Positions 1 to 64,000 of a stretch of DNA of 64,000 bases are shown here, piece by piece. The DNA is from a bacterium (lineage in GTDB: Bacteria > Patescibacteriota > CPR2 > UBA1875 > JAJYID01), in NCBI GenBank assembly GCA_021787535.1, contig JAJYLR010000003.1:56-64055 (forward strand). Direction: 5' to 3'. Each line of letters opens with the position of its first letter. The stretch's first letter is position 1. A program made the position numbers and the translations under genes. Below the pieces are notes generated by a model that saw nothing but the letters and a program-made list of their open reading frames with translations, ran no database searches and was not told the DNA's origin.

Positions 1-135
1 AACTGGCCGGGCTTAAAGCTTAAACTGCCCTTGTCGAGTTTAATTCTTAAAGCCAAAATGTCACGGCAAAGTCGGTCTGTTGCCAGAACGGTTGCTTCTT
101 TTAGTTTGTAATCGCATGTTTTGCAGTTTTTCATC
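1..135 (-). CDS. Partial CDS (N-terminus only; MKNCKTCDYKLKEATVLATDRL...) running off the window start
   Basis: The reverse complement of 1..135 reads as an open frame from an ATG at 133-135 with no stop before the window edge. A GAGG-type RBS and a GAATGACA repeat end lie just upstream at 145-152. Confidence 0.3.
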
Positions 136-144
136 TCGCCTCGC

Positions 145-234
145 TGTCATTCTGAACTTCCTGCCCGTCCGGCAGGCGGGGATTCAGAATCCAGATTTTA
201 TTGGTATAGATTCCGGATCGAGTCCGGAATGACA
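145..234. repeat. Hairpin repeat element, TGTCATTC...GAATGACA family (complete copy)
   Basis: TGTCATTCTGAA...TTCAGAATCCAGA plus ATTCCGGATCGAGTCCGGAATGACA. The GAATGACA end faces the minus-strand gene at 1..135. Confidence 0.6.
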
Positions 235-281
235 AGTCTTGAAAATTGATTGGAAATTGAGAATTGGTCATTGAAAATTTT

Positions 282-1112
282 CTACCCATATTTTTCCTCC
301 AAATAATCTAATGTTTCGCGGAAATTGATTTTTGCCGGGCAGTAGGTGATGCATCTTTTGCAGCTGACGCATCCGGAAAAGCCGTATTCTTTCGGCATTC
401 GCACAAACTTATGATGATACCAGTTGTAGATTCTGTCTCTCAGCTCCGGCCTGAAGTCGTGGCTGGAAATGGCGGCGAAGTCGGCAGTCATGCACGAGTC
501 CCAGCTTCTTTGCCTGCAGCCTTCACATTTCGTAATCCCTTCGATTTTCACGATATCTTCAGTATCGAAACAGTAACACATCGGGCAAACGTAGGAACAG
601 ATGCCGCAACCGAAACATATCTCTGCCAGCTTGTCCCAAATCTTATCTCCTTTTGAGTTTGCCAGAATCTCAGCTCGTTTGTTTTTCGGGTATTTCTTTG
701 ACGGTTTATATTTTTTTCTTATGTCTTTTGATTTGATAAAAAGGTCTGAGTTTGCGTCGACTATTTTCTGGCCTTGTTTCGATCCGACCCAGGCGATATA
801 CTTGTTGTCACCGGTTTTTCGAAGATGAAGATCAAAAGCTTGATCATTCTTGGGATCGAAGTCTTCGCTCATGCTTATTAAAATTGAGTTCTTCCTAGTT
901 ACACCATAAACCTCATCTTGCGTTGGTTCGCCGAAAATTTTATCCAGCCGGTTTATTGCTTTCAAGTCAAAGAGACTGAGGCCAAAAATAACTTTATTTT
1001 TTTTGTCTGATTCTTTCTCGGCTTCTCTATTATTTTTGAATTCCAAGATCGTTTGGCGCGCCGGGAAGAAATACTTTGCCGGCGGCAGAGTCGTGATCGG
1101 GTAGTGAAGCAC
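282..1112 (-). CDS. 4Fe-4S cluster protein, anaerobic sulfite reductase subunit A (AsrA) / sulfhydrogenase beta (HydB)-like
   Basis: C-terminal pattern CFGCGICSYVCPMCYCFD...W.SCM...HDFRPELRDRIYNWYHHKF...GCVSCKRCITYCPAKINF, which parallels the AsrA/HydB Fe-S C-terminus. The frame stays open upstream of the GTG at 1112 to about 1255 with no in-frame ATG, so the true start is uncertain. Confidence 0.55.
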   Translation of the reverse strand: MLHYPITTLPPAKYFFPARQTILEFKNNREAEKESDKKNKVIFGLSLFDLKAINRLDKIFGEPTQDEVYGVTRKNSILISMSEDFDPKNDQAFDLHLRKTGDNKYIAWVGSKQGQKIVDANSDLFIKSKDIRKKYKPSKKYPKNKRAEILANSKGDKIWDKLAEICFGCGICSYVCPMCYCFDTEDIVKIEGITKCEGCRQRSWDSCMTADFAAISSHDFRPELRDRIYNWYHHKFVRMPKEYGFSGCVSCKRCITYCPAKINFRETLDYLEEKYG

Positions 1113-1378
1113 TAGCTTGTCGCCGTCCTCCAGGCGCTTAAACTGAAACTTTGAATATACGGCCTCGTCACGTACCTTGACTGGTCCATATACTTCATAT
1201 TTTTCTTGGAGATTTTTGGCCAGCTCCCGTATGCCGGCTTCTGTAATAGTGTAAATATGCCCTCCAAAGCTTTAATGATAACTAAATTATAATCTAAGAA
1301 TATTGCAACTTCAATTTAAAGATTGAGTTTGCGGTTAAGTTGCTTGGATTTTAAGAATTTTCAGTCTATAATTATCTT

Positions 1379-1585
1379 ATGTGGTTAATACTGGTTTTAT
1401 ACCTATTATTTTTTCTAGTTTGGCTGATTATCTCGGGTTTTACAATTTATCAAACCCTCCATTTCTATGAGCCAAACTCTAAGATGAAGATGATGATCCA
1501 CGCGTATATTTGGTTGAGTGTTTTGATATTAATCGTTACCTTTTATTTGCTATATCGGGTAAATTGGAGCGCTCATATTACCTAA
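1379..1585 (+). CDS. Small two-TM membrane protein (hypothetical)
   Basis: 68-aa ORF with two hydrophobic segments, located directly upstream of the bPH_2 gene. Confidence 0.3.
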   Translation: MWLILVLYLLFFLVWLIISGFTIYQTLHFYEPNSKMKMMIHAYIWLSVLILIVTFYLLYRVNWSAHIT

Positions 1586-1599
1586 ATCTGAGGAAAAAT

Positions 1600-2328
1600 A
1601 TGCCTGAAATCGATAAAAACCACAAATATTTTGAGACACAAGAGCCAAACGAAAATGTTTTAAGGGTTGTACGAAGACATTGGGTAGTTTATATGCCGTC
1701 AATCGTGGCACCTGTTTTAGTTTATGTGATTTCAATAAGCTTTTTTATCTTTATCTATCATACCTTTTCTTCTCACGAAGTCATTCAGGCACTTAGCGCG
1801 GCCGTACTGAGCGTATTTTTACTCTTTATTACTCTTTTCGCCTATGCTAATTGGCTGGTCAACTATCTTAATATGCAGGTCATCACAGACTCGCACGTTG
1901 TAGATATTGATCAGATGAACCTATTTTCCCGTAAGATTTCTGAACTTGATCTTCAAGAAATTCAGGATGTTTCAGCTACAAAAAAGGGAATTTTCCAATC
2001 ATTCTTGAATTATGGCGATGTCGTAATCCAGACAGCGGGAGAAATGGAGAATTTTACATTTGATATGATTCCAGAGCCAGATCAGCTGGCTAGGGATGTA
2101 ATGCTTATCAGAGATCAGTATGGAAGAGATCAAAGAAGATATGACGCTAACGTAGTAGGTTATCAGGTACGGGAACAATCAGCAAATCAGGGCTTGAATC
2201 AAAACCAACAAACATCTGTTTTAAATCAGAGCAGTTTGGGTGCCAGACAAACGGGTGTCCAAGCACCGAACCCTGACATCCGGCAAACTGACGCAGATGA
2301 CAGCAGCCGGCCATCAGGCGAGAGTTAA
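1600..2328 (+). CDS. Bacterial PH-domain (bPH_2, YdbS/YdbT-like) membrane protein with Q/N-rich C-terminal tail
   Basis: ATG at 1600 is preceded by GAGGAAAAAT. The segment VVRRHWVVYMPSIVAPVLVYV plus a downstream soluble domain is typical of DUF304/bPH_2 proteins. The track ORF starts earlier, at 1510. Confidence 0.5.
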   Translation: MPEIDKNHKYFETQEPNENVLRVVRRHWVVYMPSIVAPVLVYVISISFFIFIYHTFSSHEVIQALSAAVLSVFLLFITLFAYANWLVNYLNMQVITDSHVVDIDQMNLFSRKISELDLQEIQDVSATKKGIFQSFLNYGDVVIQTAGEMENFTFDMIPEPDQLARDVMLIRDQYGRDQRRYDANVVGYQVREQSANQGLNQNQQTSVLNQSSLGARQTGVQAPNPDIRQTDADDSSRPSGES

Positions 2329-2346
2329 TTTTTTAGGAGGGTATGT

Positions 2347-4296
2347 GTGAGAATCAGCGACGAGGAACTAAAACAAATCCTAATCGAAAACCATCTTTTA
2401 AGTGAGGTTAAGTTTAATGATTATCTAAGTGAAGCCAAAGAAAGCAAAGTCCCGCTTTACAACCTTTTAATTATGAAAAAGGTCATCTCTGATCGCGACC
2501 TTGTGAAGTTATATGGAAAAGAAACAGGGATTCCCTATATAGATTTGGCTGATTTTCAAATAGATAAAAAAGTTTTAAAGAATCTCCCTGAGAAAATTGC
2601 CAGAAAATATAATACGATTGTTTTCAGTAAAGAAAAAGACGGCAGATTTTCTCTGGCAATGAGCGACCCCGGGGATATTCAGGCGATTCAGTTTATCAAG
2701 AAAAAATTTGGCAGTAACTTAAGAATTTTTATCACGCCTCAGTCAGACATTGACTTGATTCTTGACCAATACAAGGCGGGTTTCTCTGAGGAAATCTCAA
2801 AGGCCATTGAAGAAAATAAGGAGATATCCGTTGAGGAAGAAGAACTTGAGGAAACCGCTACCGCCGATACCGTCAAAGAAATAGTCCAGGAAGCGCCTAT
2901 TGCAAGGGCGGTTAAAATCATTCTGGAATATGCAGTAAAATCGCGGGCCAGTGATGTGCATATAGAACCAAGGGAAACATTTATTCAGATTAGATATCGT
3001 ATTGATGGCGTGCTCAGGGATACGATGACATTACCTAAACAGATTATGTATTCGATAGTTACAAGAGTGAAGATCCTGTCAAATTTAAGGATTGACGAAC
3101 ATAGAGTCCCTCAAGACGGAAGGATTAAGCTCAAACTTGCCGGTAAAAGCATTTCGATCAGAGTCTCTACCCTGCCGGTTATGGACGGTGAAAAGGTGGT
3201 CATGAGGATTTTAGATGAATCAACTAAGGCAGCTTCTCTTGAAGAGCTGGGATTTCGGGGGCTGGCCCTCAAAGTTATCAAAAGGAATCTTCATCGTCCG
3301 CATGGAATGACTCTTGTAACCGGTCCTACGGGATCAGGAAAGTCGACCACTCTTTATAGTCTGCTGACCTTGCTTAATGATATCGGCGTTAACATTTCCA
3401 CAGTAGAGGATCCCGTGGAGTATCGCATCCCCGGTGTTAATCAAACTCAAGTGAATCCGGCTGTGGGAATGACCTTTGCTTCCGGACTTAGAGCACTGCT
3501 GCGCCAAGATCCGGATGTGATTATGGTTGGGGAAATACGAGATCGGGAAACGGCGGAAATGGCTGTACATGCTTCGCTGACCGGCCACGTAGTTTTATCT
3601 ACTTTACACACAAACTCAGCCATCGGATCTTTGCCAAGATTGGAAGATATGGAAATCGAACCTTTCCTAATCGCTTCAACAGTCAACGATGTCATTGGCC
3701 AGCGGCTGGTCAGAAAGCTTTGTCCTGATTGCAAGCAGCAGTATTCTCTGGATCATAAGGTTTTAGAGCAGCTGATTTGCGATTTCGGGCTCAAAGAGGA
3801 ATTTTTAAAAATAGAGAATGTCCAGAAAGAGAAAAAGAAGCTTTTAAATCTCGGGCTGGAAACAAAAGATATTTCTGCTCTCGCCGGTTTCACAGGAAAG
3901 AAGTCAATCGCGCAGATTCTGGCTGAAAAACCAGAGCTCTTAGATAAGGTCTCTGCCAAAACAGGCCGCGAGGTTCGCGCAGAACTTTTTATCGAAACCG
4001 ACCCCAAAACCTGCCGGCTGAGTTTAGGTAAAATCGATGCATATCATCTAGATCTTTACAAAGCGGTTGGGTGTGCGAAATGTGAACAAACCGGCTACAA
4101 AGGACGGCTCGGCATATATGAAGTGGTGGAAGTGACAGATGAAATCGGTTCTTTAATTGTGCGGAAGGCCTCAGAGGATGAACTGTCGGCTGAAGCCAAA
4201 AAAAACGGGTTTACAAATATGTATCAGGACGGTTTTACCAAAGTTTTAAGCGGCATCACATCAATTGAAGAATTAGTAAGAGTAACTCAAGAATAA
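2347..4296 (+). CDS. pilB: Type IV pilus assembly ATPase PilB (GspE family)
   Basis: GTG start with AGGAGG 9 nt upstream. N-terminal T2SSE_N-like domains, Walker A GPTGSGKST, Asp box, His box, and a CPDC...CAKC tetracysteine motif. Confidence 0.9.
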   Translation: MRISDEELKQILIENHLLSEVKFNDYLSEAKESKVPLYNLLIMKKVISDRDLVKLYGKETGIPYIDLADFQIDKKVLKNLPEKIARKYNTIVFSKEKDGRFSLAMSDPGDIQAIQFIKKKFGSNLRIFITPQSDIDLILDQYKAGFSEEISKAIEENKEISVEEEELEETATADTVKEIVQEAPIARAVKIILEYAVKSRASDVHIEPRETFIQIRYRIDGVLRDTMTLPKQIMYSIVTRVKILSNLRIDEHRVPQDGRIKLKLAGKSISIRVSTLPVMDGEKVVMRILDESTKAASLEELGFRGLALKVIKRNLHRPHGMTLVTGPTGSGKSTTLYSLLTLLNDIGVNISTVEDPVEYRIPGVNQTQVNPAVGMTFASGLRALLRQDPDVIMVGEIRDRETAEMAVHASLTGHVVLSTLHTNSAIGSLPRLEDMEIEPFLIASTVNDVIGQRLVRKLCPDCKQQYSLDHKVLEQLICDFGLKEEFLKIENVQKEKKKLLNLGLETKDISALAGFTGKKSIAQILAEKPELLDKVSAKTGREVRAELFIETDPKTCRLSLGKIDAYHLDLYKAVGCAKCEQTGYKGRLGIYEVVEVTDEIGSLIVRKASEDELSAEAKKNGFTNMYQDGFTKVLSGITSIEELVRVTQE

Positions 4297-4417
4297 ATCT
4301 TGCAATTTCTAAATCCGAATTTCTAATTTCTAAACAAATTCAAATGATCAAAATCCAAAATAATCAAACAAAAATTCCGATTCAAACATTTCACCTTTAA
4401 CATTTAATATTAAAAAT

Positions 4418-5632
4418 ATGGCTAGATTTAAATACACAGGCAAAGATGGGTCAGGCAATATGACCAAAGGTTATGTAAGCGCCTTTTCAGAAGAAGAGGC
4501 AGCTGTACTTTTAGGAAAAAACAAGATTACCCCCATCGTTATTACCAAGGACAATAATATTTTAGTCCGCATTAAAGATATTCATTTGTTTGACCATCTT
4601 TCATTAACCGATAAAATGATGTTTTGCGAGGAATTATCTACTCTCATTAACGCCGGTGTTCCGCTTGCCCAGTCAATAAGCATTATTAAAGAACAGACTC
4701 AAAAGGGAACGATGAAAAAAATCGCTGCCAATCTTCTGGGAGATATAGAAGGGGGCCAGTCGCTCTCGGGGGCGCTTGAAAAACAAGGGAGGTTTTTCTC
4801 TCCGGTGTTTGTGAATATGGTGAAAACCGGTGAAACGAGCGGAACGCTGGACGAAACTTTACGGGATTTAGCTGTGCAAACAGAAAAAGATCATGATCTT
4901 GTCTCGAAGATCAGGGGAGCTATGACTTATCCCGCTGTGATTTTGGTTGTTATGACCGGGGCTATCATCTTTCTTATGGTCAAGGTTGTCCCGGCTATCT
5001 CCGGTCTCTTCGATGAGCTTGGCGCTACGCTTCCTTTGACCACGCGGATTATGATAGCTGCAAGCCGGATCATGGTGCATGACGGCATTTTTCTGGCCAT
5101 CGGCGCGATAGCGGTGATCGCGGGAATATACTTTGCTTTGACCAGGGTTGCGCCTATCCAAAAAAGTTTTCATGCGGCCATTTTAAAAGCCCCGATTATA
5201 GGTAAAATTTCCTTAAGGTTTAATCTGGCTCGATTTTCAAGGACTTTGGGATCGCTCCTTGGAAGCGGTGTGAGTGTCTTGGAGGCACTGGAAATTGTTT
5301 CTCATTCAACCAAAAACGTTATATTTTCAAATGAGATAGAACAAGTCAAAGAAAGAGTAAAAAACGGCGCGCCGCTTGCGGAACCGCTGAAACAGTCTAA
5401 GATTTTCCCGGTCATGGTCTCTCAAATGATCGGCGTTGGAGAAGAAACAGGCAATCTTGACAAAATGCTGATCAAAGTAGCCGAGTTTTATGAGAGGCAG
5501 ATTGAAAGCTTTACCAAAAATCTTTCAAGCATCATTGAGCCGATTATTATGCTCATTGTCGGCGTTGCTGTCGGTTTTATTATTGTTTCTATTATTACTC
5601 CGATTTATCAAGCTACTCAGAACATTAAGTAA
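4418..5632 (+). CDS. pilC: Type IV pilus inner-membrane platform protein PilC (GspF family)
   Basis: About 400 aa with two GspF-like repeats and three TM segments, immediately downstream of pilB. Confidence 0.85.
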   Translation: MARFKYTGKDGSGNMTKGYVSAFSEEEAAVLLGKNKITPIVITKDNNILVRIKDIHLFDHLSLTDKMMFCEELSTLINAGVPLAQSISIIKEQTQKGTMKKIAANLLGDIEGGQSLSGALEKQGRFFSPVFVNMVKTGETSGTLDETLRDLAVQTEKDHDLVSKIRGAMTYPAVILVVMTGAIIFLMVKVVPAISGLFDELGATLPLTTRIMIAASRIMVHDGIFLAIGAIAVIAGIYFALTRVAPIQKSFHAAILKAPIIGKISLRFNLARFSRTLGSLLGSGVSVLEALEIVSHSTKNVIFSNEIEQVKERVKNGAPLAEPLKQSKIFPVMVSQMIGVGEETGNLDKMLIKVAEFYERQIESFTKNLSSIIEPIIMLIVGVAVGFIIVSIITPIYQATQNIK

Positions 5633-5769
5633 AAATGTTGGAAGTGCGGAAACCGTTGGAGATGTTGGATATTAGAAACAAACCCGCGCACCATCTCAAA
5701 GTACGGGGCAGGCAATTCCGACAAGCGAAGCGATCCGCCAATTCTAACAATTCCTGCTTTAATTAATCA

Positions 5770-5799
5770 TTGACATACAGTTTGAAACAAACTTATAAT
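5770..5799 (+). promoter_or_regulatory. Sigma70-type promoter for the major pilin (TTGACA-18-TATAAT)
   Basis: TTGACA at 5770-5775 and TATAAT at 5794-5799, about 40 nt upstream of the pilin start. Confidence 0.5.
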
Positions 5800-5841
5800 G
5801 GCGCTGTAACTTAAAATGGCTATGCCAGAAAGGAGGTGAAA

Positions 5842-6234
5842 ATGTTAAGTAAGCTGCAAAATAAACGAGGTTTTACCTTGATTGAACTTTTGATTGTTGT
5901 CGTTATTTTAGGCGTCCTTATTTTGATTGTTATCGGTGCAACCAGAGGTGATAAAGGCAAGGCAAACGATGCCAAAAGGAAAGCCGACCTCACTCGCATC
6001 CAGAATGCCTTGGAAGATTGTTATTCAGTGCCATCAGGTACAACCGGCGGATATCCGACCAGTTTAAGCGATACCTGTGTTCAACAAAAATTTGATAATA
6101 ACACTGTGCCGACTGATCCAAAAGATGGAGCAAGCTATAGCTATACTACGACAGGTACTCCTCCTACTACCTATAATCTTTCAACCACTGAGATGGAAAG
6201 AGAATCTAATATGACATTGACGCAAAAACAGTAA
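5842..6234 (+). CDS. Type IV major pilin (prepilin-type N-terminal cleavage/methylation domain)
   Basis: MLSKLQNKRGFTLIELLIVVVILGVL matches the class III signal peptide, G/FTLIE. AGGAGG lies 6 nt upstream of the ATG at 5842. A strong promoter sits upstream. Confidence 0.8.
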   Translation: MLSKLQNKRGFTLIELLIVVVILGVLILIVIGATRGDKGKANDAKRKADLTRIQNALEDCYSVPSGTTGGYPTSLSDTCVQQKFDNNTVPTDPKDGASYSYTTTGTPPTTYNLSTTEMERESNMTLTQKQ

Positions 6235-6301
6235 AAGTATTTGTTCTAAAAAACAGTCCTAAGGGGCTGTTTTTTAGTGGGATAAAAGTTATAATAGATA
6301 T

Positions 6302-6691
6302 ATGCGGAGGGGAATCTTAAAAAACAGCCGGGGAGTGACGCTGACTGAGATTATTATCTTGGTGGTGGTTGTTGCTGTTTTTGCTATTACCTTTATTCCG
6401 CTTGTTACTGAAAATATGGTGGCGAATACCAAGGCAAAGACTCAACTTGCCGCTTATGAGGCGGCCCATCAAAAAATGGAGGAGCTTAGAAATACAAGTT
6501 TTGATACTCTTGCAAGCGGCGCATTTCAAACACCTAATGTTCAGGGGGGGAGCGGTACAGTGACGATTACTCCGGATATAAATGGTGACGGACAAGATGA
6601 ACAGGGTATTGTCAAGGCGGATGTTCAGGTGGCTTATCCCGATCGCGGCCAGACGAAAACTGTAACTTTAACGACCTTTATAGCGCAATGA
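6302..6691 (+). CDS. Pilin-like / minor pseudopilin
   Basis: N-terminal GVTLTEIIILVVVVAVFAI resembles a prepilin signal followed by a hydrophobic helix. Confidence 0.5.
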   Translation: MRRGILKNSRGVTLTEIIILVVVVAVFAITFIPLVTENMVANTKAKTQLAAYEAAHQKMEELRNTSFDTLASGAFQTPNVQGGSGTVTITPDINGDGQDEQGIVKADVQVAYPDRGQTKTVTLTTFIAQ

Positions 6692-7266
6692 AAACATTAG
6701 GCCAAAAAGGATTTACCATTATCGAAATGACTATAGCTGTTGTTATTTTAGGCATAATAGTAGTGGTGATCAGCGATATGTATTTAAAGGGCACCATTTC
6801 TTCAAAAACAGAAATGGCGAGGTCTAAGCTGCAGATTGAAGAGAAAAATGCACTTGAAGGAATAACTAACAATGTTACGCTGAGTACAAAAATCGATTCC
6901 GATTACGGCAGCGGCGCATACACGGGAGGGCAACAAACCTTGATTTTAGACTTGCCGGCTATAGACAGCGGCAATAATTTTCTATATAGCGGCAGCCAGA
7001 AAGTCCATGATTATATAATTTATTATCTAAGCGGTTCGGATTTGCATAAGCTTGTTTATTCAAGCGATCCTGATAGCCGGCTGCATTCTGAAGACGGCAG
7101 CGACCAAATATTGCTTTCCGATGTCAAAAGCTTGTCATTTACCTATGATGCTGCTCTGCCAAATAGCGTAACAGTAACAACAAATCTGATAATTCAGGAT
7201 ACTGCCCAAAATCCGCCGCAGGAAGTAAACATGAGCTCAAAAGCAATGAGGAGGAATAGTGACTAG
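6688..7266 (+). CDS. Minor pilin (prepilin-type N-terminal domain)
   Basis: KGFTIIEMTIAVVILGIIVVVI. The gene overlaps its neighbours by 4 nt. Confidence 0.6.
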   Translation: MKTLGQKGFTIIEMTIAVVILGIIVVVISDMYLKGTISSKTEMARSKLQIEEKNALEGITNNVTLSTKIDSDYGSGAYTGGQQTLILDLPAIDSGNNFLYSGSQKVHDYIIYYLSGSDLHKLVYSSDPDSRLHSEDGSDQILLSDVKSLSFTYDAALPNSVTVTTNLIIQDTAQNPPQEVNMSSKAMRRNSD

Positions 7267-8524
7267 CAAGAAATTTTCAATTTTCAATTTTCAATTTTCA
7301 ATGTCCCTGATTTTGCGGCCGCTTAGAAATAGGCAGCTTTTGCCAAGCCGCCAGGGATCAATCTTGGTTCTATTTATTATTGTTCTGTCTGTCATGACTA
7401 CGATCGTTCTGGCCGTTTCGGGGCTTGTTTTAAATAACCGGATTGGAGTTGAGCGGACTTATCAGAAAGACAAAGCTTTAAATATTGCCGAGGCGGGGAT
7501 ACAAAAAGCGCTGTGGGAACTAAAGGGTCATAACCCATCCTATACCGGAGAAACGGGTAATACTTACATTGCGGGCGGGGAATTTGATGTTACAGTCACT
7601 CAAATTGATGCGAACAACGATTACATTACATCAACAGCTTATGTTCCCTCGAAAGCCAATCCTAAATACAAAAAAGCGATCAAAGTTAAAATATCTGATA
7701 CGCCGGTTACTACAAATCCGGCCTTTAGCTACGCTATTCAGGCGGGAGCAGGAGGTATCGATGTGGGCGGATCGAGCGAGGTACATGGCAGTCTTTATTC
7801 TAATGGTGCAATCTCTGTATCAGGCGCATCAGCAACAGTAAATGATCCCGGAGATGCTTGGGCAGTCACAACTATTACCGATCCCAAAGGCGGAATCAAA
7901 GGCACTAAAACGCAAGGAGCCCAGCCGGTAGCTTTGCCGACTATTGACTTGAACCAATGGCGGTCTTTGGCCCAAGCTGGCGGGACCATTACCGGCGACT
8001 ATTCTCCGCCTGCGACCGGTAGTTACACCAATTTTGGACCAAAAGAAATTACGGGGAATTTTTCAATGTCCGGATCAAATCAAAAAATGAATCTAATGGG
8101 GCCTTTGTATATCCACGGCAACCTAAATATTAGCGGTGGCGAATGGAAACTTGATGATTCCTTCGGGTCCAATGGCACGATAGTTTTGGTCGACGGCCAA
8201 ATCAGTATTACCGGAGGCGACTTTCATGGCAATTCCAGCGGATCTTATATTTTATTTATTTCTACTAGTACCGCTAACACTAAAGACAGCGGTTCTGCAA
8301 TATATTATAGAGGCAATGCTAATGGTGAAAAGCTGGCTCTTTATGCATATAATGGAGCGATGACGTTGGCAGGTTCCGGCGAAATTATCGCAATGACCGG
8401 ACAAACCTTGTTTTTAAACGGCAGCGGAGAGATACACTATGACAGCGGCCTGAAGTCCGAACAGTTTGCCGGCGGCCCCGGCGGGACTTGGGTTGTGAAA
8501 GAATGGCAGGAGATATCGCCCTGA
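7259..8524 (+). CDS. PilX-like large minor pilin (PilX N-terminal domain)
   Basis: GTG start after AGGAGG. RQGSILVLFIIVLSVMTTIVLAVSGL resembles PilX_N. The C-terminal region is rich in G, S and T. Confidence 0.55.
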   Translation: MTSKKFSIFNFQFSMSLILRPLRNRQLLPSRQGSILVLFIIVLSVMTTIVLAVSGLVLNNRIGVERTYQKDKALNIAEAGIQKALWELKGHNPSYTGETGNTYIAGGEFDVTVTQIDANNDYITSTAYVPSKANPKYKKAIKVKISDTPVTTNPAFSYAIQAGAGGIDVGGSSEVHGSLYSNGAISVSGASATVNDPGDAWAVTTITDPKGGIKGTKTQGAQPVALPTIDLNQWRSLAQAGGTITGDYSPPATGSYTNFGPKEITGNFSMSGSNQKMNLMGPLYIHGNLNISGGEWKLDDSFGSNGTIVLVDGQISITGGDFHGNSSGSYILFISTSTANTKDSGSAIYYRGNANGEKLALYAYNGAMTLAGSGEIIAMTGQTLFLNGSGEIHYDSGLKSEQFAGGPGGTWVVKEWQEISP

Positions 8525-8733
8525 CGGGAATGACTAATTAACAATTTCTAATGTCTAATCAAATTCAAATGACCAAATTTCAAAAATTGACGTTTATAAA
8601 TTAGGTATTGTTAAGTATTGATTAGACATTAGAAATTAGGATTTAGAAATTACTCATATGAATTGCTTAAATACTTTGGTTTAAATATAATAAAGATAAT
8701 TATAAAAAGATTAGTTAAGTTACCGGAGGGTTT

Positions 8734-9786
8734 TTGCTTAAGCAAGATCTGATTTATAAAGAAAAAGATTGCCTGGGGCTTGATATCGGCGCCAGTTCGG
8801 TTAAAATCGTCCAGCTTAAAAAGAAAAAGTCGCTGACAAAGTTGATGGGCTACGAAAGCAAGGCGCTTCCGGAGAATATCATTATCGAAGGTGTGATTTC
8901 CGAGCCGGAAAAATTGGCTCAAATGATTAAAGGCATGATAAGCGAGACGAAGGAAGGCAAGTTTACTGCAAAAAAAGCCATTGCTTCAATACCAGATGCA
9001 AATGTTTTCACCAGAGTTTTGGAGATGCCGCCTCTTTCCGCTAAGGAACTGAAAGAAGCTCTCATGTGGGAAGCGGATCAGTCAATACCGATGGCTATGA
9101 CTGATCTTGTCATTGATTGGCAGGTCCTCGGCCCGTCTATTACCAAAAAAGGCATGAATGATATCCTGCTTGTTGGGGCGCCGCTTGCGATTGTCAACTC
9201 TTATGTCCAGCTCTTTGACAAACTAGGTCTCCAGCCGGAAGCGATTGAAACTAGTTTGGTCTCAGTTATTCGGGCGCTTGTGTCAAATAAGGAGCGCGAT
9301 GAAGTAATGCTAGTTGTCGATATTGGATCAAGGTCTACAAACTTAGGTTTTTATGATCATACTCTGCGGCTGGCCGACAGTTTGGATTTCGGCGGATTAA
9401 ACTTTACAGATGCGATCAGGGCCGGCGCTCAAGTTGACGAAAAAAAAGCTGAGGAAATGAAAATGAAAATTGGGCTGAAAGATAAAAAAGTCGCCGAAGC
9501 GCTTGATAGTATTCTTGCCAATTTGAAGAGTGAGATGAGCAAAGTTATTAAATATCACGATGAGAGAAATGAAACTAAGACTTCGAAAGTTATTCTTTGC
9601 GGAGGATCTTCGAACCTTATAGGTCTGACAGAATACTTGGCTGAGGCACTGAAAGTAGAGGTTAAGGTCGGAAATCCATGGGTTAATATCGACACTTATC
9701 CTTTAAAGCCCGTGCCGAAAGCCGAAGCTCCTGCATATGCCAATGCTATCGGGCTTTCGCTGAGGGCTATGGAGGCAATAGTATGA
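8734..9786 (+). CDS. pilM: Type IV pilus assembly protein PilM (actin-like ATPase)
   Basis: LGLDIGASSVKIVQL N-terminal actin-fold motif. TTG start after GGAGGG. It is followed by pilN and pilO. Confidence 0.8.
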   Translation: MLKQDLIYKEKDCLGLDIGASSVKIVQLKKKKSLTKLMGYESKALPENIIIEGVISEPEKLAQMIKGMISETKEGKFTAKKAIASIPDANVFTRVLEMPPLSAKELKEALMWEADQSIPMAMTDLVIDWQVLGPSITKKGMNDILLVGAPLAIVNSYVQLFDKLGLQPEAIETSLVSVIRALVSNKERDEVMLVVDIGSRSTNLGFYDHTLRLADSLDFGGLNFTDAIRAGAQVDEKKAEEMKMKIGLKDKKVAEALDSILANLKSEMSKVIKYHDERNETKTSKVILCGGSSNLIGLTEYLAEALKVEVKVGNPWVNIDTYPLKPVPKAEAPAYANAIGLSLRAMEAIV

Positions 9787-10355
9787 TCCAGGTTAATTTA
9801 TTGCCTGAAGAGATACGGGAAAACATTAACTTTTCTAAGAAGAATCGAAAAGTTTTAAATCTTTTGAAAATGATATCTATCCTCTGCCTTTTCATATTAG
9901 CCGGTTTCCTGATCATTGGAGCATCACTTCTTTCCAGCAGCAGTTTCTTTAAAAAAGCGATTAGCGAGTCTACAGATACTCTGAGATCCTATCAGCCCAG
10001 TATCGATGAAAAAGAAAACATAGAAAACAAAGGGGTGATCGTCGCTAATATTCGGAAAAACTATAGATATTGGACTAAGTTCAACTATATCTTAGCTGAG
10101 AACACGCCTCAAGGGATTTATCTCTCCACGGTAGCCAACAAAAATAAGACTTTGCAAATAGAAGGTTATGCGAAGACTAAAAACGATGTCGGGATTTTTA
10201 GGGACGCTCTAGGCAAAAGCTCTGCTTTTTCAAATGTGAACATCGAGAGTATAAAAGAAGTGCCGGATCCTCTAAATCAGAACCTTCAAGTGAATGACTT
10301 CATCATGACTATGGCGCTTGAGAATGCGGCGACAAATCAGGGAGGCGGACGATGA
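9783..10355 (+). CDS. pilN: PilN
   Basis: MIQVNLLPEEIRE N-terminus with one TM segment, translationally coupled to pilM. Confidence 0.7.
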   Translation: MIQVNLLPEEIRENINFSKKNRKVLNLLKMISILCLFILAGFLIIGASLLSSSSFFKKAISESTDTLRSYQPSIDEKENIENKGVIVANIRKNYRYWTKFNYILAENTPQGIYLSTVANKNKTLQIEGYAKTKNDVGIFRDALGKSSAFSNVNIESIKEVPDPLNQNLQVNDFIMTMALENAATNQGGGR

Positions 10356-10933
10356 GAGTGAAAAAAATAAATGCGCGGTCGCTTCTCGGAATCCTTTACG
10401 GATTTTTAGGGCTTATTATAATCTTAACGTTGGCAGCCGGGGTATATCTTGCCCTCAAGGTAAATGACCTGAGCTTAGAGGTAGCAAAAAACAGATATTT
10501 ATCGGTAAATAACAATCAGAAAATAGAGGCCCTCGCTAACCTTCAAAAAAATTTAAAAGAAATGTCTGATGAAAAGGCGCTTTTGGATAGCTATCTGCCT
10601 CAGGATAAAGAAGTTTCCAGTATCTTGAAGGACTTTGAAACATTATCGGGGGCAAATGGCTTAAGTTTCAGTATTTTTACCGCCGGCGAAGGATCTTCAA
10701 CCACAACATTCAAACCTTCGAGCGACCAGACGCAAAAGTCCGGCAACTATTATGTTTTTCCATTTCAGGTGACTGTCAACGGCAGCTTCGCCCGCATCAA
10801 CCTAATGATGAGGGAAATGGAAAATTATAAGAGATTAGTAGAAATCAAAGATATTAAGTATGCAAAAGATACCAGTGCCCCGTCAGATATTACAGAGGCA
10901 GTTTTACAAGTTAACGCTTATTTAAAAAAATGA
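10352..10933 (+). CDS. pilO: PilO-like
   Basis: Single TM plus a periplasmic domain, in operon position after pilN. Confidence 0.5.
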   Translation: MRVKKINARSLLGILYGFLGLIIILTLAAGVYLALKVNDLSLEVAKNRYLSVNNNQKIEALANLQKNLKEMSDEKALLDSYLPQDKEVSSILKDFETLSGANGLSFSIFTAGEGSSTTTFKPSSDQTQKSGNYYVFPFQVTVNGSFARINLMMREMENYKRLVEIKDIKYAKDTSAPSDITEAVLQVNAYLKK

Positions 10934-11238
10934 AAATTCCAAAACCACCAAAGCCACCGAAGCTAAAAAGGCAAATTCAGTTCAATTTCTCTGCGAAGAT
11001 GCCATATATTTTTATAGCGCTCTTTCTTGCCGTTGGTTTGTCTATGGTGGCTTTCGGCTACCTTCTCCTAAACCGCCAGCCGCAGCAGTCGGTTGTCTCA
11101 GGCATGCAAAACGAGATAGACGGTCTGAAACTTAATTATGATAAAAGAAAAACAATGGAACTTTTCAATACGATGTATAATACTTCTGATTTCAAAAACT
11201 CTGCTTTTCAAGGCAAAGATCCTTTCATGAGTTTTTAA
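10930..11238 (+). CDS. Small membrane protein (possible PilP-like, hypothetical)
   Basis: Coupled to pilO and has one TM segment. Confidence 0.3.
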   Translation: MKIPKPPKPPKLKRQIQFNFSAKMPYIFIALFLAVGLSMVAFGYLLLNRQPQQSVVSGMQNEIDGLKLNYDKRKTMELFNTMYNTSDFKNSAFQGKDPFMSF

Positions 11239-11244
11239 AGTGCC

Positions 11245-11273
11245 TTGACCTGTGCGGCCGTTTCGATTATAAT
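11245..11273 (+). promoter_or_regulatory. Sigma70-type promoter (TTGACC-17-TATAAT) driving a ~270-nt leader
   Basis: TTGACC at 11245-11250 and TATAAT at 11268-11273. Confidence 0.5.
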
Positions 11274-11532
11274 TATTCAGCGTTCGAAACGACTTACCGT
11301 TTTCATGAGAAACCAGAAGTATGGTAATTTCTCAAGGTAAAATGTTTTGTTCGTACCTACAGATACAGGGATACGGGTCCCTACAAACTTCCTGAGGCGG
11401 AAGTATACGTAAGGTCTGTAGGTTGATTTCAATGGGTACTAAGAATCTGGCAAAAGCAAGTGAAACTCTGATTGTTGATAGATTCAGTTCTCTTCTTGAA
11501 AAAAATGACATCTCAGCCTCCTCTCTATTCAA

Positions 11533-11558
11533 GGGCGCTCCCGTAAGCGCTCTTTTTC
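11533..11558 (+). terminator. Intrinsic terminator/attenuator inside the leader upstream of the GT4 gene
   Basis: GCGCT-cccgta-AGCGC hairpin followed by TCTTTTTCC. Confidence 0.45.
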
Positions 11559-11633
11559 CTTTGGAAATTTTATCCGGCGGCTTTTTTATGAAAAAAAGCT
11601 TTCCAAAAAAAGCGCATTGTTTATACTTAGGTT

Positions 11634-12869
11634 ATGAATGCAGTCAAAACACAGAGAGGCATCGGTCTAGAGCATTATCAGGGTATTATTGATGATTCCC
11701 TTTTTGATGAGGTTGTTGGTCTGGCCAGGCGGCTCAAGGATGTTCGGGTTTGCCATATAAACGCCACTTCATACGGCGGAGGCGTAGCAGAAATTCTTCA
11801 AAAAGAAATTCCTCTGGCAAAAGGAATGGGTCTTCAGTTTGACTGGAAAACAGTTTCCGCTGAACCGGGATTTTTTGATGTAACCAAAAAAATACACAAT
11901 GGGCTTCAAGGGGCAGATGTGAAAATTTCCGAGCGCGAATGGCAGATATATCAAAGCTGCAATATCGATCAGGTGAAGCGTATTAACCCTAGCGATTATG
12001 ACGTTTTCTTTATTCACGATCCTCAGCCGGCTGAGATCATCGGCTGCATCGGCAAAAACGGCGCCAAGTGGGTCTGGCGATGCCATATCGATACTGATGA
12101 GCCAAACCGGGCGATTGCCGATTATTTCCTGAAGTTTTTAAATTTATATGATGCGTCTATATTCACTATGAAAGATTACGTCTTAAAAGGCATGAAAAAC
12201 GATATTTTTATTATTGAACCGGCCATCGATCCGCTTGCTATAAAAAATCGCTGCTTATCACACAAAGAAGCTGAAGAACTGGTGAGGGGTTTTCATATTG
12301 ATACGAGCAGGCCGCTTGTCACCCAGGTGTCGCGCTTTGATCCCTGGAAAGATCCGATTGGCGTAGTTGATGCCTACCGAGCAGCTAAAAAGGAAATGCC
12401 TGAGCTGCAGCTTGCCATGATCGGTTCCATGGCCGATGATGATCCGGAAGGGCAAGAAATTTATAATCAGCTAAAAGAGTATGCAGGCGAAAATCAAGAT
12501 ATTCATATTCTTACCAACCATGATGCGCTACACGACATCGAAGTCAACGCTTTCCAGACTTATTCGGATGTTATAATCCAGAAATCCGTCAAAGAAGGTT
12601 TTGGGCTGACGGTTTCCGAAGCGCTCTGGAAAGAAACGCCGGTTATAGGCGGCAACGTCGGCGGGATACCGACTCAGATTCAAGATGGCAAGACCGGATT
12701 CCTCGTAAATAATTCGCTAGAATGCGCCGAAAAGATCGTTTATTTAGTTAAAAATAAAAAGATTGGCGAAAAAATGGGAAAACTTGGCAAAGAGGATGTC
12801 CGGAAAAAATTTCTCTTACCCCGGCTTCTGCGAGATGAGCTAAAGCTGATAGAAAAGCTAGTCCACTAA
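11634..12869 (+). CDS. GT4 family glycosyltransferase (trehalose synthase TreT-like)
   Basis: 411 aa. The C-terminal half carries EGFGLTVSEALWKETPVIGGNVGGIP, a GT-B nucleotide-sugar binding motif. Overall layout resembles the TreT/GT4 clade. Confidence 0.55.
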   Translation: MNAVKTQRGIGLEHYQGIIDDSLFDEVVGLARRLKDVRVCHINATSYGGGVAEILQKEIPLAKGMGLQFDWKTVSAEPGFFDVTKKIHNGLQGADVKISEREWQIYQSCNIDQVKRINPSDYDVFFIHDPQPAEIIGCIGKNGAKWVWRCHIDTDEPNRAIADYFLKFLNLYDASIFTMKDYVLKGMKNDIFIIEPAIDPLAIKNRCLSHKEAEELVRGFHIDTSRPLVTQVSRFDPWKDPIGVVDAYRAAKKEMPELQLAMIGSMADDDPEGQEIYNQLKEYAGENQDIHILTNHDALHDIEVNAFQTYSDVIIQKSVKEGFGLTVSEALWKETPVIGGNVGGIPTQIQDGKTGFLVNNSLECAEKIVYLVKNKKIGEKMGKLGKEDVRKKFLLPRLLRDELKLIEKLVH

Positions 12870-13230
12870 TTTGACTTTTAGCTTTATATTGGTTAAATTT
12901 TAATTAAATGTTTGGAAATTTTGCTAGAAAAGCAAGTTCATTGAATCGAAGAAACAAGAGTTGGCAAAGAATCTATTCAATCAAAAAGTTTCGGTTCAGC
13001 CGCTCGAGAGGTCTGAACCGGGCCTGACACCTCCGCGTCGCCCGCTTATACTTCATCTGTTCCTTCAAACACCATTTTGGGTTTTTAGGGTAACATAACA
13101 GACAGGCATAAGCGGGCATTTTTTATTTTATAATTTTTCCGCAAAATTTTTATAAGATTTACAGATGTAAACCTCCTTTAAAAGAGCATAATAAGGATAC
13201 TTTAAATCATAAGAGAAGGAGGTGATCAAG

Positions 13231-13638
13231 ATGGCGGAAGAAGAAAAAAAAGATAAGAAAAAGGAAGAGGAGGGCAAAGAGTTTCATGCTCACGCTTATG
13301 TTGAGAGGCGTTATGGCCAAACAGCGGCAAGCGCCAGCTGGCAGCAGTGGATAAACGGCATTTTAGGCCTCTGGCTGATCGTAGTTGCTTTAATCGGGCT
13401 CTCAACCAGTGCAACCACACTTGTGGTCACTGGTATTGTTATTGCTATAGTCGGATTCTGGGGCGCGGCTATGAGAACTGCGCTATGGCAGCAATGGGTG
13501 AATGCGATTTTGGGACTTTGGACGATAGCAATTCCATTTATTGGCTTGTCAGATATTGCTTTGGGCTGGACGGTGGGTATTACGGGACTTGTTATCGCTG
13601 TTCTCGGCTTCTGGGCGACCGGACGGGAGAGCGCATAA
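13231..13638 (+). CDS. SPW-repeat membrane protein
   Basis: Two copies of W(Q)QW(I/V)N(G/A)ILGLW...IGLS TM repeats. AGGAGG lies 8 nt upstream of the ATG at 13231. Confidence 0.55.
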   Translation: MAEEEKKDKKKEEEGKEFHAHAYVERRYGQTAASASWQQWINGILGLWLIVVALIGLSTSATTLVVTGIVIAIVGFWGAAMRTALWQQWVNAILGLWTIAIPFIGLSDIALGWTVGITGLVIAVLGFWATGRESA

Positions 13639-13777
13639 AGTACTGGTCCTATAAAAGATAAAAGAGACCGGCTCTACGGCGCTCTTTTATCTTAGATTGA
13701 TAGACTTGTACCCTATGTTTTTAGCTTATTTCTTCTAATTTTTGAAAAAAATCGAACCTTGAGGAGGATACTTATTA

Positions 13778-13968
13778 TGCGTGGACTAGGGTTTGAGTAT
13801 GTGAGATGTCCGAAGTGCTTTAAAATGCTTTTTGAGGAAGAATCGGCGAAGGGCAAGATTACCTGCCGGTATTGCAAAACCGTTATAAACATCCGCGACA
13901 TCGATTGGAAGAGCCATGCCGTGAAAGGAAAGGAGAGTGGCAGCGATGAAATACGGGGAGGCAATTAA
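13778..13968 (+). CDS. Small zinc-ribbon protein (CPKC...CRYC), paralog of 14950..15183
   Basis: MRGLGFEYVRCPKCFKMLFEE...CRYCKTVINIRDIDW. GAGGAGG RBS upstream. Confidence 0.5.
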
Positions 13969-14140
13969 AAATCTGGAAAACATTCCTGCAACTAACCGTC
14001 TGGGCTATCTGGAGAATAAAATCTGTCCGCTTTGTCCGAGCACTGTAAATTGCGAAAAGGGAAAGTTAGAGCATCTTCAGTGCTTGGTGCAGCTTGCGCA
14101 GAATTTTACTCCCATGTTCGACTATGGGCGGCCGCGATAG
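13946..14140 (+). CDS. Small Cys-containing protein (hypothetical), translationally coupled to the upstream zinc-ribbon gene
   Basis: ATGA overlap with the upstream gene. Contains CPLCPSTVNC. Its stop codon sits inside a GGGCGGCCGC-gata-GCGGCCGCCC palindrome. Confidence 0.4.
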   Translation: MKYGEAIKNLENIPATNRLGYLENKICPLCPSTVNCEKGKLEHLQCLVQLAQNFTPMFDYGRPR

Positions 14141-14224
14141 CGGCCGCCCCCACAATATCAATTTGAAATAAAAAATTTAAACATTGGCCGATTAAAAGAT
14201 TTTTATTTTTCCTATCATAGAAAT

Positions 14225-14899
14225 ATGGAAAAAGTTTTAATATTTGCATTGATTGGAACAGTCTGTTTTGTCCTTGGCGTTTCAGCCGCATCGGGGCATC
14301 CCGAATTTTTTATTCAAAGCTTAGCAGCCACGGGAACGTTAAGCTTGGCTTCTGTGACAGCGCTCGCATTTTTTCGCAGTTCTAAAATGGCGCGCGACAG
14401 ATTCCATGAAGCTGTCTTGATTTCTATTGATACTGACGGCACTTTTGAAATCAGAAATGATTGGCATAAAAAGATTAAGGTACTTGATGTCAGGCAGCAT
14501 CTGGCTACTATTACCCCCGCGCGAAGTTTACATAGCTGGAGACAGGGCAGAAACCTCTCTTTTGAAGAAAAATACTCCGGCAACAAAGGAGTCTATTTTC
14601 GCAGCAGGCAAAAGCTAAACAAGCGTTTTTTCTTGAAATCAGCCAGGAAGGTTCCAAAAACAAAAATCAGATCGAGAATAATGGAGAATGAGCTGGAAGT
14701 TGCTCCGGGCGAGAGGGTATTTATGGATAGGTCGCATACTCATCAGCTGCCGCTGGGAAGCGAGTGCGCCCTCGGTTATGTTTGCTATAGCTTAGTCAAA
14801 TACCGCGACATGGAAGATTCGATGCAGAAAGAAATTCTCTTGAAACACCGCTATTCTCTCTATATCGATCCGCGGGAGAGGTGGATCAAAATAGGGTAG
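14225..14899 (+). CDS. Hypothetical protein with N-terminal TM/signal
   Basis: 224-aa ORF with no recognised motif. Confidence 0.45.
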   Translation: MEKVLIFALIGTVCFVLGVSAASGHPEFFIQSLAATGTLSLASVTALAFFRSSKMARDRFHEAVLISIDTDGTFEIRNDWHKKIKVLDVRQHLATITPARSLHSWRQGRNLSFEEKYSGNKGVYFRSRQKLNKRFFLKSARKVPKTKIRSRIMENELEVAPGERVFMDRSHTHQLPLGSECALGYVCYSLVKYRDMEDSMQKEILLKHRYSLYIDPRERWIKIG

Positions 14900-14949
14900 T
14901 GTTTGTGAAAGTTGCCGAAGAAACTAATCGGCCGGAGTGATAGGTTATC

Positions 14950-15183
14950 ATGAGCTGGACGGGTTTACATGGAGCAGCTTTATTAAAAGCGATAAAAAGC
15001 GAACTTGAGGGGGATCTGATGCATGGTTATACCAAATGTCCGAGTTGCGGAAAATTTCTTTTTGAGGAAGATTTTCAAGGAGAGTACGAGAAAAAATGCA
15101 GATGGTGCGGTATCGGTCTGAATCCCCGCAATCTAAATTGGCGGGGAGCAGCTGACATAGTATCAGGTAAAAAAGGAAAATAG
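14950..15183 (+). CDS. Small zinc-ribbon protein (CPSC...CRWC), paralog of 13778..13968
   Basis: YTKCPSCGKFLFEE...CRWCGIGLNPRNLNW aligns with the first copy. Followed by a GGGGCGGC-tata-GGCCGCCCC palindrome and a T-run. Confidence 0.5.
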   Translation: MSWTGLHGAALLKAIKSELEGDLMHGYTKCPSCGKFLFEEDFQGEYEKKCRWCGIGLNPRNLNWRGAADIVSGKKGK

Positions 15184-15292
15184 TTTTGGCAACAGAAAGA
15201 GCAGTTGTTTTGAGTATAACCGGCATAAGCTGAAGCTGTCTCCCCTGAAAGTTTTGAGGGGCGGCTATAGGCCGCCCCTTTATCTTATATCT

Positions 15293-15913
15293 TTATACTG
15301 TAATCTGCGAAAACCCTCCCTCTTGATAGACATTGAGCCAGAGGCAGAGAGCTTCTTCTGCATCAAAAATCTTGAGGTGTTCCTGAGATATATTTACAGG
15401 TATTTTCCGGATCGTTTCTTTCAACCAGTTACTCAGCAGAATCGGCTCATATATAGCGTCTTTCTCTTCATAACAAAAGGAGGTTCTGCAATTTCGGGGA
15501 CGGACGTCATATATTGTGCAGGATTGTTTGTAAAGAAAAGGGCATAGATCAACGCGATCAAATACTTCCAAATTAGAGCTCATAAGGCCGATATCCTCTA
15601 CGAAATTTGAAAGGCATTGTCTCATCTTTTTTCTCACCCATCTCTCAGCGCCGCCGCTAAGCTTTTCAATTTCCTGGAGAATAAACATGAACTCTACAGC
15701 CGAAAGCTCGAAATATGGGTGGCAGCAAGTATCGCAGCCATTTCGGCAGGCGATTTTTTTCTGTCTTTTCCGAAAATGATTCACCCACTCCTCATCAAAA
15801 ACCCTGTAAGCGGCAATGAGATGGTCTGCGCCTTGTTCGACGAGTCTTTTAGTCTGACTGTTTAACTGATGAAGCCGTCTTGCTTTACGTCTTTTCGTCA
15901 ACATAAGGTTCAC
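15293..15913 (-). CDS. YkgJ-family CxxCxxCC putative Zn/Fe-chelating protein (UPF0153)
   Basis: ACRNGCDTCCHPYF plus a downstream CRTSFC. Confidence 0.55.
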   Translation of the reverse strand: MNLMLTKRRKARRLHQLNSQTKRLVEQGADHLIAAYRVFDEEWVNHFRKRQKKIACRNGCDTCCHPYFELSAVEFMFILQEIEKLSGGAERWVRKKMRQCLSNFVEDIGLMSSNLEVFDRVDLCPFLYKQSCTIYDVRPRNCRTSFCYEEKDAIYEPILLSNWLKETIRKIPVNISQEHLKIFDAEEALCLWLNVYQEGGFSQITV

Positions 15914-16075
15914 CCTTCCTGAGATGTAAGGATTTGAGGGAAATTGTTAAGTATTATAGCATAAAAAGTGATTATGTTCTATTGTTTTTGAAGTGGAGTC
16001 GGTTGCTTTGGCAAAAGAAAAAGGCGGCCCTGGCAGGCCGCCTTGATCAAGTTTCTAATTTCGGGACAGTGGGGA

Positions 16076-16594
16076 CTAGCCCACTTTGATGTAGCGAGGA
16101 GGCAGCAGCAACTCATTTTCGCTGATAGTTGCTATCTCCCTTACCGTATTCTCATTGGTTAGGCCAAGGTTCAGGCCGGTGATGAGGGTGAAGCTCTCGT
16201 CATGCTTCCATGGCAGACCCGAGCCCGAGAGGATGTAATCTTCTCCGATGAGCACTGCTCCTGGCCACCTTTCCTTCATGTCTGCGCTTTGAAAGCTTGA
16301 GACATGGCCTTCGGCTATGTGTTCGCCGAGTCGGCAGCCCTTTTCTTGGCAGTGATGCCGGTACTTGACTGCGAGGTCAGGTGTCAGCTCTCCGAAGAGA
16401 ACTGTTGCGAGAGGGACCTTGGCTATAGCACTCTCGACCGTGTAGATAGAGCCGTAAAAGCCAGTCTTCGGCGTGTCCTTGCCCTCATCTGACGTGTTGT
16501 AAGCCAATAGTGCTAGCTCGGCCACAGATCTCATTGTATCGAGAGCGTGCACGAGACTGTATGAACCAACTGTGTCAGTAAGCAAATTGTTCAC
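16076..16594 (-). CDS. Hypothetical protein (GC-rich islet)
   Basis: 172-aa ORF. Local GC is noticeably higher than the surroundings. Confidence 0.45.
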   Translation of the reverse strand: MNNLLTDTVGSYSLVHALDTMRSVAELALLAYNTSDEGKDTPKTGFYGSIYTVESAIAKVPLATVLFGELTPDLAVKYRHHCQEKGCRLGEHIAEGHVSSFQSADMKERWPGAVLIGEDYILSGSGLPWKHDESFTLITGLNLGLTNENTVREIATISENELLLPPRYIKVG

Positions 16595-16600
16595 CTCCCT

Positions 16601-17023
16601 TCAGTTAGTCGTGTCCGGATACTCGGACATTTGGACTGCATTTTCCTCTCCAAGCATGAAAATCTCGTCGTATCCATCTTCGTGTCGTAGGAAAAATACG
16701 AACATGTTAGCCACTATCAATTTGGCTGGTTTCGATCCAACACCATAAACATCATTCATACAATCTATGGCGAGTTCATTTCCTTCCAGGAGTGCCTTCT
16801 TGAATTTGTCGAAGTCAGCAGGACTTACGATAATCTGCCATCCTCCCGAAGGGCCAACATCAATGACGGTATGGTCTTCTCGCTTCCAGATGATGAGAGA
16901 TTTCTTTTGAACCTCTCGGCCTTCACTGTCAGTTAGTGCTATGTCTTGTAGGAGCATCTGAAGTCCTTTCTTAGAATGTACACGATTGATCATAAAACCA
17001 AACTTAATGGTAAATATTAACAT
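16601..17023 (-). CDS. Hypothetical protein (GC-rich islet)
   Basis: 140-aa ORF co-directional with the previous one. Confidence 0.45.
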   Translation of the reverse strand: MLIFTIKFGFMINRVHSKKGLQMLLQDIALTDSEGREVQKKSLIIWKREDHTVIDVGPSGGWQIIVSPADFDKFKKALLEGNELAIDCMNDVYGVGSKPAKLIVANMFVFFLRHEDGYDEIFMLGEENAVQMSEYPDTTN

Positions 17024-17063
17024 AAAAATATTAATTTGTCAAAGATTTTTGCGAAAAGGGTAT

Positions 17064-17092
17064 TGACAACTGTATTCGGTATTGCTATATTT
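17064..17092 (+). promoter_or_regulatory. Sigma70 promoter of the hrcA operon (TTGACA-17-TATATT)
   Basis: TTGACA at 17064-17069 and TATATT at 17087-17092, immediately 5' of CIRCE. Confidence 0.6.
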
Positions 17093-17095
17093 TAT

Positions 17096-17122
17096 TAGCA
17101 CTCGGACACCGAGAGTGCCAGA
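17096..17122 (+). promoter_or_regulatory. CIRCE operator (HrcA binding site)
   Basis: TTAGCACTC-ggacaccga-GAGTGCcAg matches the CIRCE consensus TTAGCACTC-N9-GAGTGCTAA. Confidence 0.8.
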
Positions 17123-17170
17123 AATCACATCTTGGTGTAGTATGCAGTATACCGTATTGAGTATTGAGGG

Positions 17171-17251
17171 GATTCTGGACAAGCCAGAATGACAAAGGGA
17201 AAGGGATTCCTCCGCTTGCCCCGTCGGACGGGGTTGTCGGTCGGAATGACA
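17171..17251. repeat. Two repeat units (GATTCTGGACAAGCCAGAATGACA + GGATTCCTCCGC...GTCGGTCGGAATGACA) between CIRCE and the hrcA start
   Basis: Hairpin ATTCTGG-acaag-CCAGAAT followed by GACA. The second unit closely resembles the 3' half of the murD insert. Confidence 0.65.
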
Positions 17252-17258
17252 AAAACCT

Positions 17259-17969
17259 ATGACATCACGCAGAGAAGCGATATTAGAAGCGATTGTTCGT
17301 GAATACGTCGAAACGGCGGAGCCGGTTGGCTCTTTAACGCTTGTTCGGAAGTACGCTTTTCCTTACTCCTCAGCCACGATTCGTGCTGAGATGGCCATGC
17401 TGGAGGAAAATGGCTTCATCATGCAACCGCACACTTCAGCGGGAAGAATTCCGACCGAAAAGGGTTATAAATATTTCGTCAAAATGATTGAGAATGAAGA
17501 AAAAAGCCTGGCCGGTCGTGAGGAGGATATATTAAAAAAGCGCATTGAAGCTATGCATGCTCAATACGAGCGTAAGTTTGACGCCGCCGCGCTGGCACTG
17601 GCCGAGATGACTAGAAATGTAGCGCTTTCTACGCTTGGCCAGGAAGTGTATTCGCATGGTTTGGCAAACCTTTTCCGCCAGCCGGAGTTTATAGATACGG
17701 ATCGCGTGCTGGGGATAGCCGACATGATTGACAACATGAGCACGCTGTTAAACGAATTACCCAGAAGCAAGAATTTCATGGTTCTGGTTGGCTCCGAGAC
17801 GCCTATTGGCAAGTCAGCCGACGCATCACTTGTCATATCGAGAGTAGACACTCCCTACGGGGTTCGCGGATATTTAGGTGTCTTGGGTCCCACCAGGATG
17901 AGTTATGAAAGGGTAATTCCATTAGTTAAACGCACCAGAGATTTGCTGGAGAATGATTTAAATAGGTAG
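17259..17969 (+). CDS. hrcA: Heat-inducible transcription repressor HrcA (short form)
   Basis: N-terminal winged helix ILEAIVREYVETAEPVGSLTL and C-terminal GVLGPTRMSYERVIPLV. CIRCE lies upstream. Confidence 0.8.
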   Translation: MTSRREAILEAIVREYVETAEPVGSLTLVRKYAFPYSSATIRAEMAMLEENGFIMQPHTSAGRIPTEKGYKYFVKMIENEEKSLAGREEDILKKRIEAMHAQYERKFDAAALALAEMTRNVALSTLGQEVYSHGLANLFRQPEFIDTDRVLGIADMIDNMSTLLNELPRSKNFMVLVGSETPIGKSADASLVISRVDTPYGVRGYLGVLGPTRMSYERVIPLVKRTRDLLENDLNR

Positions 17970-18053
17970 CTTTACAAGGGTCCGACCCTTCTAGGGACGA
18001 ATTCTTTGCGAGGGTCGGGCCCTTGTAAAACGGGAGAACAAATCACCTTCTCC

Positions 18054-18087
18054 TGTCATTCCCGCTCAGGCGGGAATCCAGACAAGC
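18054..18087. repeat. Repeat unit TGTCATTCCCGCTCAGGCGGGAATCCAGACAAG
   Basis: Same termini with a different hairpin stem. Lies upstream of grpE. Confidence 0.5.
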
Positions 18088-18141
18088 AATGTTAAATAGT
18101 TAATTATAGAATTTTAAATAAATTTAGAAAGATCAAGAAGT

Positions 18142-18729
18142 ATGAAAGAGAAAGACAAGAAAGCCAAAGGCAAAAAGGAAGACCAACTGGATTCCCGCCG
18201 GAGTTTATCCGACGAAGCTAAAGCGTGGGCGGGTGGGAATGACAAGAAAGAGGTCAGGAATGAAAATATAGAAGCCGAGCATGACAAGGGTCAGACCCTT
18301 GCAATGGAAAATGTTGCTTTGAAGAAGATGCTGCAGCGGGCACAGGCGGATTTTATAAATTACCGCCAGCGTGCAGAGCGGGAGAAGTCAGAAATGGTCG
18401 ATTACGGCAAGCTGGAGACGATTAAGGAGCTTCTGCCGGTATTCGACAACTTCGAACGGGCCAGAAACCATTTCCCGAAGGAGCTGGAGAAGAATGATTG
18501 GGCGCAGGGGATGCTCGCGGTAGAGAAGCAGTTTGTCCAGAAAATGGAAGAAATGGGGATTAAGAGAATCCCGACAGTCGGCGAGCAATTTGATCCAAAT
18601 TTACATGAGGCAATACACATGGAGCCGGCAAAAGGCAAGAAATCGAATGAGATTACCTGCGAATACGAACCGGGATACATATATAAAGATAAAGTTTTAA
18701 GGTATGCAAAGGTAAAGTTGGCAAAATGA
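18142..18729 (+). CDS. grpE: Nucleotide exchange factor GrpE
   Basis: Coiled-coil N-terminus, LLPVFDNFERA motif and a C-terminal beta domain. Confidence 0.8.
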   Translation: MKEKDKKAKGKKEDQLDSRRSLSDEAKAWAGGNDKKEVRNENIEAEHDKGQTLAMENVALKKMLQRAQADFINYRQRAEREKSEMVDYGKLETIKELLPVFDNFERARNHFPKELEKNDWAQGMLAVEKQFVQKMEEMGIKRIPTVGEQFDPNLHEAIHMEPAKGKKSNEITCEYEPGYIYKDKVLRYAKVKLAK

Positions 18730-19412
18730 AGTTTGAACTAAAAAGGTACAATAAAGGTCCTAGAAAAGATTATCGCAATATAACTAATGAGGAGCTGATT
18801 ACTGATTTGCGGGATGTCGCTAATAGGTTACAGAAAGAGTCAGTCACTCATGGAGAATACGACCAGAATGGCAGATTTAATAGTCATATTTTTGGTAGAA
18901 GGTTTGGAGGTTGGTTGAACGCACTTGAAGAAGCTGGTCTTCAAAAAACAAGAAATTATCAAATAGCTGATGAGGAAGCATTTCAAAATTTAGAGAATGT
19001 TTGGATGAAACTGGGGCGACAACCTAGGCGCGAAGATTTACATAGACCACTTTCAAAGTATAGCGGAGCATTCTATGAATATCGATTTGGTGCATGGAGC
19101 AAGGCGCTGGAAAAGTTTATTAATTATATTAACAAGGCAGAACTCAGTACATTAGAGAGATCCGAAAATACAACAAGTAATCCGAGTATTCAACATAAAA
19201 CAAATAGGAATATAAATTTGCAGTTACGTTTTATTGTCATGAAAAGAGATAATTTTAAATGTCAAAAATGTGGTCGATCGCCAGCAACTGACTCGAGCAT
19301 AATTCTACATGTTGATCATAAAAAAGCATGGGCGAATGGTGGTGAAACAGTATTGGAAAACTTGCAGACACTTTGTTCGAAGTGCAACATAGGTAAAAGC
19401 GATTTGGAGTAA
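18726..19412 (+). CDS. Free-standing HNH endonuclease with two homing-endonuclease-associated repeats
   Basis: C-terminal HNH signature: CQKCG...LHVDHKKAWANGGETVLENLQTLCSKCN. N-terminal repeats read RFGGWLNALEEAGL and YRFGAWSKALEKF. ATGA overlap with the grpE stop. Confidence 0.75.
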   Translation: MKFELKRYNKGPRKDYRNITNEELITDLRDVANRLQKESVTHGEYDQNGRFNSHIFGRRFGGWLNALEEAGLQKTRNYQIADEEAFQNLENVWMKLGRQPRREDLHRPLSKYSGAFYEYRFGAWSKALEKFINYINKAELSTLERSENTTSNPSIQHKTNRNINLQLRFIVMKRDNFKCQKCGRSPATDSSIILHVDHKKAWANGGETVLENLQTLCSKCNIGKSDLE

Positions 19413-19446
19413 TTAAAAACGTTAAGGTTAAAGAAGGAGAAATAAA

Positions 19447-19593
19447 ATGGGGAATGAATCAGATTATACATGTGGAAATTGTGGGAGGAATTATCAAATC
19501 AACACAGAGGGTGAACGGATTCAGCCATGCCCTTATTGTGGTGCAAATGAAATGGTAAAGACATTGGAAGGTAAAGTTATTAAGAAAAAATAA
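19447..19593 (+). CDS. 48-aa zinc-ribbon protein (CGNC...CPYC)
   Basis: MGNESDYTCGNCGRNYQINTEGERIQPCPYCGANEMVKTLEGKVIKKK. Its RBS/start GGAGAAATAAAATGGG repeats the dnaK start context. The track missed it because it is shorter than 60 aa. Confidence 0.4.
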   Translation: MGNESDYTCGNCGRNYQINTEGERIQPCPYCGANEMVKTLEGKVIKKK

Positions 19594-19614
19594 TTAAGAA
19601 AGGGGAGAAATAAA

Positions 19615-21567
19615 ATGGGAAAAATTATCGGAATTGACCTTGGTACAACCAACTCAGCCATGGCGGTGATGGAAGGCGGAAAGGCCACCATTATCCCGAA
19701 CGCTGAAGGCGGAAGGACCACACCGTCCATCGTGGCGATGACCAAGGACGGCGCCACGAACCAGACGGTTCATGGCGGCGAGAGGCTAGTCGGACAAGCG
19801 GCCAAAAGGCAAGCAGTTATAAATCATGAGAATACAATCTTCTCAGTGAAGCGTCTGATCGGGCGAAAGTTTGACGATGCGGAGGTGAAGCGCGACATCG
19901 AGCTCATGCCGTACAAAATTGAAAAAGGAAACGGTGGAGTGAAGGTGAAGATGGGCGATAAGGATTACTCACCGGCTGAGATTTCGGCAATGATTTTACA
20001 GAAGCTGAAGGCTGATGCGGAAAGCTATCTGGGCGGTAGCGTGACTGAAGCGGTTATCACCGTGCCGGCCTACTTCAACGACTCACAAAGACAGGCCACC
20101 AAAGATGCAGGAAAGATTGCGGGCTTGGAAGTAAAGAGAATCATCAACGAACCGACCGCAGCCGCGCTGGCTTACGGATTAGACAAAAAGAAGGAAGAGA
20201 AGGTTGCCGTTTATGACCTTGGCGGAGGTACGTTTGACATCTCTATCCTTGAGCTTGGTGATGGCGTCTTTGAAGTAAAGTCAACCAATGGTGACACTCA
20301 TCTTGGCGGTGACGACTTCGACCAGCACTTGATCGATGAGCTGGCTGAAGAGTTTAAGAAAGACCAAGGCGTTGATCTGAAGAAAGATACAGCTGCGCTA
20401 CAGAGACTTAAAGAAGCAGCCGAGAAGGCGAAAATTGAGCTTTCTTCTGCCATGGAGACGGAGATTAACATCCCGTTTATTACGGCTGACGCATCCGGTC
20501 CTAAGCATTTGACCATGAAGTTAAGCCGGGCAAAGTTCGAGTCCATCGTTGGCGAACTAGTCGACAAGACATTAAAGCCGGTTGAAAAGGCTTTGAAGGA
20601 TGCCGGAATTAAAAAGGAAGATGTGAACGAGGTGATCCTGGTCGGCGGTATGACGAGAATGCCGCTGGTGCAGAAGAAGGTGAAGGAGTACTTCGGCAAA
20701 GATCCGCTGAAAGGCGTGAATCCTGACGAGGTGGTGGCGATCGGCGCTGCTATCCAGGGTGGTGTGCTTGGCGGAGAGGTGAAGGATGTTCTTCTTCTCG
20801 ATGTCACTCCACTTTCACTTGGTATCGAGACTCTTGGCGGTGTTTCCACCAGATTAATCGAGAGAAATACGACTATTCCGACGAGCGCTTCGCAGGTGTT
20901 CTCAACGGCGGCTGACAATCAGACTTCTGTAGAGATTAACGTGCTGCAGGGTGAGCGTGAATTTGCCAAAGACAACAAATCGCTTGGACGATTTATACTT
21001 GATGGTATTCCACCGGCACCTCGAGGCATTCCTCAGGTTGAGGTAACCTTTGATATCGATGCCAACGGTATCGTCAATGTTTCTGCTAAGGATAAGGCAA
21101 GCGGGAAATCGCAGCACATAACCATCCAATCTTCATCCGGACTTTCAGAGGAAGAGATCGAGAAGATGAGAAAAGACGCTGAGGCGCATGCCGAGGAAGA
21201 TAAGAAGCAGAAAGAGCTGGTTGAGATCCGAAATATGGCTGACTCCTTAATTTACACTTCGGAAAAGACCGTCAAAGATGCCGGAGACAAGGCAACAGAC
21301 GAGGAGAAGAAGGATGTCGAGGATAAGATTAAAGAGCTTCGTGAAGTGAAGGATAAGGATGACAAGGATGCGATTCAGAAAGCCTATGATGAACTGTCTG
21401 AGGTCATTCAAAAGATTGGTGCAAAGATGTACGAATCTCAAGCCGGCGCTGAAGGCGGTGAATCTACCGAAGAACCAAAGAAAGACGAAGGACCAGTTGA
21501 GGGTGAGGTTGTAGACGAAGATAAGAAAGATCCTTCATCAGATTCAGGACAAGCTGAAGAGAAATAA
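19615..21567 (+). CDS. dnaK: Chaperone DnaK (Hsp70)
   Basis: [18 protein letters not shown] and the canonical substrate-binding domain. Acidic C-terminal tail. Confidence 0.95.
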
Positions 21568-21575
21568 TTCCACTT

Positions 21576-21671
21576 TGTCATCCTCGGACTTGATCCGGGG
21601 ATCCAGACAGTCAGTGGGAAATTGACTGGATCCCCGCCTTCGCGGGAATGACAAAAAGAAGGGGAATGACA
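21576..21671. repeat. Repeat element with nested palindromes (TGTCATCC...CGCGGGAATGACA, GGGGAATGACA)
   Basis: CCGGGGATCC...GGATCCCCG long stem. Two GAATGACA ends. Lies immediately after the dnaK stop. Confidence 0.55.
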
Positions 21672-21824
21672 AATGTAAGTGAATTATTAATTCATTGATC
21701 CGACCAGGGCTCGGAAAGTGATTTCCGGGCCTCATCGGGTTAAGAGCCTGTACATTTTAGCTAAATAGTGGTAAAATTTATGCCACGAAAACCAAAAAAT
21801 TCGAGTACCTGAGGAGGTGTAGCC

Positions 21825-22247
21825 TTGACAGAACTAACGGAAGAACTAAATCAGCTAATGGCAGCTGAAACGATGGCGAATGATCTCTCACGTAAGTTTG
21901 TTAAAGTCATTCGCGGCTTATCTCCGGAAGAATTTTGGGAATTTTTGAAAGACACGAAAGTTCCTATTATCAGAGATATGCCTGAGGGTGTCATAAGAAT
22001 CTTGGTGGTCAGGTTGCGAGATCCGGACATTGTCGCCTTTGAAGACTCTGTCTCTACTTGCAGGAGCAAGATTGCAAAGATCGAAAAGATACACCGTGAC
22101 TTTGTCACCTCTTCACTAGCTACCCTCTCTGATATTGAGAAGGAGAGTCTGGCAAGAAGGCTGGATCCAACTCTTGTTCCGCGAGAAGAAAGATCCTGCG
22201 GGACAGGTTCCTCTGGTTGGGGTGGCGGAGGCGGAGGCGGTAAGTAA
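21825..22247 (+). CDS. Hypothetical protein with C-terminal poly-Gly tail
   Basis: TTG start after GAGGAGG. Ends ...SSGWGGGGGGGK. GC-rich. Confidence 0.4.
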   Translation: MTELTEELNQLMAAETMANDLSRKFVKVIRGLSPEEFWEFLKDTKVPIIRDMPEGVIRILVVRLRDPDIVAFEDSVSTCRSKIAKIEKIHRDFVTSSLATLSDIEKESLARRLDPTLVPREERSCGTGSSGWGGGGGGGK

Positions 22248-22283
22248 GTTCAGTCACAAAAATCACCGAGGAGGTGACCACAT

Positions 22284-22890
22284 GAAAGATAGATTCTCCG
22301 GCGTGGTGCACGGCATAACCCGAGTAGTATTGACCGCTCCGCTGCGCAGGCTCTGGGGCTGCCATGTCATTGGCGCGGAAAATCTTCCAGCGCAGGGCCC
22401 AGCGATATTTGCATCGAACCATGCGAGTTATCTGGACCCCATGATTCTCGGAATCAGCTATGCAGGCAACATTCGCTGGATGGCGAAAGCCGAGCTCTGG
22501 AAGATACCGGTTTTCAGGTGGCTTATCGAAAAGCTGGGGGCATTTCCGGTCAGGCGCGGCAAGCCTGATAGGGCGGCCCTTCGGCAGGCACGCGAACTGC
22601 TTGTCGGGAAAAAGGTCCTCGGGATGTTTCCCCAAGGCACGCGGATTAAGGGGGAAGACCTCGGCGAAGCTTTTCCGGGAGTCGGTATGATTGCCTTGTC
22701 CGAGGATATCCCAGTGATTCCTATTCGGGTGAGAGGCCATAATCAGGTTTTCCGGCGGGGGATACCACGCTTTCCGGCGATAACAATCACTGTCGGTGAA
22801 CCGATAGATCTCGAGATCAAAGGGATGAGGCGGAGTGAGGCAGCTAAGGAGGCGGCCAACCGTATCATGGCAGCAATCAAGGCTTTATGA
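22284..22890 (+). CDS. Lysophospholipid (1-acyl-glycerol-3-phosphate) acyltransferase family protein
   Basis: HX4D motif FASNHASYLDP, a PVRRG-type motif FPVRRGKPDR, and FPQGTR. ATG at 22284 follows GAGGAGGTGA. The track ORF starts earlier, at 22135. Confidence 0.7.
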
Positions 22891-22907
22891 CTCGGGAGGT
22901 GACGGAG

Positions 22908-23054
22908 ATGGAACCAGGAACGGGTACGGCTGTAGGTTTCCTGATGGCTGCTCTGCTAATTGCGGTATTGGTCATTGCAATGATCGCAGATGATAACGAT
23001 ACCGCAGGGAATAACGTTTACCCACAGGTTGCAAAGACAATCAGCCAACCCTAA
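22908..23054 (+). CDS. Small single-TM peptide (hypothetical)
   Basis: 48 aa. RBS GGGAGGTGA. Hydrophobic core AVGFLMAALLIAVLVIAMIA. Confidence 0.25.
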   Translation: MEPGTGTAVGFLMAALLIAVLVIAMIADDNDTAGNNVYPQVAKTISQP

Positions 23055-23070
23055 CACAGGAGGACAGCGT

Positions 23071-23253
23071 ATGCACAAAGGCACTTATGAGAAGCCAGCT
23101 CTTGTTCAGGAAGGTGATCTCAAACGCATCACTGGTACGGATGCGGGTTGGCAGAGCAGTATTGCGACTGCCCACAATACCAAGAAGCATGAGTGCCATT
23201 GTGGTGATGGCGCCCATGGGTGTGGCTGTAGTCACGATCACGACGCCGCCTAG
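23071..23253 (+). CDS. Small Cys/His-rich protein (HECHCGDGAHGCGCSHDHD), putative metal-binding
   Basis: ATG at 23071 after GGAGG. 60 aa ending in a dense C/H cluster. Confidence 0.35.
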   Translation: MHKGTYEKPALVQEGDLKRITGTDAGWQSSIATAHNTKKHECHCGDGAHGCGCSHDHDAA

Positions 23254-23365
23254 AAGGAATGGCGGGGGTGTAAGGATTTGCAAAAGGGCAGGGCGTTCGC
23301 GCCCCGCCCATTCAATTTAAGAGACAATTTAGATAGAAATTTGGTATAATTTTTATATAGATTCC

Positions 23366-23384
23366 TGTTTTCACGGGAATGACA
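23366..23384. repeat. 3'-end fragment of the repeat (TTCACGGGAATGACA), 11 nt before the dnaJ start
   Basis: Matches CTTCGCGGGAATGACA at 21640-21653. Confidence 0.4.
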
Positions 23385-23395
23385 GAAAGAGGAAT

Positions 23396-24514
23396 ATGGC
23401 AAGTAAAGATTATTATGAAATACTAGGCGTCAAGAAGGATGCCGGAGTGGACGAAATCAAGAAGGCTTATCGCAAGCTGGCTTTAAAGTATCATCCGGAT
23501 AAAGGCGGCGGAGCCGAAGCTGAGTCGAAATTTAAAGAGATTAACGAGGCCTACCAGATTCTTTCCGACCCCGAGAAGCGCCAGGCGTATGATCAGTTTG
23601 GTTCCACCCAGCCGGGTGGTGGGTTTAATTGGCAGCAGTACCAGCAGCAGGCCGGGCAAGGTTATGACGGTGGTTTTGAAGGGTTCGACTTTTCGGATCT
23701 TGGAGGATTTGGCGATATATTTGAAACATTTTTCGGCGGTGGCGGAGGCAGGTCTCGCGCGCGAAAAGGCGCTGACCTCGAAACCGTCATTACTGTAGAT
23801 TTCAAAGAGGCGGTTTTCGGTGCGGAAACTTTCATCAAGCTAAACAAACATTTTGAGTGCGAAAAGTGCGGCGGGTCAGGCGCAGAAAAAGGCACGGAAA
23901 TGGTGGAGTGCAAGGTTTGCCATGGCGCCGGCAAGACCCAGACGGCCAGGCGTACAATTCTCGGCACGTTTGCCCAAACTGCCATCTGCGAGGAGTGCCA
24001 AGGGCAGGGTAAGGTGCCAAAAGTCGCCTGCTCGGTCTGCAAGGGTAAGGGAATTGTTAAAACTGAAAAAGAGGTTAAGATCAAAATCCCGGCCGGTGTT
24101 GACGATGGGCAAACTATCCGGCTCTCAGGATTGGGCGAGGCCATGAAGGGCGGTGCAACCGGCGATCTCTATGTCCACATCCGGGTGCGGCCGAATGATA
24201 AGATTAAACGAGAAGGATACAATCTCATGAATACGGCCGTCATTTCATTTGCCGAAGCGGCCATGGGCACGGTCATCGAAGTGCCGACCATTGATGGTAA
24301 TGTAAAACTGAAGATTCCGGCAGGCACCCAAAGTGAAAAGGTCTTTAAATTATCTAGCCGCGGTGTGCCGCATCTTGGTGGAGGTAAGCGTGGTGATCAT
24401 CTGGTGACCATCAAAGTTCGCGTGCCGGAAAAATTAACGAAGAAACAAAAAGAACTCTTGGAAGAATTTCAGAAAGAAGAGGGTAAAGAAAAGCCCAAAT
24501 TCTGGCCGTTCTAA
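23396..24514 (+). CDS. dnaJ: Chaperone DnaJ
   Basis: J-domain with HPD (KYHPDKG), a G/F region, and four CxxCxGxG zinc-finger repeats. Confidence 0.95.
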
Positions 24515-25284
24515 TTATCTTTTCTCTCAACCTGATCGCTCTGCCAAACTAGATTGAATATGGCCCCTAAAGCGCCTGCGAGATATGGATTTTCGATTAA
24601 GGTCCCGTTGATGTTTCCCTTGAAGGAAATAAAGGAAACTTTCTCGGCATAAATATATATTTGGGTATATATGCCGAAAAGATCATTTGGCACGTAAGCT
24701 CTGTCTTTGTAATATATCCGATCTTTTAGGTTCTGAGCTTTAGTTAAGTTGGCAGGGGAAATAATACGAGTTTTTATGTCCGCACTTGCCCGTCTTTTTG
24801 CTTCTTCAGCGAGAAAGTCGTCGACCTTTTTCTTATTTTCAACAGATCTAAAAATTAGAAGTTCTTTTGGCTTTTCTCTTACGATATCGTCGAATAGCTT
24901 TTTTATGCCTTTTCGCCCTTCATAATGAGAAATGCCCGGTTTATTATTTATAAGATTATAGTCAGATATCATATCCGGAAGCATGTTCTCTATAATCTGC
25001 GTATTCTCGAGAGACTCTTTCTCTTTTTTCTCAGCATAGCTTAGAAGTTTCTGCGGATGGCTAATGCGATATGTCAATTTTTTCTTCCTGCTTATGCGTT
25101 CGATTAAGTCTTTTTCCTCGAGCTTATTTAAGACTGAATATGTGTTTGTTCTTGTAAGTTTAGACTTTTTTGCTATATCACTGGCTATAAGCGGCTCGCT
25201 GGCCAAAAGAATTTCGTAAACTCTGGTTTCGCTAGAGGTTAATCCGAGTTTTTCAAGGACTGCTTTTTTCATAATTTCCTCCAA
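24511..25284 (-). CDS. TrmB-family transcriptional regulator
   Basis: N-terminal wHTH: [46 protein letters not shown]. Confidence 0.55.
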
Positions 25285-25403
25285 GGTTATTAATAATTCT
25301 TATTCTAAATTATGTTATTTATAATGTCAATATGATAATGACATTATATATTGAATCTTCATATCTATACTAAAATATTGTTTCACACAGTGTCTTTATA
25401 CTA

Positions 25404-25432
25404 TTGACACTTCTATAGAACAGTTGTACTAT
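25404..25432 (+). promoter_or_regulatory. Sigma70-type promoter (TTGACA-17-TACTAT)
   Basis: TTGACA at 25404-25409 and TACTAT at 25427-25432, ahead of a GC-rich two-gene cassette. Confidence 0.45.
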
Positions 25433-25554
25433 ATGTCTCGCGATAGGGTGAGTCGGGTACATTGAGAGAAAAATGGCTGCGGTTTGGGGCAAGATATATC
25501 CCCCAGACTGCAGCCATCCGGTTGCAGCAAAGACAACCGAAAGGAGAAGAAGAA

Positions 25555-25959
25555 ATGAGAGTATTTGGATGGATCGTTGCGGGATTCCTTGGAATCTTAG
25601 CGGTCATTACACTGGCAACGGCAATCACCTGGTACGCAACAGGTGGGCAGTATCTGATCATCAGATTCTGGGCGCCAAGAATGGCTGCTGTTGAGCGCCA
25701 GATCTTCGTCCAGACGCCTTCCTATGTCCAGGGGATGCAGCAGGAGCTTGACTCCTATCATCTGGACTATCTGAAGGCGCAGTCGAAAGGCGACACCGGC
25801 CATATGGATGCGATTGCCGATATCGTCCTGCATCGCGCAGACGAGATCGATAACAGTCTGCTGTCGGATGATCTTCAGAGCTGGATTCAGCATCTGAAGG
25901 CCGAAAGAGAGGCGAAGGCGATGGGATCCGAAACAAAGACAAGTACCACTGGTTACTAG
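25555..25959 (+). CDS. Hypothetical membrane-anchored protein (GC-rich)
   Basis: ATG at 25555 after AAAGGAGAAGAAGAA. N-terminal TM VFGWIVAGFLGILAVITLATAI. The track ORF starts at 25462. Confidence 0.4.
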   Translation: MRVFGWIVAGFLGILAVITLATAITWYATGGQYLIIRFWAPRMAAVERQIFVQTPSYVQGMQQELDSYHLDYLKAQSKGDTGHMDAIADIVLHRADEIDNSLLSDDLQSWIQHLKAEREAKAMGSETKTSTTGY

Positions 25960-25986
25960 ATACACCAAAAACAAGGAGGAATTACC

Positions 25987-26520
25987 ATGAAAAAGTGGTT
26001 TATTGCACTAGCGATCGTGGTTTTCGCCGGTGTAACCCTGATAGCCGCCGGCTGCAACGACGCACCGAAGACTGCGGACAGCGCCCAGCGCGATCGGCAG
26101 GAAAAGCTTCAGTCTGATGAAGCAAACCAGGTCGGCATGCCGGATATCAAGAACTTCAGGGAAGCGAAGATCCTGAAGGATCTCTACGAGAAGCGCGACC
26201 AGATGGACCTCGCGACCTACACCTACGTTTACAACGAGATGAGCGGGAAGTTCGTCTTCCTTGGCGAAAGCGTGGGGTACGGTATTCCTTACTCGACCCA
26301 GTTCAGCAATCCAGATAAGGTTGAGTATCATGGCGATCAGGGTGCTGGCAACGTTGTAATACCTCAAGCTGAACCGAACGGTCTCTTCACCCCCAGTTCC
26401 ACCGAAGGAACTTGGGTCATGTTGAAGGATCCGAACGGCTCAGGTGTCACACCGGTCTACGTCGAACCTCGCGTTCTCGTTTCGCAGTTCAAACTGCCAG
26501 ACAGCATCGTGCAACACTAA
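25987..26520 (+). CDS. Lipoprotein (hypothetical, GC-rich)
   Basis: Signal peptide with lipobox LIAAGC. RBS AAGGAGGAAT. Confidence 0.5.
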   Translation: MKKWFIALAIVVFAGVTLIAAGCNDAPKTADSAQRDRQEKLQSDEANQVGMPDIKNFREAKILKDLYEKRDQMDLATYTYVYNEMSGKFVFLGESVGYGIPYSTQFSNPDKVEYHGDQGAGNVVIPQAEPNGLFTPSSTEGTWVMLKDPNGSGVTPVYVEPRVLVSQFKLPDSIVQH

Positions 26521-26547
26521 CAGGACTGAGCAGGCCTACTGCTCAAT

Positions 26548-26578
26548 GCCCCGGAACTATGTTTCGGGGCCTTTCTTA
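26548..26578 (+). terminator. Intrinsic terminator after the lipoprotein gene
   Basis: GCCCCGGAA-ctatg-TTTCGGGGC followed by a T-run. Confidence 0.5.
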
Positions 26579-26602
26579 TAAAATGCCCAGAAGACATTTC
26601 GT

Positions 26603-26628
26603 TTCTGGTGGGTCGGCTGGGATTCGAA
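26603..26628 (-). repeat. 26-nt duplicate of the tRNA-Lys 3' end (T-arm + acceptor + CCAGAA)
   Basis: TTCTGGTGGGTCGGCTGGGATTCGAA is identical to 26707-26732, 104 bp away. Confidence 0.7.
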
Positions 26629-26676
26629 GCGGCTCGCCGCATTCGGCTTAACTGGGTTCTCACCAAGCACTCCACC

Positions 26677-26701
26677 AAAATAAAAACTCCACTTCGTGGA
26701 G
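26677..26701 (-). terminator. Intrinsic terminator downstream of tRNA-Lys
   Basis: Minus strand reads CTCCACGAAGTGGAG followed by TTTTTATTTT. Confidence 0.5.
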
Positions 26702-26709
26702 ATTTATTC

Positions 26710-26785
26710 TGGTGGGTCGGCTGGGATTCGAACCCAGGACATCCTGCTTAAAAGGCAGGCGCTCTACCAACTGAGCTACCGACCC
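26710..26785 (-). tRNA. tRNA-Lys (anticodon TTT)
   Basis: Reverse complement is GGGTCGGTAGCTCAGTTGGTAGAGCGCCTGCCTTTTAAGCAGG...GGTTCGAATCCCAGCCGACCCACCA, a cloverleaf with CCA encoded. Confidence 0.85.
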
Positions 26786-26801
26786 GAATTGTACTTGAAA
26801 A

Positions 26802-26825
26802 GATTCTGGACAAGCCAGAATGACG
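26802..26825. repeat. Repeat unit GATTCTGGACAAGCCAGAATGAC
   Basis: Identical to the unit at 17171-17195. Confidence 0.55.
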
Positions 26826-26934
26826 CTGAAATAACTATGATATTTTAGCAGATTTAAGGCGAAGGGTCAATCAAATCAAGGGTTTTTTTCTGTCATTTGA
26901 CAAGCACTTTCAAAAAAGCCATAATACTTATATT

Positions 26935-27432
26935 ATGCGAGCGAGGGTGTTAAACAAAAGAAAAGAAGGTTTCACTCTAATTGAAGTTGTAGTGGTAATG
27001 GCTATTATTGCAGTTCTTGCGGTATTGGTTATTGGCGCCATAACTGTGGCAAAAAATACAGCCATAGAAACACAAAACAGAACTAATGCCCATATCTTAC
27101 AATCGTCATTTGAGGCGTATTATGCAAAGTATAAAACCTGGCCTACCTTCAATAGCAACACCTGTCCAGGTGATTATTACTGCTCCTTTAGAGATTTAGC
27201 TAATGATGGCACGGCCGGTTCAGGTTCATATACGAGCCAAAACTGGACTCCTCCCAAAATCCAGCCCTCATGTTCCGGTACTGGTAATAAATGGGCGGGG
27301 ACTTTTTCTGATGATGATGGCGGTCTTGTCACTTCTTCATCTTCTGGCGGTTATACTATATATATGGCTAACTATAATTGCAGCACTGGCATTGCTTCTA
27401 ATTTTAATGATGATGTTATCCAAGGGCAATAA
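26935..27432 (+). CDS. Type IV pilin-like protein (prepilin N-terminal methylation domain)
   Basis: KRKEGFTLIEVVVVMAIIAVLAVLVIGAI. Confidence 0.6.
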   Translation: MRARVLNKRKEGFTLIEVVVVMAIIAVLAVLVIGAITVAKNTAIETQNRTNAHILQSSFEAYYAKYKTWPTFNSNTCPGDYYCSFRDLANDGTAGSGSYTSQNWTPPKIQPSCSGTGNKWAGTFSDDDGGLVTSSSSGGYTIYMANYNCSTGIASNFNDDVIQGQ

Positions 27433-27464
27433 AAATTTATCTAAATTTTCAAGTTTATCTCGAC

Positions 27465-27953
27465 CTATTTAGAAACCTTGCCTTTTACAAAATCGGCTAC
27501 GAAGAGAAAGCCGATTGGTGCCACTATCCAGACTAGCTTTAACTGGTCTATTTTTGTGATGAGAACTGATTTAGCAAGCAAATCCACCTTTGCTCCCGGA
27601 TCGAGGAAGGATAAAATTGCCGTTGCCATAAAGCCGGCAGCTAGAAGACCGTAGATTATTCCGATAACTAAAGATCCGTCATCTCCTCCTTTACCGCTCA
27701 GTTCGGTTTTGGCGTTCAAAATGATAATTGTAGCGAAAAAGAGAGCGACTTTAACCAAAAATAACGAGAAATTTTGTGTATGGGCGAAATGTTTTGCTTC
27801 ATCAAATGCAAGTGATCCAAGCTCCGTGGCAACAACATAGCCCATAAAAGATCCCATGAGAATGCCAAGCGCTTTTCCGCGCCCCAGAAGAGCGCCGACA
27901 GCACCCAACGCTGCGAAAAACACGATTGTAAACAAGTCCCAGGATAATGTCAT
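27465..27953 (-). CDS. CvpA-like membrane protein (putative)
   Basis: Four TM segments in a 162-aa protein. Resemblance to CvpA is weak. Confidence 0.35.
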   Translation of the reverse strand: MTLSWDLFTIVFFAALGAVGALLGRGKALGILMGSFMGYVVATELGSLAFDEAKHFAHTQNFSLFLVKVALFFATIIILNAKTELSGKGGDDGSLVIGIIYGLLAAGFMATAILSFLDPGAKVDLLAKSVLITKIDQLKLVWIVAPIGFLFVADFVKGKVSK

Positions 27954-28172
27954 GTATTCCCTCCAGTCTTAGAGTATAAACAATTTTATTATAGGTAGAA
28001 GGGATGATCAGTGTAAAGGGGATTTTATAAATGACTAATTAAGAATTTCTAATGTCTAATCAATAACCAATGAGCTAATTTTAAATTTTGCTAACAAGGA
28101 CTGTCCTTGAAAGACAGTCCTGAAGAACAATCATTTTGTACTTTACACTTCTTCTATTACAATAAATACATT

Positions 28173-28784
28173 ATGTTTGTTGAATCTTTAGCTCATTTTA
28201 TAATGTCAGCTATCTCATCTTTCGGATATCTGGGAGTTTTTTTGGCGATGGCGGTAGAATCAGCATGTATACCTTTGCCATCTGAAATCATCATGCCTTT
28301 TTCGGGATTTTTAGCTTTCAAAGGTGAGTTTAATCTGGTTTTAGTTGGGGTTGTCGGGGCTTTCGGTAACCTGGCCGGATCCTTAATCGCCTATTACATC
28401 GGCAAATGGGGTGGACTGCCTCTAGTGGAAAAATATGGCAAATACATTTTAATCTCGCATCATGACATCAAAAAGGCCCACAAATGGTTTGATCGCCACG
28501 GCAAAAGTACTGTATTTTTTACCCGTCTCATCCCGGTTGTCAGAACTTTCATTTCATTTCCGGCCGGCGTCAGCGAGATGAATGTAGTGACATTTTCGAT
28601 TTACACATTTCTCGGCGCGCTGCCCTGGTCTCTCTTGCTTGCTTATGTCGGATATAAACTCGGGGCAAACTGGAATACCCTGGGAGCATATTTTCATAAG
28701 GCAGATTTGGCAGTTGGTATAGTGATTATTATCGCGATTGCGTGGTACATTAGAAGACACGTTAAGCATCTTAAGAAAGATTAA
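28173..28784 (+). CDS. DedA/SNARE-associated family membrane protein
   Basis: GYLGVFLAMAVESACIPLPSEII...G.L..VVRTFISFPAG. The track ORF starts at 28107. Confidence 0.7.
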   Translation: MFVESLAHFIMSAISSFGYLGVFLAMAVESACIPLPSEIIMPFSGFLAFKGEFNLVLVGVVGAFGNLAGSLIAYYIGKWGGLPLVEKYGKYILISHHDIKKAHKWFDRHGKSTVFFTRLIPVVRTFISFPAGVSEMNVVTFSIYTFLGALPWSLLLAYVGYKLGANWNTLGAYFHKADLAVGIVIIIAIAWYIRRHVKHLKKD

Positions 28785-28851
28785 GATTTAATTTTCAATT
28801 TACAATTTGAAATTTTCAGTCGATTATTAAATAATAAATTTTCTAGTAAAG

Positions 28852-28876
28852 GATTCTGGTCAAGCCAGAATGACAG
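28852..28876. repeat. Repeat unit GATTCTGGTCAAGCCAGAATGACA
   Basis: One substitution relative to the 17171 copy. About 60 nt upstream of the M16 peptidase gene. Confidence 0.55.
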
Positions 28877-28934
28877 AATAAAAATTCTAAATTTCAGATT
28901 CCCATTCAAAATACTAAATACGAGATACCAATCA

Positions 28935-30194
28935 ATGATCGAACGGCATACATTAAAAAATGGACTTAGGGTCATGGAGCAAAGACAAAAAAATACCTTT
29001 GCCTGCAGTGTCTTGGTGATGGTGAAAACCGGTTCGCGTAATGAAACTGAGCAAATCCATGGTATCTCACATTTCTTAGAGCATATGTCTTTTAAAGGAA
29101 CTAAAAAAAGGCCCTCTTTTCAGGTCATTACCAGGGAAGTTGATTCTCTGGGTGCTCTTCACAATGCCTTTACCGGGAAAGAATATACGGGCTATTATCT
29201 AAAAGCTGACAACGAACATTTTGAGCAGTCGCTGGATATTCTATCCGACATAGCTTTCCATTCTAAACTGGAGGAGGCGGAAATTAGCAAAGAAAAAGGC
29301 ACTATCATAGAGGAAATCAATATGTATGAAGATGATCCCTCTACCCTGGTGTATCTTCTTTTTGATACTTTGCTTTATAAAAATCAACTCGTTGCCCAAG
29401 ATGCTTTAGGCCGAAAAGAGTCGGTCCAAGCTATGAGCCATGATGCCATGAGTGCTTACCGCAACAGGTACTATAAATCTGATAATGTGATCGTTTCCTG
29501 TGTCGGCAATCTTCCCCAAAACTATCTTAAATTAATCAATAAATACTTTGGCGATATTGAGGTTGGCGGAGAAAAATATTTGCCGGCAAAAGAAAACGAA
29601 ATGTATGAGCGCCGCGTCATTTTAAGAGAAAAGGACACAGAACAGTCCCATATCGCTTTGGGCATCGAGTCTTTTGATATCTATCACAAAGAAAGATACG
29701 CTGCTGATATTTTGTCGGTCATTTTAGGAGGCAATGCAAGTTCTCGGCTGATGACTGAAATCAGAGAAAAAAGAGGATTGGCTTACTTTGTGGCATCCAT
29801 GGTCGATAGAGGATCAGACAATGGAGCTTTCCTTGTGAAAGCTGACTTGAATCTGAAAGGGACCGAGGAGGGCATAAAAATTATTTTGAATGAGATGCAG
29901 AAAATGAAGCAGGAAATTACCGAAGAGGACCTCAAAAGAGCCAAAGATTATATCAAAGGATCACTGGCTCTTTCTGAAGAAAATTCCCTTGTTGTGTCCG
30001 AAAAAAATGCTCTTGAAGATATTTTGGGCGCCAAGGCTCTGTCTCTTTCCGAGCGAATCAAGAAGTATGAAGCGGTTAACTTGAGCGATGTTGAAAAAAT
30101 GGCCCGAGAAATTTTAATTCCCTCAAAAATGAAGCTGGCTATAATAGGACCCTTTAAAACGCCAGAAAAATTTGCTAAAATACTGGAAAGCTGA
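28935..30194 (+). CDS. M16 family zinc peptidase (insulinase-like)
   Basis: Inverted zinc motif HFLEHMSFKGT. Two-domain length of about 420 aa. Confidence 0.8.
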   Translation: MIERHTLKNGLRVMEQRQKNTFACSVLVMVKTGSRNETEQIHGISHFLEHMSFKGTKKRPSFQVITREVDSLGALHNAFTGKEYTGYYLKADNEHFEQSLDILSDIAFHSKLEEAEISKEKGTIIEEINMYEDDPSTLVYLLFDTLLYKNQLVAQDALGRKESVQAMSHDAMSAYRNRYYKSDNVIVSCVGNLPQNYLKLINKYFGDIEVGGEKYLPAKENEMYERRVILREKDTEQSHIALGIESFDIYHKERYAADILSVILGGNASSRLMTEIREKRGLAYFVASMVDRGSDNGAFLVKADLNLKGTEEGIKIILNEMQKMKQEITEEDLKRAKDYIKGSLALSEENSLVVSEKNALEDILGAKALSLSERIKKYEAVNLSDVEKMAREILIPSKMKLAIIGPFKTPEKFAKILES

Positions 30195-30239
30195 AGTAAA
30201 TCTTTAATTTGAGATTCGAAATTTATAATTTAAAGAAAA

Positions 30240-30264
30240 GATTCTGGTCAAGCCAGAATGACAA
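30240..30264. repeat. Repeat unit GATTCTGGTCAAGCCAGAATGACA overlapping the annotated ndk start
   Basis: The ATG of the GAATGACA motif is in frame with ndk. Confidence 0.55.
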
Positions 30265-30278
30265 AAAAAGGACAACTT

Positions 30279-30779
30279 ATGTCGTCACATATAGAAAAAA
30301 CTTTAGTGCTTTTGAAGCCGGATGCAGTGCAAAGGGGTTTGATTGGAAAGGTTATCTCAAGATTTGAAGACGCGGGCTTAAAAATTATCGGACTGAAAAT
30401 GGTGCAGGCGGATGAAGCCAGGGCTCTGGAACATTATGACGAAGACCTAGCCAGAAGGAGAGGCGAGCATATCAGAAAGTATAATGTTGACTTCCTCACC
30501 TCCGGACCGGTTGTGGCTATGGTTATAGAAGGTGTCAATGCCATCGAGAATATCAGGAAAATGTGCGGGACGACCGAACCGAAGTCCTCGCCACCTGGAA
30601 CCATAAGAGGCGATTTTTCCCACGTCAGTTACGGCCACTGCGATGATAAAAAAATGGTAACCAGAAATATCATCCATGCTTCCGAAGACAAGAAATTTGC
30701 TGAGAAAGAAATAAAGATCTGGTTCAAACCGGAAGAAATTACCGATTACACGGCTGTCCATGAAGTGCATACGAGGTAA
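30279..30779 (+). CDS. ndk: Nucleoside diphosphate kinase
   Basis: TLVLLKPDAVQRGLIGKVISRFEDAGLKII with the catalytic His in NIIHASED. The track ORF begins at 30258, at an ATG contributed by the upstream repeat. The biological start is probably the ATG at 30279. Confidence 0.85.
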   Translation: MSSHIEKTLVLLKPDAVQRGLIGKVISRFEDAGLKIIGLKMVQADEARALEHYDEDLARRRGEHIRKYNVDFLTSGPVVAMVIEGVNAIENIRKMCGTTEPKSSPPGTIRGDFSHVSYGHCDDKKMVTRNIIHASEDKKFAEKEIKIWFKPEEITDYTAVHEVHTR

Positions 30780-30893
30780 AATGATCAATAACCAATTGCC
30801 AATATCCAATCAATGTTAAATAACTGAGTTTTAAAATTTCAAATTGGGATTTGATTAGTCATTGGTAATTGAAAATTAGAAATTTACAAACCT

Positions 30894-30968
30894 GCCCCCA
30901 TAGTTCAAGGGATAGAACAAGGGACTCCTAAGCCCTAGATCTAAGTTCGAGTCTTAGTGGGGGCACCA
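30894..30968 (+). tRNA. tRNA-Arg (anticodon CCT)
   Basis: GCCCCCATAGTTCAAGGGATAGAACAAGGGACTCCTAAGCCCT...TAAGTTCGAGTCTTAGTGGGGGCACCA. Anticodon loop CUCCUAA, with one mismatch at the base of the anticodon stem. Confidence 0.7.
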
Positions 30969-30997
30969 GGTATTAATTCAAAATTCATAATTATATT

Positions 30998-31330
30998 ATG
31001 TCGCTTTCGTTACATCATTTCATTCATACTCATAATGTTGATGAGGAAAAATTTGAACGTCTGCATACGAAAAAGTACGTTCGATTCTTTGATAAATTTA
31101 TTTTTCTTATTGCCTTTATCGGGCCTTTAGCTACAGCGCCTCAAGCTTTTCAGATATTTATTACTCATAACGCAAGCGGAGTGTCTGCTGTAACATGGCT
31201 TTTCTATGACTTTGTCCAGCTGTCATGGCTCTTATATGGTATCGCGCATAGAGATAAGCCCATTATTTTGAGTAATATATTTTGGGTTTTTTGGCAAACT
31301 CTGGTCTTAATCGGCGCTATAATTTACTAA
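30998..31330 (+). CDS. PQ-loop (SemiSWEET/MtN3-like) small membrane protein
   Basis: GPLATAPQAFQIFITH and three TM segments. Confidence 0.4.
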   Translation: MSLSLHHFIHTHNVDEEKFERLHTKKYVRFFDKFIFLIAFIGPLATAPQAFQIFITHNASGVSAVTWLFYDFVQLSWLLYGIAHRDKPIILSNIFWVFWQTLVLIGAIIY

Positions 31331-31381
31331 TTTTAGATATCTGATTATTAATTTATTTTTAACATAAGATAAGGTGATAAT

Positions 31382-31774
31382 ATGAAAGACATGAAGAAAG
31401 ACAAAAACCTAATAGGGCCTGAAAATTGGCCGAAAATACCGATTGTAGAAATAAAGGGCGTAAAAGAAGCAAAGAAGCTGGATTCAAAGATGTCTATGGA
31501 AGAAGGTGAAAAGGTTTTAAAGTCTTGGGAAGATATTGCTGTCCTCAAAGCTTCGCCAGATATACCTTTTTATGTTGGTTTTATTGCGGGTAATCACTCG
31601 CAGTTTTTAAAATATGATACTGAAACTGCAGGCGGTATGTTTGGTATGCGAGTCGGCCCGGAAGATGTAAAGTTCTTTATTTTGCCCAAGGACCTAAAGA
31701 CTGAAATGAATCTTGAGCTTATAGAGATGACAGCTATTGATAACCCAAAGTATCAAGATTTGCCTCTTTATTGA
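31382..31774 (+). CDS. Hypothetical protein
   Basis: 130-aa ORF. RBS AAGGTGATAATATG. Confidence 0.4.
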   Translation: MKDMKKDKNLIGPENWPKIPIVEIKGVKEAKKLDSKMSMEEGEKVLKSWEDIAVLKASPDIPFYVGFIAGNHSQFLKYDTETAGGMFGMRVGPEDVKFFILPKDLKTEMNLELIEMTAIDNPKYQDLPLY

Positions 31775-31889
31775 TAGTCACAAAGTTTGGTATCATTTCA
31801 TCACTGTTGATTTTTGAGGTCGAATCGGGTAAAATTATAACAAATGGAGGCCTAGCCTCCCTTTATTTTCCTATTACTAGGAGGCTACC

Positions 31890-32735
31890 TTGGAAATTTT
31901 AGCGGAAGGCAAGACGAAGAGGATTATTCCTGTCGTATTAATTTATTCAAAAGACGACGTGACGGCTGGAGACGGCAACCGGCAAATCAAGCTGCAAGAT
32001 AAGGGCCGGTTTGCCAATGAAACGACCTGCAATGTCTTTGAATTCTTAAAGACGCAGTTCATTCCAATGGCTTACCTAGGCAGATTCAACGAACTGGCTT
32101 TTATAGCCGAGGAGTTGAAAATGCTGCCGCTCGAGTTTGTGGCCAGACGGGTTGCCTGGGGATCGTTCATGGACAGAGCGGAGGATGGCGTCAAGAAGGG
32201 TGACAGGTTCGAAACGGTTGTCACTGAGATGTTCCTAAAAGATGACAGCCGGCATGATCCGCTGATAGTTTACAGCGAAGAACGCGGGCAATACCTTCTC
32301 TATGATGCCCATAAAACGCTTTCGTCGGGTGAAATCGGCGTTTTTGATCCTGAGTCTATTGGTTACACGCTTGCTGATTTTCGAGCGCTCGAGCTGAAAC
32401 TTAAGAGTTTAACGGCAGAGATCTTTATCGCTCTCGAAGGGGAACTCTTAAAGCAAGATGTTATGCTTGTTGACTTCAAGGTTGAGTTTGGAGTTGACTC
32501 TGCCGGCAAAGTTAAGCTCGGTGATGTTATCGACGCTGACTCATGGCGGGCTTGGATAGGCGGTGATCCGGAGCAAGGCATTGATAAGCAGTACTTTCGG
32601 GATAATCCTGATTTTAACAGTGATCATCTTGAAAAACTCTATGCCAAATATCGGCAAGCCACTGAAATCACCAGCCGTTTTACCGGTTTGGATCTAAGCG
32701 AAGTTGACTTGGGATTTCAGATCAGGCCTGCTTAA
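31890..32735 (+). CDS. purC: Phosphoribosylaminoimidazole-succinocarboxamide synthase (SAICAR synthetase)
   Basis: N-terminal EGKTKRII and a C-terminal LVDFKVEFGVD...GKVKLGDVIDADSWRAW signature. TTG start after AGGAGG. Confidence 0.7.
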   Translation: MEILAEGKTKRIIPVVLIYSKDDVTAGDGNRQIKLQDKGRFANETTCNVFEFLKTQFIPMAYLGRFNELAFIAEELKMLPLEFVARRVAWGSFMDRAEDGVKKGDRFETVVTEMFLKDDSRHDPLIVYSEERGQYLLYDAHKTLSSGEIGVFDPESIGYTLADFRALELKLKSLTAEIFIALEGELLKQDVMLVDFKVEFGVDSAGKVKLGDVIDADSWRAWIGGDPEQGIDKQYFRDNPDFNSDHLEKLYAKYRQATEITSRFTGLDLSEVDLGFQIRPA

Positions 32736-33061
32736 GGAGTGTGAAGTATGAGAGTGATTTGTGAAGCGAATTAGCTTTCTCCGGTAGCACAACTGATGAA
32801 GGATAATGTTGCAGCATTATTCCCAAAGTCAATGTTCGAAGGAGGTGACAAAGATGCCGTGCGGCTTTCTTAATCCCGACGAACTTCCGGCTGATCTTAG
32901 CAGACTGGATTTCGACCTCGATCCTGAAGTCGAGGAAGAGCTAAGGGAGATGGACGAGGCAGATCCGTGGTAGCGGGGAAGAGGATTTTGGGCATTGGGC
33001 CGGCGCTTTTTAAAAGCGCCGGCCCATTTAAATTTAGGCAACTTGTGCTATACTTTTTCTA

Positions 33062-33621
33062 TGGCAGAAGACTTTCCTGGACAAAACACAGGTGAAAAAA
33101 CCATCAAAACCTTTAGAAAAAATCCTCTAACTCTTACTAAAAGGATCTTAAAATTTTTGATATTTTTAGTTGTTTCAATCTTTTTTCTTACTTACATCAG
33201 CCAGCTTGAAATTCTATCGTTTGCCGCAAGCTACATTAATATCGCTGCTCTCGCCGGTGTTGTTTTTTCCTTTTCCTACGGATTTTATGTTTGGATGACT
33301 TGGTATTATGACGTATATATTTTAACCAGCGAGAGAATTATCGAGGCGCGCCAAAAGGGATTTTTTAGCCGCGAGGTCAAAGAAATAGATCTCCATAAAA
33401 TCCAGGACATTACCTATAATGTCTCGGGCTTTATTGCAACTATTATCGGACTCGGCAATGTGCATATTAAGTCCGTGTCCGGTCTTGAGATAGAAATGGA
33501 GCGAGTGGGTAAGCCCTCGGTCGTTCGCGAAGTTATATTAAAACTAGCCGAGAAAAAAGCAAAAAAGGAGCTCTCCGCCGATGATATTGCGAAAGCTCTG
33601 GCAGAGCGGCTTACGAGCTAG
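33062..33621 (+). CDS. Bacterial PH-domain (bPH_2/YdbS-like) membrane protein
   Basis: Two TM segments then YYDVYILTSERIIEARQKGFFSREVKEIDLHKIQDI. The track ORF starts at 32995. Confidence 0.5.
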
Positions 33622-33680
33622 CAATTTTCTTATTGCTCGGGTACAGAAAAAATAATATTATTAAATGAGTATTTAAAGGG

Positions 33681-34781
33681 ATGGAGAAAATGGCAGAAAA
33701 AAAGAAAGCAGGTTCTTTAGCGAAAAAAGCCGGCGCAGTTGCGGGGCTGGCGAAAAATAAGGTAAAAAAGCTATCCGACAGCGATAAAAAAAGCAGTGGA
33801 GCGGGCAAAAAAGATAAGGTCCTAGCTTTTTTTCAGACAAAGGCGGGGTTGGCTGTCGGGACGCTTATAGCTCTCGCTCTGATAATCTTCGCTGTTTTTA
33901 CAGCCGGAATTTATAAATTTGGATGGAGCGATGATGCAACTCTGGCTCTGGCGAGAGTTGTACCGTATCCGGCGATATTTGTTAACGGTCATGTAGTTTC
34001 CTATGCCAAATATGAGGATTATCAGAAAGCTTATATGACCTATGTAAAAGAATTCTACATTAAAGAGCAGCAAAAGATGGATGTTAACTCTGCTGATGCC
34101 AAAAAAATCTTAGCCGATGCTCAAAGCAGAGTTCAAGACATATTAGTGAGAAATGCTGTCATTGAAAATGAAGCTAAAAAACGCCATATTAAATACACCC
34201 GGAAAGATATTGATGATTCCTTTAATGATTTTGTAAAAAGAACCGGGGGGGATCAAGAAGTCGCAAAAAACCTTAAAAAGTATTACGGCCTGACGGTTGA
34301 GAGGTTTAAGCAAGAATTTTATGTGGACACGTTCCTTTCCGGCAAGCTGCAAAATGATATTCAAAACGATAAATCTCTAAATGCCGATGCCAAAAAGAAG
34401 GCCGAGGATGTGCTGGCTAAAGTGAAGGCCGGCCAGGATTTTGCCGAACTGGCTAAAAAATACAGCGATGATTCAACGGCTTCAAAGGGCGGCGACTTGG
34501 GATTTGTTAAGAAAGGTACTCTTGTGCCTGAGTTTGAAGACGCTCTCTGGAAGCTGAAAAATCCCGGGGATGTCTCGGGACTAGTCAAAACTGTTTATGG
34601 CTATCACATTATTAAACTGACAGCTATTAATGGCGATGAAAGGCAGGCCAGCCATATCTTAATCAAAACCATGGACTATGACAGCTGGTTGAATGACCAG
34701 GTAAAAAAAGCCAAAGTCTCTTATTGGGTGAAGGAGTTCAAAAGTAATAACCCTACATCCCAACCTACTTCGGGAAAATAA
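33681..34781 (+). CDS. PpiC-type peptidyl-prolyl isomerase (PrsA/SurA-like foldase)
   Basis: Parvulin domain: FAELAKKYSDDSTASKGGDLGFVKKGTLVPEFEDALWKLKNPGDVSGLVKTVYGYHIIKL. Confidence 0.7.
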   Translation: MEKMAEKKKAGSLAKKAGAVAGLAKNKVKKLSDSDKKSSGAGKKDKVLAFFQTKAGLAVGTLIALALIIFAVFTAGIYKFGWSDDATLALARVVPYPAIFVNGHVVSYAKYEDYQKAYMTYVKEFYIKEQQKMDVNSADAKKILADAQSRVQDILVRNAVIENEAKKRHIKYTRKDIDDSFNDFVKRTGGDQEVAKNLKKYYGLTVERFKQEFYVDTFLSGKLQNDIQNDKSLNADAKKKAEDVLAKVKAGQDFAELAKKYSDDSTASKGGDLGFVKKGTLVPEFEDALWKLKNPGDVSGLVKTVYGYHIIKLTAINGDERQASHILIKTMDYDSWLNDQVKKAKVSYWVKEFKSNNPTSQPTSGK

Positions 34782-34968
34782 TTAAAAATTCCAATATAAA
34801 TTTTAAAATCATTTGATTTTCCAAAAATCTTATTTTAAAATTTTTACAAGGGTGATTGAGAGCTTTCTGTAAACTTACAGAGCCTTCAAGCAAGCTAGAA
34901 AAGATCCGCCGTGCGCGGGTCTTTTTTAACTCTTTTTTCACGTCTTTTACTTTGCTACAATAGTTCTT

Positions 34969-36588
34969 ATGAAACTAAAGGATTTGGCAACTGATAAATT
35001 TCGCTGGCTGGCACTTGTGGTGTTGGCTCTATCACTTGCCATTGTGGTGATCGACAATAGCGTTTTAAATGTGGCGGTGCCCTATATTATCCGTGACCTC
35101 AAAACAAATCTCTCTTCAATGGAATGGGTTATCTCCGGTTACGCTCTGATTATCGCCACACTTCTCATCACAGTTGGGCGGTTGGGTGACATCTATGGCC
35201 GCAGAAAAATCTTTATGGTCGGACTCGTCTTTTTTGCCATCGGTTCATTTATCGCTTCTATTGCTCCGAATGTAGGGATTCTGTTTTTCGGCGAGGCGTT
35301 TGTAGAAGCTATCGGCGCCTCAATGATGCTGACTTCGTCACTATCACTAATTGTGACAGAGTTTCGCGGCCGTGAAAGAGCCATAGCCTTTGGCGTCTGG
35401 GGATCGGTGGCCGGAGCGGCGGCAGCGCTTGGGCCGCTTCTCGGAGGATATTTTACATCATATTATTCCTGGCGCTGGTCGCTCAGGATTAATGTAGTCG
35501 TAGCGATCGTGGCTATCCTCGGATGTGTCTTTGTGAAGGAAGCCAAAGGGGAACAGGAGAAGCACTTCGACTTTCCGGGCATGTTTCTCTCCGGCGCCGG
35601 ACTCTTTTCTCTCGTCTTTGCTTTAATCGAAGGAAAAAAATACGGCTGGTTTGGCGTCAATGAGATTTTTAAAATAGACAGCTGGCAGTGGCCTTTCACT
35701 CGGGTATCGGTCATACCTTTTGCATTTTTAGCGGCGGCTGTTCTTCTGGCGGGATTTTTCCTCTGGGAGTACAGGCTGGAAAAGGCCGGACGAGCTCCTT
35801 TGATGAGGCCGTCAATTTTTAAAAATATCAGTTTTAGTGTCGGGCTTGCCACGGTTGTAATCATTGGTCTCGGACAGTTTGGCATTTTCTTCGTGATGCC
35901 GATATATTTGCAAAATGTGCTTGGACTGGACGCTTTTCACACGGGTCTCCTTTTCTTGATCGCGGCGGCTACTATGTTTGTGGTGGGGCCGGTGACCGGT
36001 TTTATCGCATCAAGAATCAGTCCGAAATGGATAGTGACAAGCGGTATGTTTATTCTAGCTGCCGGCGCACTTCTGCTGCGCAGTGAACTCTCGTCTACTG
36101 CCACCGGGTGGACTCTGGCGCCGGGGCTTTTTGTCTTCGGGGTTGGTATGGCGATGGCTTCGGCTCAGCTGACCAATATAGTGCTTTCTTCCGTTCCGCA
36201 GAAACTTTCAGGTGAAGCCTCTGCCATAAATGCCACGGCGCGCCAGGTCGGCACCAGCGTCGGTATCGCCATTATCGGCATGGTTCTGGCCGGAGCTATT
36301 ACAACCGGCGTTCAAAATAATGTTAAAAATGACTCTAAACTTCCGCTTCCCGTCAAAAACAAAGTTATCGAATCTGCCGGCTCAACAAGCTTTGAAGGAG
36401 GGCAGTTTAGCCAAGAAGAACAAAAAGCTCCGGTAGAAATTGTGGATGCAATAAAGTCGGATGTTGAAAACGCCATCGTTGATGCTTCCAAGGAAGCCAT
36501 TGCGATAGCCACTGCCTTTATAGTACTCGGCGGCTTCATATCTGTCTTTACCAAAAAGCCCGTTGGTGAGAAAAGTCAAAAGAGCTAG
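34969..36588 (+). CDS. MFS transporter (DHA2-like, 14 TM)
   Basis: GRLGDIYGRRKIF motif A and 14 predicted helices. Confidence 0.75.
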   Translation: MKLKDLATDKFRWLALVVLALSLAIVVIDNSVLNVAVPYIIRDLKTNLSSMEWVISGYALIIATLLITVGRLGDIYGRRKIFMVGLVFFAIGSFIASIAPNVGILFFGEAFVEAIGASMMLTSSLSLIVTEFRGRERAIAFGVWGSVAGAAAALGPLLGGYFTSYYSWRWSLRINVVVAIVAILGCVFVKEAKGEQEKHFDFPGMFLSGAGLFSLVFALIEGKKYGWFGVNEIFKIDSWQWPFTRVSVIPFAFLAAAVLLAGFFLWEYRLEKAGRAPLMRPSIFKNISFSVGLATVVIIGLGQFGIFFVMPIYLQNVLGLDAFHTGLLFLIAAATMFVVGPVTGFIASRISPKWIVTSGMFILAAGALLLRSELSSTATGWTLAPGLFVFGVGMAMASAQLTNIVLSSVPQKLSGEASAINATARQVGTSVGIAIIGMVLAGAITTGVQNNVKNDSKLPLPVKNKVIESAGSTSFEGGQFSQEEQKAPVEIVDAIKSDVENAIVDASKEAIAIATAFIVLGGFISVFTKKPVGEKSQKS

Positions 36589-37634
36589 ATTTTAAATAAT
36601 AGGAAAATACCGGCTGCATAGACTAAAATTTCCAAGACTGAATCCCAGCCCAAACGGAGGTGGCGCTTTTTTAATTTAAAAATAAAAGCAACTCCGTAAA
36701 TAGCCATAAGAGCGACACCGAGGTCGCCAAGGAAAATAGTTTGGTGATCTGCATATGAAAGAACCGGTTTTTTCGCTAAAATATCTGCTATTAAAAATAT
36801 TACCAGCATAAAGGCGTTGCCGCCAAGAATGTCGCTGATAGCAAGGTGGTTATCTCCGATAAAAATCGACTCAAGACCGGTGCTTATTTCCGGTAGAGAA
36901 GTCACAAGCGCCAGAGCAGTAGCTGCAAAAATACCGGTGCCGATGCCGAAGTGATTGGCGATGGCTACGCCGGATTCTTCAAGCAGGACGCCGGCCGCTA
37001 GAGTGGCAATGGAAGCAGCAGCGAAAATTAAAACCACATGCAAAGTCGACTTTTTGGCATAGAAAGGATGATTTTCGGTCTTACGGCGTTCTCTGCGGCT
37101 GCGGCCCGGAGCGGCGTCTTCAACACTTACCGCCAGACGCGGATTTTCTCTCGCTTTATTTATAATGAAAAGGCCGGCCACCCAAGCAATAACGATTATG
37201 ATCGAAAAGGGATTGAGGTGAAGAAATGACTTTGCGGCCGGAACGAAAGCGCCGGCAACGGCAAGTAAAGTTAAGACAATGGCAAAAAGAGCTTCAAAGA
37301 GCAGCTCTACCGATCCGGCCAAGTATGAAAGCGGCTTTTTGCCCTTTATAGCAAAGTCGAAAATAACAATAACGAGAGTTTGAAAAGCGATGCCGCCCAG
37401 GAGATTGCCAATTATGACCGGTATGTCTCCGCGAATGGCAGCACTCGACACAATAGCCAGTTCCGGCAGGCTGCCGGCAATACCAAGCAAGATCAGACCG
37501 CCCAAAGCATCGCCAAGTTTGAAACGGGTGTCCAGCGAATCGGTGGTTTTGGTCAGCGCAATCCCGGCAAACCAGGTGACAGCCGATGCAGCGACGAAAA
37601 TGATTATCAAAAAGATAATATTCATGCCTTCCAT
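36585..37634 (-). CDS. Na+/Ca2+ exchanger (CaCA family) membrane protein
   Basis: Two alpha-repeat signatures, GDALGGLILLGIAGSLPELAIV and GNLLGGIAFQTLVI. Confidence 0.65.
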   Translation of the reverse strand: MEGMNIIFLIIIFVAASAVTWFAGIALTKTTDSLDTRFKLGDALGGLILLGIAGSLPELAIVSSAAIRGDIPVIIGNLLGGIAFQTLVIVIFDFAIKGKKPLSYLAGSVELLFEALFAIVLTLLAVAGAFVPAAKSFLHLNPFSIIIVIAWVAGLFIINKARENPRLAVSVEDAAPGRSRRERRKTENHPFYAKKSTLHVVLIFAAASIATLAAGVLLEESGVAIANHFGIGTGIFAATALALVTSLPEISTGLESIFIGDNHLAISDILGGNAFMLVIFLIADILAKKPVLSYADHQTIFLGDLGVALMAIYGVAFIFKLKKRHLRLGWDSVLEILVYAAGIFLLFKI

Positions 37635-37705
37635 AGGTTTTATTATAAGCGAAAGAATTTAATATGGTAGAGTTATCGTAAAAGTTTTATTTCCATTTGC
37701 CTTAA

Positions 37706-39280
37706 TTGAAAAACAAGAATATTATAGTCCTAATGTTACGGAAAAAGCATTTAATCATTGGCGGATTTGCTCTGGCGGTAGTAATCTTGGCCGTTGCCGG
37801 AATACTTCTTTTTCCCTATTTTAAATCATTAGCCGTTTATGGCAGCTTTTCAGGCGATTTCTCAAAAGCCGGCCTGCCGGTCAATGTTAAACTAGTTCTT
37901 GATAATAAGATTAAGTCTTCGGCAAATGTCGGTTCTGCCGGCGGCGATGTTGCTGTGCCGGCGCAGAATACCAAACTAAACATTCCTCAAGGCGCTTTAA
38001 TCGCTAACGAAAACATAACGGCTGCGAAAATCATCTCGCTTCAAGGCTTGCCTTCCGGATGGAAACTCGTTGACGGCTACAGCTTTGAACCATCCGGGAT
38101 TATTTTTGGAAAGCCGGCCATATTTAGCGCAAACTCTAGCGTTGTAGGCAAAGAGATCTATGCTTTTACAATTGAGAATGGGCAGTTGAAACGCGTCCCA
38201 TACTTTATCAAAGGGAATCAGGCTCAGGTGGGAATGAGCGGATTTTCCGGCGTTGCTTTCATTCAAATAACCGGCCACGTACCATATGTGTCCAACAATC
38301 ATTCCGTCGAGGACCGGGCGGTGGAAATTATCGGAGAAGGGCTTTCGATAGATTATTATGCAAATCCGATCGACCCCAAAATCTCTGACAGCCAAAAGGC
38401 GAGGTTTCTCAAGATTTTGCAAATTTGGTATTCCAACTCGGTCAAGCTGCACCTAGAAGACGCGGCCAAAGACCCGGCCAAGATCAAAGACTCAGGCCGA
38501 GAATATAACCACTGGCTTTCGTCCGCAATGCTTCTTGGCCTGGACGGCCAACTGTCGCAGCAAGCCAGTGAAGGCAAGCAGCTTCTTGCCCAAGATCTGA
38601 AAAATGCCCTCGAAGACGCAAGCAAAAAATGTACAGCCGGCGGAGATGCCACTCAAATAGCCAATATGCTTCAGTGGGAAAGCTTGGCTATGGTTTTGGG
38701 GATCGAAAATCAGCCCGGCTTGACCCAGACGGACCTGAATAATTACATAAAAAGCTGCGGTAAATTTGAACTGGATTTCACCTCTCACTTTTCGGACAAC
38801 CAAGGAGGTCAGGCAACAGCCAGCGGAAAGGCTGAGCTTGCTATTGCCGATGATATGACCCTGCAAGGTAGCGGCACCATGAAAGAAGATTCTATGGCCT
38901 ACCCCGGCACATCCGATACAGACGGGATGATCGGGATGCCATTTGCTTTTACAATTCCCAAAACGCCTATCTCCATCAATGCAGGGACATCGCCTTCAGC
39001 ATCCATCGCGCTTCGAATGAATATGGATGCAATAGCTAACGCTCAAGATACGTTAAATAAAAGCTGTTGGTGGGTTGTTAACTGGGCTTTGGCACACCAA
39101 TCAGATGCAATTTTCGGCACTTCTCTCACTTCCAATATACGCGATTGGCAATATGTCGGCAAAAACAGCATTTTCGCCCAAAAGGTTTTCAACCGCACAG
39201 TCAACGTTCCTCTATACCCCGGTAAAATCGACAGTATTACTGAGAATACAATCTTCACATTAAAGCCCGCCTCTCATTAG
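37706..39280 (+). CDS. Large hypothetical secreted/membrane-anchored protein
   Basis: N-terminal TM (GGFALAVVILAVAGILLF) followed by a 480-aa extracytoplasmic region. Confidence 0.5.
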   Translation: MKNKNIIVLMLRKKHLIIGGFALAVVILAVAGILLFPYFKSLAVYGSFSGDFSKAGLPVNVKLVLDNKIKSSANVGSAGGDVAVPAQNTKLNIPQGALIANENITAAKIISLQGLPSGWKLVDGYSFEPSGIIFGKPAIFSANSSVVGKEIYAFTIENGQLKRVPYFIKGNQAQVGMSGFSGVAFIQITGHVPYVSNNHSVEDRAVEIIGEGLSIDYYANPIDPKISDSQKARFLKILQIWYSNSVKLHLEDAAKDPAKIKDSGREYNHWLSSAMLLGLDGQLSQQASEGKQLLAQDLKNALEDASKKCTAGGDATQIANMLQWESLAMVLGIENQPGLTQTDLNNYIKSCGKFELDFTSHFSDNQGGQATASGKAELAIADDMTLQGSGTMKEDSMAYPGTSDTDGMIGMPFAFTIPKTPISINAGTSPSASIALRMNMDAIANAQDTLNKSCWWVVNWALAHQSDAIFGTSLTSNIRDWQYVGKNSIFAQKVFNRTVNVPLYPGKIDSITENTIFTLKPASH

Positions 39281-39380
39281 GTTTGATTGGTGTTGACGGA
39301 AAGTTGGCAAAAATTGTCTTTTTGCCACTATTTTTTTGCAAACAATCAATTAGAATGGAGTCAGTTTATTTGGAGATAAA

Positions 39381-39578
39381 ATGGCAAAGAATCAAAATTG
39401 GAAATGCGGCGGTGGGGGAGCCGGGGCCGGAGCAGTCTACGGGCTAGGATTTATTGGCGCGCTCGTCTACTACATCCAGCATGCGGCAACGTTCTGGCTG
39501 GGAGTCTGGGGCATTCTAAAAGCTCTCGTCTGGCCGGCGCTCTTAATCTACGAAGCGCTGAAATTCCTCAGAATGTAA
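39381..39578 (+). CDS. Small Gly-rich membrane peptide (hypothetical)
   Basis: GGGGAGAGAVYGLGFIGALVYYI. RBS GGAGATAAAATG. Confidence 0.3.
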   Translation: MAKNQNWKCGGGGAGAGAVYGLGFIGALVYYIQHAATFWLGVWGILKALVWPALLIYEALKFLRM

Positions 39579-40189
39579 GTTCTTTCATATTTGCGCACTG
39601 AAAATAGTAAAACGGCAGCCAAGGAAGCAAAGGCGAACTTTTGCAGGATATAGGATAAGGGATCGATACTCAGGAAATATGTTCCGGCATAGGCGAGGAT
39701 AGGGATTTGCAGCAATATTTGTAGAATGACAAACTTTGTCCAGCCGACGTTTTTTCTTATGTCAAAAAGATAGATGAGAGCCAAGGCCCAAAGTGATGCG
39801 ATGAACATACCCGAGCCGAAGGCATGATAGGGATGAGCGATATCATCCGGAGAAAAGGCGGCGATGATAGCGCCAAGTCCGCCGATCACACCGAGAGCCG
39901 GTTTAAAAATATTCATTTTATGATCGCTCCGAAAACGGTTGGCGATTAAAAACATGACAAAAGCGGACAGAGCCATATCTGCGCTGTACAGGAAAGATGA
40001 TATTGGGTTTGGCAACCCTTTTGCATTGAAGGCATCGCCCAAATCGCTCAAAGGGTCAGTCCAGAAGTGAAAATGGCCGTTATAGAAAATCCCGGCTATA
40101 GTCATTACAACAAGATTGATGGCAAAAAGCCCTAGAAAATAATGAAAGGGGGTAAAATTTTTTCTGCTGAATTTTGATTCCTTTGCCAT
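39548..40189 (-). CDS. Hypothetical polytopic membrane protein
   Basis: 213 aa with about 6 TM segments. Confidence 0.5.
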   Translation of the reverse strand: MAKESKFSRKNFTPFHYFLGLFAINLVVMTIAGIFYNGHFHFWTDPLSDLGDAFNAKGLPNPISSFLYSADMALSAFVMFLIANRFRSDHKMNIFKPALGVIGGLGAIIAAFSPDDIAHPYHAFGSGMFIASLWALALIYLFDIRKNVGWTKFVILQILLQIPILAYAGTYFLSIDPLSYILQKFAFASLAAVLLFSVRKYERTYILRNFSAS

Positions 40190-40233
40190 ACAACTATTTT
40201 AGCACTTTAGAGTTTTCAAATTAATTCACAAAT

Positions 40234-40272
40234 CAAAAACCGCCCAATTCTTCTTGCGAAGAGTTGGGCGGT
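40234..40272 (-). terminator. Intrinsic terminator
   Basis: ACCGCCCAA...TTGGGCGGT stem followed by TTTTTG on the minus strand. Confidence 0.5.
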
Positions 40273-40293
40273 ATGAAGGCCATATTGGGATTA

Positions 40294-40938
40294 TCAGACC
40301 TTTTTCTGGCCCTTGCGCAACTTACCCTCCTTTTTACGGATGGTAATCTCTCCAACATCGACTCTGATTTTATTGTTCAAGGCCTCCGTCCAAGCCAGCT
40401 GTTTATAGGTGTCATTTTTGTCATTCTCGTTGAGGAGGAACTCGTACTGCCAGATTTTTTCCGGTGCCTGAGTTTGATCAGATTCCTCAAACTCCTCAGC
40501 TGCGTCTCCCTGCTTGTATTCTCTGGTGATGTAGTGATAACCCGGTAAGATGACTTCAGTTCTCTTGATCCTTGCGTGAACCCACTCCTGGCCAAAGAGC
40601 TCTGCTAAGTCATTATATTGCTTTTCCCCAGCGTCGTTCTCAGCCATTTTCAGATTGGGGATTAGCATAGCAAGGGTTCGCCCTGACACCCACTCTACTG
40701 CACCTTGGCGAAGAATCAGGTCGGCGATTCTCATCTCAAACTCTGTTTTATAGACTCCCGATCGGCCATGAGTGGTCTTAATACGCCTATCTTGCCGAAT
40801 CAGCACATTAAGCTCTGCCACGTCAAGTTTTACAGGGGGAGTTTCCCAGCTTAGTAGAACGCGTATCCGCTTTCTCGCCTCTTTGGCTGCCTTTTTCCAG
40901 ATCGCTTTCTGGGATAATTTCTTAGCCATCTTGGACAC
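40294..40938 (-). CDS. Hypothetical basic protein
   Basis: 214-aa ORF. Lys/Arg-rich at both ends. Confidence 0.45.
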   Translation of the reverse strand: MSKMAKKLSQKAIWKKAAKEARKRIRVLLSWETPPVKLDVAELNVLIRQDRRIKTTHGRSGVYKTEFEMRIADLILRQGAVEWVSGRTLAMLIPNLKMAENDAGEKQYNDLAELFGQEWVHARIKRTEVILPGYHYITREYKQGDAAEEFEESDQTQAPEKIWQYEFLLNENDKNDTYKQLAWTEALNNKIRVDVGEITIRKKEGKLRKGQKKV

Positions 40939-41096
40939 CTTCTTTCTAAGGTTCGCGGTTTCAAAAAGGTCACTGCCCGTGACCCTCTGTCTTTCCAGAA
41001 CTGATTATATCATAAATTAGCATGTTTTAATATAGGAAGATGTCAGAAAAATCTTTAATGATTAATGTAAAATAATGTAAGAATAATATATTTAAA

Positions 41097-41126
41097 AGAA
41101 AAAACCCTCGAGTGAGGGTTTTTTGC
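41097..41126 (-). terminator. Intrinsic (bidirectional-capable) terminator
   Basis: AAAAAACCCTCGAGTGAGGGTTTTTTG. Confidence 0.55.
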
Positions 41127-41148
41127 CTTACCCGAGGGTGATGGAGAT

Positions 41149-41481
41149 TCAGCCCAGCATTCCACCGAAGGTTATGCCACGACTGTGTGCTATATTCAGG
41201 ATACGATTGCAGAAGCGGTGCCAATTCTCCGAATGATCAGGAGTTCTGAGCAGATCTGAGTACGCGCTGTCGGCGAAGAACCGGTAAGCAAGCTCGAGGA
41301 ACTTGATGGGCTCTGTCTGCGCGAAGATCTCGAGCGAGTCGATTGGTATCACGGTGTTGCTGCGCTTGAAGACGTATCCGATGATACCTCTTGGCCACTC
41401 CGTGATTCTCAAAATGATCGTGCCATTACTCTCTTCGACCACTTGCTTGGTACAACGCGCTTTGTTTTTCTTCTTCTTCAC
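41149..41481 (-). CDS. Hypothetical protein
   Basis: 110-aa ORF in a GC-rich minus-strand block. Confidence 0.4.
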   Translation of the reverse strand: MKKKKNKARCTKQVVEESNGTIILRITEWPRGIIGYVFKRSNTVIPIDSLEIFAQTEPIKFLELAYRFFADSAYSDLLRTPDHSENWHRFCNRILNIAHSRGITFGGMLG

Positions 41482-41548
41482 TTCGTTTCACCTTCTTGTT
41501 ACTAGTCGGAAGTCGGGAGTTGTTACGGCTTCAACGGACAGAAAAGTA

Positions 41549-41860
41549 TCACTGCCAGTCAGGGATGATTGAGCGGATCAAAGTCAGCATATCTTCCCGT
41601 TCTTGATCGGCGATCTCGGCGATAGCTTTGTAAGCAGCTTCCTCCATGTGCTGGGACAGCTCAAGTTCAGAGTTCTTGGAGATCAGTTTGAGATGCGGCA
41701 TTCCGTTCACCATTCTGTCTCCGATGCAGGCTCTAATCACCGCATCAAGGTGTTTTTTCTGGGTGAACCATTCACCGATCTGAGCGTACTGCTCCCGTGA
41801 AATCTGGCCGGGCTTGAGCTCTACCTGTGTTTTAGTACCTTGTTTAGCCATTTGCTTCAC
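41549..41860 (-). CDS. Hypothetical protein
   Basis: 103-aa ORF, same block. Confidence 0.4.
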   Translation of the reverse strand: MKQMAKQGTKTQVELKPGQISREQYAQIGEWFTQKKHLDAVIRACIGDRMVNGMPHLKLISKNSELELSQHMEEAAYKAIAEIADQEREDMLTLIRSIIPDWQ

Positions 41861-41889
41861 CTCCTTTGTGATCCGCCAGAGATCAGTCT

Positions 41890-42585
41890 CTACAGAGTGA
41901 AAAGCGGGTCAGGGATTTCTTCGGTGTAGCGGCGGTCGGGGATATTATCATTATTCATCCACCAACCTTCCTTATTCTCCTTGGCGTTCTTCCACTTCTC
42001 GATGAACTGCTGAACTCGATAGTTGAAGTCCGCGCCCAGGATGGTTGCTTCGCGCCGGTCCTGAATAGAACTAGCTCCGCTGGCACCTACAATAGTGCCG
42101 TCGACATCCGCGGAGAAGCCGAAGCGGAAAGCGCCTTGCTGCAGCCGATGCTGGGAGACGAAGACGCCGACGCCGCAGTTTGCGTTCAGATTACGGTGTT
42201 CGAAGGCCTTTGCTCGGGCATTGATACCGAAGCGTTCGCCTTCCGGGCCGACCTCGGCCAAAACCATGAGTGTCTGCGAGGTTGGTATATCAGCTGGAGC
42301 GGTTGGATCGAGGATAGCATACCCCATGGAAGGTCTGGAGTATTCGCCGCTGGCATGCAGTCTGGCGAGTGCTTCTGCGCGATCGGTGATAATTTGCCTG
42401 ATGATTTCTTTGAAAGTATTATTGTCCATAAAATTGGAGTAAGGGGTACGGTAAATCATGATTTGTCTTTGCTGATTGCTCACGTATATTCCTTTCCTAG
42501 GTGCTTTCTGCGAGACCCTCGCAGCAGGGATTATCGAATAAATTCGGTAATGCTTAATCATAACATAAAAGCAACATAAAGTCAA
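41890..42585 (-). CDS. GlcG/HbpS-like (DUF336) domain protein, putative
   Basis: FRFGFSADVDGTIVGASGASSIQDRREATILGA resembles the GG.P..DG..IGA.GVSG...QD core of DUF336. Match is weak and the true start is probably internal. Confidence 0.3.
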   Translation of the reverse strand: MTLCCFYVMIKHYRIYSIIPAARVSQKAPRKGIYVSNQQRQIMIYRTPYSNFMDNNTFKEIIRQIITDRAEALARLHASGEYSRPSMGYAILDPTAPADIPTSQTLMVLAEVGPEGERFGINARAKAFEHRNLNANCGVGVFVSQHRLQQGAFRFGFSADVDGTIVGASGASSIQDRREATILGADFNYRVQQFIEKWKNAKENKEGWWMNNDNIPDRRYTEEIPDPLFTL

Positions 42586-42611
42586 TCTTTTTCGGGCCGG
42601 GTTTTTGTAAT

Positions 42612-43115
42612 ATGATTATTATTATGAATACGCTTGTTATTTTATCTGCCAAATATCTCTACATTGTCATCATTTTGGCGGCGATAGGTTTGACATTTTA
42701 TAAAACCAAGATGGAAAAGCGCATAGAAATGATTGTCACAGCTATTTTTGCAGCTATTATTGTTTTGGCTCTTATTTGGTTATCCAGACACTTAATCTAT
42801 TCAGCCAGGCCTTTTGTCGTCGGTCACTTCACACCCCTCATTCCGCACGTGGCTGACAACGGCTTCCCGTCAGACCACACCGCCATTTCCATGGGCGCGG
42901 CTCTCGTAATTTATCTATTCAACAAATATGCCGGCATCATCCTGGCCGTTTTGGCTCTCTGGGTCGGCATCGCCAGGGTTCTGGCCGGTGTCCATCATCC
43001 GATCGATATTTTTGGCAGTATTATCATTGCTCTCATTGCCATCATGGCGGCAAAACTAATTTTAAAGCGCTGTCCAAAGCTCCTATCCTGCCCAATGAAG
43101 AAGTTGGGGAAGTGA
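42612..43115 (+). CDS. PAP2-superfamily phosphatase (undecaprenyl-diphosphatase-like)
   Basis: PSDHTAISMGAAL and GVHHPIDIFG motifs. Confidence 0.7.
   Translation: MIIIMNTLVILSAKYLYIVIILAAIGLTFYKTKMEKRIEMIVTAIFAAIIVLALIWLSRHLIYSARPFVVGHFTPLIPHVADNGFPSDHTAISMGAALVIYLFNKYAGIILAVLALWVGIARVLAGVHHPIDIFGSIIIALIAIMAAKLILKRCPKLLSCPMKKLGK
43027..43112 (+). repeat. Direct repeat A: the functional 3' end of the PAP2 gene
   Basis: About 85% identical to 44564-44650. Confidence 0.65.
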
Positions 43116-43128
43116 GTTTAGAGGCATT

Positions 43129-43731
43129 ATGACGAACTCACAGTATAAAATAGATCCAGCGAAAGCCTTTGGGCATTTAGTGTATGAATATAGATGCTTA
43201 GTGCGTGCGGAATTTGCCTACAAGCAGGCTGATAAGCATAAATGCATCAATGATTTCATTCCTGAGATAGGAACTGTTGCACGCAATGCAGTTCTACAAA
43301 AAGCCCGCTCATTAATTAAGTTTTATATGCCATTAAGTCGGGACACTGATATTACTTCAGAAAAGTATTTTGGAATCTCTTTGAGTGTTATTGATAATAA
43401 ATTATACAAAAAGCTAGAAAACATTTATCGATCAATCGAAGTCCACGATTTGCATTTAACGGTGTGGCGTGATCCAAGCTATCGTAATAATAAATCTGAT
43501 AAGATGCAACGGAGAGAATGGAATATAGAACAAGACAAAATAGTGGAGAATCTCATTAAAGCACTAGAGGTGATATCAAAAACATCTGGATTGAATGATA
43601 AGTGGCAAAGAGTTTTCCGAGAGCTTCATGATTGTTGTGCCAATGTATTGAAGGGCGATAGGGAATGGCCTGAAGAATTCTCAAGTCCTGAAAAAATTGA
43701 AAAGCATCTCAAAAGTATAGGTATACCTTAG
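43129..43731 (+). CDS. Hypothetical protein (cargo of the PAP2-3'-end insertion)
   Basis: 200-aa ORF. RBS GAGGCATTATG. Confidence 0.45.
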   Translation: MTNSQYKIDPAKAFGHLVYEYRCLVRAEFAYKQADKHKCINDFIPEIGTVARNAVLQKARSLIKFYMPLSRDTDITSEKYFGISLSVIDNKLYKKLENIYRSIEVHDLHLTVWRDPSYRNNKSDKMQRREWNIEQDKIVENLIKALEVISKTSGLNDKWQRVFRELHDCCANVLKGDREWPEEFSSPEKIEKHLKSIGIP

Positions 43732-43801
43732 CTTTATAATTTATACCATCCATGATTGAAGGAGCCCTTGGCTTGTCAGTAGTTTCTCAGCAAGATGCCG
43801 G

Positions 43802-44563
43802 ATGATAACCTTTATGTATAGACGAAGACTGGCAAGACAAAGAGCATCCAGGAAACGAATCAAAAGCTTCTTTGTTGTTGTCATTGTCATCGGCACTACG
43901 CTTGCAATAATAAAAGGTGTGAGTTTAATCCCGGATGGCCTTGTTCATGCTAAAAAATCGGATAAAAGGACGCTTGGGTCAGTTTGCCTTGACCCCGGCC
44001 ACGGCGGCAGCGACACTGGCGCGAACAACCAAGATCTCTATGAACGCGACCTCAATCTGCGGGTGGCTGAGCGTGTAGAGAGTATCCTTGAAAATGATGG
44101 CTACAAGGTCTATATGACTAGAACGACCAACGATCCGTATCTGACAAACAACGACCGGGTCACTTTTTGTAATGGCAAAAATACCGACATTTTAGTAGCG
44201 ATTCATCAAAACTACTTTACCGACAGCGCCACTGATTACACGACAGCGCTTTATTATAATCAGAATTCACGAGGGCTGGCGGCCAGCCTCGCAAATGCTG
44301 AAGCGGCTCGCCTGGGCACTACAAATAATGGTATAGCGAGTTTTGATGATGGAGAACTCATGAGAGCCAAGATGCCGGCAGCACTTGTAGAAGGCTTTTT
44401 TATAAGCAGTGATCGTGAATATTCACTCATAAGTGCGGCCGGCTCGACACGGCTTGCAGACGAAGCGTCGGGAATCGTCCAGGGAGTTGAAAACTATTTT
44501 AAAAATCCGAATCAGAAGCCGACCCAAGACACAGTGCTTGACCAGGCCGACTCACCGGAATAG
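43802..44563 (+). CDS. N-acetylmuramoyl-L-alanine amidase (Amidase_3 / CwlD-like)
   Basis: VCLDPGHGGSDTGA...DILVAIHQNYF...EGFFIS with an N-terminal TM anchor. Confidence 0.75.
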   Translation: MITFMYRRRLARQRASRKRIKSFFVVVIVIGTTLAIIKGVSLIPDGLVHAKKSDKRTLGSVCLDPGHGGSDTGANNQDLYERDLNLRVAERVESILENDGYKVYMTRTTNDPYLTNNDRVTFCNGKNTDILVAIHQNYFTDSATDYTTALYYNQNSRGLAASLANAEAARLGTTNNGIASFDDGELMRAKMPAALVEGFFISSDREYSLISAAGSTRLADEASGIVQGVENYFKNPNQKPTQDTVLDQADSPE

Positions 44564-44650
44564 TTGCTCTCATTGCCGTCATGGCGGCAAAACTAATTTT
44601 AAAGCGCTACCCCAAACTCATATCCTGCCCAATGAAAAAGATAGGGAAAG
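44564..44650 (+). repeat. Direct repeat B: a non-coding remnant copy of the PAP2 3' end
   Basis: TTGCTCTCATTGCCGTCATGGCGGCAAAACTAATTTTAAAGCGCT...TATCCTGCCCAATGAA. Confidence 0.65.
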
Positions 44651-44670
44651 CTTAGCTAAAGTTTAGGGAA

Positions 44671-44916
44671 TTATTTCTTAATATATTTTTTGCCGCGGAC
44701 GCCCTCGACATATATCTTATGCCAGGCAAGAGGCCCAAGGACAATGCCCAAAACTACGCCTTGAGCTATCATGATGCCATAAAGCACTGCAGTCAGATTG
44801 AGCGCGCCATAGAGCTCAAGAGAAACGAACTCAATAATTCCGCCAAGCGTTACCATAAAAAGGATTCCGGTTATCACCCAGAGCACAATGTAAATTATTT
44901 CTTTAGTATTTTTCAT
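44671..44916 (-). CDS. Small membrane protein
   Basis: 81 aa with two TM segments. Confidence 0.3.
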   Translation of the reverse strand: MKNTKEIIYIVLWVITGILFMVTLGGIIEFVSLELYGALNLTAVLYGIMIAQGVVLGIVLGPLAWHKIYVEGVRGKKYIKK

Positions 44917-44929
44917 ATTCGCCGGTAAG

Positions 44930-45259
44930 TTATATTTTTTTCACGGTCACAGCGGTGCCATAGGCAGCCACCTCACTAACTATGCCGGCCAGCTCATTGC
45001 AGTCAAAACGCATAGCGATGACAGCGTTAGCGCCCTTAGCGGCCGCAGCTGCGCGCAATCTGTCTACTGCCTGGTCGCGGCTGTCTGTCAAAAGTTTGGT
45101 GTAGCCCTTGGCTTCGCCGCCGACGATAGTTCTGAGATTTGCCCCAAAGTTCGAGAAAGCATTTCTGGCTCGAGTGATAAGGCCAAAAACCTCTCCCTGT
45201 ACCTCGATGATTTCGTATCCAGGCAAGTCGTTCATAGTTGTCACAATCACTTCTTCCAT
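44930..45259 (-). CDS. YbjQ/UPF0145 family protein
   Basis: Full-length match to the family pattern: MNDLPGYEI..VQGEVFGL..RA.N.....ANLR.IVGGE...Y...L...R..A..RL...A...GANAVI..RFD. Confidence 0.7.
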   Translation of the reverse strand: MEEVIVTTMNDLPGYEIIEVQGEVFGLITRARNAFSNFGANLRTIVGGEAKGYTKLLTDSRDQAVDRLRAAAAAKGANAVIAMRFDCNELAGIVSEVAAYGTAVTVKKI

Positions 45260-45340
45260 TTTTTAAATCTCCTTTTCTTTATGAGTTATTGCTATTTCTA
45301 ATTTAACATAATACGGGCAGTTTTAAAATTTATGAATATA

Positions 45341-45523
45341 TTATTTCCACTTGTAGACGTGGACGGCGATGTACATTGCAAGCATCCCAAGCAGAAAACC
45401 GGCAGAGAAAGTCATTACCACGGTCGATTCTGCACTGCCTCGCAGGTACCACACTAGAAGATTGAGAATAATGAGGACAATCACAACTGCTATAACATAT
45501 ACTTTGAGTGGATATTTTTTCAT
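45341..45523 (-). CDS. Small membrane protein
   Basis: 60 aa with two TM segments. Confidence 0.3.
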   Translation of the reverse strand: MKKYPLKVYVIAVVIVLIILNLLVWYLRGSAESTVVMTFSAGFLLGMLAMYIAVHVYKWK

Positions 45524-45538
45524 ATTTTGATTATACCA

Positions 45539-46045
45539 TTAAAACTCTTCAAAAATTCTTTTGCCATTTCCGTCTTTTCCCAGATTCATCAAAACTTTCT
45601 TGCCTTCATTGACCCAGGAGGCGACAACATCGGCAAGGAATATGTCGTGATCGCCGGCATCAAAAATACCTGTCACTCTGCATTCATGATTTATGGTCGC
45701 GTCAGTGAGCAGTGGAGCATTTACGTATTTGCCTTTCGTTGTTTTAACTCGCGTTTCTTTAAATTTATCCATATCTCTTCCTGAAGTAGTGCCGAAAACG
45801 AGAGCTGTATTTTCCAAATCTTTATTGGGTATGGCAACCACAAACTCTTTGTTTTCTTTGAGCGGATTATAGGTATATCTCTCCTTGCCGATCGAAACCA
45901 TGATTCTCGGCGGGTCAAAAGATACTTGGGAAAACCAGCTGGCCGTCATGCCTGTCGGCTTGCCATCCCGGTCCGTGCAAATAACGAGCGTGCACAAAAG
46001 CGGATGGAGGATATTCAGGCCCTCGGTTGGAGTGATTTCTTTCAT
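45539..46045 (-). CDS. Flavin reductase-like domain protein (FMN-binding split barrel)
   Basis: LLCTLVICTDRDGKPTGMTASWFSQVSFDPPRIMVSIG. Confidence 0.65.
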   Translation of the reverse strand: MKEITPTEGLNILHPLLCTLVICTDRDGKPTGMTASWFSQVSFDPPRIMVSIGKERYTYNPLKENKEFVVAIPNKDLENTALVFGTTSGRDMDKFKETRVKTTKGKYVNAPLLTDATINHECRVTGIFDAGDHDIFLADVVASWVNEGKKVLMNLGKDGNGKRIFEEF

Positions 46046-46208
46046 AGTTTAAATTATAACATAGACGTAAATAATGCCTATTCAAAGACATTATTGATTA
46101 TTATTTTTTGACAAGCCGAAGCAGAGGTAATGCCAATGCTTTACAAATACCTTAGATTATGATACTATATAGTCTGTCTTGGTGAAAAATTGACAAGGAG
46201 GTTTAGGA

Positions 46209-46429
46209 TGTGTGGCGGTAATTGTCGGCACAAACCGCCGCAAGCAGTTTGCATGGCTTGCCTTGCGGCAAACGATGGATGCACGGCACGTTGCCGTGAC
46301 GCATTCGTCTACGACCCTGAGCTTACTGATGAACAAATCGTTGGCATGCTGAAAGCCGACTATACCATCGGCCAGGGGCGCTTCGAGTTAGGAGTCAAGA
46401 TCCCCGAACGGATACAGGCACTCCTGTAG
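46209..46429 (+). CDS. Small Cys-rich protein (hypothetical)
   Basis: MCGGNCRHKPPQAVCMACLAANDGCTARC. ATG at 46209 is preceded by AGGAGG. Terminator at 46472-46508. Confidence 0.35.
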
Positions 46430-46471
46430 CAAGCAGCGTTTTTGCTAGAGATTATTTCACTAAGAACAAAA

Positions 46472-46508
46472 ATGGCTCCGTAGTTGTACGGAGCCATTTC
46501 TCTTTTTG
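46472..46508 (+). terminator. Intrinsic terminator
   Basis: AATGGCTCCGTAGTTGTACGGAGCCATTT followed by a T-run. Confidence 0.55.
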
Positions 46509-46637
46509 TCTGTTTATCTAAACTTTGTAATTTTTGACGCAGCGGGGTATATAGAGGAACCAAAAAGAAAACCCGCCCTCGGAAGAACCGAGATTCACTT
46601 TCGTGAAAACGGGTTCTCCCTTGAGCGGGCGGCTGTG

Positions 46638-47207
46638 CTAGTCCACTTTTAGCGGACCTCGGCACTGGTTATGGCACTGGCCGTATGGTATTAGACAAAT
46701 GTCGCATAGGAGTGCAATTGCCTTTTCGAGAGTGTCTTCGAGGTTCTCGCCGATCGGAACGTTCGGGAGGGATTTAAGACGGTGTCGAATGTAATGATCA
46801 CCATCAAATCCTTCCTCAAAACCAACGACGATATTGGTGCCGTCGATCTCATGATGTGCAATCCATTCGCCGAACTCAATACGAGTTGTTCGGGCAAACG
46901 GCCTATCACAGTAGTGCGTCTCCTCTTTGGCGAAAAAGAAGATGATTACACCGCGCATTGCGGCTCTTCGCAGGTAATGAGACTCCCAGTCGGCCTGACT
47001 AATGTAATCCTTTTCGCTGTAGTCATTAGCTTGATCGAGATTTCTCCTAGGAGATGCAACATTGAGGATGGGAATCTTTCTTTGTAGATACGAGATTGCC
47101 TCATCTTGCCACCTGGCGGAACCTTTGATAGGACCAGCCAGAAAGGCAAGTGCACCCTCTACTTCCACCATCTCCGGCGGAAAAATGACTTTGCTCACCG
47201 AATTCAT
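46638..47207 (-). CDS. Hypothetical protein (GC-rich)
   Basis: 189-aa ORF. A terminator hairpin lies downstream at 46560-46635. Confidence 0.45.
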   Translation of the reverse strand: MNSVSKVIFPPEMVEVEGALAFLAGPIKGSARWQDEAISYLQRKIPILNVASPRRNLDQANDYSEKDYISQADWESHYLRRAAMRGVIIFFFAKEETHYCDRPFARTTRIEFGEWIAHHEIDGTNIVVGFEEGFDGDHYIRHRLKSLPNVPIGENLEDTLEKAIALLCDICLIPYGQCHNQCRGPLKVD

Positions 47208-47351
47208 GTTTACCTCCTAGGTTCTGAATCGAGAAAGGCCATACCGTTTCTGGTATGACCCTCCTGTTTGAATTCCGAAATCATAATAACACAAAAAGGA
47301 TAAAAAAAGAAGAGCGAGACTATGTCTCGCTCCCGTTCTTTTGTGGCAGGA

Positions 47352-47828
47352 TTAGCAGATTTTCGGGTATGACCGCCAAGCCGGTTTGAGTTGGCTAAGG
47401 TCAGCGAGATCAGGATCAGGGCAAGGACAAGGAGGCATTTCAATTTCGAGATCTTTGAAGAGGGTAGGAAATCCTCCTCGCATGGCGCAGGGGAGACCCC
47501 GGAATTCTTCAGTATTGCAGATGTGGAGACTTTCACACTTTGTCGGATCTTCGTCGAACTCGCACATGCCGATCATATTACAGCGCATACATGCGGGCTG
47601 ATATTCTGTTCTGTCCTTTAAGAACGCTTGTATATTTGCGTTGCAAATATCACAGCTGCCGTCGGCATGGCTGTAACTTTGGAGGATATGCGGAGGAATA
47701 CGCCCATCTTGAACATCCACGAGGGTATTAAGCGGGACATGAGGTTCCACATCCGTAGCCAGTGGCTCCAAAGTTCTGTGTAAAAGCTTATGGCCGTATT
47801 GCTTCATTATGCTTTTTGGATCTGCCAT
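47352..47828 (-). CDS. Cys-rich hypothetical protein
   Basis: 158 aa with 14 Cys including CDIC, CMRC and CPCPDPD. Confidence 0.4.
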   Translation of the reverse strand: MADPKSIMKQYGHKLLHRTLEPLATDVEPHVPLNTLVDVQDGRIPPHILQSYSHADGSCDICNANIQAFLKDRTEYQPACMRCNMIGMCEFDEDPTKCESLHICNTEEFRGLPCAMRGGFPTLFKDLEIEMPPCPCPDPDLADLSQLKPAWRSYPKIC

Positions 47829-47829
47829 A

Positions 47830-48054
47830 TCACCGCTCCTTTGTGGGTTGTAATAGTGAATGTACGCTCTTTGTTTGTGTGAGGCCCCCGATAAACCAGA
47901 ACATCATCAAAACAAAAATAGCAAGGAGTACAAAACCGGGCTCTGACCATGCCACACAAAGATCTCTGATCATTGCGACAGTTCCTATAAGTCCAATCAA
48001 GACCATAAAGGAACAAAAACTTACCCAGACTTTTTGTTCAACTGTTAGGTTCAT
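47830..48054 (-). CDS. Small membrane protein
   Basis: 74 aa with two TM segments. Confidence 0.3.
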   Translation of the reverse strand: MNLTVEQKVWVSFCSFMVLIGLIGTVAMIRDLCVAWSEPGFVLLAIFVLMMFWFIGGLTQTKSVHSLLQPTKER

Positions 48055-48204
48055 TAGTTAGTCCTTTCCCGATTGAAAGATGAAGATTATGGACAGCTAA
48101 AAGTACCATATTATATCATAGAAGCCTCTTAATAAACTAACGATTTTGAATCATAAATAAAAAATAAGCCATCTCTGGATAGCTTATTAAGTATGTGTCC
48201 GACT

Positions 48205-48281
48205 TGGCGACCCGGACCGGACTCGAACCGGCGACCTCCTGCGTGACAGGCAGGCGCTCTAACCAACTGAGCTACCGGGCC
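48205..48281 (-). tRNA. tRNA-Asp (anticodon GTC)
   Basis: Reverse complement is GGCCCGGTAGCTCAGTTGGTTAGAGCGCCTGCCTGTCACGCAGGAGGTCGCCGGTTCGAGTCCGGTCCGGGTCGCCA. Confidence 0.8.
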
Positions 48282-48478
48282 ACGTCGGAATCCTCTATTA
48301 GATTATGAAATTGTCGAAACAATTTCTCCACCTTTTCGAGATTCCTCCTCTTCAATCAAAACCGACAGATTTTGACTGGGATTAACTTTGTTATTTTAGC
48401 AGAAAATGGGCTTTTTAGCAACGGATTTAGAATTTTTGTCTACTTGAATCGGCAAATTTTAACCATTAGAATTTTAGA

Positions 48479-49057
48479 ATGAAGAAGGATCCTAGAAAGT
48501 TTGGGGCGGTTGTTTTGGTGGCGGCTTTGATAGCCGGCGTTTACGGATTTTCGCAGATTTCATCGAAAACGGCTGCTGTTTCAAACAAACCGAAACCGCA
48601 TTACACTGCGCCAAAAGAAGCGCCGAAACCGGGGTTTAACTGGGTGACGCACGTGGTGGATGGCGACACTATTGACGTCGATATGAACGGAAAAACGGAG
48701 CGGATTAGATTAATCGGCATAGATACACCTGAAACGGTCGATCCCAGGAAACCGGTACAATGCTTCGGCAAGGAGGCATCGGATGAAACTAAGAAAATGC
48801 TCTCAGGCAAGCAAATTAGGTTAGAATCTGATCCTACTCAGGATGACCGCGACAAGTACGGCCGGCTGCTTCGCTATGTTTTCCTGCAGGATGGAACGAA
48901 TTACAACCAGTGGCTGATCGACCAGGGATATGCTCACGAGTATACCTATCATATTCCTTATAAATACCAAGCCGAGTTTAAAGCTGCCGAGCGCGCCGCT
49001 CGCGACTCAAACCTTGGCCTGTGGTCGCCTAAAACCTGTGGCGGAATTACAAAATAA
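48479..49057 (+). CDS. Thermonuclease (SNase/micrococcal nuclease family), secreted
   Basis: VVDGDTIDV...RIRLIGIDTPE...YGRLLRYV core with an N-terminal TM/signal. Confidence 0.75.
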   Translation: MKKDPRKFGAVVLVAALIAGVYGFSQISSKTAAVSNKPKPHYTAPKEAPKPGFNWVTHVVDGDTIDVDMNGKTERIRLIGIDTPETVDPRKPVQCFGKEASDETKKMLSGKQIRLESDPTQDDRDKYGRLLRYVFLQDGTNYNQWLIDQGYAHEYTYHIPYKYQAEFKAAERAARDSNLGLWSPKTCGGITK

Positions 49058-49172
49058 GAACATTGGAGCATCAAGTGTGCTTAAAAAATGCAACTTTCAC
49101 TGCTCTAATACAAATTAGCGTGGTGGTTGTGGGAAAGATTTTTCCAATACAGTGATTGCCGTATTAAAAATA

Positions 49173-49799
49173 TTAATTTTTTTTAGAAGACAGTTTCTTG
49201 CCAAAATGTTTGTGAAAGTAGTAGATGATAATGATGGCCAAAACGACGAACCCGGCCCATCTGAAGTAGTGGAGAAAGCGGAGAACCGTATCCAGGTTTT
49301 TGCTGAAATGATAGCTCAGGAGGGAAATGATTGTGACGAAAGAGATTGCCCCTAAAATATTGAAAGTCAGAAATCTCTTGTAAGCCATGTGCGACATGCC
49401 GGCGGTAAGAGCGGCCAGGATTCTGGTGGTGGCGAAAAAGTGGGCTGTGTAGACGGTTCGTCCGCCTTTTTCCTTGAAAAGCGTTTCCATTTCACCCAAT
49501 TTCTTCTGGTCTATGCGTACATATTTGCCGTATTTCTCAACCAGCGGCCGTCCGCCTTCGCGTCCGATCCAGAAGCCGAGGTTGTCACCGACCACGTCGC
49601 CAACTATTGCAATCGGAATAACCAGCCAGATATTTAAAACCTTTTGGCCGGCAAAAAAAGCCATGGCGACGAGAGTTGACTCTGCCGGGACCGGTATGCC
49701 GGCGTTTTCAAGCATCATGCCGAAAAAGGCAACCAGATAGCCGTAAGTATGGACATACGGCGAAAGCAGATTAACATAATATTGGATCTCGGTGTGCAT
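49173..49799 (-). CDS. DedA family membrane protein (second copy)
   Basis: GYLVAFFGMMLENAGIPVPAESTLV. Confidence 0.7.
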   Translation of the reverse strand: MHTEIQYYVNLLSPYVHTYGYLVAFFGMMLENAGIPVPAESTLVAMAFFAGQKVLNIWLVIPIAIVGDVVGDNLGFWIGREGGRPLVEKYGKYVRIDQKKLGEMETLFKEKGGRTVYTAHFFATTRILAALTAGMSHMAYKRFLTFNILGAISFVTIISLLSYHFSKNLDTVLRFLHYFRWAGFVVLAIIIIYYFHKHFGKKLSSKKN

Positions 49800-49879
49800 T
49801 AACTAATTATCTTTGATTTATCTGTAATATGCAAAATTTATCTTGCAGAATTGACTAGATCTCTGGTTATGTTTACAAT

Positions 49880-50341
49880 TTGTTTATGGTCAATCAACAA
49901 TTAATTGATTACGTAAAACAAGAATTGGCAAAAGGCAACAGTCCTGAAAAAATCAGCGCCGATCTTTTAGCTCAAGGGTGGAAAAAGATAGATATAGATT
50001 ATGCCTTTGATGAGTTGAATATGGAGAAGTCGGATTCACAGACTTCGGGACCATCCCAGTTACCTGAAAAAGGGCAGCCGCAACAATATTATGAGGCAAT
50101 GATTCCGGTGGAGAAAAAAGGTTCCAAAGGCATGGTTGAGGGGATTATTTCTGTCACGTGCGCGGTCATATCTTTGATTTTTTTGCCGATAATTTTTGGT
50201 CCGGTGGGGATAGTACTTGGTGTTTTGGCACGCAAAAAAGGCCAAAAAACTTTGGGTCTTGTAGGTATTATTCTCTCATCAATATTTCTAGCATTGGGCG
50301 TAATCTTTATGGTTCTGATCATTTTAACCAAATACCATTAG
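49880..50341 (+). CDS. Hypothetical membrane protein (DUF4190-like C-terminus)
   Basis: Soluble N-terminus followed by two C-terminal TM segments. Confidence 0.4.
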   Translation: MFMVNQQLIDYVKQELAKGNSPEKISADLLAQGWKKIDIDYAFDELNMEKSDSQTSGPSQLPEKGQPQQYYEAMIPVEKKGSKGMVEGIISVTCAVISLIFLPIIFGPVGIVLGVLARKKGQKTLGLVGIILSSIFLALGVIFMVLIILTKYH

Positions 50342-50362
50342 AAGAAATTTTAATTTGATTGC

Positions 50363-51103
50363 ATGTTAATACTTCTCTACTTTCTGTTTGTTTTATGTCC
50401 GATTATTTTCTGGTTTTCCTTTTTTTATTGGGAAGACCGTGCTGATCCCGGTCCTAAGAAGCTGATGGCTTTTATTTTTTTACTCGGTATAGGTATGGCC
50501 ATACTAGCCGGCGCTTTCAATTCGTTAATTTCTTATTATTTGCTGCCCGATCATACCAAGGGGCTGATGGATTTTATTAAACATCCCGTTCCAATGTTTT
50601 TTGTTGTTCTTGCCATAGGCAGTGTTTTAGAAGAGAGTTTAAAGTATTTGACTCTCAGAGAATTTTTTTATGATAGGGTACAGTTTAACCAAATTGCAGA
50701 TGGGATCTTTTATGGAGTGACTTTAGCACTCGGTTTTAGCTTGGTAGAAAACACATCATATTTTTTTATGATTCATCAAAGTATGCCATATGTTAAATTT
50801 TTGATCGATATTGCCGGACGGGCTGTATTTAGCGTCACATTACACATTACCACAGCCGGCATCTTGGGTTTCTACCTTGGCAAAAGAAAATATTCGCTGC
50901 AACATAGCAGGAAATATTTATTTCTCAGTTTAGCGATAGCATACTCTTTGCATCTTTCATTTAATTTATTGAGCATTGTCGGGTTTATTGCGGTGATTCC
51001 TGCCCTAACTTTCCTAATCGTACAATTAAAAAATCCCGATGTCTTGGCTGTGTGGAGGCTAGTTGAGGTTGATGCGGGCGGACATGTAATTCGTGTCGAT
51101 TAA
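50363..51103 (+). CDS. PrsW-family intramembrane metalloprotease
   Basis: EESLKYL (EExxK) and FSLVENTSYF motifs. Confidence 0.6.
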   Translation: MLILLYFLFVLCPIIFWFSFFYWEDRADPGPKKLMAFIFLLGIGMAILAGAFNSLISYYLLPDHTKGLMDFIKHPVPMFFVVLAIGSVLEESLKYLTLREFFYDRVQFNQIADGIFYGVTLALGFSLVENTSYFFMIHQSMPYVKFLIDIAGRAVFSVTLHITTAGILGFYLGKRKYSLQHSRKYLFLSLAIAYSLHLSFNLLSIVGFIAVIPALTFLIVQLKNPDVLAVWRLVEVDAGGHVIRVD

Positions 51104-51126
51104 CCACACTTACTGGCTGACAATCA

Positions 51127-51621
51127 TTGAAGATTAAGTTGTTGCATGCTAAAATTGCTGCCATGAAAATCAGAAGTATTCAGAGCAAAGATCGGCAAGG
51201 ATGCCTGAAAATAGCAGATTGTTTAAATGATTGGTTTAGTGAAGAAACTCTTCAGGAAATGGCAAAAAAGATTTTAGATTATTCTACTTTTGTTTACGAA
51301 GAGAAGGGTGATATTCTTGGTTTTATAACTCTGAGAGAAGTAAATAGTGGAGTTGAAGAAATCGTTTGGATTGCAGTGGCGAAAAATTATCATCGTGCAG
51401 GTATTGGTACAAAACTTTTAAAATATGCGGAAAATCATCTTAAAAGTAAGCAAATTTTGAAGGTTAAAACCCTGGATAACACTGAGGATTATAAACCTTA
51501 TGAAATCTCCAGGGCTTTTTATGAAAATAACGGTTTTATAAAAATAACAGTAATCGATCCTTATCCCGGTTGGGAGCTGGGGAACCCTTGTGCCATTTAT
51601 ATTAAGCCAATTAACTGGTAA
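51127..51621 (+). CDS. GNAT family N-acetyltransferase
   Basis: Motif A: VWIAVAKNYHRAGIGTKLLKYAENHL. Confidence 0.6.
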   Translation: MKIKLLHAKIAAMKIRSIQSKDRQGCLKIADCLNDWFSEETLQEMAKKILDYSTFVYEEKGDILGFITLREVNSGVEEIVWIAVAKNYHRAGIGTKLLKYAENHLKSKQILKVKTLDNTEDYKPYEISRAFYENNGFIKITVIDPYPGWELGNPCAIYIKPINW

Positions 51622-51714
51622 TTAAGCTTAACTCGTGCTAAAATATGCAGGTTATTATTTAGAATTTTGGATTTGATTGTAAATGATTCATTGGAAATTG
51701 AAAATTAATATATA

Positions 51715-51787
51715 GCGGGTATAGTTAAGTGGTATAACGTGACCTTCCCAAGGTCGAGTGACGGGTTCGATTCCCGTTACCCGCTCC
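51715..51787 (+). tRNA. tRNA-Gly (anticodon CCC)
   Basis: GCGGGTATAGTTAAGTGGTATAACGTGACCTTCCCAAGGTCGAGTGACGGGTTCGATTCCCGTTACCCGCTCCA. Confidence 0.8.
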
Positions 51788-51803
51788 AAATGAGACGGAA
51801 TTG

Positions 51804-51878
51804 AGCCGCCTTAGCTCAGTGGTAGAGCAATGCTTTCGTAAAGCAGAGGTCCCGAGTTCAACTCTCGGAGGCGGCTCC
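51804..51878 (+). tRNA. tRNA-Thr (anticodon CGT)
   Basis: GCCGCCTTAGCTCAGTGGTAGAGCAATGCTTTCGTAAAGCAGAGGTCCCGAGTTCAACTCTCGGAGGCGGCTCCA. Confidence 0.8.
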
Positions 51879-51924
51879 ATTACATATTCAATAAAAACTA
51901 AGGTATAATGTATCCGCTTTTGTT

Positions 51925-52332
51925 ATGTATAAACAATACTTAAAAAAAATAGATACGGATTCTTTGAGGAAAAAAGCTGTGAAGGCGCACGGCAAATCTT
52001 TCCTTCAGGAAAAACCATTTAAATATATTTTAATGGCAGTTGGTCTTTTGCTTGCAATTGATTTAGTATTTATTTTAACTCATCTCAAGGTGGATCAAAC
52101 TTCACAGCCGATTAAGTATAATTATCTTTTTGGGATTACGAAAACCGGTTCATGGATCTCTACTTTAATTTTACCCGCCATTTTGATTATAGTTACGTTG
52201 ACCAATGTATTAGCTGCTGAGTATTTTTACAAAAAAGATAAGCTTCTGACTTATATTTTCTTAAGTATTAATCTTTTTCTGACCATTATTGTTTTTCTTG
52301 AGACTATTGCTTTAAATGCTCGAGGTTCTTAG
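51925..52332 (+). CDS. Hypothetical membrane protein
   Basis: 135 aa with 3-4 TM segments. Confidence 0.4.
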   Translation: MYKQYLKKIDTDSLRKKAVKAHGKSFLQEKPFKYILMAVGLLLAIDLVFILTHLKVDQTSQPIKYNYLFGITKTGSWISTLILPAILIIVTLTNVLAAEYFYKKDKLLTYIFLSINLFLTIIVFLETIALNARGS

Positions 52333-53977
52333 GATGCAAACTTGGGTTGATTCGCATTGGTTTCAGAGATTGCTGGAAATTATTCCAGGGCTTAGCGTCT
52401 GGGCAGTTATAATTTTTCCGTTTGCTTTTGCTTATCCTTTCCCACTCATGGTTGCTTATTTTATTCTGATTTTTAACCTTTATTGGTTTTTGAAAGCGTT
52501 CAATATTGCCCGCCATCTCCTAAACGGACTCTATCACATGAAATATAACATGCATACTAATTGGTACGAGAGGTGCAAAGCGGTTTCGGGAGACCTGCCG
52601 GGTTCTCGATCAAAGTTGAAAGAAGACTATAAGAAAAATGCTAAAAATGTTTTTCAAAAAATCAGGTATCGCGATCTAAAGAAAGAGATTGAAGAACTTG
52701 AAAATCTGGATGACAAGGAGTATTTGGTGAAAAAACTTGACGACATTCTGCATTTGGCGGTTATTCCGACTTACAAAGAGTCTTTTCAGATTTTGGATGA
52801 AACACTTGAATATATTTTGAAATCTAACTACCCCTCGAAGAAAATTATGATTGTAGTAACGGGCGAAGAGAGGGATGAAAAAAATTTTAAAAAAATTTCA
52901 AAACAGCTTGAAGGGAAATATCACGGTAAGTTTAGGAATCTTATCTTTTATGTCCACAAAGATAAAGCTGGCGAAGTAAAAGGGAAGGGCTCTAATATTG
53001 CCTCGGCCGGTAAAAAGGTTATGAAATTTATCACTCAGGAAGGAATCGATCCTGAAAATATCTTAGTTACCACCTTGGATGCCGATCATGTGGTGCACAG
53101 GGAATATTTCTCTCGTCTGACATATAAATATATTACTGATCCCGATAGAGACAGAAAGACTTATCAGCCGGTAGCGCTTCTTTTCAATAATATCTGGGAT
53201 GCGCCGGCGCCAAACAGGGTGGCGGCTATCGCGTCGTCGTTTTGGATTATTGTTGAGTCAATGCGGCCATACCGCTTAAGAACATTTGCTTCGCATACTC
53301 AGAGCTTGAAAACTTTGCTCGTGACGGATTTCTGGTCGACCCAGACTATCGTCGAAGACGGCCATCAGTATTTCCGCACCTATTTTGCCTTTAACGGCAA
53401 TATAGAAATGGTCCCATTGCTCGTTCCGATTTATCAGGATTGTCTCCTAGATAAAACACTTTGGAAAACTTTCAAAAGCCAGTATTTGCAGCGCAGGCGC
53501 TGGGCATGGGGAGCGAGCGATTTTCCGTACGTAGTCAAAAATTTTCTAAAACATCCTGAAATTCCAAAGAGAGAAAAGTTTATCCAAACATTTCGCCAAT
53601 ATATTTCTCATCTCTCATGGGCTTCCTCATCACTGCTTCTTGCTACAGCTTGGGTTCCGCTTCTCTTTAACAAGGTTTTTATGAACTCGGTCATTGCTCA
53701 TAATGTTACAAGCTACAGTTCCAATCTGGCTCTCACTGCCTGGATAGGAGTTTTCTTCAGCGTCTGGACATACCTATTTCTTTTGCCTAAAAAACCAAAA
53801 AAGTATTCTCACTTTCGTTATGTTGGTATGGTGGTTCAATGGATTTTCACTCCGATTGTCGCCATTATACTTAGCTCGCTGCCCTCAATTGACGCCCAAA
53901 CCCGGTTGATGTTCGGTAAATATCTGGAGTTTTTTATTACGCCGAAAATTCGCAAATCAAAGATCGAGATTAGTTAA
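52316..53977 (+). CDS. Membrane-embedded processive GT2 glycosyltransferase (cellulose/PNAG-synthase-like)
   Basis: IPTYKE, TLDADH and QYLQRRRWAWG (QxxRW) motifs, with TM segments on both sides of the catalytic domain. Confidence 0.7.
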   Translation: MLEVLRMQTWVDSHWFQRLLEIIPGLSVWAVIIFPFAFAYPFPLMVAYFILIFNLYWFLKAFNIARHLLNGLYHMKYNMHTNWYERCKAVSGDLPGSRSKLKEDYKKNAKNVFQKIRYRDLKKEIEELENLDDKEYLVKKLDDILHLAVIPTYKESFQILDETLEYILKSNYPSKKIMIVVTGEERDEKNFKKISKQLEGKYHGKFRNLIFYVHKDKAGEVKGKGSNIASAGKKVMKFITQEGIDPENILVTTLDADHVVHREYFSRLTYKYITDPDRDRKTYQPVALLFNNIWDAPAPNRVAAIASSFWIIVESMRPYRLRTFASHTQSLKTLLVTDFWSTQTIVEDGHQYFRTYFAFNGNIEMVPLLVPIYQDCLLDKTLWKTFKSQYLQRRRWAWGASDFPYVVKNFLKHPEIPKREKFIQTFRQYISHLSWASSSLLLATAWVPLLFNKVFMNSVIAHNVTSYSSNLALTAWIGVFFSVWTYLFLLPKKPKKYSHFRYVGMVVQWIFTPIVAIILSSLPSIDAQTRLMFGKYLEFFITPKIRKSKIEIS

Positions 53978-54125
53978 TCAATTCATAAGTTTCCGCTCAA
54001 TATCTGTCTGTCGGTAAGGCAGATGATTTGCTGAGGTATACTGGTATGATATTTGGATTAAAGTTATGATTGACAATTAGTTTGCCTGCATCTATAACTA
54101 TGTTAGAATAAATAGAGGAGAGCAG

Positions 54126-54455
54126 ATGGACGGGAAACAATTTTTCGAACTTATAAAAAATATTTATACGGCACTCAAATGTCCGGCTTGCGGAGAAGTT
54201 TATGAGATTGAGGAGATACAATTCATAGGCCAGTTTGACGGGCTATTTCTTATTCAGATGACTTGTTCTAAATGCAAACTGCCTGTTAGTGTTAACTTTT
54301 ATGCGAAAGAAAACCCAAAAGATTTCTTAAGCGACCTTAAAATAATGGATCTCAAAAGCATACCCAGAGAACCTATTTCGACTAACGAAGTTATAGATTT
54401 TCACTCATCACTCAAAAACTTTGACGGCGATCTGAAAAACATTTTAAATAAATAA
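54126..54455 (+). CDS. Zinc-ribbon hypothetical protein
   Basis: CPACGEVY...CSKCKLPV. Confidence 0.4.
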   Translation: MDGKQFFELIKNIYTALKCPACGEVYEIEEIQFIGQFDGLFLIQMTCSKCKLPVSVNFYAKENPKDFLSDLKIMDLKSIPREPISTNEVIDFHSSLKNFDGDLKNILNK

Positions 54456-54565
54456 TCTGATTTCTTATCTAACAATTGACCTTTTGGGGAATTTTTGGTA
54501 AGATGAATTTTGTCTTAAGGATTGATAAGGTCCCGGCTTATGTCGGGATTATCTAAATAAGGTTT

Positions 54566-55264
54566 ATGGAAAAAATTAAACTACAGGCAAAGAAAAGGGA
54601 AGTCTTGGGTAAGAAAGTAGCTGCTCTTAAAAGGCAAGGTTTGGTACCGGCTGTTTTGTATGGTAAAGGTAAGGATAATATTGCGCTTTCGGTTGAAAAT
54701 AAGGCGTTTAATCATGCTTATAAACTATCCGGCGGAAGCACGCTAATACTTTTAGAGATCGAGGGTGATAAAGCGAAGAATGTTTTAGTGAAAGATGTGC
54801 AGAAAGATCCTGTGAAAGATGAGGTGGTACATGCGGACTTCTATCAGGTTAAGATGAGCGAGAAAATCACAGCAACCGTACCGCTCAACTTCATTGGCGA
54901 CTCCAAGGCAGTGATTGACCTATCAGGCAGTCTTATAACCAATAAAAGCGAGCTTGAAGTTGAATGTTTGCCCGCTGATTTGCCGCATGAGCTGGAAGTC
55001 GATATTTCAGCGCTCGAAAACTTTGACTCAGTTATCCATATTAGTGACATTAGAATACCTGAAGGTGTTGAGGTCAAGGATGATCTAGAAGAAGCGGTTG
55101 CTTTCGTAGAGCCGCCTAGAAGCGAAGAGGAATTAGCCGAACTTGAGGAGCCAGTAGAAGAAGGCGAAATGCCGGAGGCAGAACAGGGCGGCAAAGAAGT
55201 AAAAACTGAGGCGGAAGAAGGTGAAGAAAAATCGGTTGAGCCCCAGGAACAAAAAAGTGAATAA
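54566..55264 (+). CDS. rplY: Ribosomal protein bL25 / general stress protein Ctc
   Basis: N-terminal LQAKKREVLGKKVAALKRQGLVPAVLYGKG and an acidic C-terminal extension. Confidence 0.8.
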   Translation: MEKIKLQAKKREVLGKKVAALKRQGLVPAVLYGKGKDNIALSVENKAFNHAYKLSGGSTLILLEIEGDKAKNVLVKDVQKDPVKDEVVHADFYQVKMSEKITATVPLNFIGDSKAVIDLSGSLITNKSELEVECLPADLPHELEVDISALENFDSVIHISDIRIPEGVEVKDDLEEAVAFVEPPRSEEELAELEEPVEEGEMPEAEQGGKEVKTEAEEGEEKSVEPQEQKSE

Positions 55265-55322
55265 ATTATATTTCAAAAAGACCTCTTCTTAATAGGTCTT
55301 TTTTAGTGTAAAATGGTTACAA

Positions 55323-55577
55323 ATGTTCAATTTAGAAATATTAGGTTATCTGGGCGGTGGATTGGTTACCATATCATTATTGCCTCAGGTTATAAAATCC
55401 TTTAAGACAAAGTCCACTTCTGATATTTCTATAGTTTATACTTTGGTTTTAATCTCCGGACTTGCACTTTGGGTTCTGTATGCAGCCTTAAATACTATAA
55501 CTCCCCTCTTAATCGCAGCAAGTATTGAGCTGGCTATCACGATTAGTTTGTTTATTTTAAAGTTAATCTATAAATAG
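55323..55577 (+). CDS. SemiSWEET (PQ-loop) sugar transporter
   Basis: 84 aa, three TM segments, and an LPQVIK PQ motif in TM1. Confidence 0.55.
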   Translation: MFNLEILGYLGGGLVTISLLPQVIKSFKTKSTSDISIVYTLVLISGLALWVLYAALNTITPLLIAASIELAITISLFILKLIYK

Positions 55578-55582
55578 AAAAA

Positions 55583-56662
55583 ATGAGAAAAATTAAATTA
55601 TTTTTTAACAGGATTAAACTGGTACTCAAAAACAAGTATTTTCTTTTATGCGCTGCCGTAATTGTAATCGCCGGAGGGGCGCTTATTTATGTGGCACTGA
55701 CAAAGCCGGCGGAAATGCCCAATATTCAAATACCTGTCAAAAAACCGGCACCGGTTGATACAAGGGTTCAGTCGAAACTCGAGGGTATCAAAGTTGATCC
55801 CAGTGTGAATAACAGAAAGATCTTAGCCGTAGTGGTCGAGAACCATCCGGATGCCAGGCCGCAATCGGGGCTGGATAAGGCAAGCATTATTTACGAAACG
55901 CTGGCCGAAGGAGGCATAACCAGATTTTTAGCGCTTTATCAAGAAAATCAGGCGGAAGAAATTGGTCCGGTCAGATCGGCCCGGCTGTGCTTTCTTGATT
56001 GGACTCTTGAGTATGATGCGCTTTTCGCTCATGTGGGGGGGAACGTACTCGCTTTGAATAAAATAGGCCCACTGGGTATACAAGATATCAACCAGTTTTA
56101 TTATGCAAACTACTTCTGGCGGGACAACTCTCGTTATGCTCCCCATAATGTTTATACCTCTACAGAAAAGCTTCGAGCCGCTGGAGCTCAGAAAAAATAC
56201 CCGACAACCAGTGATTTTAAAGGATTAGATTTTAAAGCGGACGCATCTCCGGATCAAAGGCCGGCATCTGCCCAACTGACCGTTCATTTTTCCGGTTATG
56301 AATTTGACCCTACCTACACTTATGATAGAAATAACAATGTCTGGCTGAGAAGCGAGGCTGGCGTACCTTTTAAAGATAAGGTTACAGGCAAGCAAATAGC
56401 GCCCAAGAATGTAATCGTGCAGTATGAGGGCTACAGCAATATAACCGACATTTATGACCACACTTTGAGCAATTTTCAAACGCTGGGGTCGGGTAAAGCT
56501 GAGTTTTACATGGATGGCAAGCAGATTGTCGGCACCTGGGAAAAGGCAGACAGAAAGTCCCAAACCGTTTATAAAGACTCGGTCGGTAATCCGATCAAGC
56601 TTGATACTGGCCAGACTTGGATTGAAGTAGTACCAAGCGGCAACACAGTTGATTTCAGGTAA
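55583..56662 (+). CDS. DUF3048 (YerB-like) domain protein
   Basis: ILAVVVENHPDARPQSGLDKASIIYETLAEGGITRFLALY. Confidence 0.6.
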   Translation: MRKIKLFFNRIKLVLKNKYFLLCAAVIVIAGGALIYVALTKPAEMPNIQIPVKKPAPVDTRVQSKLEGIKVDPSVNNRKILAVVVENHPDARPQSGLDKASIIYETLAEGGITRFLALYQENQAEEIGPVRSARLCFLDWTLEYDALFAHVGGNVLALNKIGPLGIQDINQFYYANYFWRDNSRYAPHNVYTSTEKLRAAGAQKKYPTTSDFKGLDFKADASPDQRPASAQLTVHFSGYEFDPTYTYDRNNNVWLRSEAGVPFKDKVTGKQIAPKNVIVQYEGYSNITDIYDHTLSNFQTLGSGKAEFYMDGKQIVGTWEKADRKSQTVYKDSVGNPIKLDTGQTWIEVVPSGNTVDFR

Positions 56663-56716
56663 TTAGGGATTAGGTAAATAGGAAATTTGGAGACCGTTGA
56701 AAAAGCTAACTTAATT

Positions 56717-56796
56717 TGTCATTCTGGCGACGATAGGAGACCAGAATCTAAAGGTTACCACACAAGATACAGATTCTGGACAAGCCAGAATGACAC
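56717..56796. repeat. Composite repeat (TGTCATTCTGGCGACGATAGGAGACCAGAATC ... GATTCTGGACAAGCCAGAATGACA)
   Basis: Left-end and right-end units separated by about 25 nt. About 60 nt upstream of mntH. Confidence 0.6.
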
Positions 56797-56852
56797 CCAA
56801 AATAGTTTTCAACAGTTTCAGGAATGAGGTTTTAAATTGTTAAGGAAATGTA

Positions 56853-58316
56853 ATGGCAGAGATTAAAACAAAGAAAGATTCAAAACAAAAGAGCATAAAG
56901 CTTTATTCTTTGACCCAGCTTGAGAAAGAGTTTAAAATCCCGCTTCGCTATGCCAGACACTTAATAATGGCGCGCCACGTGGAATCGGTCTTAAAAAACG
57001 GGCGGGTTTACGTGACGGCGGAAAGCTTGAAGAATTTTCTTGCGAAACCAAAAAATGAAAGAGAAGTTCACAAGCATAAAGGATTAATGAAGAGGATGGG
57101 GCCGGGTGTCATCACCGGTGCCGCAGATCATGATCCGTCCGGTATCGGTACCTACTCGACCGTTGGGGCTCAGTTTGGCCTGGAGCTTTCTTGGTTGGCT
57201 CTATATCTTCTGCCTCTCATGTTTGCGGTTCAGGAAACATGTGCCCGCATAGGTATCGTAACCGGCAAAGGTCTCTCCGGCGCGCTTCGCAAAAAGTTTG
57301 GCAGAAATACTATATTCATACTCATTCTTCTTCTGATTGTCGCAAACACTATAAACATCGGCGCCGATCTCGGCGCTATGGCGGCATCATTTCGAATGAT
57401 TACAGGCGCCAGTTATGCGCTGTCGGCCATTGTCTTTGCCGGCATCATTATCTTTTTCACTGTTTTTCTCTCTTATCATACTTTTGCTAAATACTTGCGG
57501 TGGCTGGTGATTGTACTTTTGGCGTATGTGATCACAGGTATCATTATTAAGCCGGATTGGCTGCAAGTCGCTCACTCGATCGTGATTCCGAAAATGCATT
57601 TAAACAAAGACTTTTTGATGGCCAATATCGCCGTTATCGGGACGACCATCTCACCTTACCTTTTCTTTTGGCAGAGCTCTCAAGAAGTGGAAGAGGAGCG
57701 CGACGACGGCACTTTGAGCGACCGGCACGCCGCCATTATCAGGGAAGAAGTCCGCGAAATGCGAAAGGATGTTCTCTCCGGCATGTCGCTCACCAATATA
57801 ATCTTTCTTTTCATTATTATTACCACGGCTTTCGTGCTTTTTGCCCATGGTATTACCAATATACAGACGGCCGAACAGGCGGCTTCGGCCTTAAAGCCGC
57901 TTGCCGGTAACTTAGCATACCTCATCTTTGCCCTCGGCATCGTCGGAACCGGTTTTCTGGCCATTCCGGTTTTAGCCGGGGCCAGCGCTTATGCCATTGC
58001 CGAAGTCATGAAGTGGCATGAGGGCTTAAACTTAAAATACAAACGGGCGCACGGCTTTTATGGCATTATTATCGCTTCAACTTTGGTTGGGCTGCTTATA
58101 AACTTTGTCGGCATCAACCCCATAGCGGCGCTCTACTGGACGGCGGTTATAAACGGCATTATTTCATCAGTGCTTCTGGTCTTTATCTTTAAAATCGGCA
58201 ATGACAAGAAAATCATGGGGGCTCATACCAGTCCCGGTTGGATAAAAACATTGGGGTTTATTGTGACGGCTCTTATGATCATAAGTTCGGCAGCCTTCAT
58301 TATCGCTTCATTATAG
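56853..58316 (+). CDS. mntH: Nramp-family divalent metal transporter (MntH-like)
   Basis: GPGVITGAADHDPSGIGTYSTVGAQFG and MFAVQE signatures. About 11 TM segments plus a roughly 70-aa N-terminal extension. Confidence 0.75.
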   Translation: MAEIKTKKDSKQKSIKLYSLTQLEKEFKIPLRYARHLIMARHVESVLKNGRVYVTAESLKNFLAKPKNEREVHKHKGLMKRMGPGVITGAADHDPSGIGTYSTVGAQFGLELSWLALYLLPLMFAVQETCARIGIVTGKGLSGALRKKFGRNTIFILILLLIVANTINIGADLGAMAASFRMITGASYALSAIVFAGIIIFFTVFLSYHTFAKYLRWLVIVLLAYVITGIIIKPDWLQVAHSIVIPKMHLNKDFLMANIAVIGTTISPYLFFWQSSQEVEEERDDGTLSDRHAAIIREEVREMRKDVLSGMSLTNIIFLFIIITTAFVLFAHGITNIQTAEQAASALKPLAGNLAYLIFALGIVGTGFLAIPVLAGASAYAIAEVMKWHEGLNLKYKRAHGFYGIIIASTLVGLLINFVGINPIAALYWTAVINGIISSVLLVFIFKIGNDKKIMGAHTSPGWIKTLGFIVTALMIISSAAFIIASL

Positions 58317-58323
58317 GACTCGT

Positions 58324-59058
58324 ATGATCGGAATATTTGACTCAGGGATAGGCGGCCTTTCTTTATACAAAAAAGCCAAGAAAGCAATGTCGGATAAGAC
58401 ATTTATATATTTAGCTGATCAGGATAGCTTTCCTTACGGCGAAAAATCGGAAAAAGAGTTGCGTGCCCTCACTAGGAAAAATATTAAGCTGCTGGAAAAC
58501 TTAGGGGCAAAGGTTGTACTCATTGCTTGCAATAGTGCTACGGTTAGTTCAAGAGACAGGATCAGAAGAGAGTTTGACATTCCGCTTGTCGGGGTTGAGC
58601 CGGCAGTCAAGGTTGTACATGATCTATACAGTAATAAAAAAGCATTAGTCCTTGCCACAGACAGGACTTCTCGCTCGCATTTGAAAAACAAAGCCGCAAG
58701 CTATGGTAATGTCAAAATTATCGGCGCAAACGGCCTAGTGAGTTTAATTGAAGAAAAATTTCCAAATATTCAAGCAAGTGAATTAAAGAATATTCTGGAT
58801 AATAAGATTGATGGAGAAGAAGTCATCGTTCTTGGCTGTACGCATTATCATTTAATCCAAAAGATATTAGAAAGCATATATCCCGATAAGATATTCATCG
58901 CTCCGGAAGAGGCGGTGATAAAGCAGCTCAGTAAATTCTCTGACTTGGCGACAGGCAGCGGGGCGGATGACATCTTTCTGACAACTGGAGATTTGGCAGG
59001 TTTTCAGGTAAAATTAGAGGCGATTATAGGCAGGAAATGTGATGTTAGAAAAATATAA
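58324..59058 (+). CDS. murI: Glutamate racemase
   Basis: IGIFDSGIGGLS, LIACNSAT and VLGCTHY. Confidence 0.85.
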   Translation: MIGIFDSGIGGLSLYKKAKKAMSDKTFIYLADQDSFPYGEKSEKELRALTRKNIKLLENLGAKVVLIACNSATVSSRDRIRREFDIPLVGVEPAVKVVHDLYSNKKALVLATDRTSRSHLKNKAASYGNVKIIGANGLVSLIEEKFPNIQASELKNILDNKIDGEEVIVLGCTHYHLIQKILESIYPDKIFIAPEEAVIKQLSKFSDLATGSGADDIFLTTGDLAGFQVKLEAIIGRKCDVRKI

Positions 59059-60538
59059 AGGCAAAAAAATATTGATTGCGGGGTTTGAAACGGAAGGCAA
59101 AGCTACTTTCGATTTTCTAAGGCAAAACGGCATCAGGGCCGACATTGCCGATCTTCTCACCCCCGTCATTCCCGCCCCCGATCGGGTCGAGGGTAAAGCT
59201 CCGGCGGGAATCCAGCCCAGCCCTACCCAAGTTTTTACGGGAAAAGACTATCTTAATTCTGCTTCGGATTATGATGTTATCTTCCGGACGCCCGGCTTAT
59301 CTCCGCTCAATCCTTTACTTTTAGGGGCGCAGAAGAACGGAACTGAGGTAACAAGCCAGATCAAGCTTTTTATGGAGCTTTGTTCGGCTAAGACCATCGG
59401 CGTTACAGGGACGAAAGGTAAGGGCACAACAGCCACTCTGATTTATGAAATTTTGCAGGCAAGCGGCAAGGATGTGTATCTGGGCGGAAACATTGGGGTG
59501 CCGGCTATTTCCTTGATTGATGAATTAAACAAAGATTCGATCGTTGTCCTGGAGCTTTCCAGCTTTCAGCTCATGGATTTGGACAGGAGTCCAAATATTG
59601 CTGTGGTTTTGGGGATTACAAGCGAGCACCTGGATTATCACAAAAACAGGGATGAATATGTTGATGCCAAGAAATCTATTGTTAAGTTTCAGAGGTCAGA
59701 AGACTTTGCGGTTATCAATACAGATTACGAAACCTCCAGTTCGTTTGCCGGTCTCACTCAAGCAGATATTTTTGAAGTTTCAACCCTCTCCCCTGTCATC
59801 CCGAGCGAAGCGTTAGCGAAGTCGAGGGATCTCTTAAATTATGATGAGAGAAAGGGATTCCTCCGCTCGTCCTTGCAGGAAGTCGGTCGGAATGACAGGA
59901 TTTGCGGCGGTTGTTATGTCGATGAAAATGATGAAATTATCTTGATCGGGAAAAATGAGGAAGAAAAAATTGCTTCATTCAGTGAATTACAGCTTCGCGG
60001 CCGGCATAACCTGGAAAATGTTTGTGCAGCCGTCATGGGGTCATCTCTTGCCGGAGCCGACTTTGAATTAATCCGCAAAACAGTGAGGTCTTTCAAAGGG
60101 CTTGAACATCGGCTCGAGTTTGTTGCCGAAAAAGGCGGAGTTAAATATTATAACGATTCATTCTCGACGACTCCGGAATCAACAATTGCCGCAGTCAAAG
60201 CTTTCGAAGAACCGGTGCTACTCATAGCCGGAGGAAGCGAAAAAGGGTCGGATTATTCGGAAATGAGTGAGGTAATAGCTAAGAAAGCCAAAACTATATT
60301 TCTGATAGGACAAACAGCTAACAAAATAAAAAGACAAATCTTAAAAATAAACCCTAAAGCAGATGTCCGGGAGGGATATGAAAATATGGAAGATTTGGTA
60401 AAAAGGGTGGATAACGCCAGTAAACCCGGAGATGTGGTTGTGCTTTCACCTGGATGCGCCTCTTTTGATATTTTTCAAAATTACAAGGAGCGCGGTGATC
60501 TTTTTAAGGAAGCAGTTGCTAAGTTAATTAGGGATTAG
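59039..60538 (+). CDS. murD: UDP-N-acetylmuramoylalanine--D-glutamate ligase (MurD) carrying an in-frame repeat-element insertion
   Basis: GVTGTKGKGTTATLIYEIL P-loop and Mur ligase middle and C-terminal domains. The residues STLSPVIPSEALAKSRDLLNYDERKGFLRSSLQEVGRNDRI are translated from the repeat at 59794..59897. Confidence 0.8.
   Translation: MMLEKYKGKKILIAGFETEGKATFDFLRQNGIRADIADLLTPVIPAPDRVEGKAPAGIQPSPTQVFTGKDYLNSASDYDVIFRTPGLSPLNPLLLGAQKNGTEVTSQIKLFMELCSAKTIGVTGTKGKGTTATLIYEILQASGKDVYLGGNIGVPAISLIDELNKDSIVVLELSSFQLMDLDRSPNIAVVLGITSEHLDYHKNRDEYVDAKKSIVKFQRSEDFAVINTDYETSSSFAGLTQADIFEVSTLSPVIPSEALAKSRDLLNYDERKGFLRSSLQEVGRNDRICGGCYVDENDEIILIGKNEEEKIASFSELQLRGRHNLENVCAAVMGSSLAGADFELIRKTVRSFKGLEHRLEFVAEKGGVKYYNDSFSTTPESTIAAVKAFEEPVLLIAGGSEKGSDYSEMSEVIAKKAKTIFLIGQTANKIKRQILKINPKADVREGYENMEDLVKRVDNASKPGDVVVLSPGCASFDIFQNYKERGDLFKEAVAKLIRD
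59794..59897. mobile_element. MITE-like repeat copy inserted in-frame within murD
   Basis: TGTCATCCCGAGCGAAGCG...AGGGATTCCTCCGCTCGTCCTTGCAGGAAGTCGGTCGGAATGACA. Its 3' half is near-identical to 17200-17251. Confidence 0.65.
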
Positions 60539-60684
60539 GTAAATAGGACACATAACCAAATTAACTACTTAACTAATCTCCTAGTTGCCTAACGTACAAC
60601 TTATTTGAACAATTTACCCATAAAACCCTTTACAAATATTTCGTTTCGTGCTAGAATGCCTTTACTAAATAAGGAGTAAGAAAA

Positions 60685-61317
60685 GTGCACGAAAAACTTT
60701 TTGGGTCAAAAACCAGAGCCAAACTTTTGAATTTATTTCTCAATAATCAAGATAAATCATATTACGTTCGTGAAATTACCAGGACTATCAACGAACAGAT
60801 CAACTCAGTCAGAAGGGAACTGGCAAATCTAAAATCCTTAGGTCTGGTGGTAAGCCAAGGTAAAAAAGGCAAACTTTACTATAAGGCAAACAAAAAATCT
60901 CCTCTTTATCCAGATCTCAAAAAAATATTTACTAAAACCGCAAAAGAAGAGAAGAAGACCAAAGAAGCTGATCTGGCTGAAACTATCAGGAAGCTGGGTG
61001 AAGTTTCATATGCCGCCAAGATGGGTTATTTTGTTAAAGATAACTCATCGCCAATTGATTTCTTTATTGTTGGAAAAGTCAACAAGCGCCGTTTGAAAAC
61101 TTTTATTGCTCAGCTTGAGAAAGAATCGCGCAAAGAGTTGAACTATTCTGTCATGACCTTGGATGAGTTCGAAAATAGGCGTTTAATGTTTGATAGATTT
61201 ATGACTGAAATTATGGCTAGCCCAAAAGATGTAGTCATCGATTATATCGATGAAACCGGCGAGGGAGAAGGCCTTAGAAGCTCGAAATCTAATAACGAAG
61301 AAAAGGCAGCAGATTAA
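60685..61317 (+). CDS. Hypothetical protein with N-terminal winged-helix-like segment
   Basis: SKTRAKLLNLFLNNQDKSYYVREITRTINEQINSVRRELANLKSLGLV. Confidence 0.4.
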   Translation: MHEKLFGSKTRAKLLNLFLNNQDKSYYVREITRTINEQINSVRRELANLKSLGLVVSQGKKGKLYYKANKKSPLYPDLKKIFTKTAKEEKKTKEADLAETIRKLGEVSYAAKMGYFVKDNSSPIDFFIVGKVNKRRLKTFIAQLEKESRKELNYSVMTLDEFENRRLMFDRFMTEIMASPKDVVIDYIDETGEGEGLRSSKSNNEEKAAD

Positions 61318-62339
61318 TGGAGAAACAACCGTTAAGGTTTGATGTTCCTACACTAACGGTTCTTAAAATAATCGGGATCTTGCTTTTTGTGTTTTTTCTT
61401 TACTTAATTAAAGATGTCCTGGTAATACTTGCAGTCAGCTTTATTGTTTCAGCTGCACTGGAGCCGGCTGTAGACAAACTCCAGAAAAACATGAAAATAC
61501 CAAGATGGATTGGTGTTCTTGCGATTTATTTGCTCTTTATCGGGGTTCTCGCCGTTCTTATAAATCTCATTGTTCCTATCTTAAATGAACAGGTAGGTAC
61601 CTTGATTGCAAACCAAGATACTTATATGAAAGATATTAGCGGCATGATCTCTACTTGGCCCCAGGGAGTCCAGACGTATATTAACACCTCAATACAAAAC
61701 ATCCCCGCAGTTATCCAAAACTGGCAAATCGGGGGACTATCACATAGGGTCTTTGGTTTCTTTTCCGGCGTCGGGTCATTTATAGCGGTACTGGTTATTA
61801 GCGCGTACGTGCTTTCTCTGAAAAACGGCATGAAACAGACTGTATCGGCTTTTGTGCCTGAGTCGAGGCGAGAAATTTTTCTCAAAATATTCAGTGAAAT
61901 CACTAGAAAGGTTAGCTTATGGTTTCGCGGCCAGCTGATCTTATCATTTACAGTAGGACTGGCGACATTTATCGGGCTTTGGATTATGCATATTCCCTTT
62001 GCTTTAATCTTGGCTTTGATTGCCGCTTTTACCGAACTTATTCCAATGGTCGGACCGATACTCGGGGCCATTCCGGCGGTACTTGTGGCTCTTTTTATCA
62101 GTCCGGTTATGGCGATTATTGTGGCTGCATTTTATATATTCGTTCAAGAATTTGAAAGCCATGTCCTAGTTCCGCAAGTTATGAAAAAAGCGGTGGGTTT
62201 AAACCCCGTCATTATTATCTCTTCAATGCTTATCGGAGCAAAACTTCTCGGAATACTAGGCGTGATCTTAGCTGTTCCGGTAGCTTCAAGCGTAGTCGTC
62301 GTTTTGAAGGAATGGCCGGCTATCAAAAACGGCTCATAG
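61317..62339 (+). CDS. AI-2E family transporter (UPF0118/PerM-like)
   Basis: 340 aa with about 8 TM segments and the characteristic GQL...L.LI..F.E..P..GP and AVPV motifs. Confidence 0.65.
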   Translation: MEKQPLRFDVPTLTVLKIIGILLFVFFLYLIKDVLVILAVSFIVSAALEPAVDKLQKNMKIPRWIGVLAIYLLFIGVLAVLINLIVPILNEQVGTLIANQDTYMKDISGMISTWPQGVQTYINTSIQNIPAVIQNWQIGGLSHRVFGFFSGVGSFIAVLVISAYVLSLKNGMKQTVSAFVPESRREIFLKIFSEITRKVSLWFRGQLILSFTVGLATFIGLWIMHIPFALILALIAAFTELIPMVGPILGAIPAVLVALFISPVMAIIVAAFYIFVQEFESHVLVPQVMKKAVGLNPVIIISSMLIGAKLLGILGVILAVPVASSVVVVLKEWPAIKNGS

Positions 62340-62406
62340 TTGTTCGATATACTTGGAGGCGCGGTGCTACTGTGTTATCTTAGAATAAGTAAAAAATAGG
62401 AGAAAA

Positions 62407-63039
62407 ATGGAAATAACACATCTGGGCCATTCGTGTTTTAAGATAGTCGGGAAAAACCTGGCTGTTATAACGGATCCTTTTAATCATCCGCGAATCAGTT
62501 TCAAAATGCCAAAGGTGGAAGCCGATGTAGTTACTATCAGCCATGGTCATCAGGACCACAACTATAAAGAAGGGGTAAAGGGTGACTCTCTGCTTCTGGA
62601 CTCTCCCGGCGAATATGAAGTGAAAGAAAATTTTTTTCAGGGAATTTTATCTTATCACGATGATCAAAAGGGAGAAGAGCGCGGTTTAAATACCATTTTT
62701 ACCATGGAAATAGACGGGATTCATCTCTGCCACTTGGGAGATCTTGGAATAGAGCTTGATAATGACCAAATAGAAGCTATGGATGGCGTGGATATTCTCA
62801 TGATTCCTGTTGGAGGCGTCTATACGATAGACGCTAAAACAGCCGTTAAGGTTATAAACGATGTCAGTCCGAAGATTGTGATTCCTATGCATTACAAGGT
62901 ACCCGGAGGATTTGATAATATCGATCCGGTTGATAAATTTATCAAGGAGATTGGCGAACAGCCAGAAACTCTCGACAAGCTAAAGATTACAAAAAAAGAC
63001 CTTCCGGAAGAGATGAAAGTGGTAGTGCTCAAAAGCTAG
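62407..63039 (+). CDS. MBL-fold metal-dependent hydrolase
   Basis: ISHGHQDH metal-binding motif. Confidence 0.65.
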   Translation: MEITHLGHSCFKIVGKNLAVITDPFNHPRISFKMPKVEADVVTISHGHQDHNYKEGVKGDSLLLDSPGEYEVKENFFQGILSYHDDQKGEERGLNTIFTMEIDGIHLCHLGDLGIELDNDQIEAMDGVDILMIPVGGVYTIDAKTAVKVINDVSPKIVIPMHYKVPGGFDNIDPVDKFIKEIGEQPETLDKLKITKKDLPEEMKVVVLKS

Positions 63040-63047
63040 ATTCATTG

Positions 63048-63110
63048 TGTCATTCTGGCTTGTCCAGAATCTCTATTTTGTCATTCCACGTCTGATTCGG
63101 GATCTAAAAT
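63048..63110. repeat. Two left-end repeat units (TGTCATTCTGGCTTGTCCAGAATC; TGTCATTCCACGTCTGATTCGGGATC)
   Basis: Lies downstream of the MBL hydrolase gene. Confidence 0.5.
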
Positions 63111-63322
63111 TTAATTTTTTCTTTCTACTTTTTTAGAAAAAGTAGAGCAAAAATCGCGGCTTAGACGGCTCCTCAAAGGGTCGGCTTACAACTTACTTCA
63201 TGTTTGAAAAATCATAACTCCCATGGTCGGCCTAAAGGCAAATCGATTTTTCAAATATTTAGCAAGTCTGATCCTCGCTTTTCGAACCGATAGCCGCATA
63301 ACAAAAATTTGAATTTAAAAAA

Positions 63323-63346
63323 ATCGGCTGTTAGGCCGATTTTTTA
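63323..63346. terminator. Hairpin with a T-run on one side and an A-run on the other, at the rpmB 3' end
   Basis: AAAAAAATCGGCTGTTAGGCCGATTTTTTA. Confidence 0.45.
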
Positions 63347-63534
63347 GTTGTTCTGATTTTGCTCTGAGTTTTTATGCATTTGGCGCAGGCTTTTACTTTT
63401 TGCTCTTTGCCGTCAATGACCATTGTTGCTTTTTGGATATTGGGAAGCCAGCGTCTCTTTGTTTTCCTGTGGGAGTGGGAGACGTTATGGCCGGTCATCG
63501 GCTTCTTGCCGCAAACTTCGCATTCGATAGACAT
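63331..63534 (-). CDS. rpmB: Ribosomal protein bL28
   Basis: [32 protein letters not shown]. Confidence 0.85.
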
Positions 63535-63628
63535 TTTTAACCTTAATTAGAATAATGTAGATTGATAAACTGACTGGTCAATGTTACCATATTTCCGTTG
63601 TCCAGTCAACTAAAATCCGAGGTAATAT

Positions 63629-64000
63629 ATGCTCTCACTTTTATCACAAAATCCGATACTTTTTGTTTTTCTGATAGTTGCGCTGCTTCTGGCAGTGACT
63701 TTTCATGAGTTTATGCATGCGTTTACCGCTAACTACTTCGGCGATCCGACAGCGAAACATATGGGCAGGGTTTCTCTAAATCCTTTGCATCACCTTGATA
63801 CACTAGGGACTCTGGCGATTCTTTTGATTGGCATCGGCTGGGGAAAACCGGTGCAAATTAACGAAAGAAACTTTAAAAATCCCAGATTGGATTCGGCTCT
63901 TGTATCGCTTGCCGGTCCTCTGACAAACCTAGTTTTAGCTATCGTTTTTTCTGTGCCTGTCCTTCTGCGCTTAGTGGATATTAACTCGCTTATCTATATA
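63629..64000 (+). CDS. M50-family (site-2 protease-like) metallopeptidase, 5' partial at the window edge
   Basis: HEFMHA zinc motif in TM1 and LAGPLTN. The frame is open to the end of the window. Confidence 0.6.
   Translation, partial: MLSLLSQNPILFVFLIVALLLAVTFHEFMHAFTANYFGDPTAKHMGRVSLNPLHHLDTLGTLAILLIGIGWGKPVQINERNFKNPRLDSALVSLAGPLTNLVLAIVFSVPVLLRLVDINSLIYI

Follow-up and report, generated by a model that had tools for sequence, protein, structure and literature searches.

A repeat copy lies in frame inside murD

The question raised by this locus is how a hairpin-forming repeat came to lie in frame inside the gene of an essential enzyme, and what kind of element it is. The gene, murD (UDP-N-acetylmuramoylalanine--D-glutamate ligase), lies at 59039–60538 on the forward strand of a 64-kb window, by which we mean the whole stretch of DNA analysed, and encodes 499 aa from the GTG at 59039 or 498 aa from the ATG at 59042. 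The ORF matches Pfam Mur_ligase_M and Mur_ligase_C, MurD is the best PDB match of its product both by sequence and by fold, and the protein retains 52 of the 52 columns that are invariant across 119 orthologues. The AF2 model agrees with MurD crystal structures, with a mean pLDDT of 89.5 and values below 70 only at residues 41–60 and 251–290. An earlier note on this DNA had described a single insert in murD; two repeat-derived segments are present within the gene, at 59164–59215 (site 1) and 59794–59897 (site 2), and the N-terminal Pfam domain is undetected in the protein that carries them.

The longer segment is a two-armed element of 104 bp, TGTCATCC...GGAATGACA, that occupies residues 252–287 in frame and on the forward strand (59794–59897). 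It reads TGTCATCCCGAG...GTCGGTCGGAATGACA and encodes ...STLSPVIPSEALAKSRDLLNYDERKGFLRSSLQEVGRNDRI... without a stop codon, the ORF staying open throughout as the earlier note had proposed. The left arm (59794–59833, forward strand; TGTCATCCCGAGCGAAGCGTTAGCGAAGTCGAGGGATCTC) is an NTS-variant hairpin in forward orientation, of a type also found upstream of a GIY-YIG gene in the related loci L002 and L141 and in the murD insert of L006. The right arm (59853–59897, forward strand; AGGGATTCCTCCGCTCGTCCTTGCAGGAAGTCGGTCGGAATGACA) is a hairpin in reverse orientation that recurs in L002, L141 and L142 on the downstream side of the GIY-YIG gene. The 3′ half had been recognised as a near-duplicate of an intergenic copy, and indeed 44 of 56 columns align with 17196–17251, the differences being confined to the inner stem-loop. 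Both the 16-mer GTCGGTCGGAATGACA and the 15-mer AGGGATTCCTCCGCT occur twice in the window (at 59853–59897 and 17202–17251), where the chance expectation at up to 3 mismatches is 0.29 for the former and 1.7 for the latter, and GGAATGACA occurs 9 times against 0.5 expected. As ssDNA, the 104-bp element folds with −23.6 kcal/mol (z = −3.6). A search of the window with Rfam returned five tRNAs only and no RNA family over the repeat elements, the whole 120-nt element had no match in a phage collection, and the right-arm 19-mer had none in IMG/VR. An intron, an intein and ribosomal bypass were each considered and rejected: the insert is 35 aa long, with no intein motifs, no in-frame stop and no match to an intron model.

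Alignment with orthologues bore out the proposal of a lineage-specific insertion. The loop between '..VST' and 'GCYV' has 5–7 residues in 115 of the 119 MurD orthologues and 40–52 residues only in the window protein and in P0002, P0003 and P0010; solved MurD structures show the same gap opposite the 104-bp insert. A homologous peptide at this position in unrelated taxa would have spoken against such an insertion; none was seen in any unrelated taxon, and only three relatives from the same clade carry repeat-derived inserts there. The window loop has 41 residues rather than 6, a net gain of 35 aa. The location first suggested needs correction: the insert sits in a beta-hairpin turn between strands 243–248 and 288–294, inside the central domain (Pfam M domain, residues 122–332), and not between the central and C-terminal domains. 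Structure prediction with the insert supported the idea of a surface loop: the enzyme is otherwise modelled with confidence, and the insert leaves this fold as a poorly ordered stretch, with pLDDT of 45–65 and two short predicted helices at 257–265 and 270–280.

The four filled orthologues have common flanks, LS[PS]... and ...I/D-x-G, that are unlike the empty loops. P0012, which is 82% identical to the filled P0003, is empty at both murD sites, and its loop, KKKVER, resembles the KKKVEK of the outgroup. Native residues at both murD sites look replaced and not merely interrupted. Neither the murD junctions nor those of the cassette described below show a direct repeat (target-site duplication), and a clean junction between filled and empty alleles could not be defined; since native loop residues have been replaced, the original murD junctions may be eroded.

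A second repeat-derived segment in the N-terminal domain

The second segment (59164–59215, forward strand; PVIPAPDRVEGKAPAGIQ) corresponds to residues about 42–59 and replaces a helix of the MurD N-terminal domain. It has NTS-like ends, CGTCATTCCCGCC...GGCGGGAATCCAG, around an enlarged loop; read as exact NTS ends, CGTCATTCCCGC...GGCGGGAATCCAG, these enclose a loop of 26 nt. The region spans 21–25 aa in most orthologues and is not repeat-like there, and in the window protein its pLDDT is 60–66. Its 51 nt are identical to L001:3630–3680 and differ by 1 nt from copies in L004 and L007, which lie at the other murD site in genomes whose MurD is only 66–72% identical. Near-identity of a 51-nt module across such divergent genes is, at the level of sequence, indicative of youth or homogenisation of the modules.

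The repeat family within the window

About 21 NTS/dRS3-like hairpins were found at 15 loci in the 64-kb window, 12 of the 15 loci being intergenic; the copies described here were all annotated on the forward strand. The intergenic relative of the murD element is a solo right-arm copy (17202–17251) that ends 7 nt upstream of the hrcA start codon (HrcA ORF 17259–17969), and beside it lies a simple hairpin module, GATTCTGGACAAGCCAGAATGACA (17171–17194), of family D2, which has five copies. Between hrcA and grpE is an NTS-like hairpin, TGTCATTCCCGCTCAGGCGGGAATCCAG (18054–18081), with 2 mismatches to the published NTS consensus CGTCATTCCCGCGMAVGCGGGAATCYRG (PMC11893778). Its 25-nt core matches, at 25 of 25 positions, a copy that lies next to the GIY-YIG locus of N. 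gonorrhoeae, and by synteny the same hrcA-grpE position holds a nuclease cassette in L002 and L141. A further hairpin arm, CTGGATTCCCGCC...GGGTGGGAATGACA (18187–18244), lies in frame at the 5′ end of the grpE ORF (18142–18729); Pfam GrpE begins at residue 35, and window GrpE has an N-terminal extension of 34–36 aa relative to L002 and L141.

The remaining copies are simple or composite. Composite intergenic elements are found at 145–234 (TGTCATTCTGAA...CCGGAATGACA, two hairpins; fold z = −2.8), at 21576–21653 downstream of dnaK (both hairpins fitting the published SRM pattern; fold z = −3.6) and at 56717–56795 upstream of an Nramp gene (fold z = −6.3). Simple intergenic modules lie at 23360–23384 upstream of dnaJ (GATTCCTGTTTTCACGGGAATGACA), at 26802–26824 (GATTCTGGACAAGCCAGAATGAC), at 28852–28875 upstream of an M16 peptidase gene and at 30240–30263 at the 5′ end of ndk, where the first ATG of the ORF falls within GAATGACA. 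Two adjacent intergenic modules (63048–63071 and 63079–63104, together 63048–63104) follow a Lactamase_B gene, and related genomes carry modules at the matching intergenic position. Downstream of Lactamase_B, L001 and L003 are 97–100% identical and differ only inside a hairpin loop; this pair yielded no clean filled and empty alleles that would define junctions, and a composite element lies where synteny ends.

An arm-nuclease-arm cassette in related genomes

A longer form of the element was present in related genomes. L002:13442–13846 is a 405-bp cassette with TGTCAT...ATGACA at its ends, in which a left and a right hairpin arm enclose a gene for a 96-aa Pfam GIY-YIG protein. Over its whole length the murD element aligns with the left (54 nt) and right (60 nt) arms of this cassette; the murD copy retains both arms and the short spacers, and the gene is absent. 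This end-to-end alignment with both arms identifies the murD element as a gene-less, MITE-like derivative. The same cassette is found at hrcA-grpE in L141, a WS5 genome; in L142 a variant whose arms are truly inverted lies at a different site, with a tyrosine recombinase gene on one side and comEC on the other. In all, the arm pair encloses the nuclease gene across three genomes and two genomic settings.

The cassette nuclease shares 46% identity (92% of its length aligned, E = 3e-19) with the product of the only GIY-YIG locus in N. gonorrhoeae, a locus that likewise has NTS repeats on its flanks, and the nearest solved relatives of the nuclease are small GIY-YIG proteins of the UPF0213 type. 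The NTS consensus, ssDNA cleavage by SsnA and the NTS-ssnA-NTS layout were described in 2025 (PMC11893778), and nucleases of the Ssn type cleave ssDNA beside hairpins of this kind in Neisseria and in three further species that were tested (PMC11893778). Transposition has not been reported for Ssn nucleases, and that work remarks on the IS-like architecture alone (PMC11893778). No ssn-like gene was found in the 64-kb window by tblastn with the cassette nuclease, and a Pfam search of the 40 window ORFs of 150 aa or longer gave an HNH homing endonuclease but neither a transposase nor a small GIY-YIG gene.

In-frame modules recur in other housekeeping genes

The earlier note had called in-frame palindromic insertions rare outside Rickettsia, a view that fails in the relatives of this bacterium. 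In-frame modules were found in related contigs in UvrC (4), MiaA, GatB, MurT, GatD, a MiaB-like enzyme and a membrane protein, a count drawn from a handful of such contigs, and Pfam domains are interrupted accordingly in the module-bearing UvrC, MiaA, GatB, MurT, GatD and MiaB-like proteins. Both stop-free frames are used across the examples, giving peptides of the form VIP.../...ND in one and CHS or RHP.../...MT in the other. The NTS/dRS3-like, Ssn-related repeat family can thus invade protein-coding genes. Such inserts matter for the annotation of metagenomes, where they inflate protein lengths, break domain models and create spurious conserved peptides.

Stem covariation points to constraint on the DNA hairpin

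Comparison of the copies separated the behaviour of the DNA from that of the encoded peptide. In the right-arm stem, 6 of 12 pairs have changed on both strands in a compensatory way, and pairing in the inner helix is 100%; none of 500 shuffles scored as high, and controls slid along the sequence were 29–50% paired. Residues of the insert track these changes, LQ, LR and FY following TCCT/AGGA, TCGC/GCGA and TCAT/ATGA. Among the four filled lineages the insert peptide is very different, and the frame is open in all four. Because stem positions co-vary between copies, including the murD copies, it is the nucleic acid that is under constraint and not the peptide.

Probable origin and spread of the murD element

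As the arm alignment shows, the 104-bp segment is a MITE-like, non-autonomous copy of the arm-ssn-arm cassette; we consider it likely that it is tolerated in MurD and has been spread by an Ssn nuclease together with allele exchange. A copy landed in, or was imported into, the beta-hairpin turn of the MurD central domain, and at site 1 repeat-derived sequence took the place of a dispensable N-terminal-domain helix. The two inserts are probably tolerated because they form surface excursions, use a stop-free frame (one of two) and have a net length that keeps the frame. The encoded peptide behaves as a passenger: since the stems change by compensatory substitutions, the target of the constraint or of the copying mechanism is the hairpin in the DNA, and changes in the amino acids are a consequence. 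The most likely agent is the Ssn-type nuclease of the cassette, which may mobilise or propagate the arms, and their spread may follow a single-strand pathway in which no target-site duplication arises. Filled and empty murD alleles may also have been exchanged by homologous recombination among co-occurring relatives, which would explain both the patchy distribution and the divergent patches around the two sites. Between L001 and L002 identity drops to 48–72% around both murD sites against a background of 87–100%. Such valleys are not confined to the insertion sites, the neighbouring Nramp gene being 52–75% identical throughout, and the related contigs are low-coverage metagenome assemblies (about 2x), so that strain chimerism could contribute.

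A more far-reaching version of this account is possible, and we put it forward tentatively: the arm-ssn-arm cassette may be a new kind of autonomous mobile element, driven by its 96-aa GIY-YIG ssDNA nuclease in place of a transposase, with the gene-less two-arm copies as its MITEs, able to enter essential genes of reduced-genome bacteria and to stay there in frame. If so, the copies in murD, UvrC, MiaA, GatB and MurT would be the first footprints of Ssn-associated repeats as mobile, protein-remodelling elements, and such intragenic repeats could also influence where recombination tracts from transforming DNA end.

It is also conceivable, if doubtful, that the element no longer transposes, and that a single ancient insertion into murD has since been spread and cured among related lineages only by homologous recombination through natural transformation, the arms looking young as a result of gene conversion by the many intergenic copies. 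Several observations fit this history. First, the filled orthologues have their common flanks. Second, the window and L006 have both arm types in common, and L004 shares the right arm. Third, the divergent patches between L001 and L002 are centred on both murD sites. Lastly, the window encodes the type IV pilus proteins PilB, PilC, PilM, PilN and PilO, and the GIY-YIG homologue of L142 lies beside comEC. The relationships among the alleles argue against it. Simple common ancestry of the four filled alleles is not favoured, the closest relative of P0003 being empty at both sites; the site-2 flanks of P0003 are likewise nearest to those of empty P0012 (81% aa), whereas the other filled alleles stand at 67–74%. 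Moreover, two unrelated left-arm types occur at site 2 among the filled alleles, the right arm of L001 is different, and modules lie in many different housekeeping genes, which implies many independent insertions at some time.

Mobilisation in trans of a conventional MITE- or RPE-type element by a DDE or tyrosine transposase, with the GIY-YIG gene captured between repeats and its link to them incidental, appears unlikely. It would account for the terminal inverted repeats, the small size, the many copies and the intergenic preference; candidate enzymes exist in an IS1595-family transposase gene on L002 and in the tyrosine recombinase gene that adjoins the L142 cassette, and in Neisseria and Coxiella IS110-type elements are known to target hairpin repeats of this sort. 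However, we rejected the IS1595 gene of L002 as the parent, since its surroundings hold no matching termini. The arm pair, moreover, brackets the nuclease gene repeatedly in separate contexts and its spacers are kept in the murD copy, and no target-site duplication was seen, though DDE transposition would leave one.

It is very improbable that the insert is a functional surface loop of MurD, exapted for interaction, regulation or localisation and kept by selection on the protein. The open frame in four lineages and the two short predicted helices would be expected of such a loop, but the low pLDDT of the segment, the divergence of its peptide among the four lineages while the DNA stems co-vary, and the existence of close relatives that lack it all weigh against this. 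Least credible of all is an artefact, in which the metagenome assembly was wrongly joined at a repeat, or a murD gene that is dead. The window protein is recorded from one contig only and the related MAG contigs have low coverage, but murD sequence in one and the same frame lies on either side of the insert and none of the invariant residues is missing, similar inserts lie at the same codon in independent assemblies from other samples (L004, L005, L007, L001 and L006), and the element copies are too divergent for k-mer collapse.

Our preferred reading, a cassette-derived copy spread by an Ssn nuclease and allele exchange, bears on a question left by the 2025 description of Ssn, namely whether the hairpin repeats are mobile and whether the arm-gene-arm unit is selfish or domesticated. 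A gene-less two-arm copy in a conserved essential gene makes the mobility of Ssn repeats testable, and defined arms, a candidate nuclease and filled and empty alleles are all obtainable from one environmental sample.

Comparison with known repeat systems

The element resembles REP/BIME repeats in its short GC-rich hairpins, often in mosaic clusters, and in the single small gene flanked by repeats, and in either case a mechanism that acts on single strands and makes no target-site duplication is plausible. Unlike REP/BIME-RAYT systems, it is associated with a GIY-YIG nuclease and a GTCAT flank and not with a Y1 transposase and a GTAG-type tetranucleotide; no Y1 (IS200/IS605-like) transposase was found among the 40 window ORFs or the genes called on L010 and related loci.

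It also has the traits of a MITE: it is small, encodes no protein of its own, has ends of the form TGTCATYC...GRATGACA and belongs to a family present at 15 loci in the 64-kb window, and it has the structure of an internal-deletion derivative of a longer gene-bearing element (L002:13442–13846) with the same ends. Its parent encodes a GIY-YIG nuclease, and no transposase activity is known for such a nuclease. Terminal inverted repeats, non-autonomy and multiple copies are shared with Coxiella QMITE1/2, enterobacterial ERIC/RU and Correia elements, and MITEs that overlap ORFs occasionally create in-frame fusions or extensions of genes (PMC5896051, PMC2759123, PMC10969869). In contrast to the murD element, the QMITE, ERIC, RU and Correia families have target-site duplications of 2–11 nt and no nuclease-cassette parent, and their ORF overlaps are mostly terminal, whereas the murD element is internal to an essential enzyme. 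Coxiella QMITE1/2 was rejected as an identity for the element: the size differs, its target-site duplications are 2–11 nt, and a relation in sequence was neither reported nor observed.

The likeness to Rickettsia palindromic elements (RPEs; Ogata et al. 2000, 2002, summarised in PMC10969869) that the earlier note had drawn holds for behaviour, but the family appears to be a different one, the hairpins being NTS/dRS3-like repeats associated with Ssn GIY-YIG nucleases (PMC11893778). Like RPEs as described, the elements are palindromic, 100–150 bp long, in frame in conserved housekeeping genes and absent from orthologues; they lie at fold-compatible positions and recur in many genes of small-genome bacteria. 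The host of the murD element, however, is WS5/Patescibacteria-like, to judge from the names of its nearest homologues, and not Rickettsia. Whereas each RPE family encodes a conserved peptide in one fixed frame, the murD-type element uses two frames and its peptide is not conserved; it is also modular, with two separable hairpin arms that elsewhere flank a GIY-YIG gene. The RPE phenomenon, selfish palindromes tolerated in proteins, is thereby extended to ultra-small uncultured relatives of WS5/Patescibacteria, with several housekeeping enzymes affected. Rickettsia and Wolbachia are listed among the genomes rich in Ssn-related motifs (PMC11893778), which we regard as a lead and not a result.

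The hairpins themselves belong with the NTS/SRM repeats. The hairpin core ATTCCC...GGGAAT and the oriented GTCAT flank are shared, as is the arm-gene-arm layout in related genomes with a 96-aa single-domain GIY-YIG protein. The dRS3 pattern ATTCCC-N8-GGGAAT is fitted exactly at 18058–18077 (ATTCCCGCTCAGGCGGGAAT), and the murD copies have longer or variant spacers. The published degenerate SRM pattern occurs in the window at 21576–21606 and 21626–21653 (0.21 expected in shuffles), with one further probable chance match, and the murD arms fail this search pattern. Unlike the published repeats, the site-2 arms are variants, GTCATCCCGAG...CGAGGGATC and GGATTCC...GGAATGACA, with long or nested loops. 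NTS/SRM repeats have been described as intergenic and mainly from Pseudomonadati, in a text that contains neither "Patescibacteria" nor "intragenic" (PMC11893778); what sets the murD copy apart from them is that it is a gene-less two-arm derivative inside a coding sequence.

An in-frame repeat insertion in murD

The open reading frame at 59039-60538 (+) encodes MurD. Pfam recognises Mur_ligase_M at residues 122-332 and Mur_ligase_C at 357-471, and among solved structures the best matches are without exception MurD proteins. Positions 59794-59897 read TGTCATCCCGAGCGAAGCGTTAGCGAAGTCGAGGGATCTCTTAAATTATGATGAGAGAAAGGGATTCCTCCGCTCGTCCTTGCAGGAAGTCGGTCGGAATGACA and translate without a stop as ...LSPVIPSEALAKSRDLLNYDERKGFLRSSLQEVGRNDR..., confirming the open frame reported through this 104-bp element in the earlier note. 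The 3' part of the element is repeated at 17202-17251, just upstream of hrcA; sequence reading and k-mer counts bore out the earlier description of the element and its duplicate (placed at 17200-17251). The 15-mer AGGGATTCCTCCGCT and 16-mer GTCGGTCGGAATGACA of the element occur exactly twice each in the window, with chance expectations at up to 3 mismatches of 1.7 and 0.29, respectively. The 3' half of the element, which holds its right arm (59853-59897), and the copy upstream of hrcA are identical in 44 of 56 aligned columns and differ only in the inner stem-loop.

The orthologue alignment that the earlier note proposed showed that the segment is an insertion, confined to the window MurD and three relatives (P0002, P0003 and P0010; 61-67% identity to it). 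In these four proteins the stretch from '..VST' to 'GCYV' spans 40-52 residues, compared to 5-7 residues in the other 115 of 119 aligned orthologues. An AlphaFold model based on this alignment (mean pLDDT 89.5) matches MurD crystal structures with a TM-score, normalised to target, of up to 0.84, and pLDDT values under 70 are limited to residues 41-60 and 251-290. Rather than lying between the central and C-terminal domains, as had been suggested, the insert is modelled as the turn joining strands 243-248 and 288-294, inside the central domain. The repeat copy recognised previously is also not the only one in the gene: a second repeat-derived segment had been missed at 59164-59215 (site 1), which reads CGTCATTCCCGCCCCCGATCGGGTCGAGGGTAAAGCTCCGGCGGGAATCCAG and encodes PVIPAPDRVEGKAPAGIQ. 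This region is a 21-25-residue helix-strand unit in most MurD orthologues and almost absent in 24, while the window MurD, P0003 and P0006 carry repeat-derived peptides instead of the unit. The Pfam MurD N-terminal domain was undetected in the window protein. Since all 52 columns invariant in the 119 sequences are kept, murD looks functional with both inserts, and the model shows a predicted fold that tolerates them. The murD finding is real and more structured than first supposed.

A nuclease cassette as parent of the element

The host belongs to an uncultured WS5/Patescibacteria-like lineage. A related contig that encodes a MurD without inserts (L002; MurD P0012) carries a cassette (L002:13442-13846) with a 96-aa Pfam GIY-YIG gene between hrcA and grpE, the gene having TGTCATCCCGAGCGACTTCGCGGAGCGACGAGCCGAGGGATCCCTTAAAAAAGC as its upstream and AGATAATAATGAAAAGGGATTCCTCCGCTCGCTACTAGCGTAGTGTCGGTCGGAATGACA as its downstream arm. 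When these two arms are joined, the murD element matches them from end to end: its first 15 nt, a block of 19 nt within the right arm and its final 16 nt are identical, and the spacers either side of the missing gene are recognisable. This alignment therefore shows the element to be a gene-less, MITE-like derivative of an arm-nuclease-arm cassette. A WS5 genome (L141) carries the same cassette, also between hrcA and grpE. On L142, a 107-kb contig (k141_17153) from the window's own sample, a variant was found whose arms are truly inverted; here a homologous 96-aa GIY-YIG gene (3001-3291) lies directly upstream of comEC (DUF4131, Competence and Lactamase_B domains) and downstream of a tyrosine recombinase gene. 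The cassette nuclease shares 46% identity over 92% of its length with the sole GIY-YIG locus of N. gonorrhoeae, which is flanked by NTS (E = 3e-19). Among solved structures, UPF0213-type GIY-YIG proteins come closest to the nuclease. At E < 1e-10 it has more than 1,200 homologues, many on very short contigs and some named WS5 or Patescibacteria.

Where L002 and L141 have the cassette, the window hrcA-grpE region (18054-18244) contains two NTS-type arms 105 bp apart without a gene, which may be a decayed or replaced cassette. The grpE ORF (18142-18729, +) begins between the arms, so the N-terminal extension of window GrpE, 34-36 residues relative to L002 and L141, includes one of them and runs through 18187-18244, QLDSRRSLSDEAKAWAGGNDKK. 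No in-frame ATG is present in the window at the L002/L141 GrpE start position. Between grpE and dnaK lies a free-standing gene (18726-19409, +) for an HNH homing endonuclease, in which Pfam finds HNH and a pair of 'homing endonuclease associated repeat' domains; its start overlaps the end of grpE at the stop codon. In the corresponding place, L002 and L141 carry different small unknown ORFs. Selfish genes seem to use the hrcA-grpE-dnaK operon as a landing site.

A dispersed family of hairpin repeats

The murD segment belongs to a dispersed hairpin family. Using the anchors GRATGAC and GTCATYC and then reading each site, we located about 21 hairpins at 15 loci, 12 of them intergenic, in four groups: composite two-hairpin elements (145-234, 21576-21653 and 56717-56795), which fold well as single strands (z -2.8 to -6.3); solo intergenic modules (17171-17194, 17202-17251, 18054-18081, 23360-23384, 26802-26824, 28852-28875 and 30240-30263); an adjacent module pair (63048-63104); and three copies in ORFs, two in murD and one at the 5' end of grpE (18187-18244). 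Rfam has no family for the window hairpin elements. The first ATG of the ndk ORF (30258) lies within the element terminus GAATGACA and its Pfam NDK domain begins only at residue 13, leaving the real start uncertain.

As an exact 24-mer, the simple module occurs in > 120 IMG/VR contigs, in at least 40 places per Neisseria genome, 17 times in Microcystis phage MaAM05, and also in Azospirillum, Legionella, Cupriavidus and sphingomonads. It contains the Neisseria dRS3 repeat, ATTCCC-N8-GGGAAT. About half of dRS3 copies were redefined in 2025 as the 28-nt NTS, CGTCATTCCCGCGMAVGCGGGAATCYRG; NTS-like 'Ssn-related motifs' (SRM) flank a small single-domain GIY-YIG gene (SsnA) across bacteria, SsnA cleaves ssDNA adjacent to a hairpin, and the NTS-ssnA-NTS layout resembles an insertion sequence (PMC11893778). 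Window 18054-18081 has two mismatches to the NTS consensus, and its 25-nt core GTCATTCCCGCTCAGGCGGGAATCC (18055-18079) is identical to a sequence beside the N. gonorrhoeae GIY-YIG locus (L140:476-500). Such short hairpin repeats are near-identical across phyla, here between an uncultured lineage and the gonococcus. Only two window hairpins match the published degenerate SRM pattern (0.21 expected in shuffles). The murD arms, with longer or nested loops, do not match it, and their family membership therefore rests on the cassette alignment.

Other repeats were also observed. An AT-rich intergenic family (4304-4364, 8529-8651, 28030-28090, 30780-30884, 51658-51707, 239-281 and 7272-7314), whose units include AATTTCTAATGTCTAATCAA and TTGATTAGACATTAGAAATT, is present as both direct and inverted copies and often adjoins hairpin modules and tRNA genes. 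An 85-nt direct repeat (89% identity) at 43027-43111 and 44564-44648, the 3' ends of a PAP2 and an amidase_3 gene, brackets about 1.5 kb.

In-frame modules in other proteins

Metagenome contigs yielded four real copies of a 19-mer from the right arm. No more than about 10 kb from these copies or from the earlier loci, in-frame modules were found in several proteins, with Pfam domains confirmed and matching length excesses: UvrC (L015:1876-3459, four insertions), MiaA (L014:2738-3904, including a fourfold PPVIPAS repeat), GatB (L013:7446-8942), MurT (L014:5232-6659), GatD (L014:8125-8907), a MiaB-like radical SAM enzyme (L014:673-2007) and a membrane protein (L008:2289-3830). Between them, these proteins read the termini in the two stop-free frames; the third holds a TGA and is never used among these cases. 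MiaA has four in-frame tandem copies of the left terminus (PPVIPAS PPVIPAS PFVIPAS PPVIPAEAGIQ), and the murD of L001 has three tandem GGAATGAC ends, suggesting that the element terminus undergoes slippage or repeated nicking.

Conservation of the hairpin over the peptide

Across seven right-arm copies (three in murD genes, one in the MiaB-like gene and three intergenic), both sides of the stem have changed in 6 of 12 pairs. The inner helix is paired in all seven, in four compensated versions (TCCT/AGGA, TCGC/GCGA, TCAT/ATGA and TCAC/GTGA), and the outer helix changes from ATTCC/GGAAT to ATTCT/AGAAT or ATTTC/GAAAT. With the structure read from the same sequences, the covariation score was reached by 0 of 500 shuffles and pairing was 93%, compared to 29-50% in slid controls. 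Comparison of the copies thus shows co-variation of the hairpins. In the murD frame these compensatory changes turn SLQE into SLRE or SFYE, so the amino acids follow the hairpin, suggesting that constraint acts on the DNA and not the peptide, with the caveat that the structure was read from the same sequences.

The elements evidently change in their hairpin loops, and nested palindromes appear to arise there preferentially. In a stretch of DNA where L001 and L003 are 97-100% identical, the only difference lies inside one hairpin and involves a nested palindrome rich in GC: when L001:6850-6900 is compared with L003 and L002, the 20-nt palindrome CCTGTCTGCCGGCAGGCAGG is opposed by an unrelated 24-nt insert between TCTGG and CTTGTCCAGA.

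History and possible spread of murD alleles

The distribution of the inserts is patchy: P0003 is filled at both sites and P0012 empty at both, although the two are 82% identical overall and 95% in the C-terminal third. The P0012 loop, KKKVER, resembles the outgroup KKKVEK. Window site 1 and site 2 of L001 share an identical 51-nt module, which is one base off those of L004 and L007. Since the MurD proteins carrying these near-identical modules are only 66-72% identical, the modules are either young or homogenised. Between the L001 and L002 murD genes, the backbone is 87-100% identical in nucleotides, with patches of 48-72% identity, a few hundred bp each, centred on both insertion sites; this pattern, from low-coverage metagenome assemblies, suggests that filled or empty patches were exchanged by homologous recombination. 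The adjacent Nramp gene, too, is divergent along its whole length. The murD sites show no visible target-site duplication, and native residues at both were seemingly replaced, not split. The history could be either repeated insertion at a permissive site, or a single old insertion after which alleles were exchanged and arms converted.

The neighbourhood of murD also varies. A glutamate racemase gene (Asp_Glu_race; 58324-59058, +) lies between Nramp and murD in the window, overlapping the murD start; in L001, L002 and L004, murD directly follows Nramp. Upstream of the DUF3048-Nramp-murD block, L002 (1985-3340) and L004 (4372-5349) have a reverse transcriptase gene (RVT_1), accompanied in L002 by a bAvd accessory gene, which looks like a diversity-generating retroelement; no RVT_1 gene was seen in the annotated part of the window. 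The window also holds a type IV pilus gene set (2347-10933: PilB-like ATPase, PilC, pilin-like N_methyl proteins, PilM, PilN and PilO). Type IV pili are the machinery usually linked to DNA uptake in such small-genome bacteria.

Proposed mechanism and comparison with known systems

From published SsnA biochemistry and the cassette architecture, we infer that an Ssn-type nuclease may propagate the arms by a single-strand route; the alleles probably spread by recombination. Two results count against this proposal: a tblastn search of the 64-kb window and a Pfam scan of 40 of its ORFs (at least 150 aa) found no Ssn-type nuclease or transposase gene, and no junction signature was found at the murD inserts. 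Full-text literature searches returned nothing on palindromic elements or MITEs in Patescibacteria/CPR or on characteristic insert peptides, and the words Patescibacteria and intragenic are absent from the Ssn paper (PMC11893778). The murD case offers a concrete handle for asking whether Ssn cassettes can move.

Several parallels with known systems can be drawn. First, the position of the L142 GIY-YIG gene beside comEC is in keeping with the connection to natural transformation that has been published for Ssn nucleases. Second, the divergent patches at the murD inserts recall Neisseria, where dRS3-adjacent genes show higher diversity. Lastly, in-frame palindromic insertions have precedents in Rickettsia RPEs and in a small number of other MITEs; murD shows an RPE-like phenomenon, here via Ssn-associated hairpin repeats.
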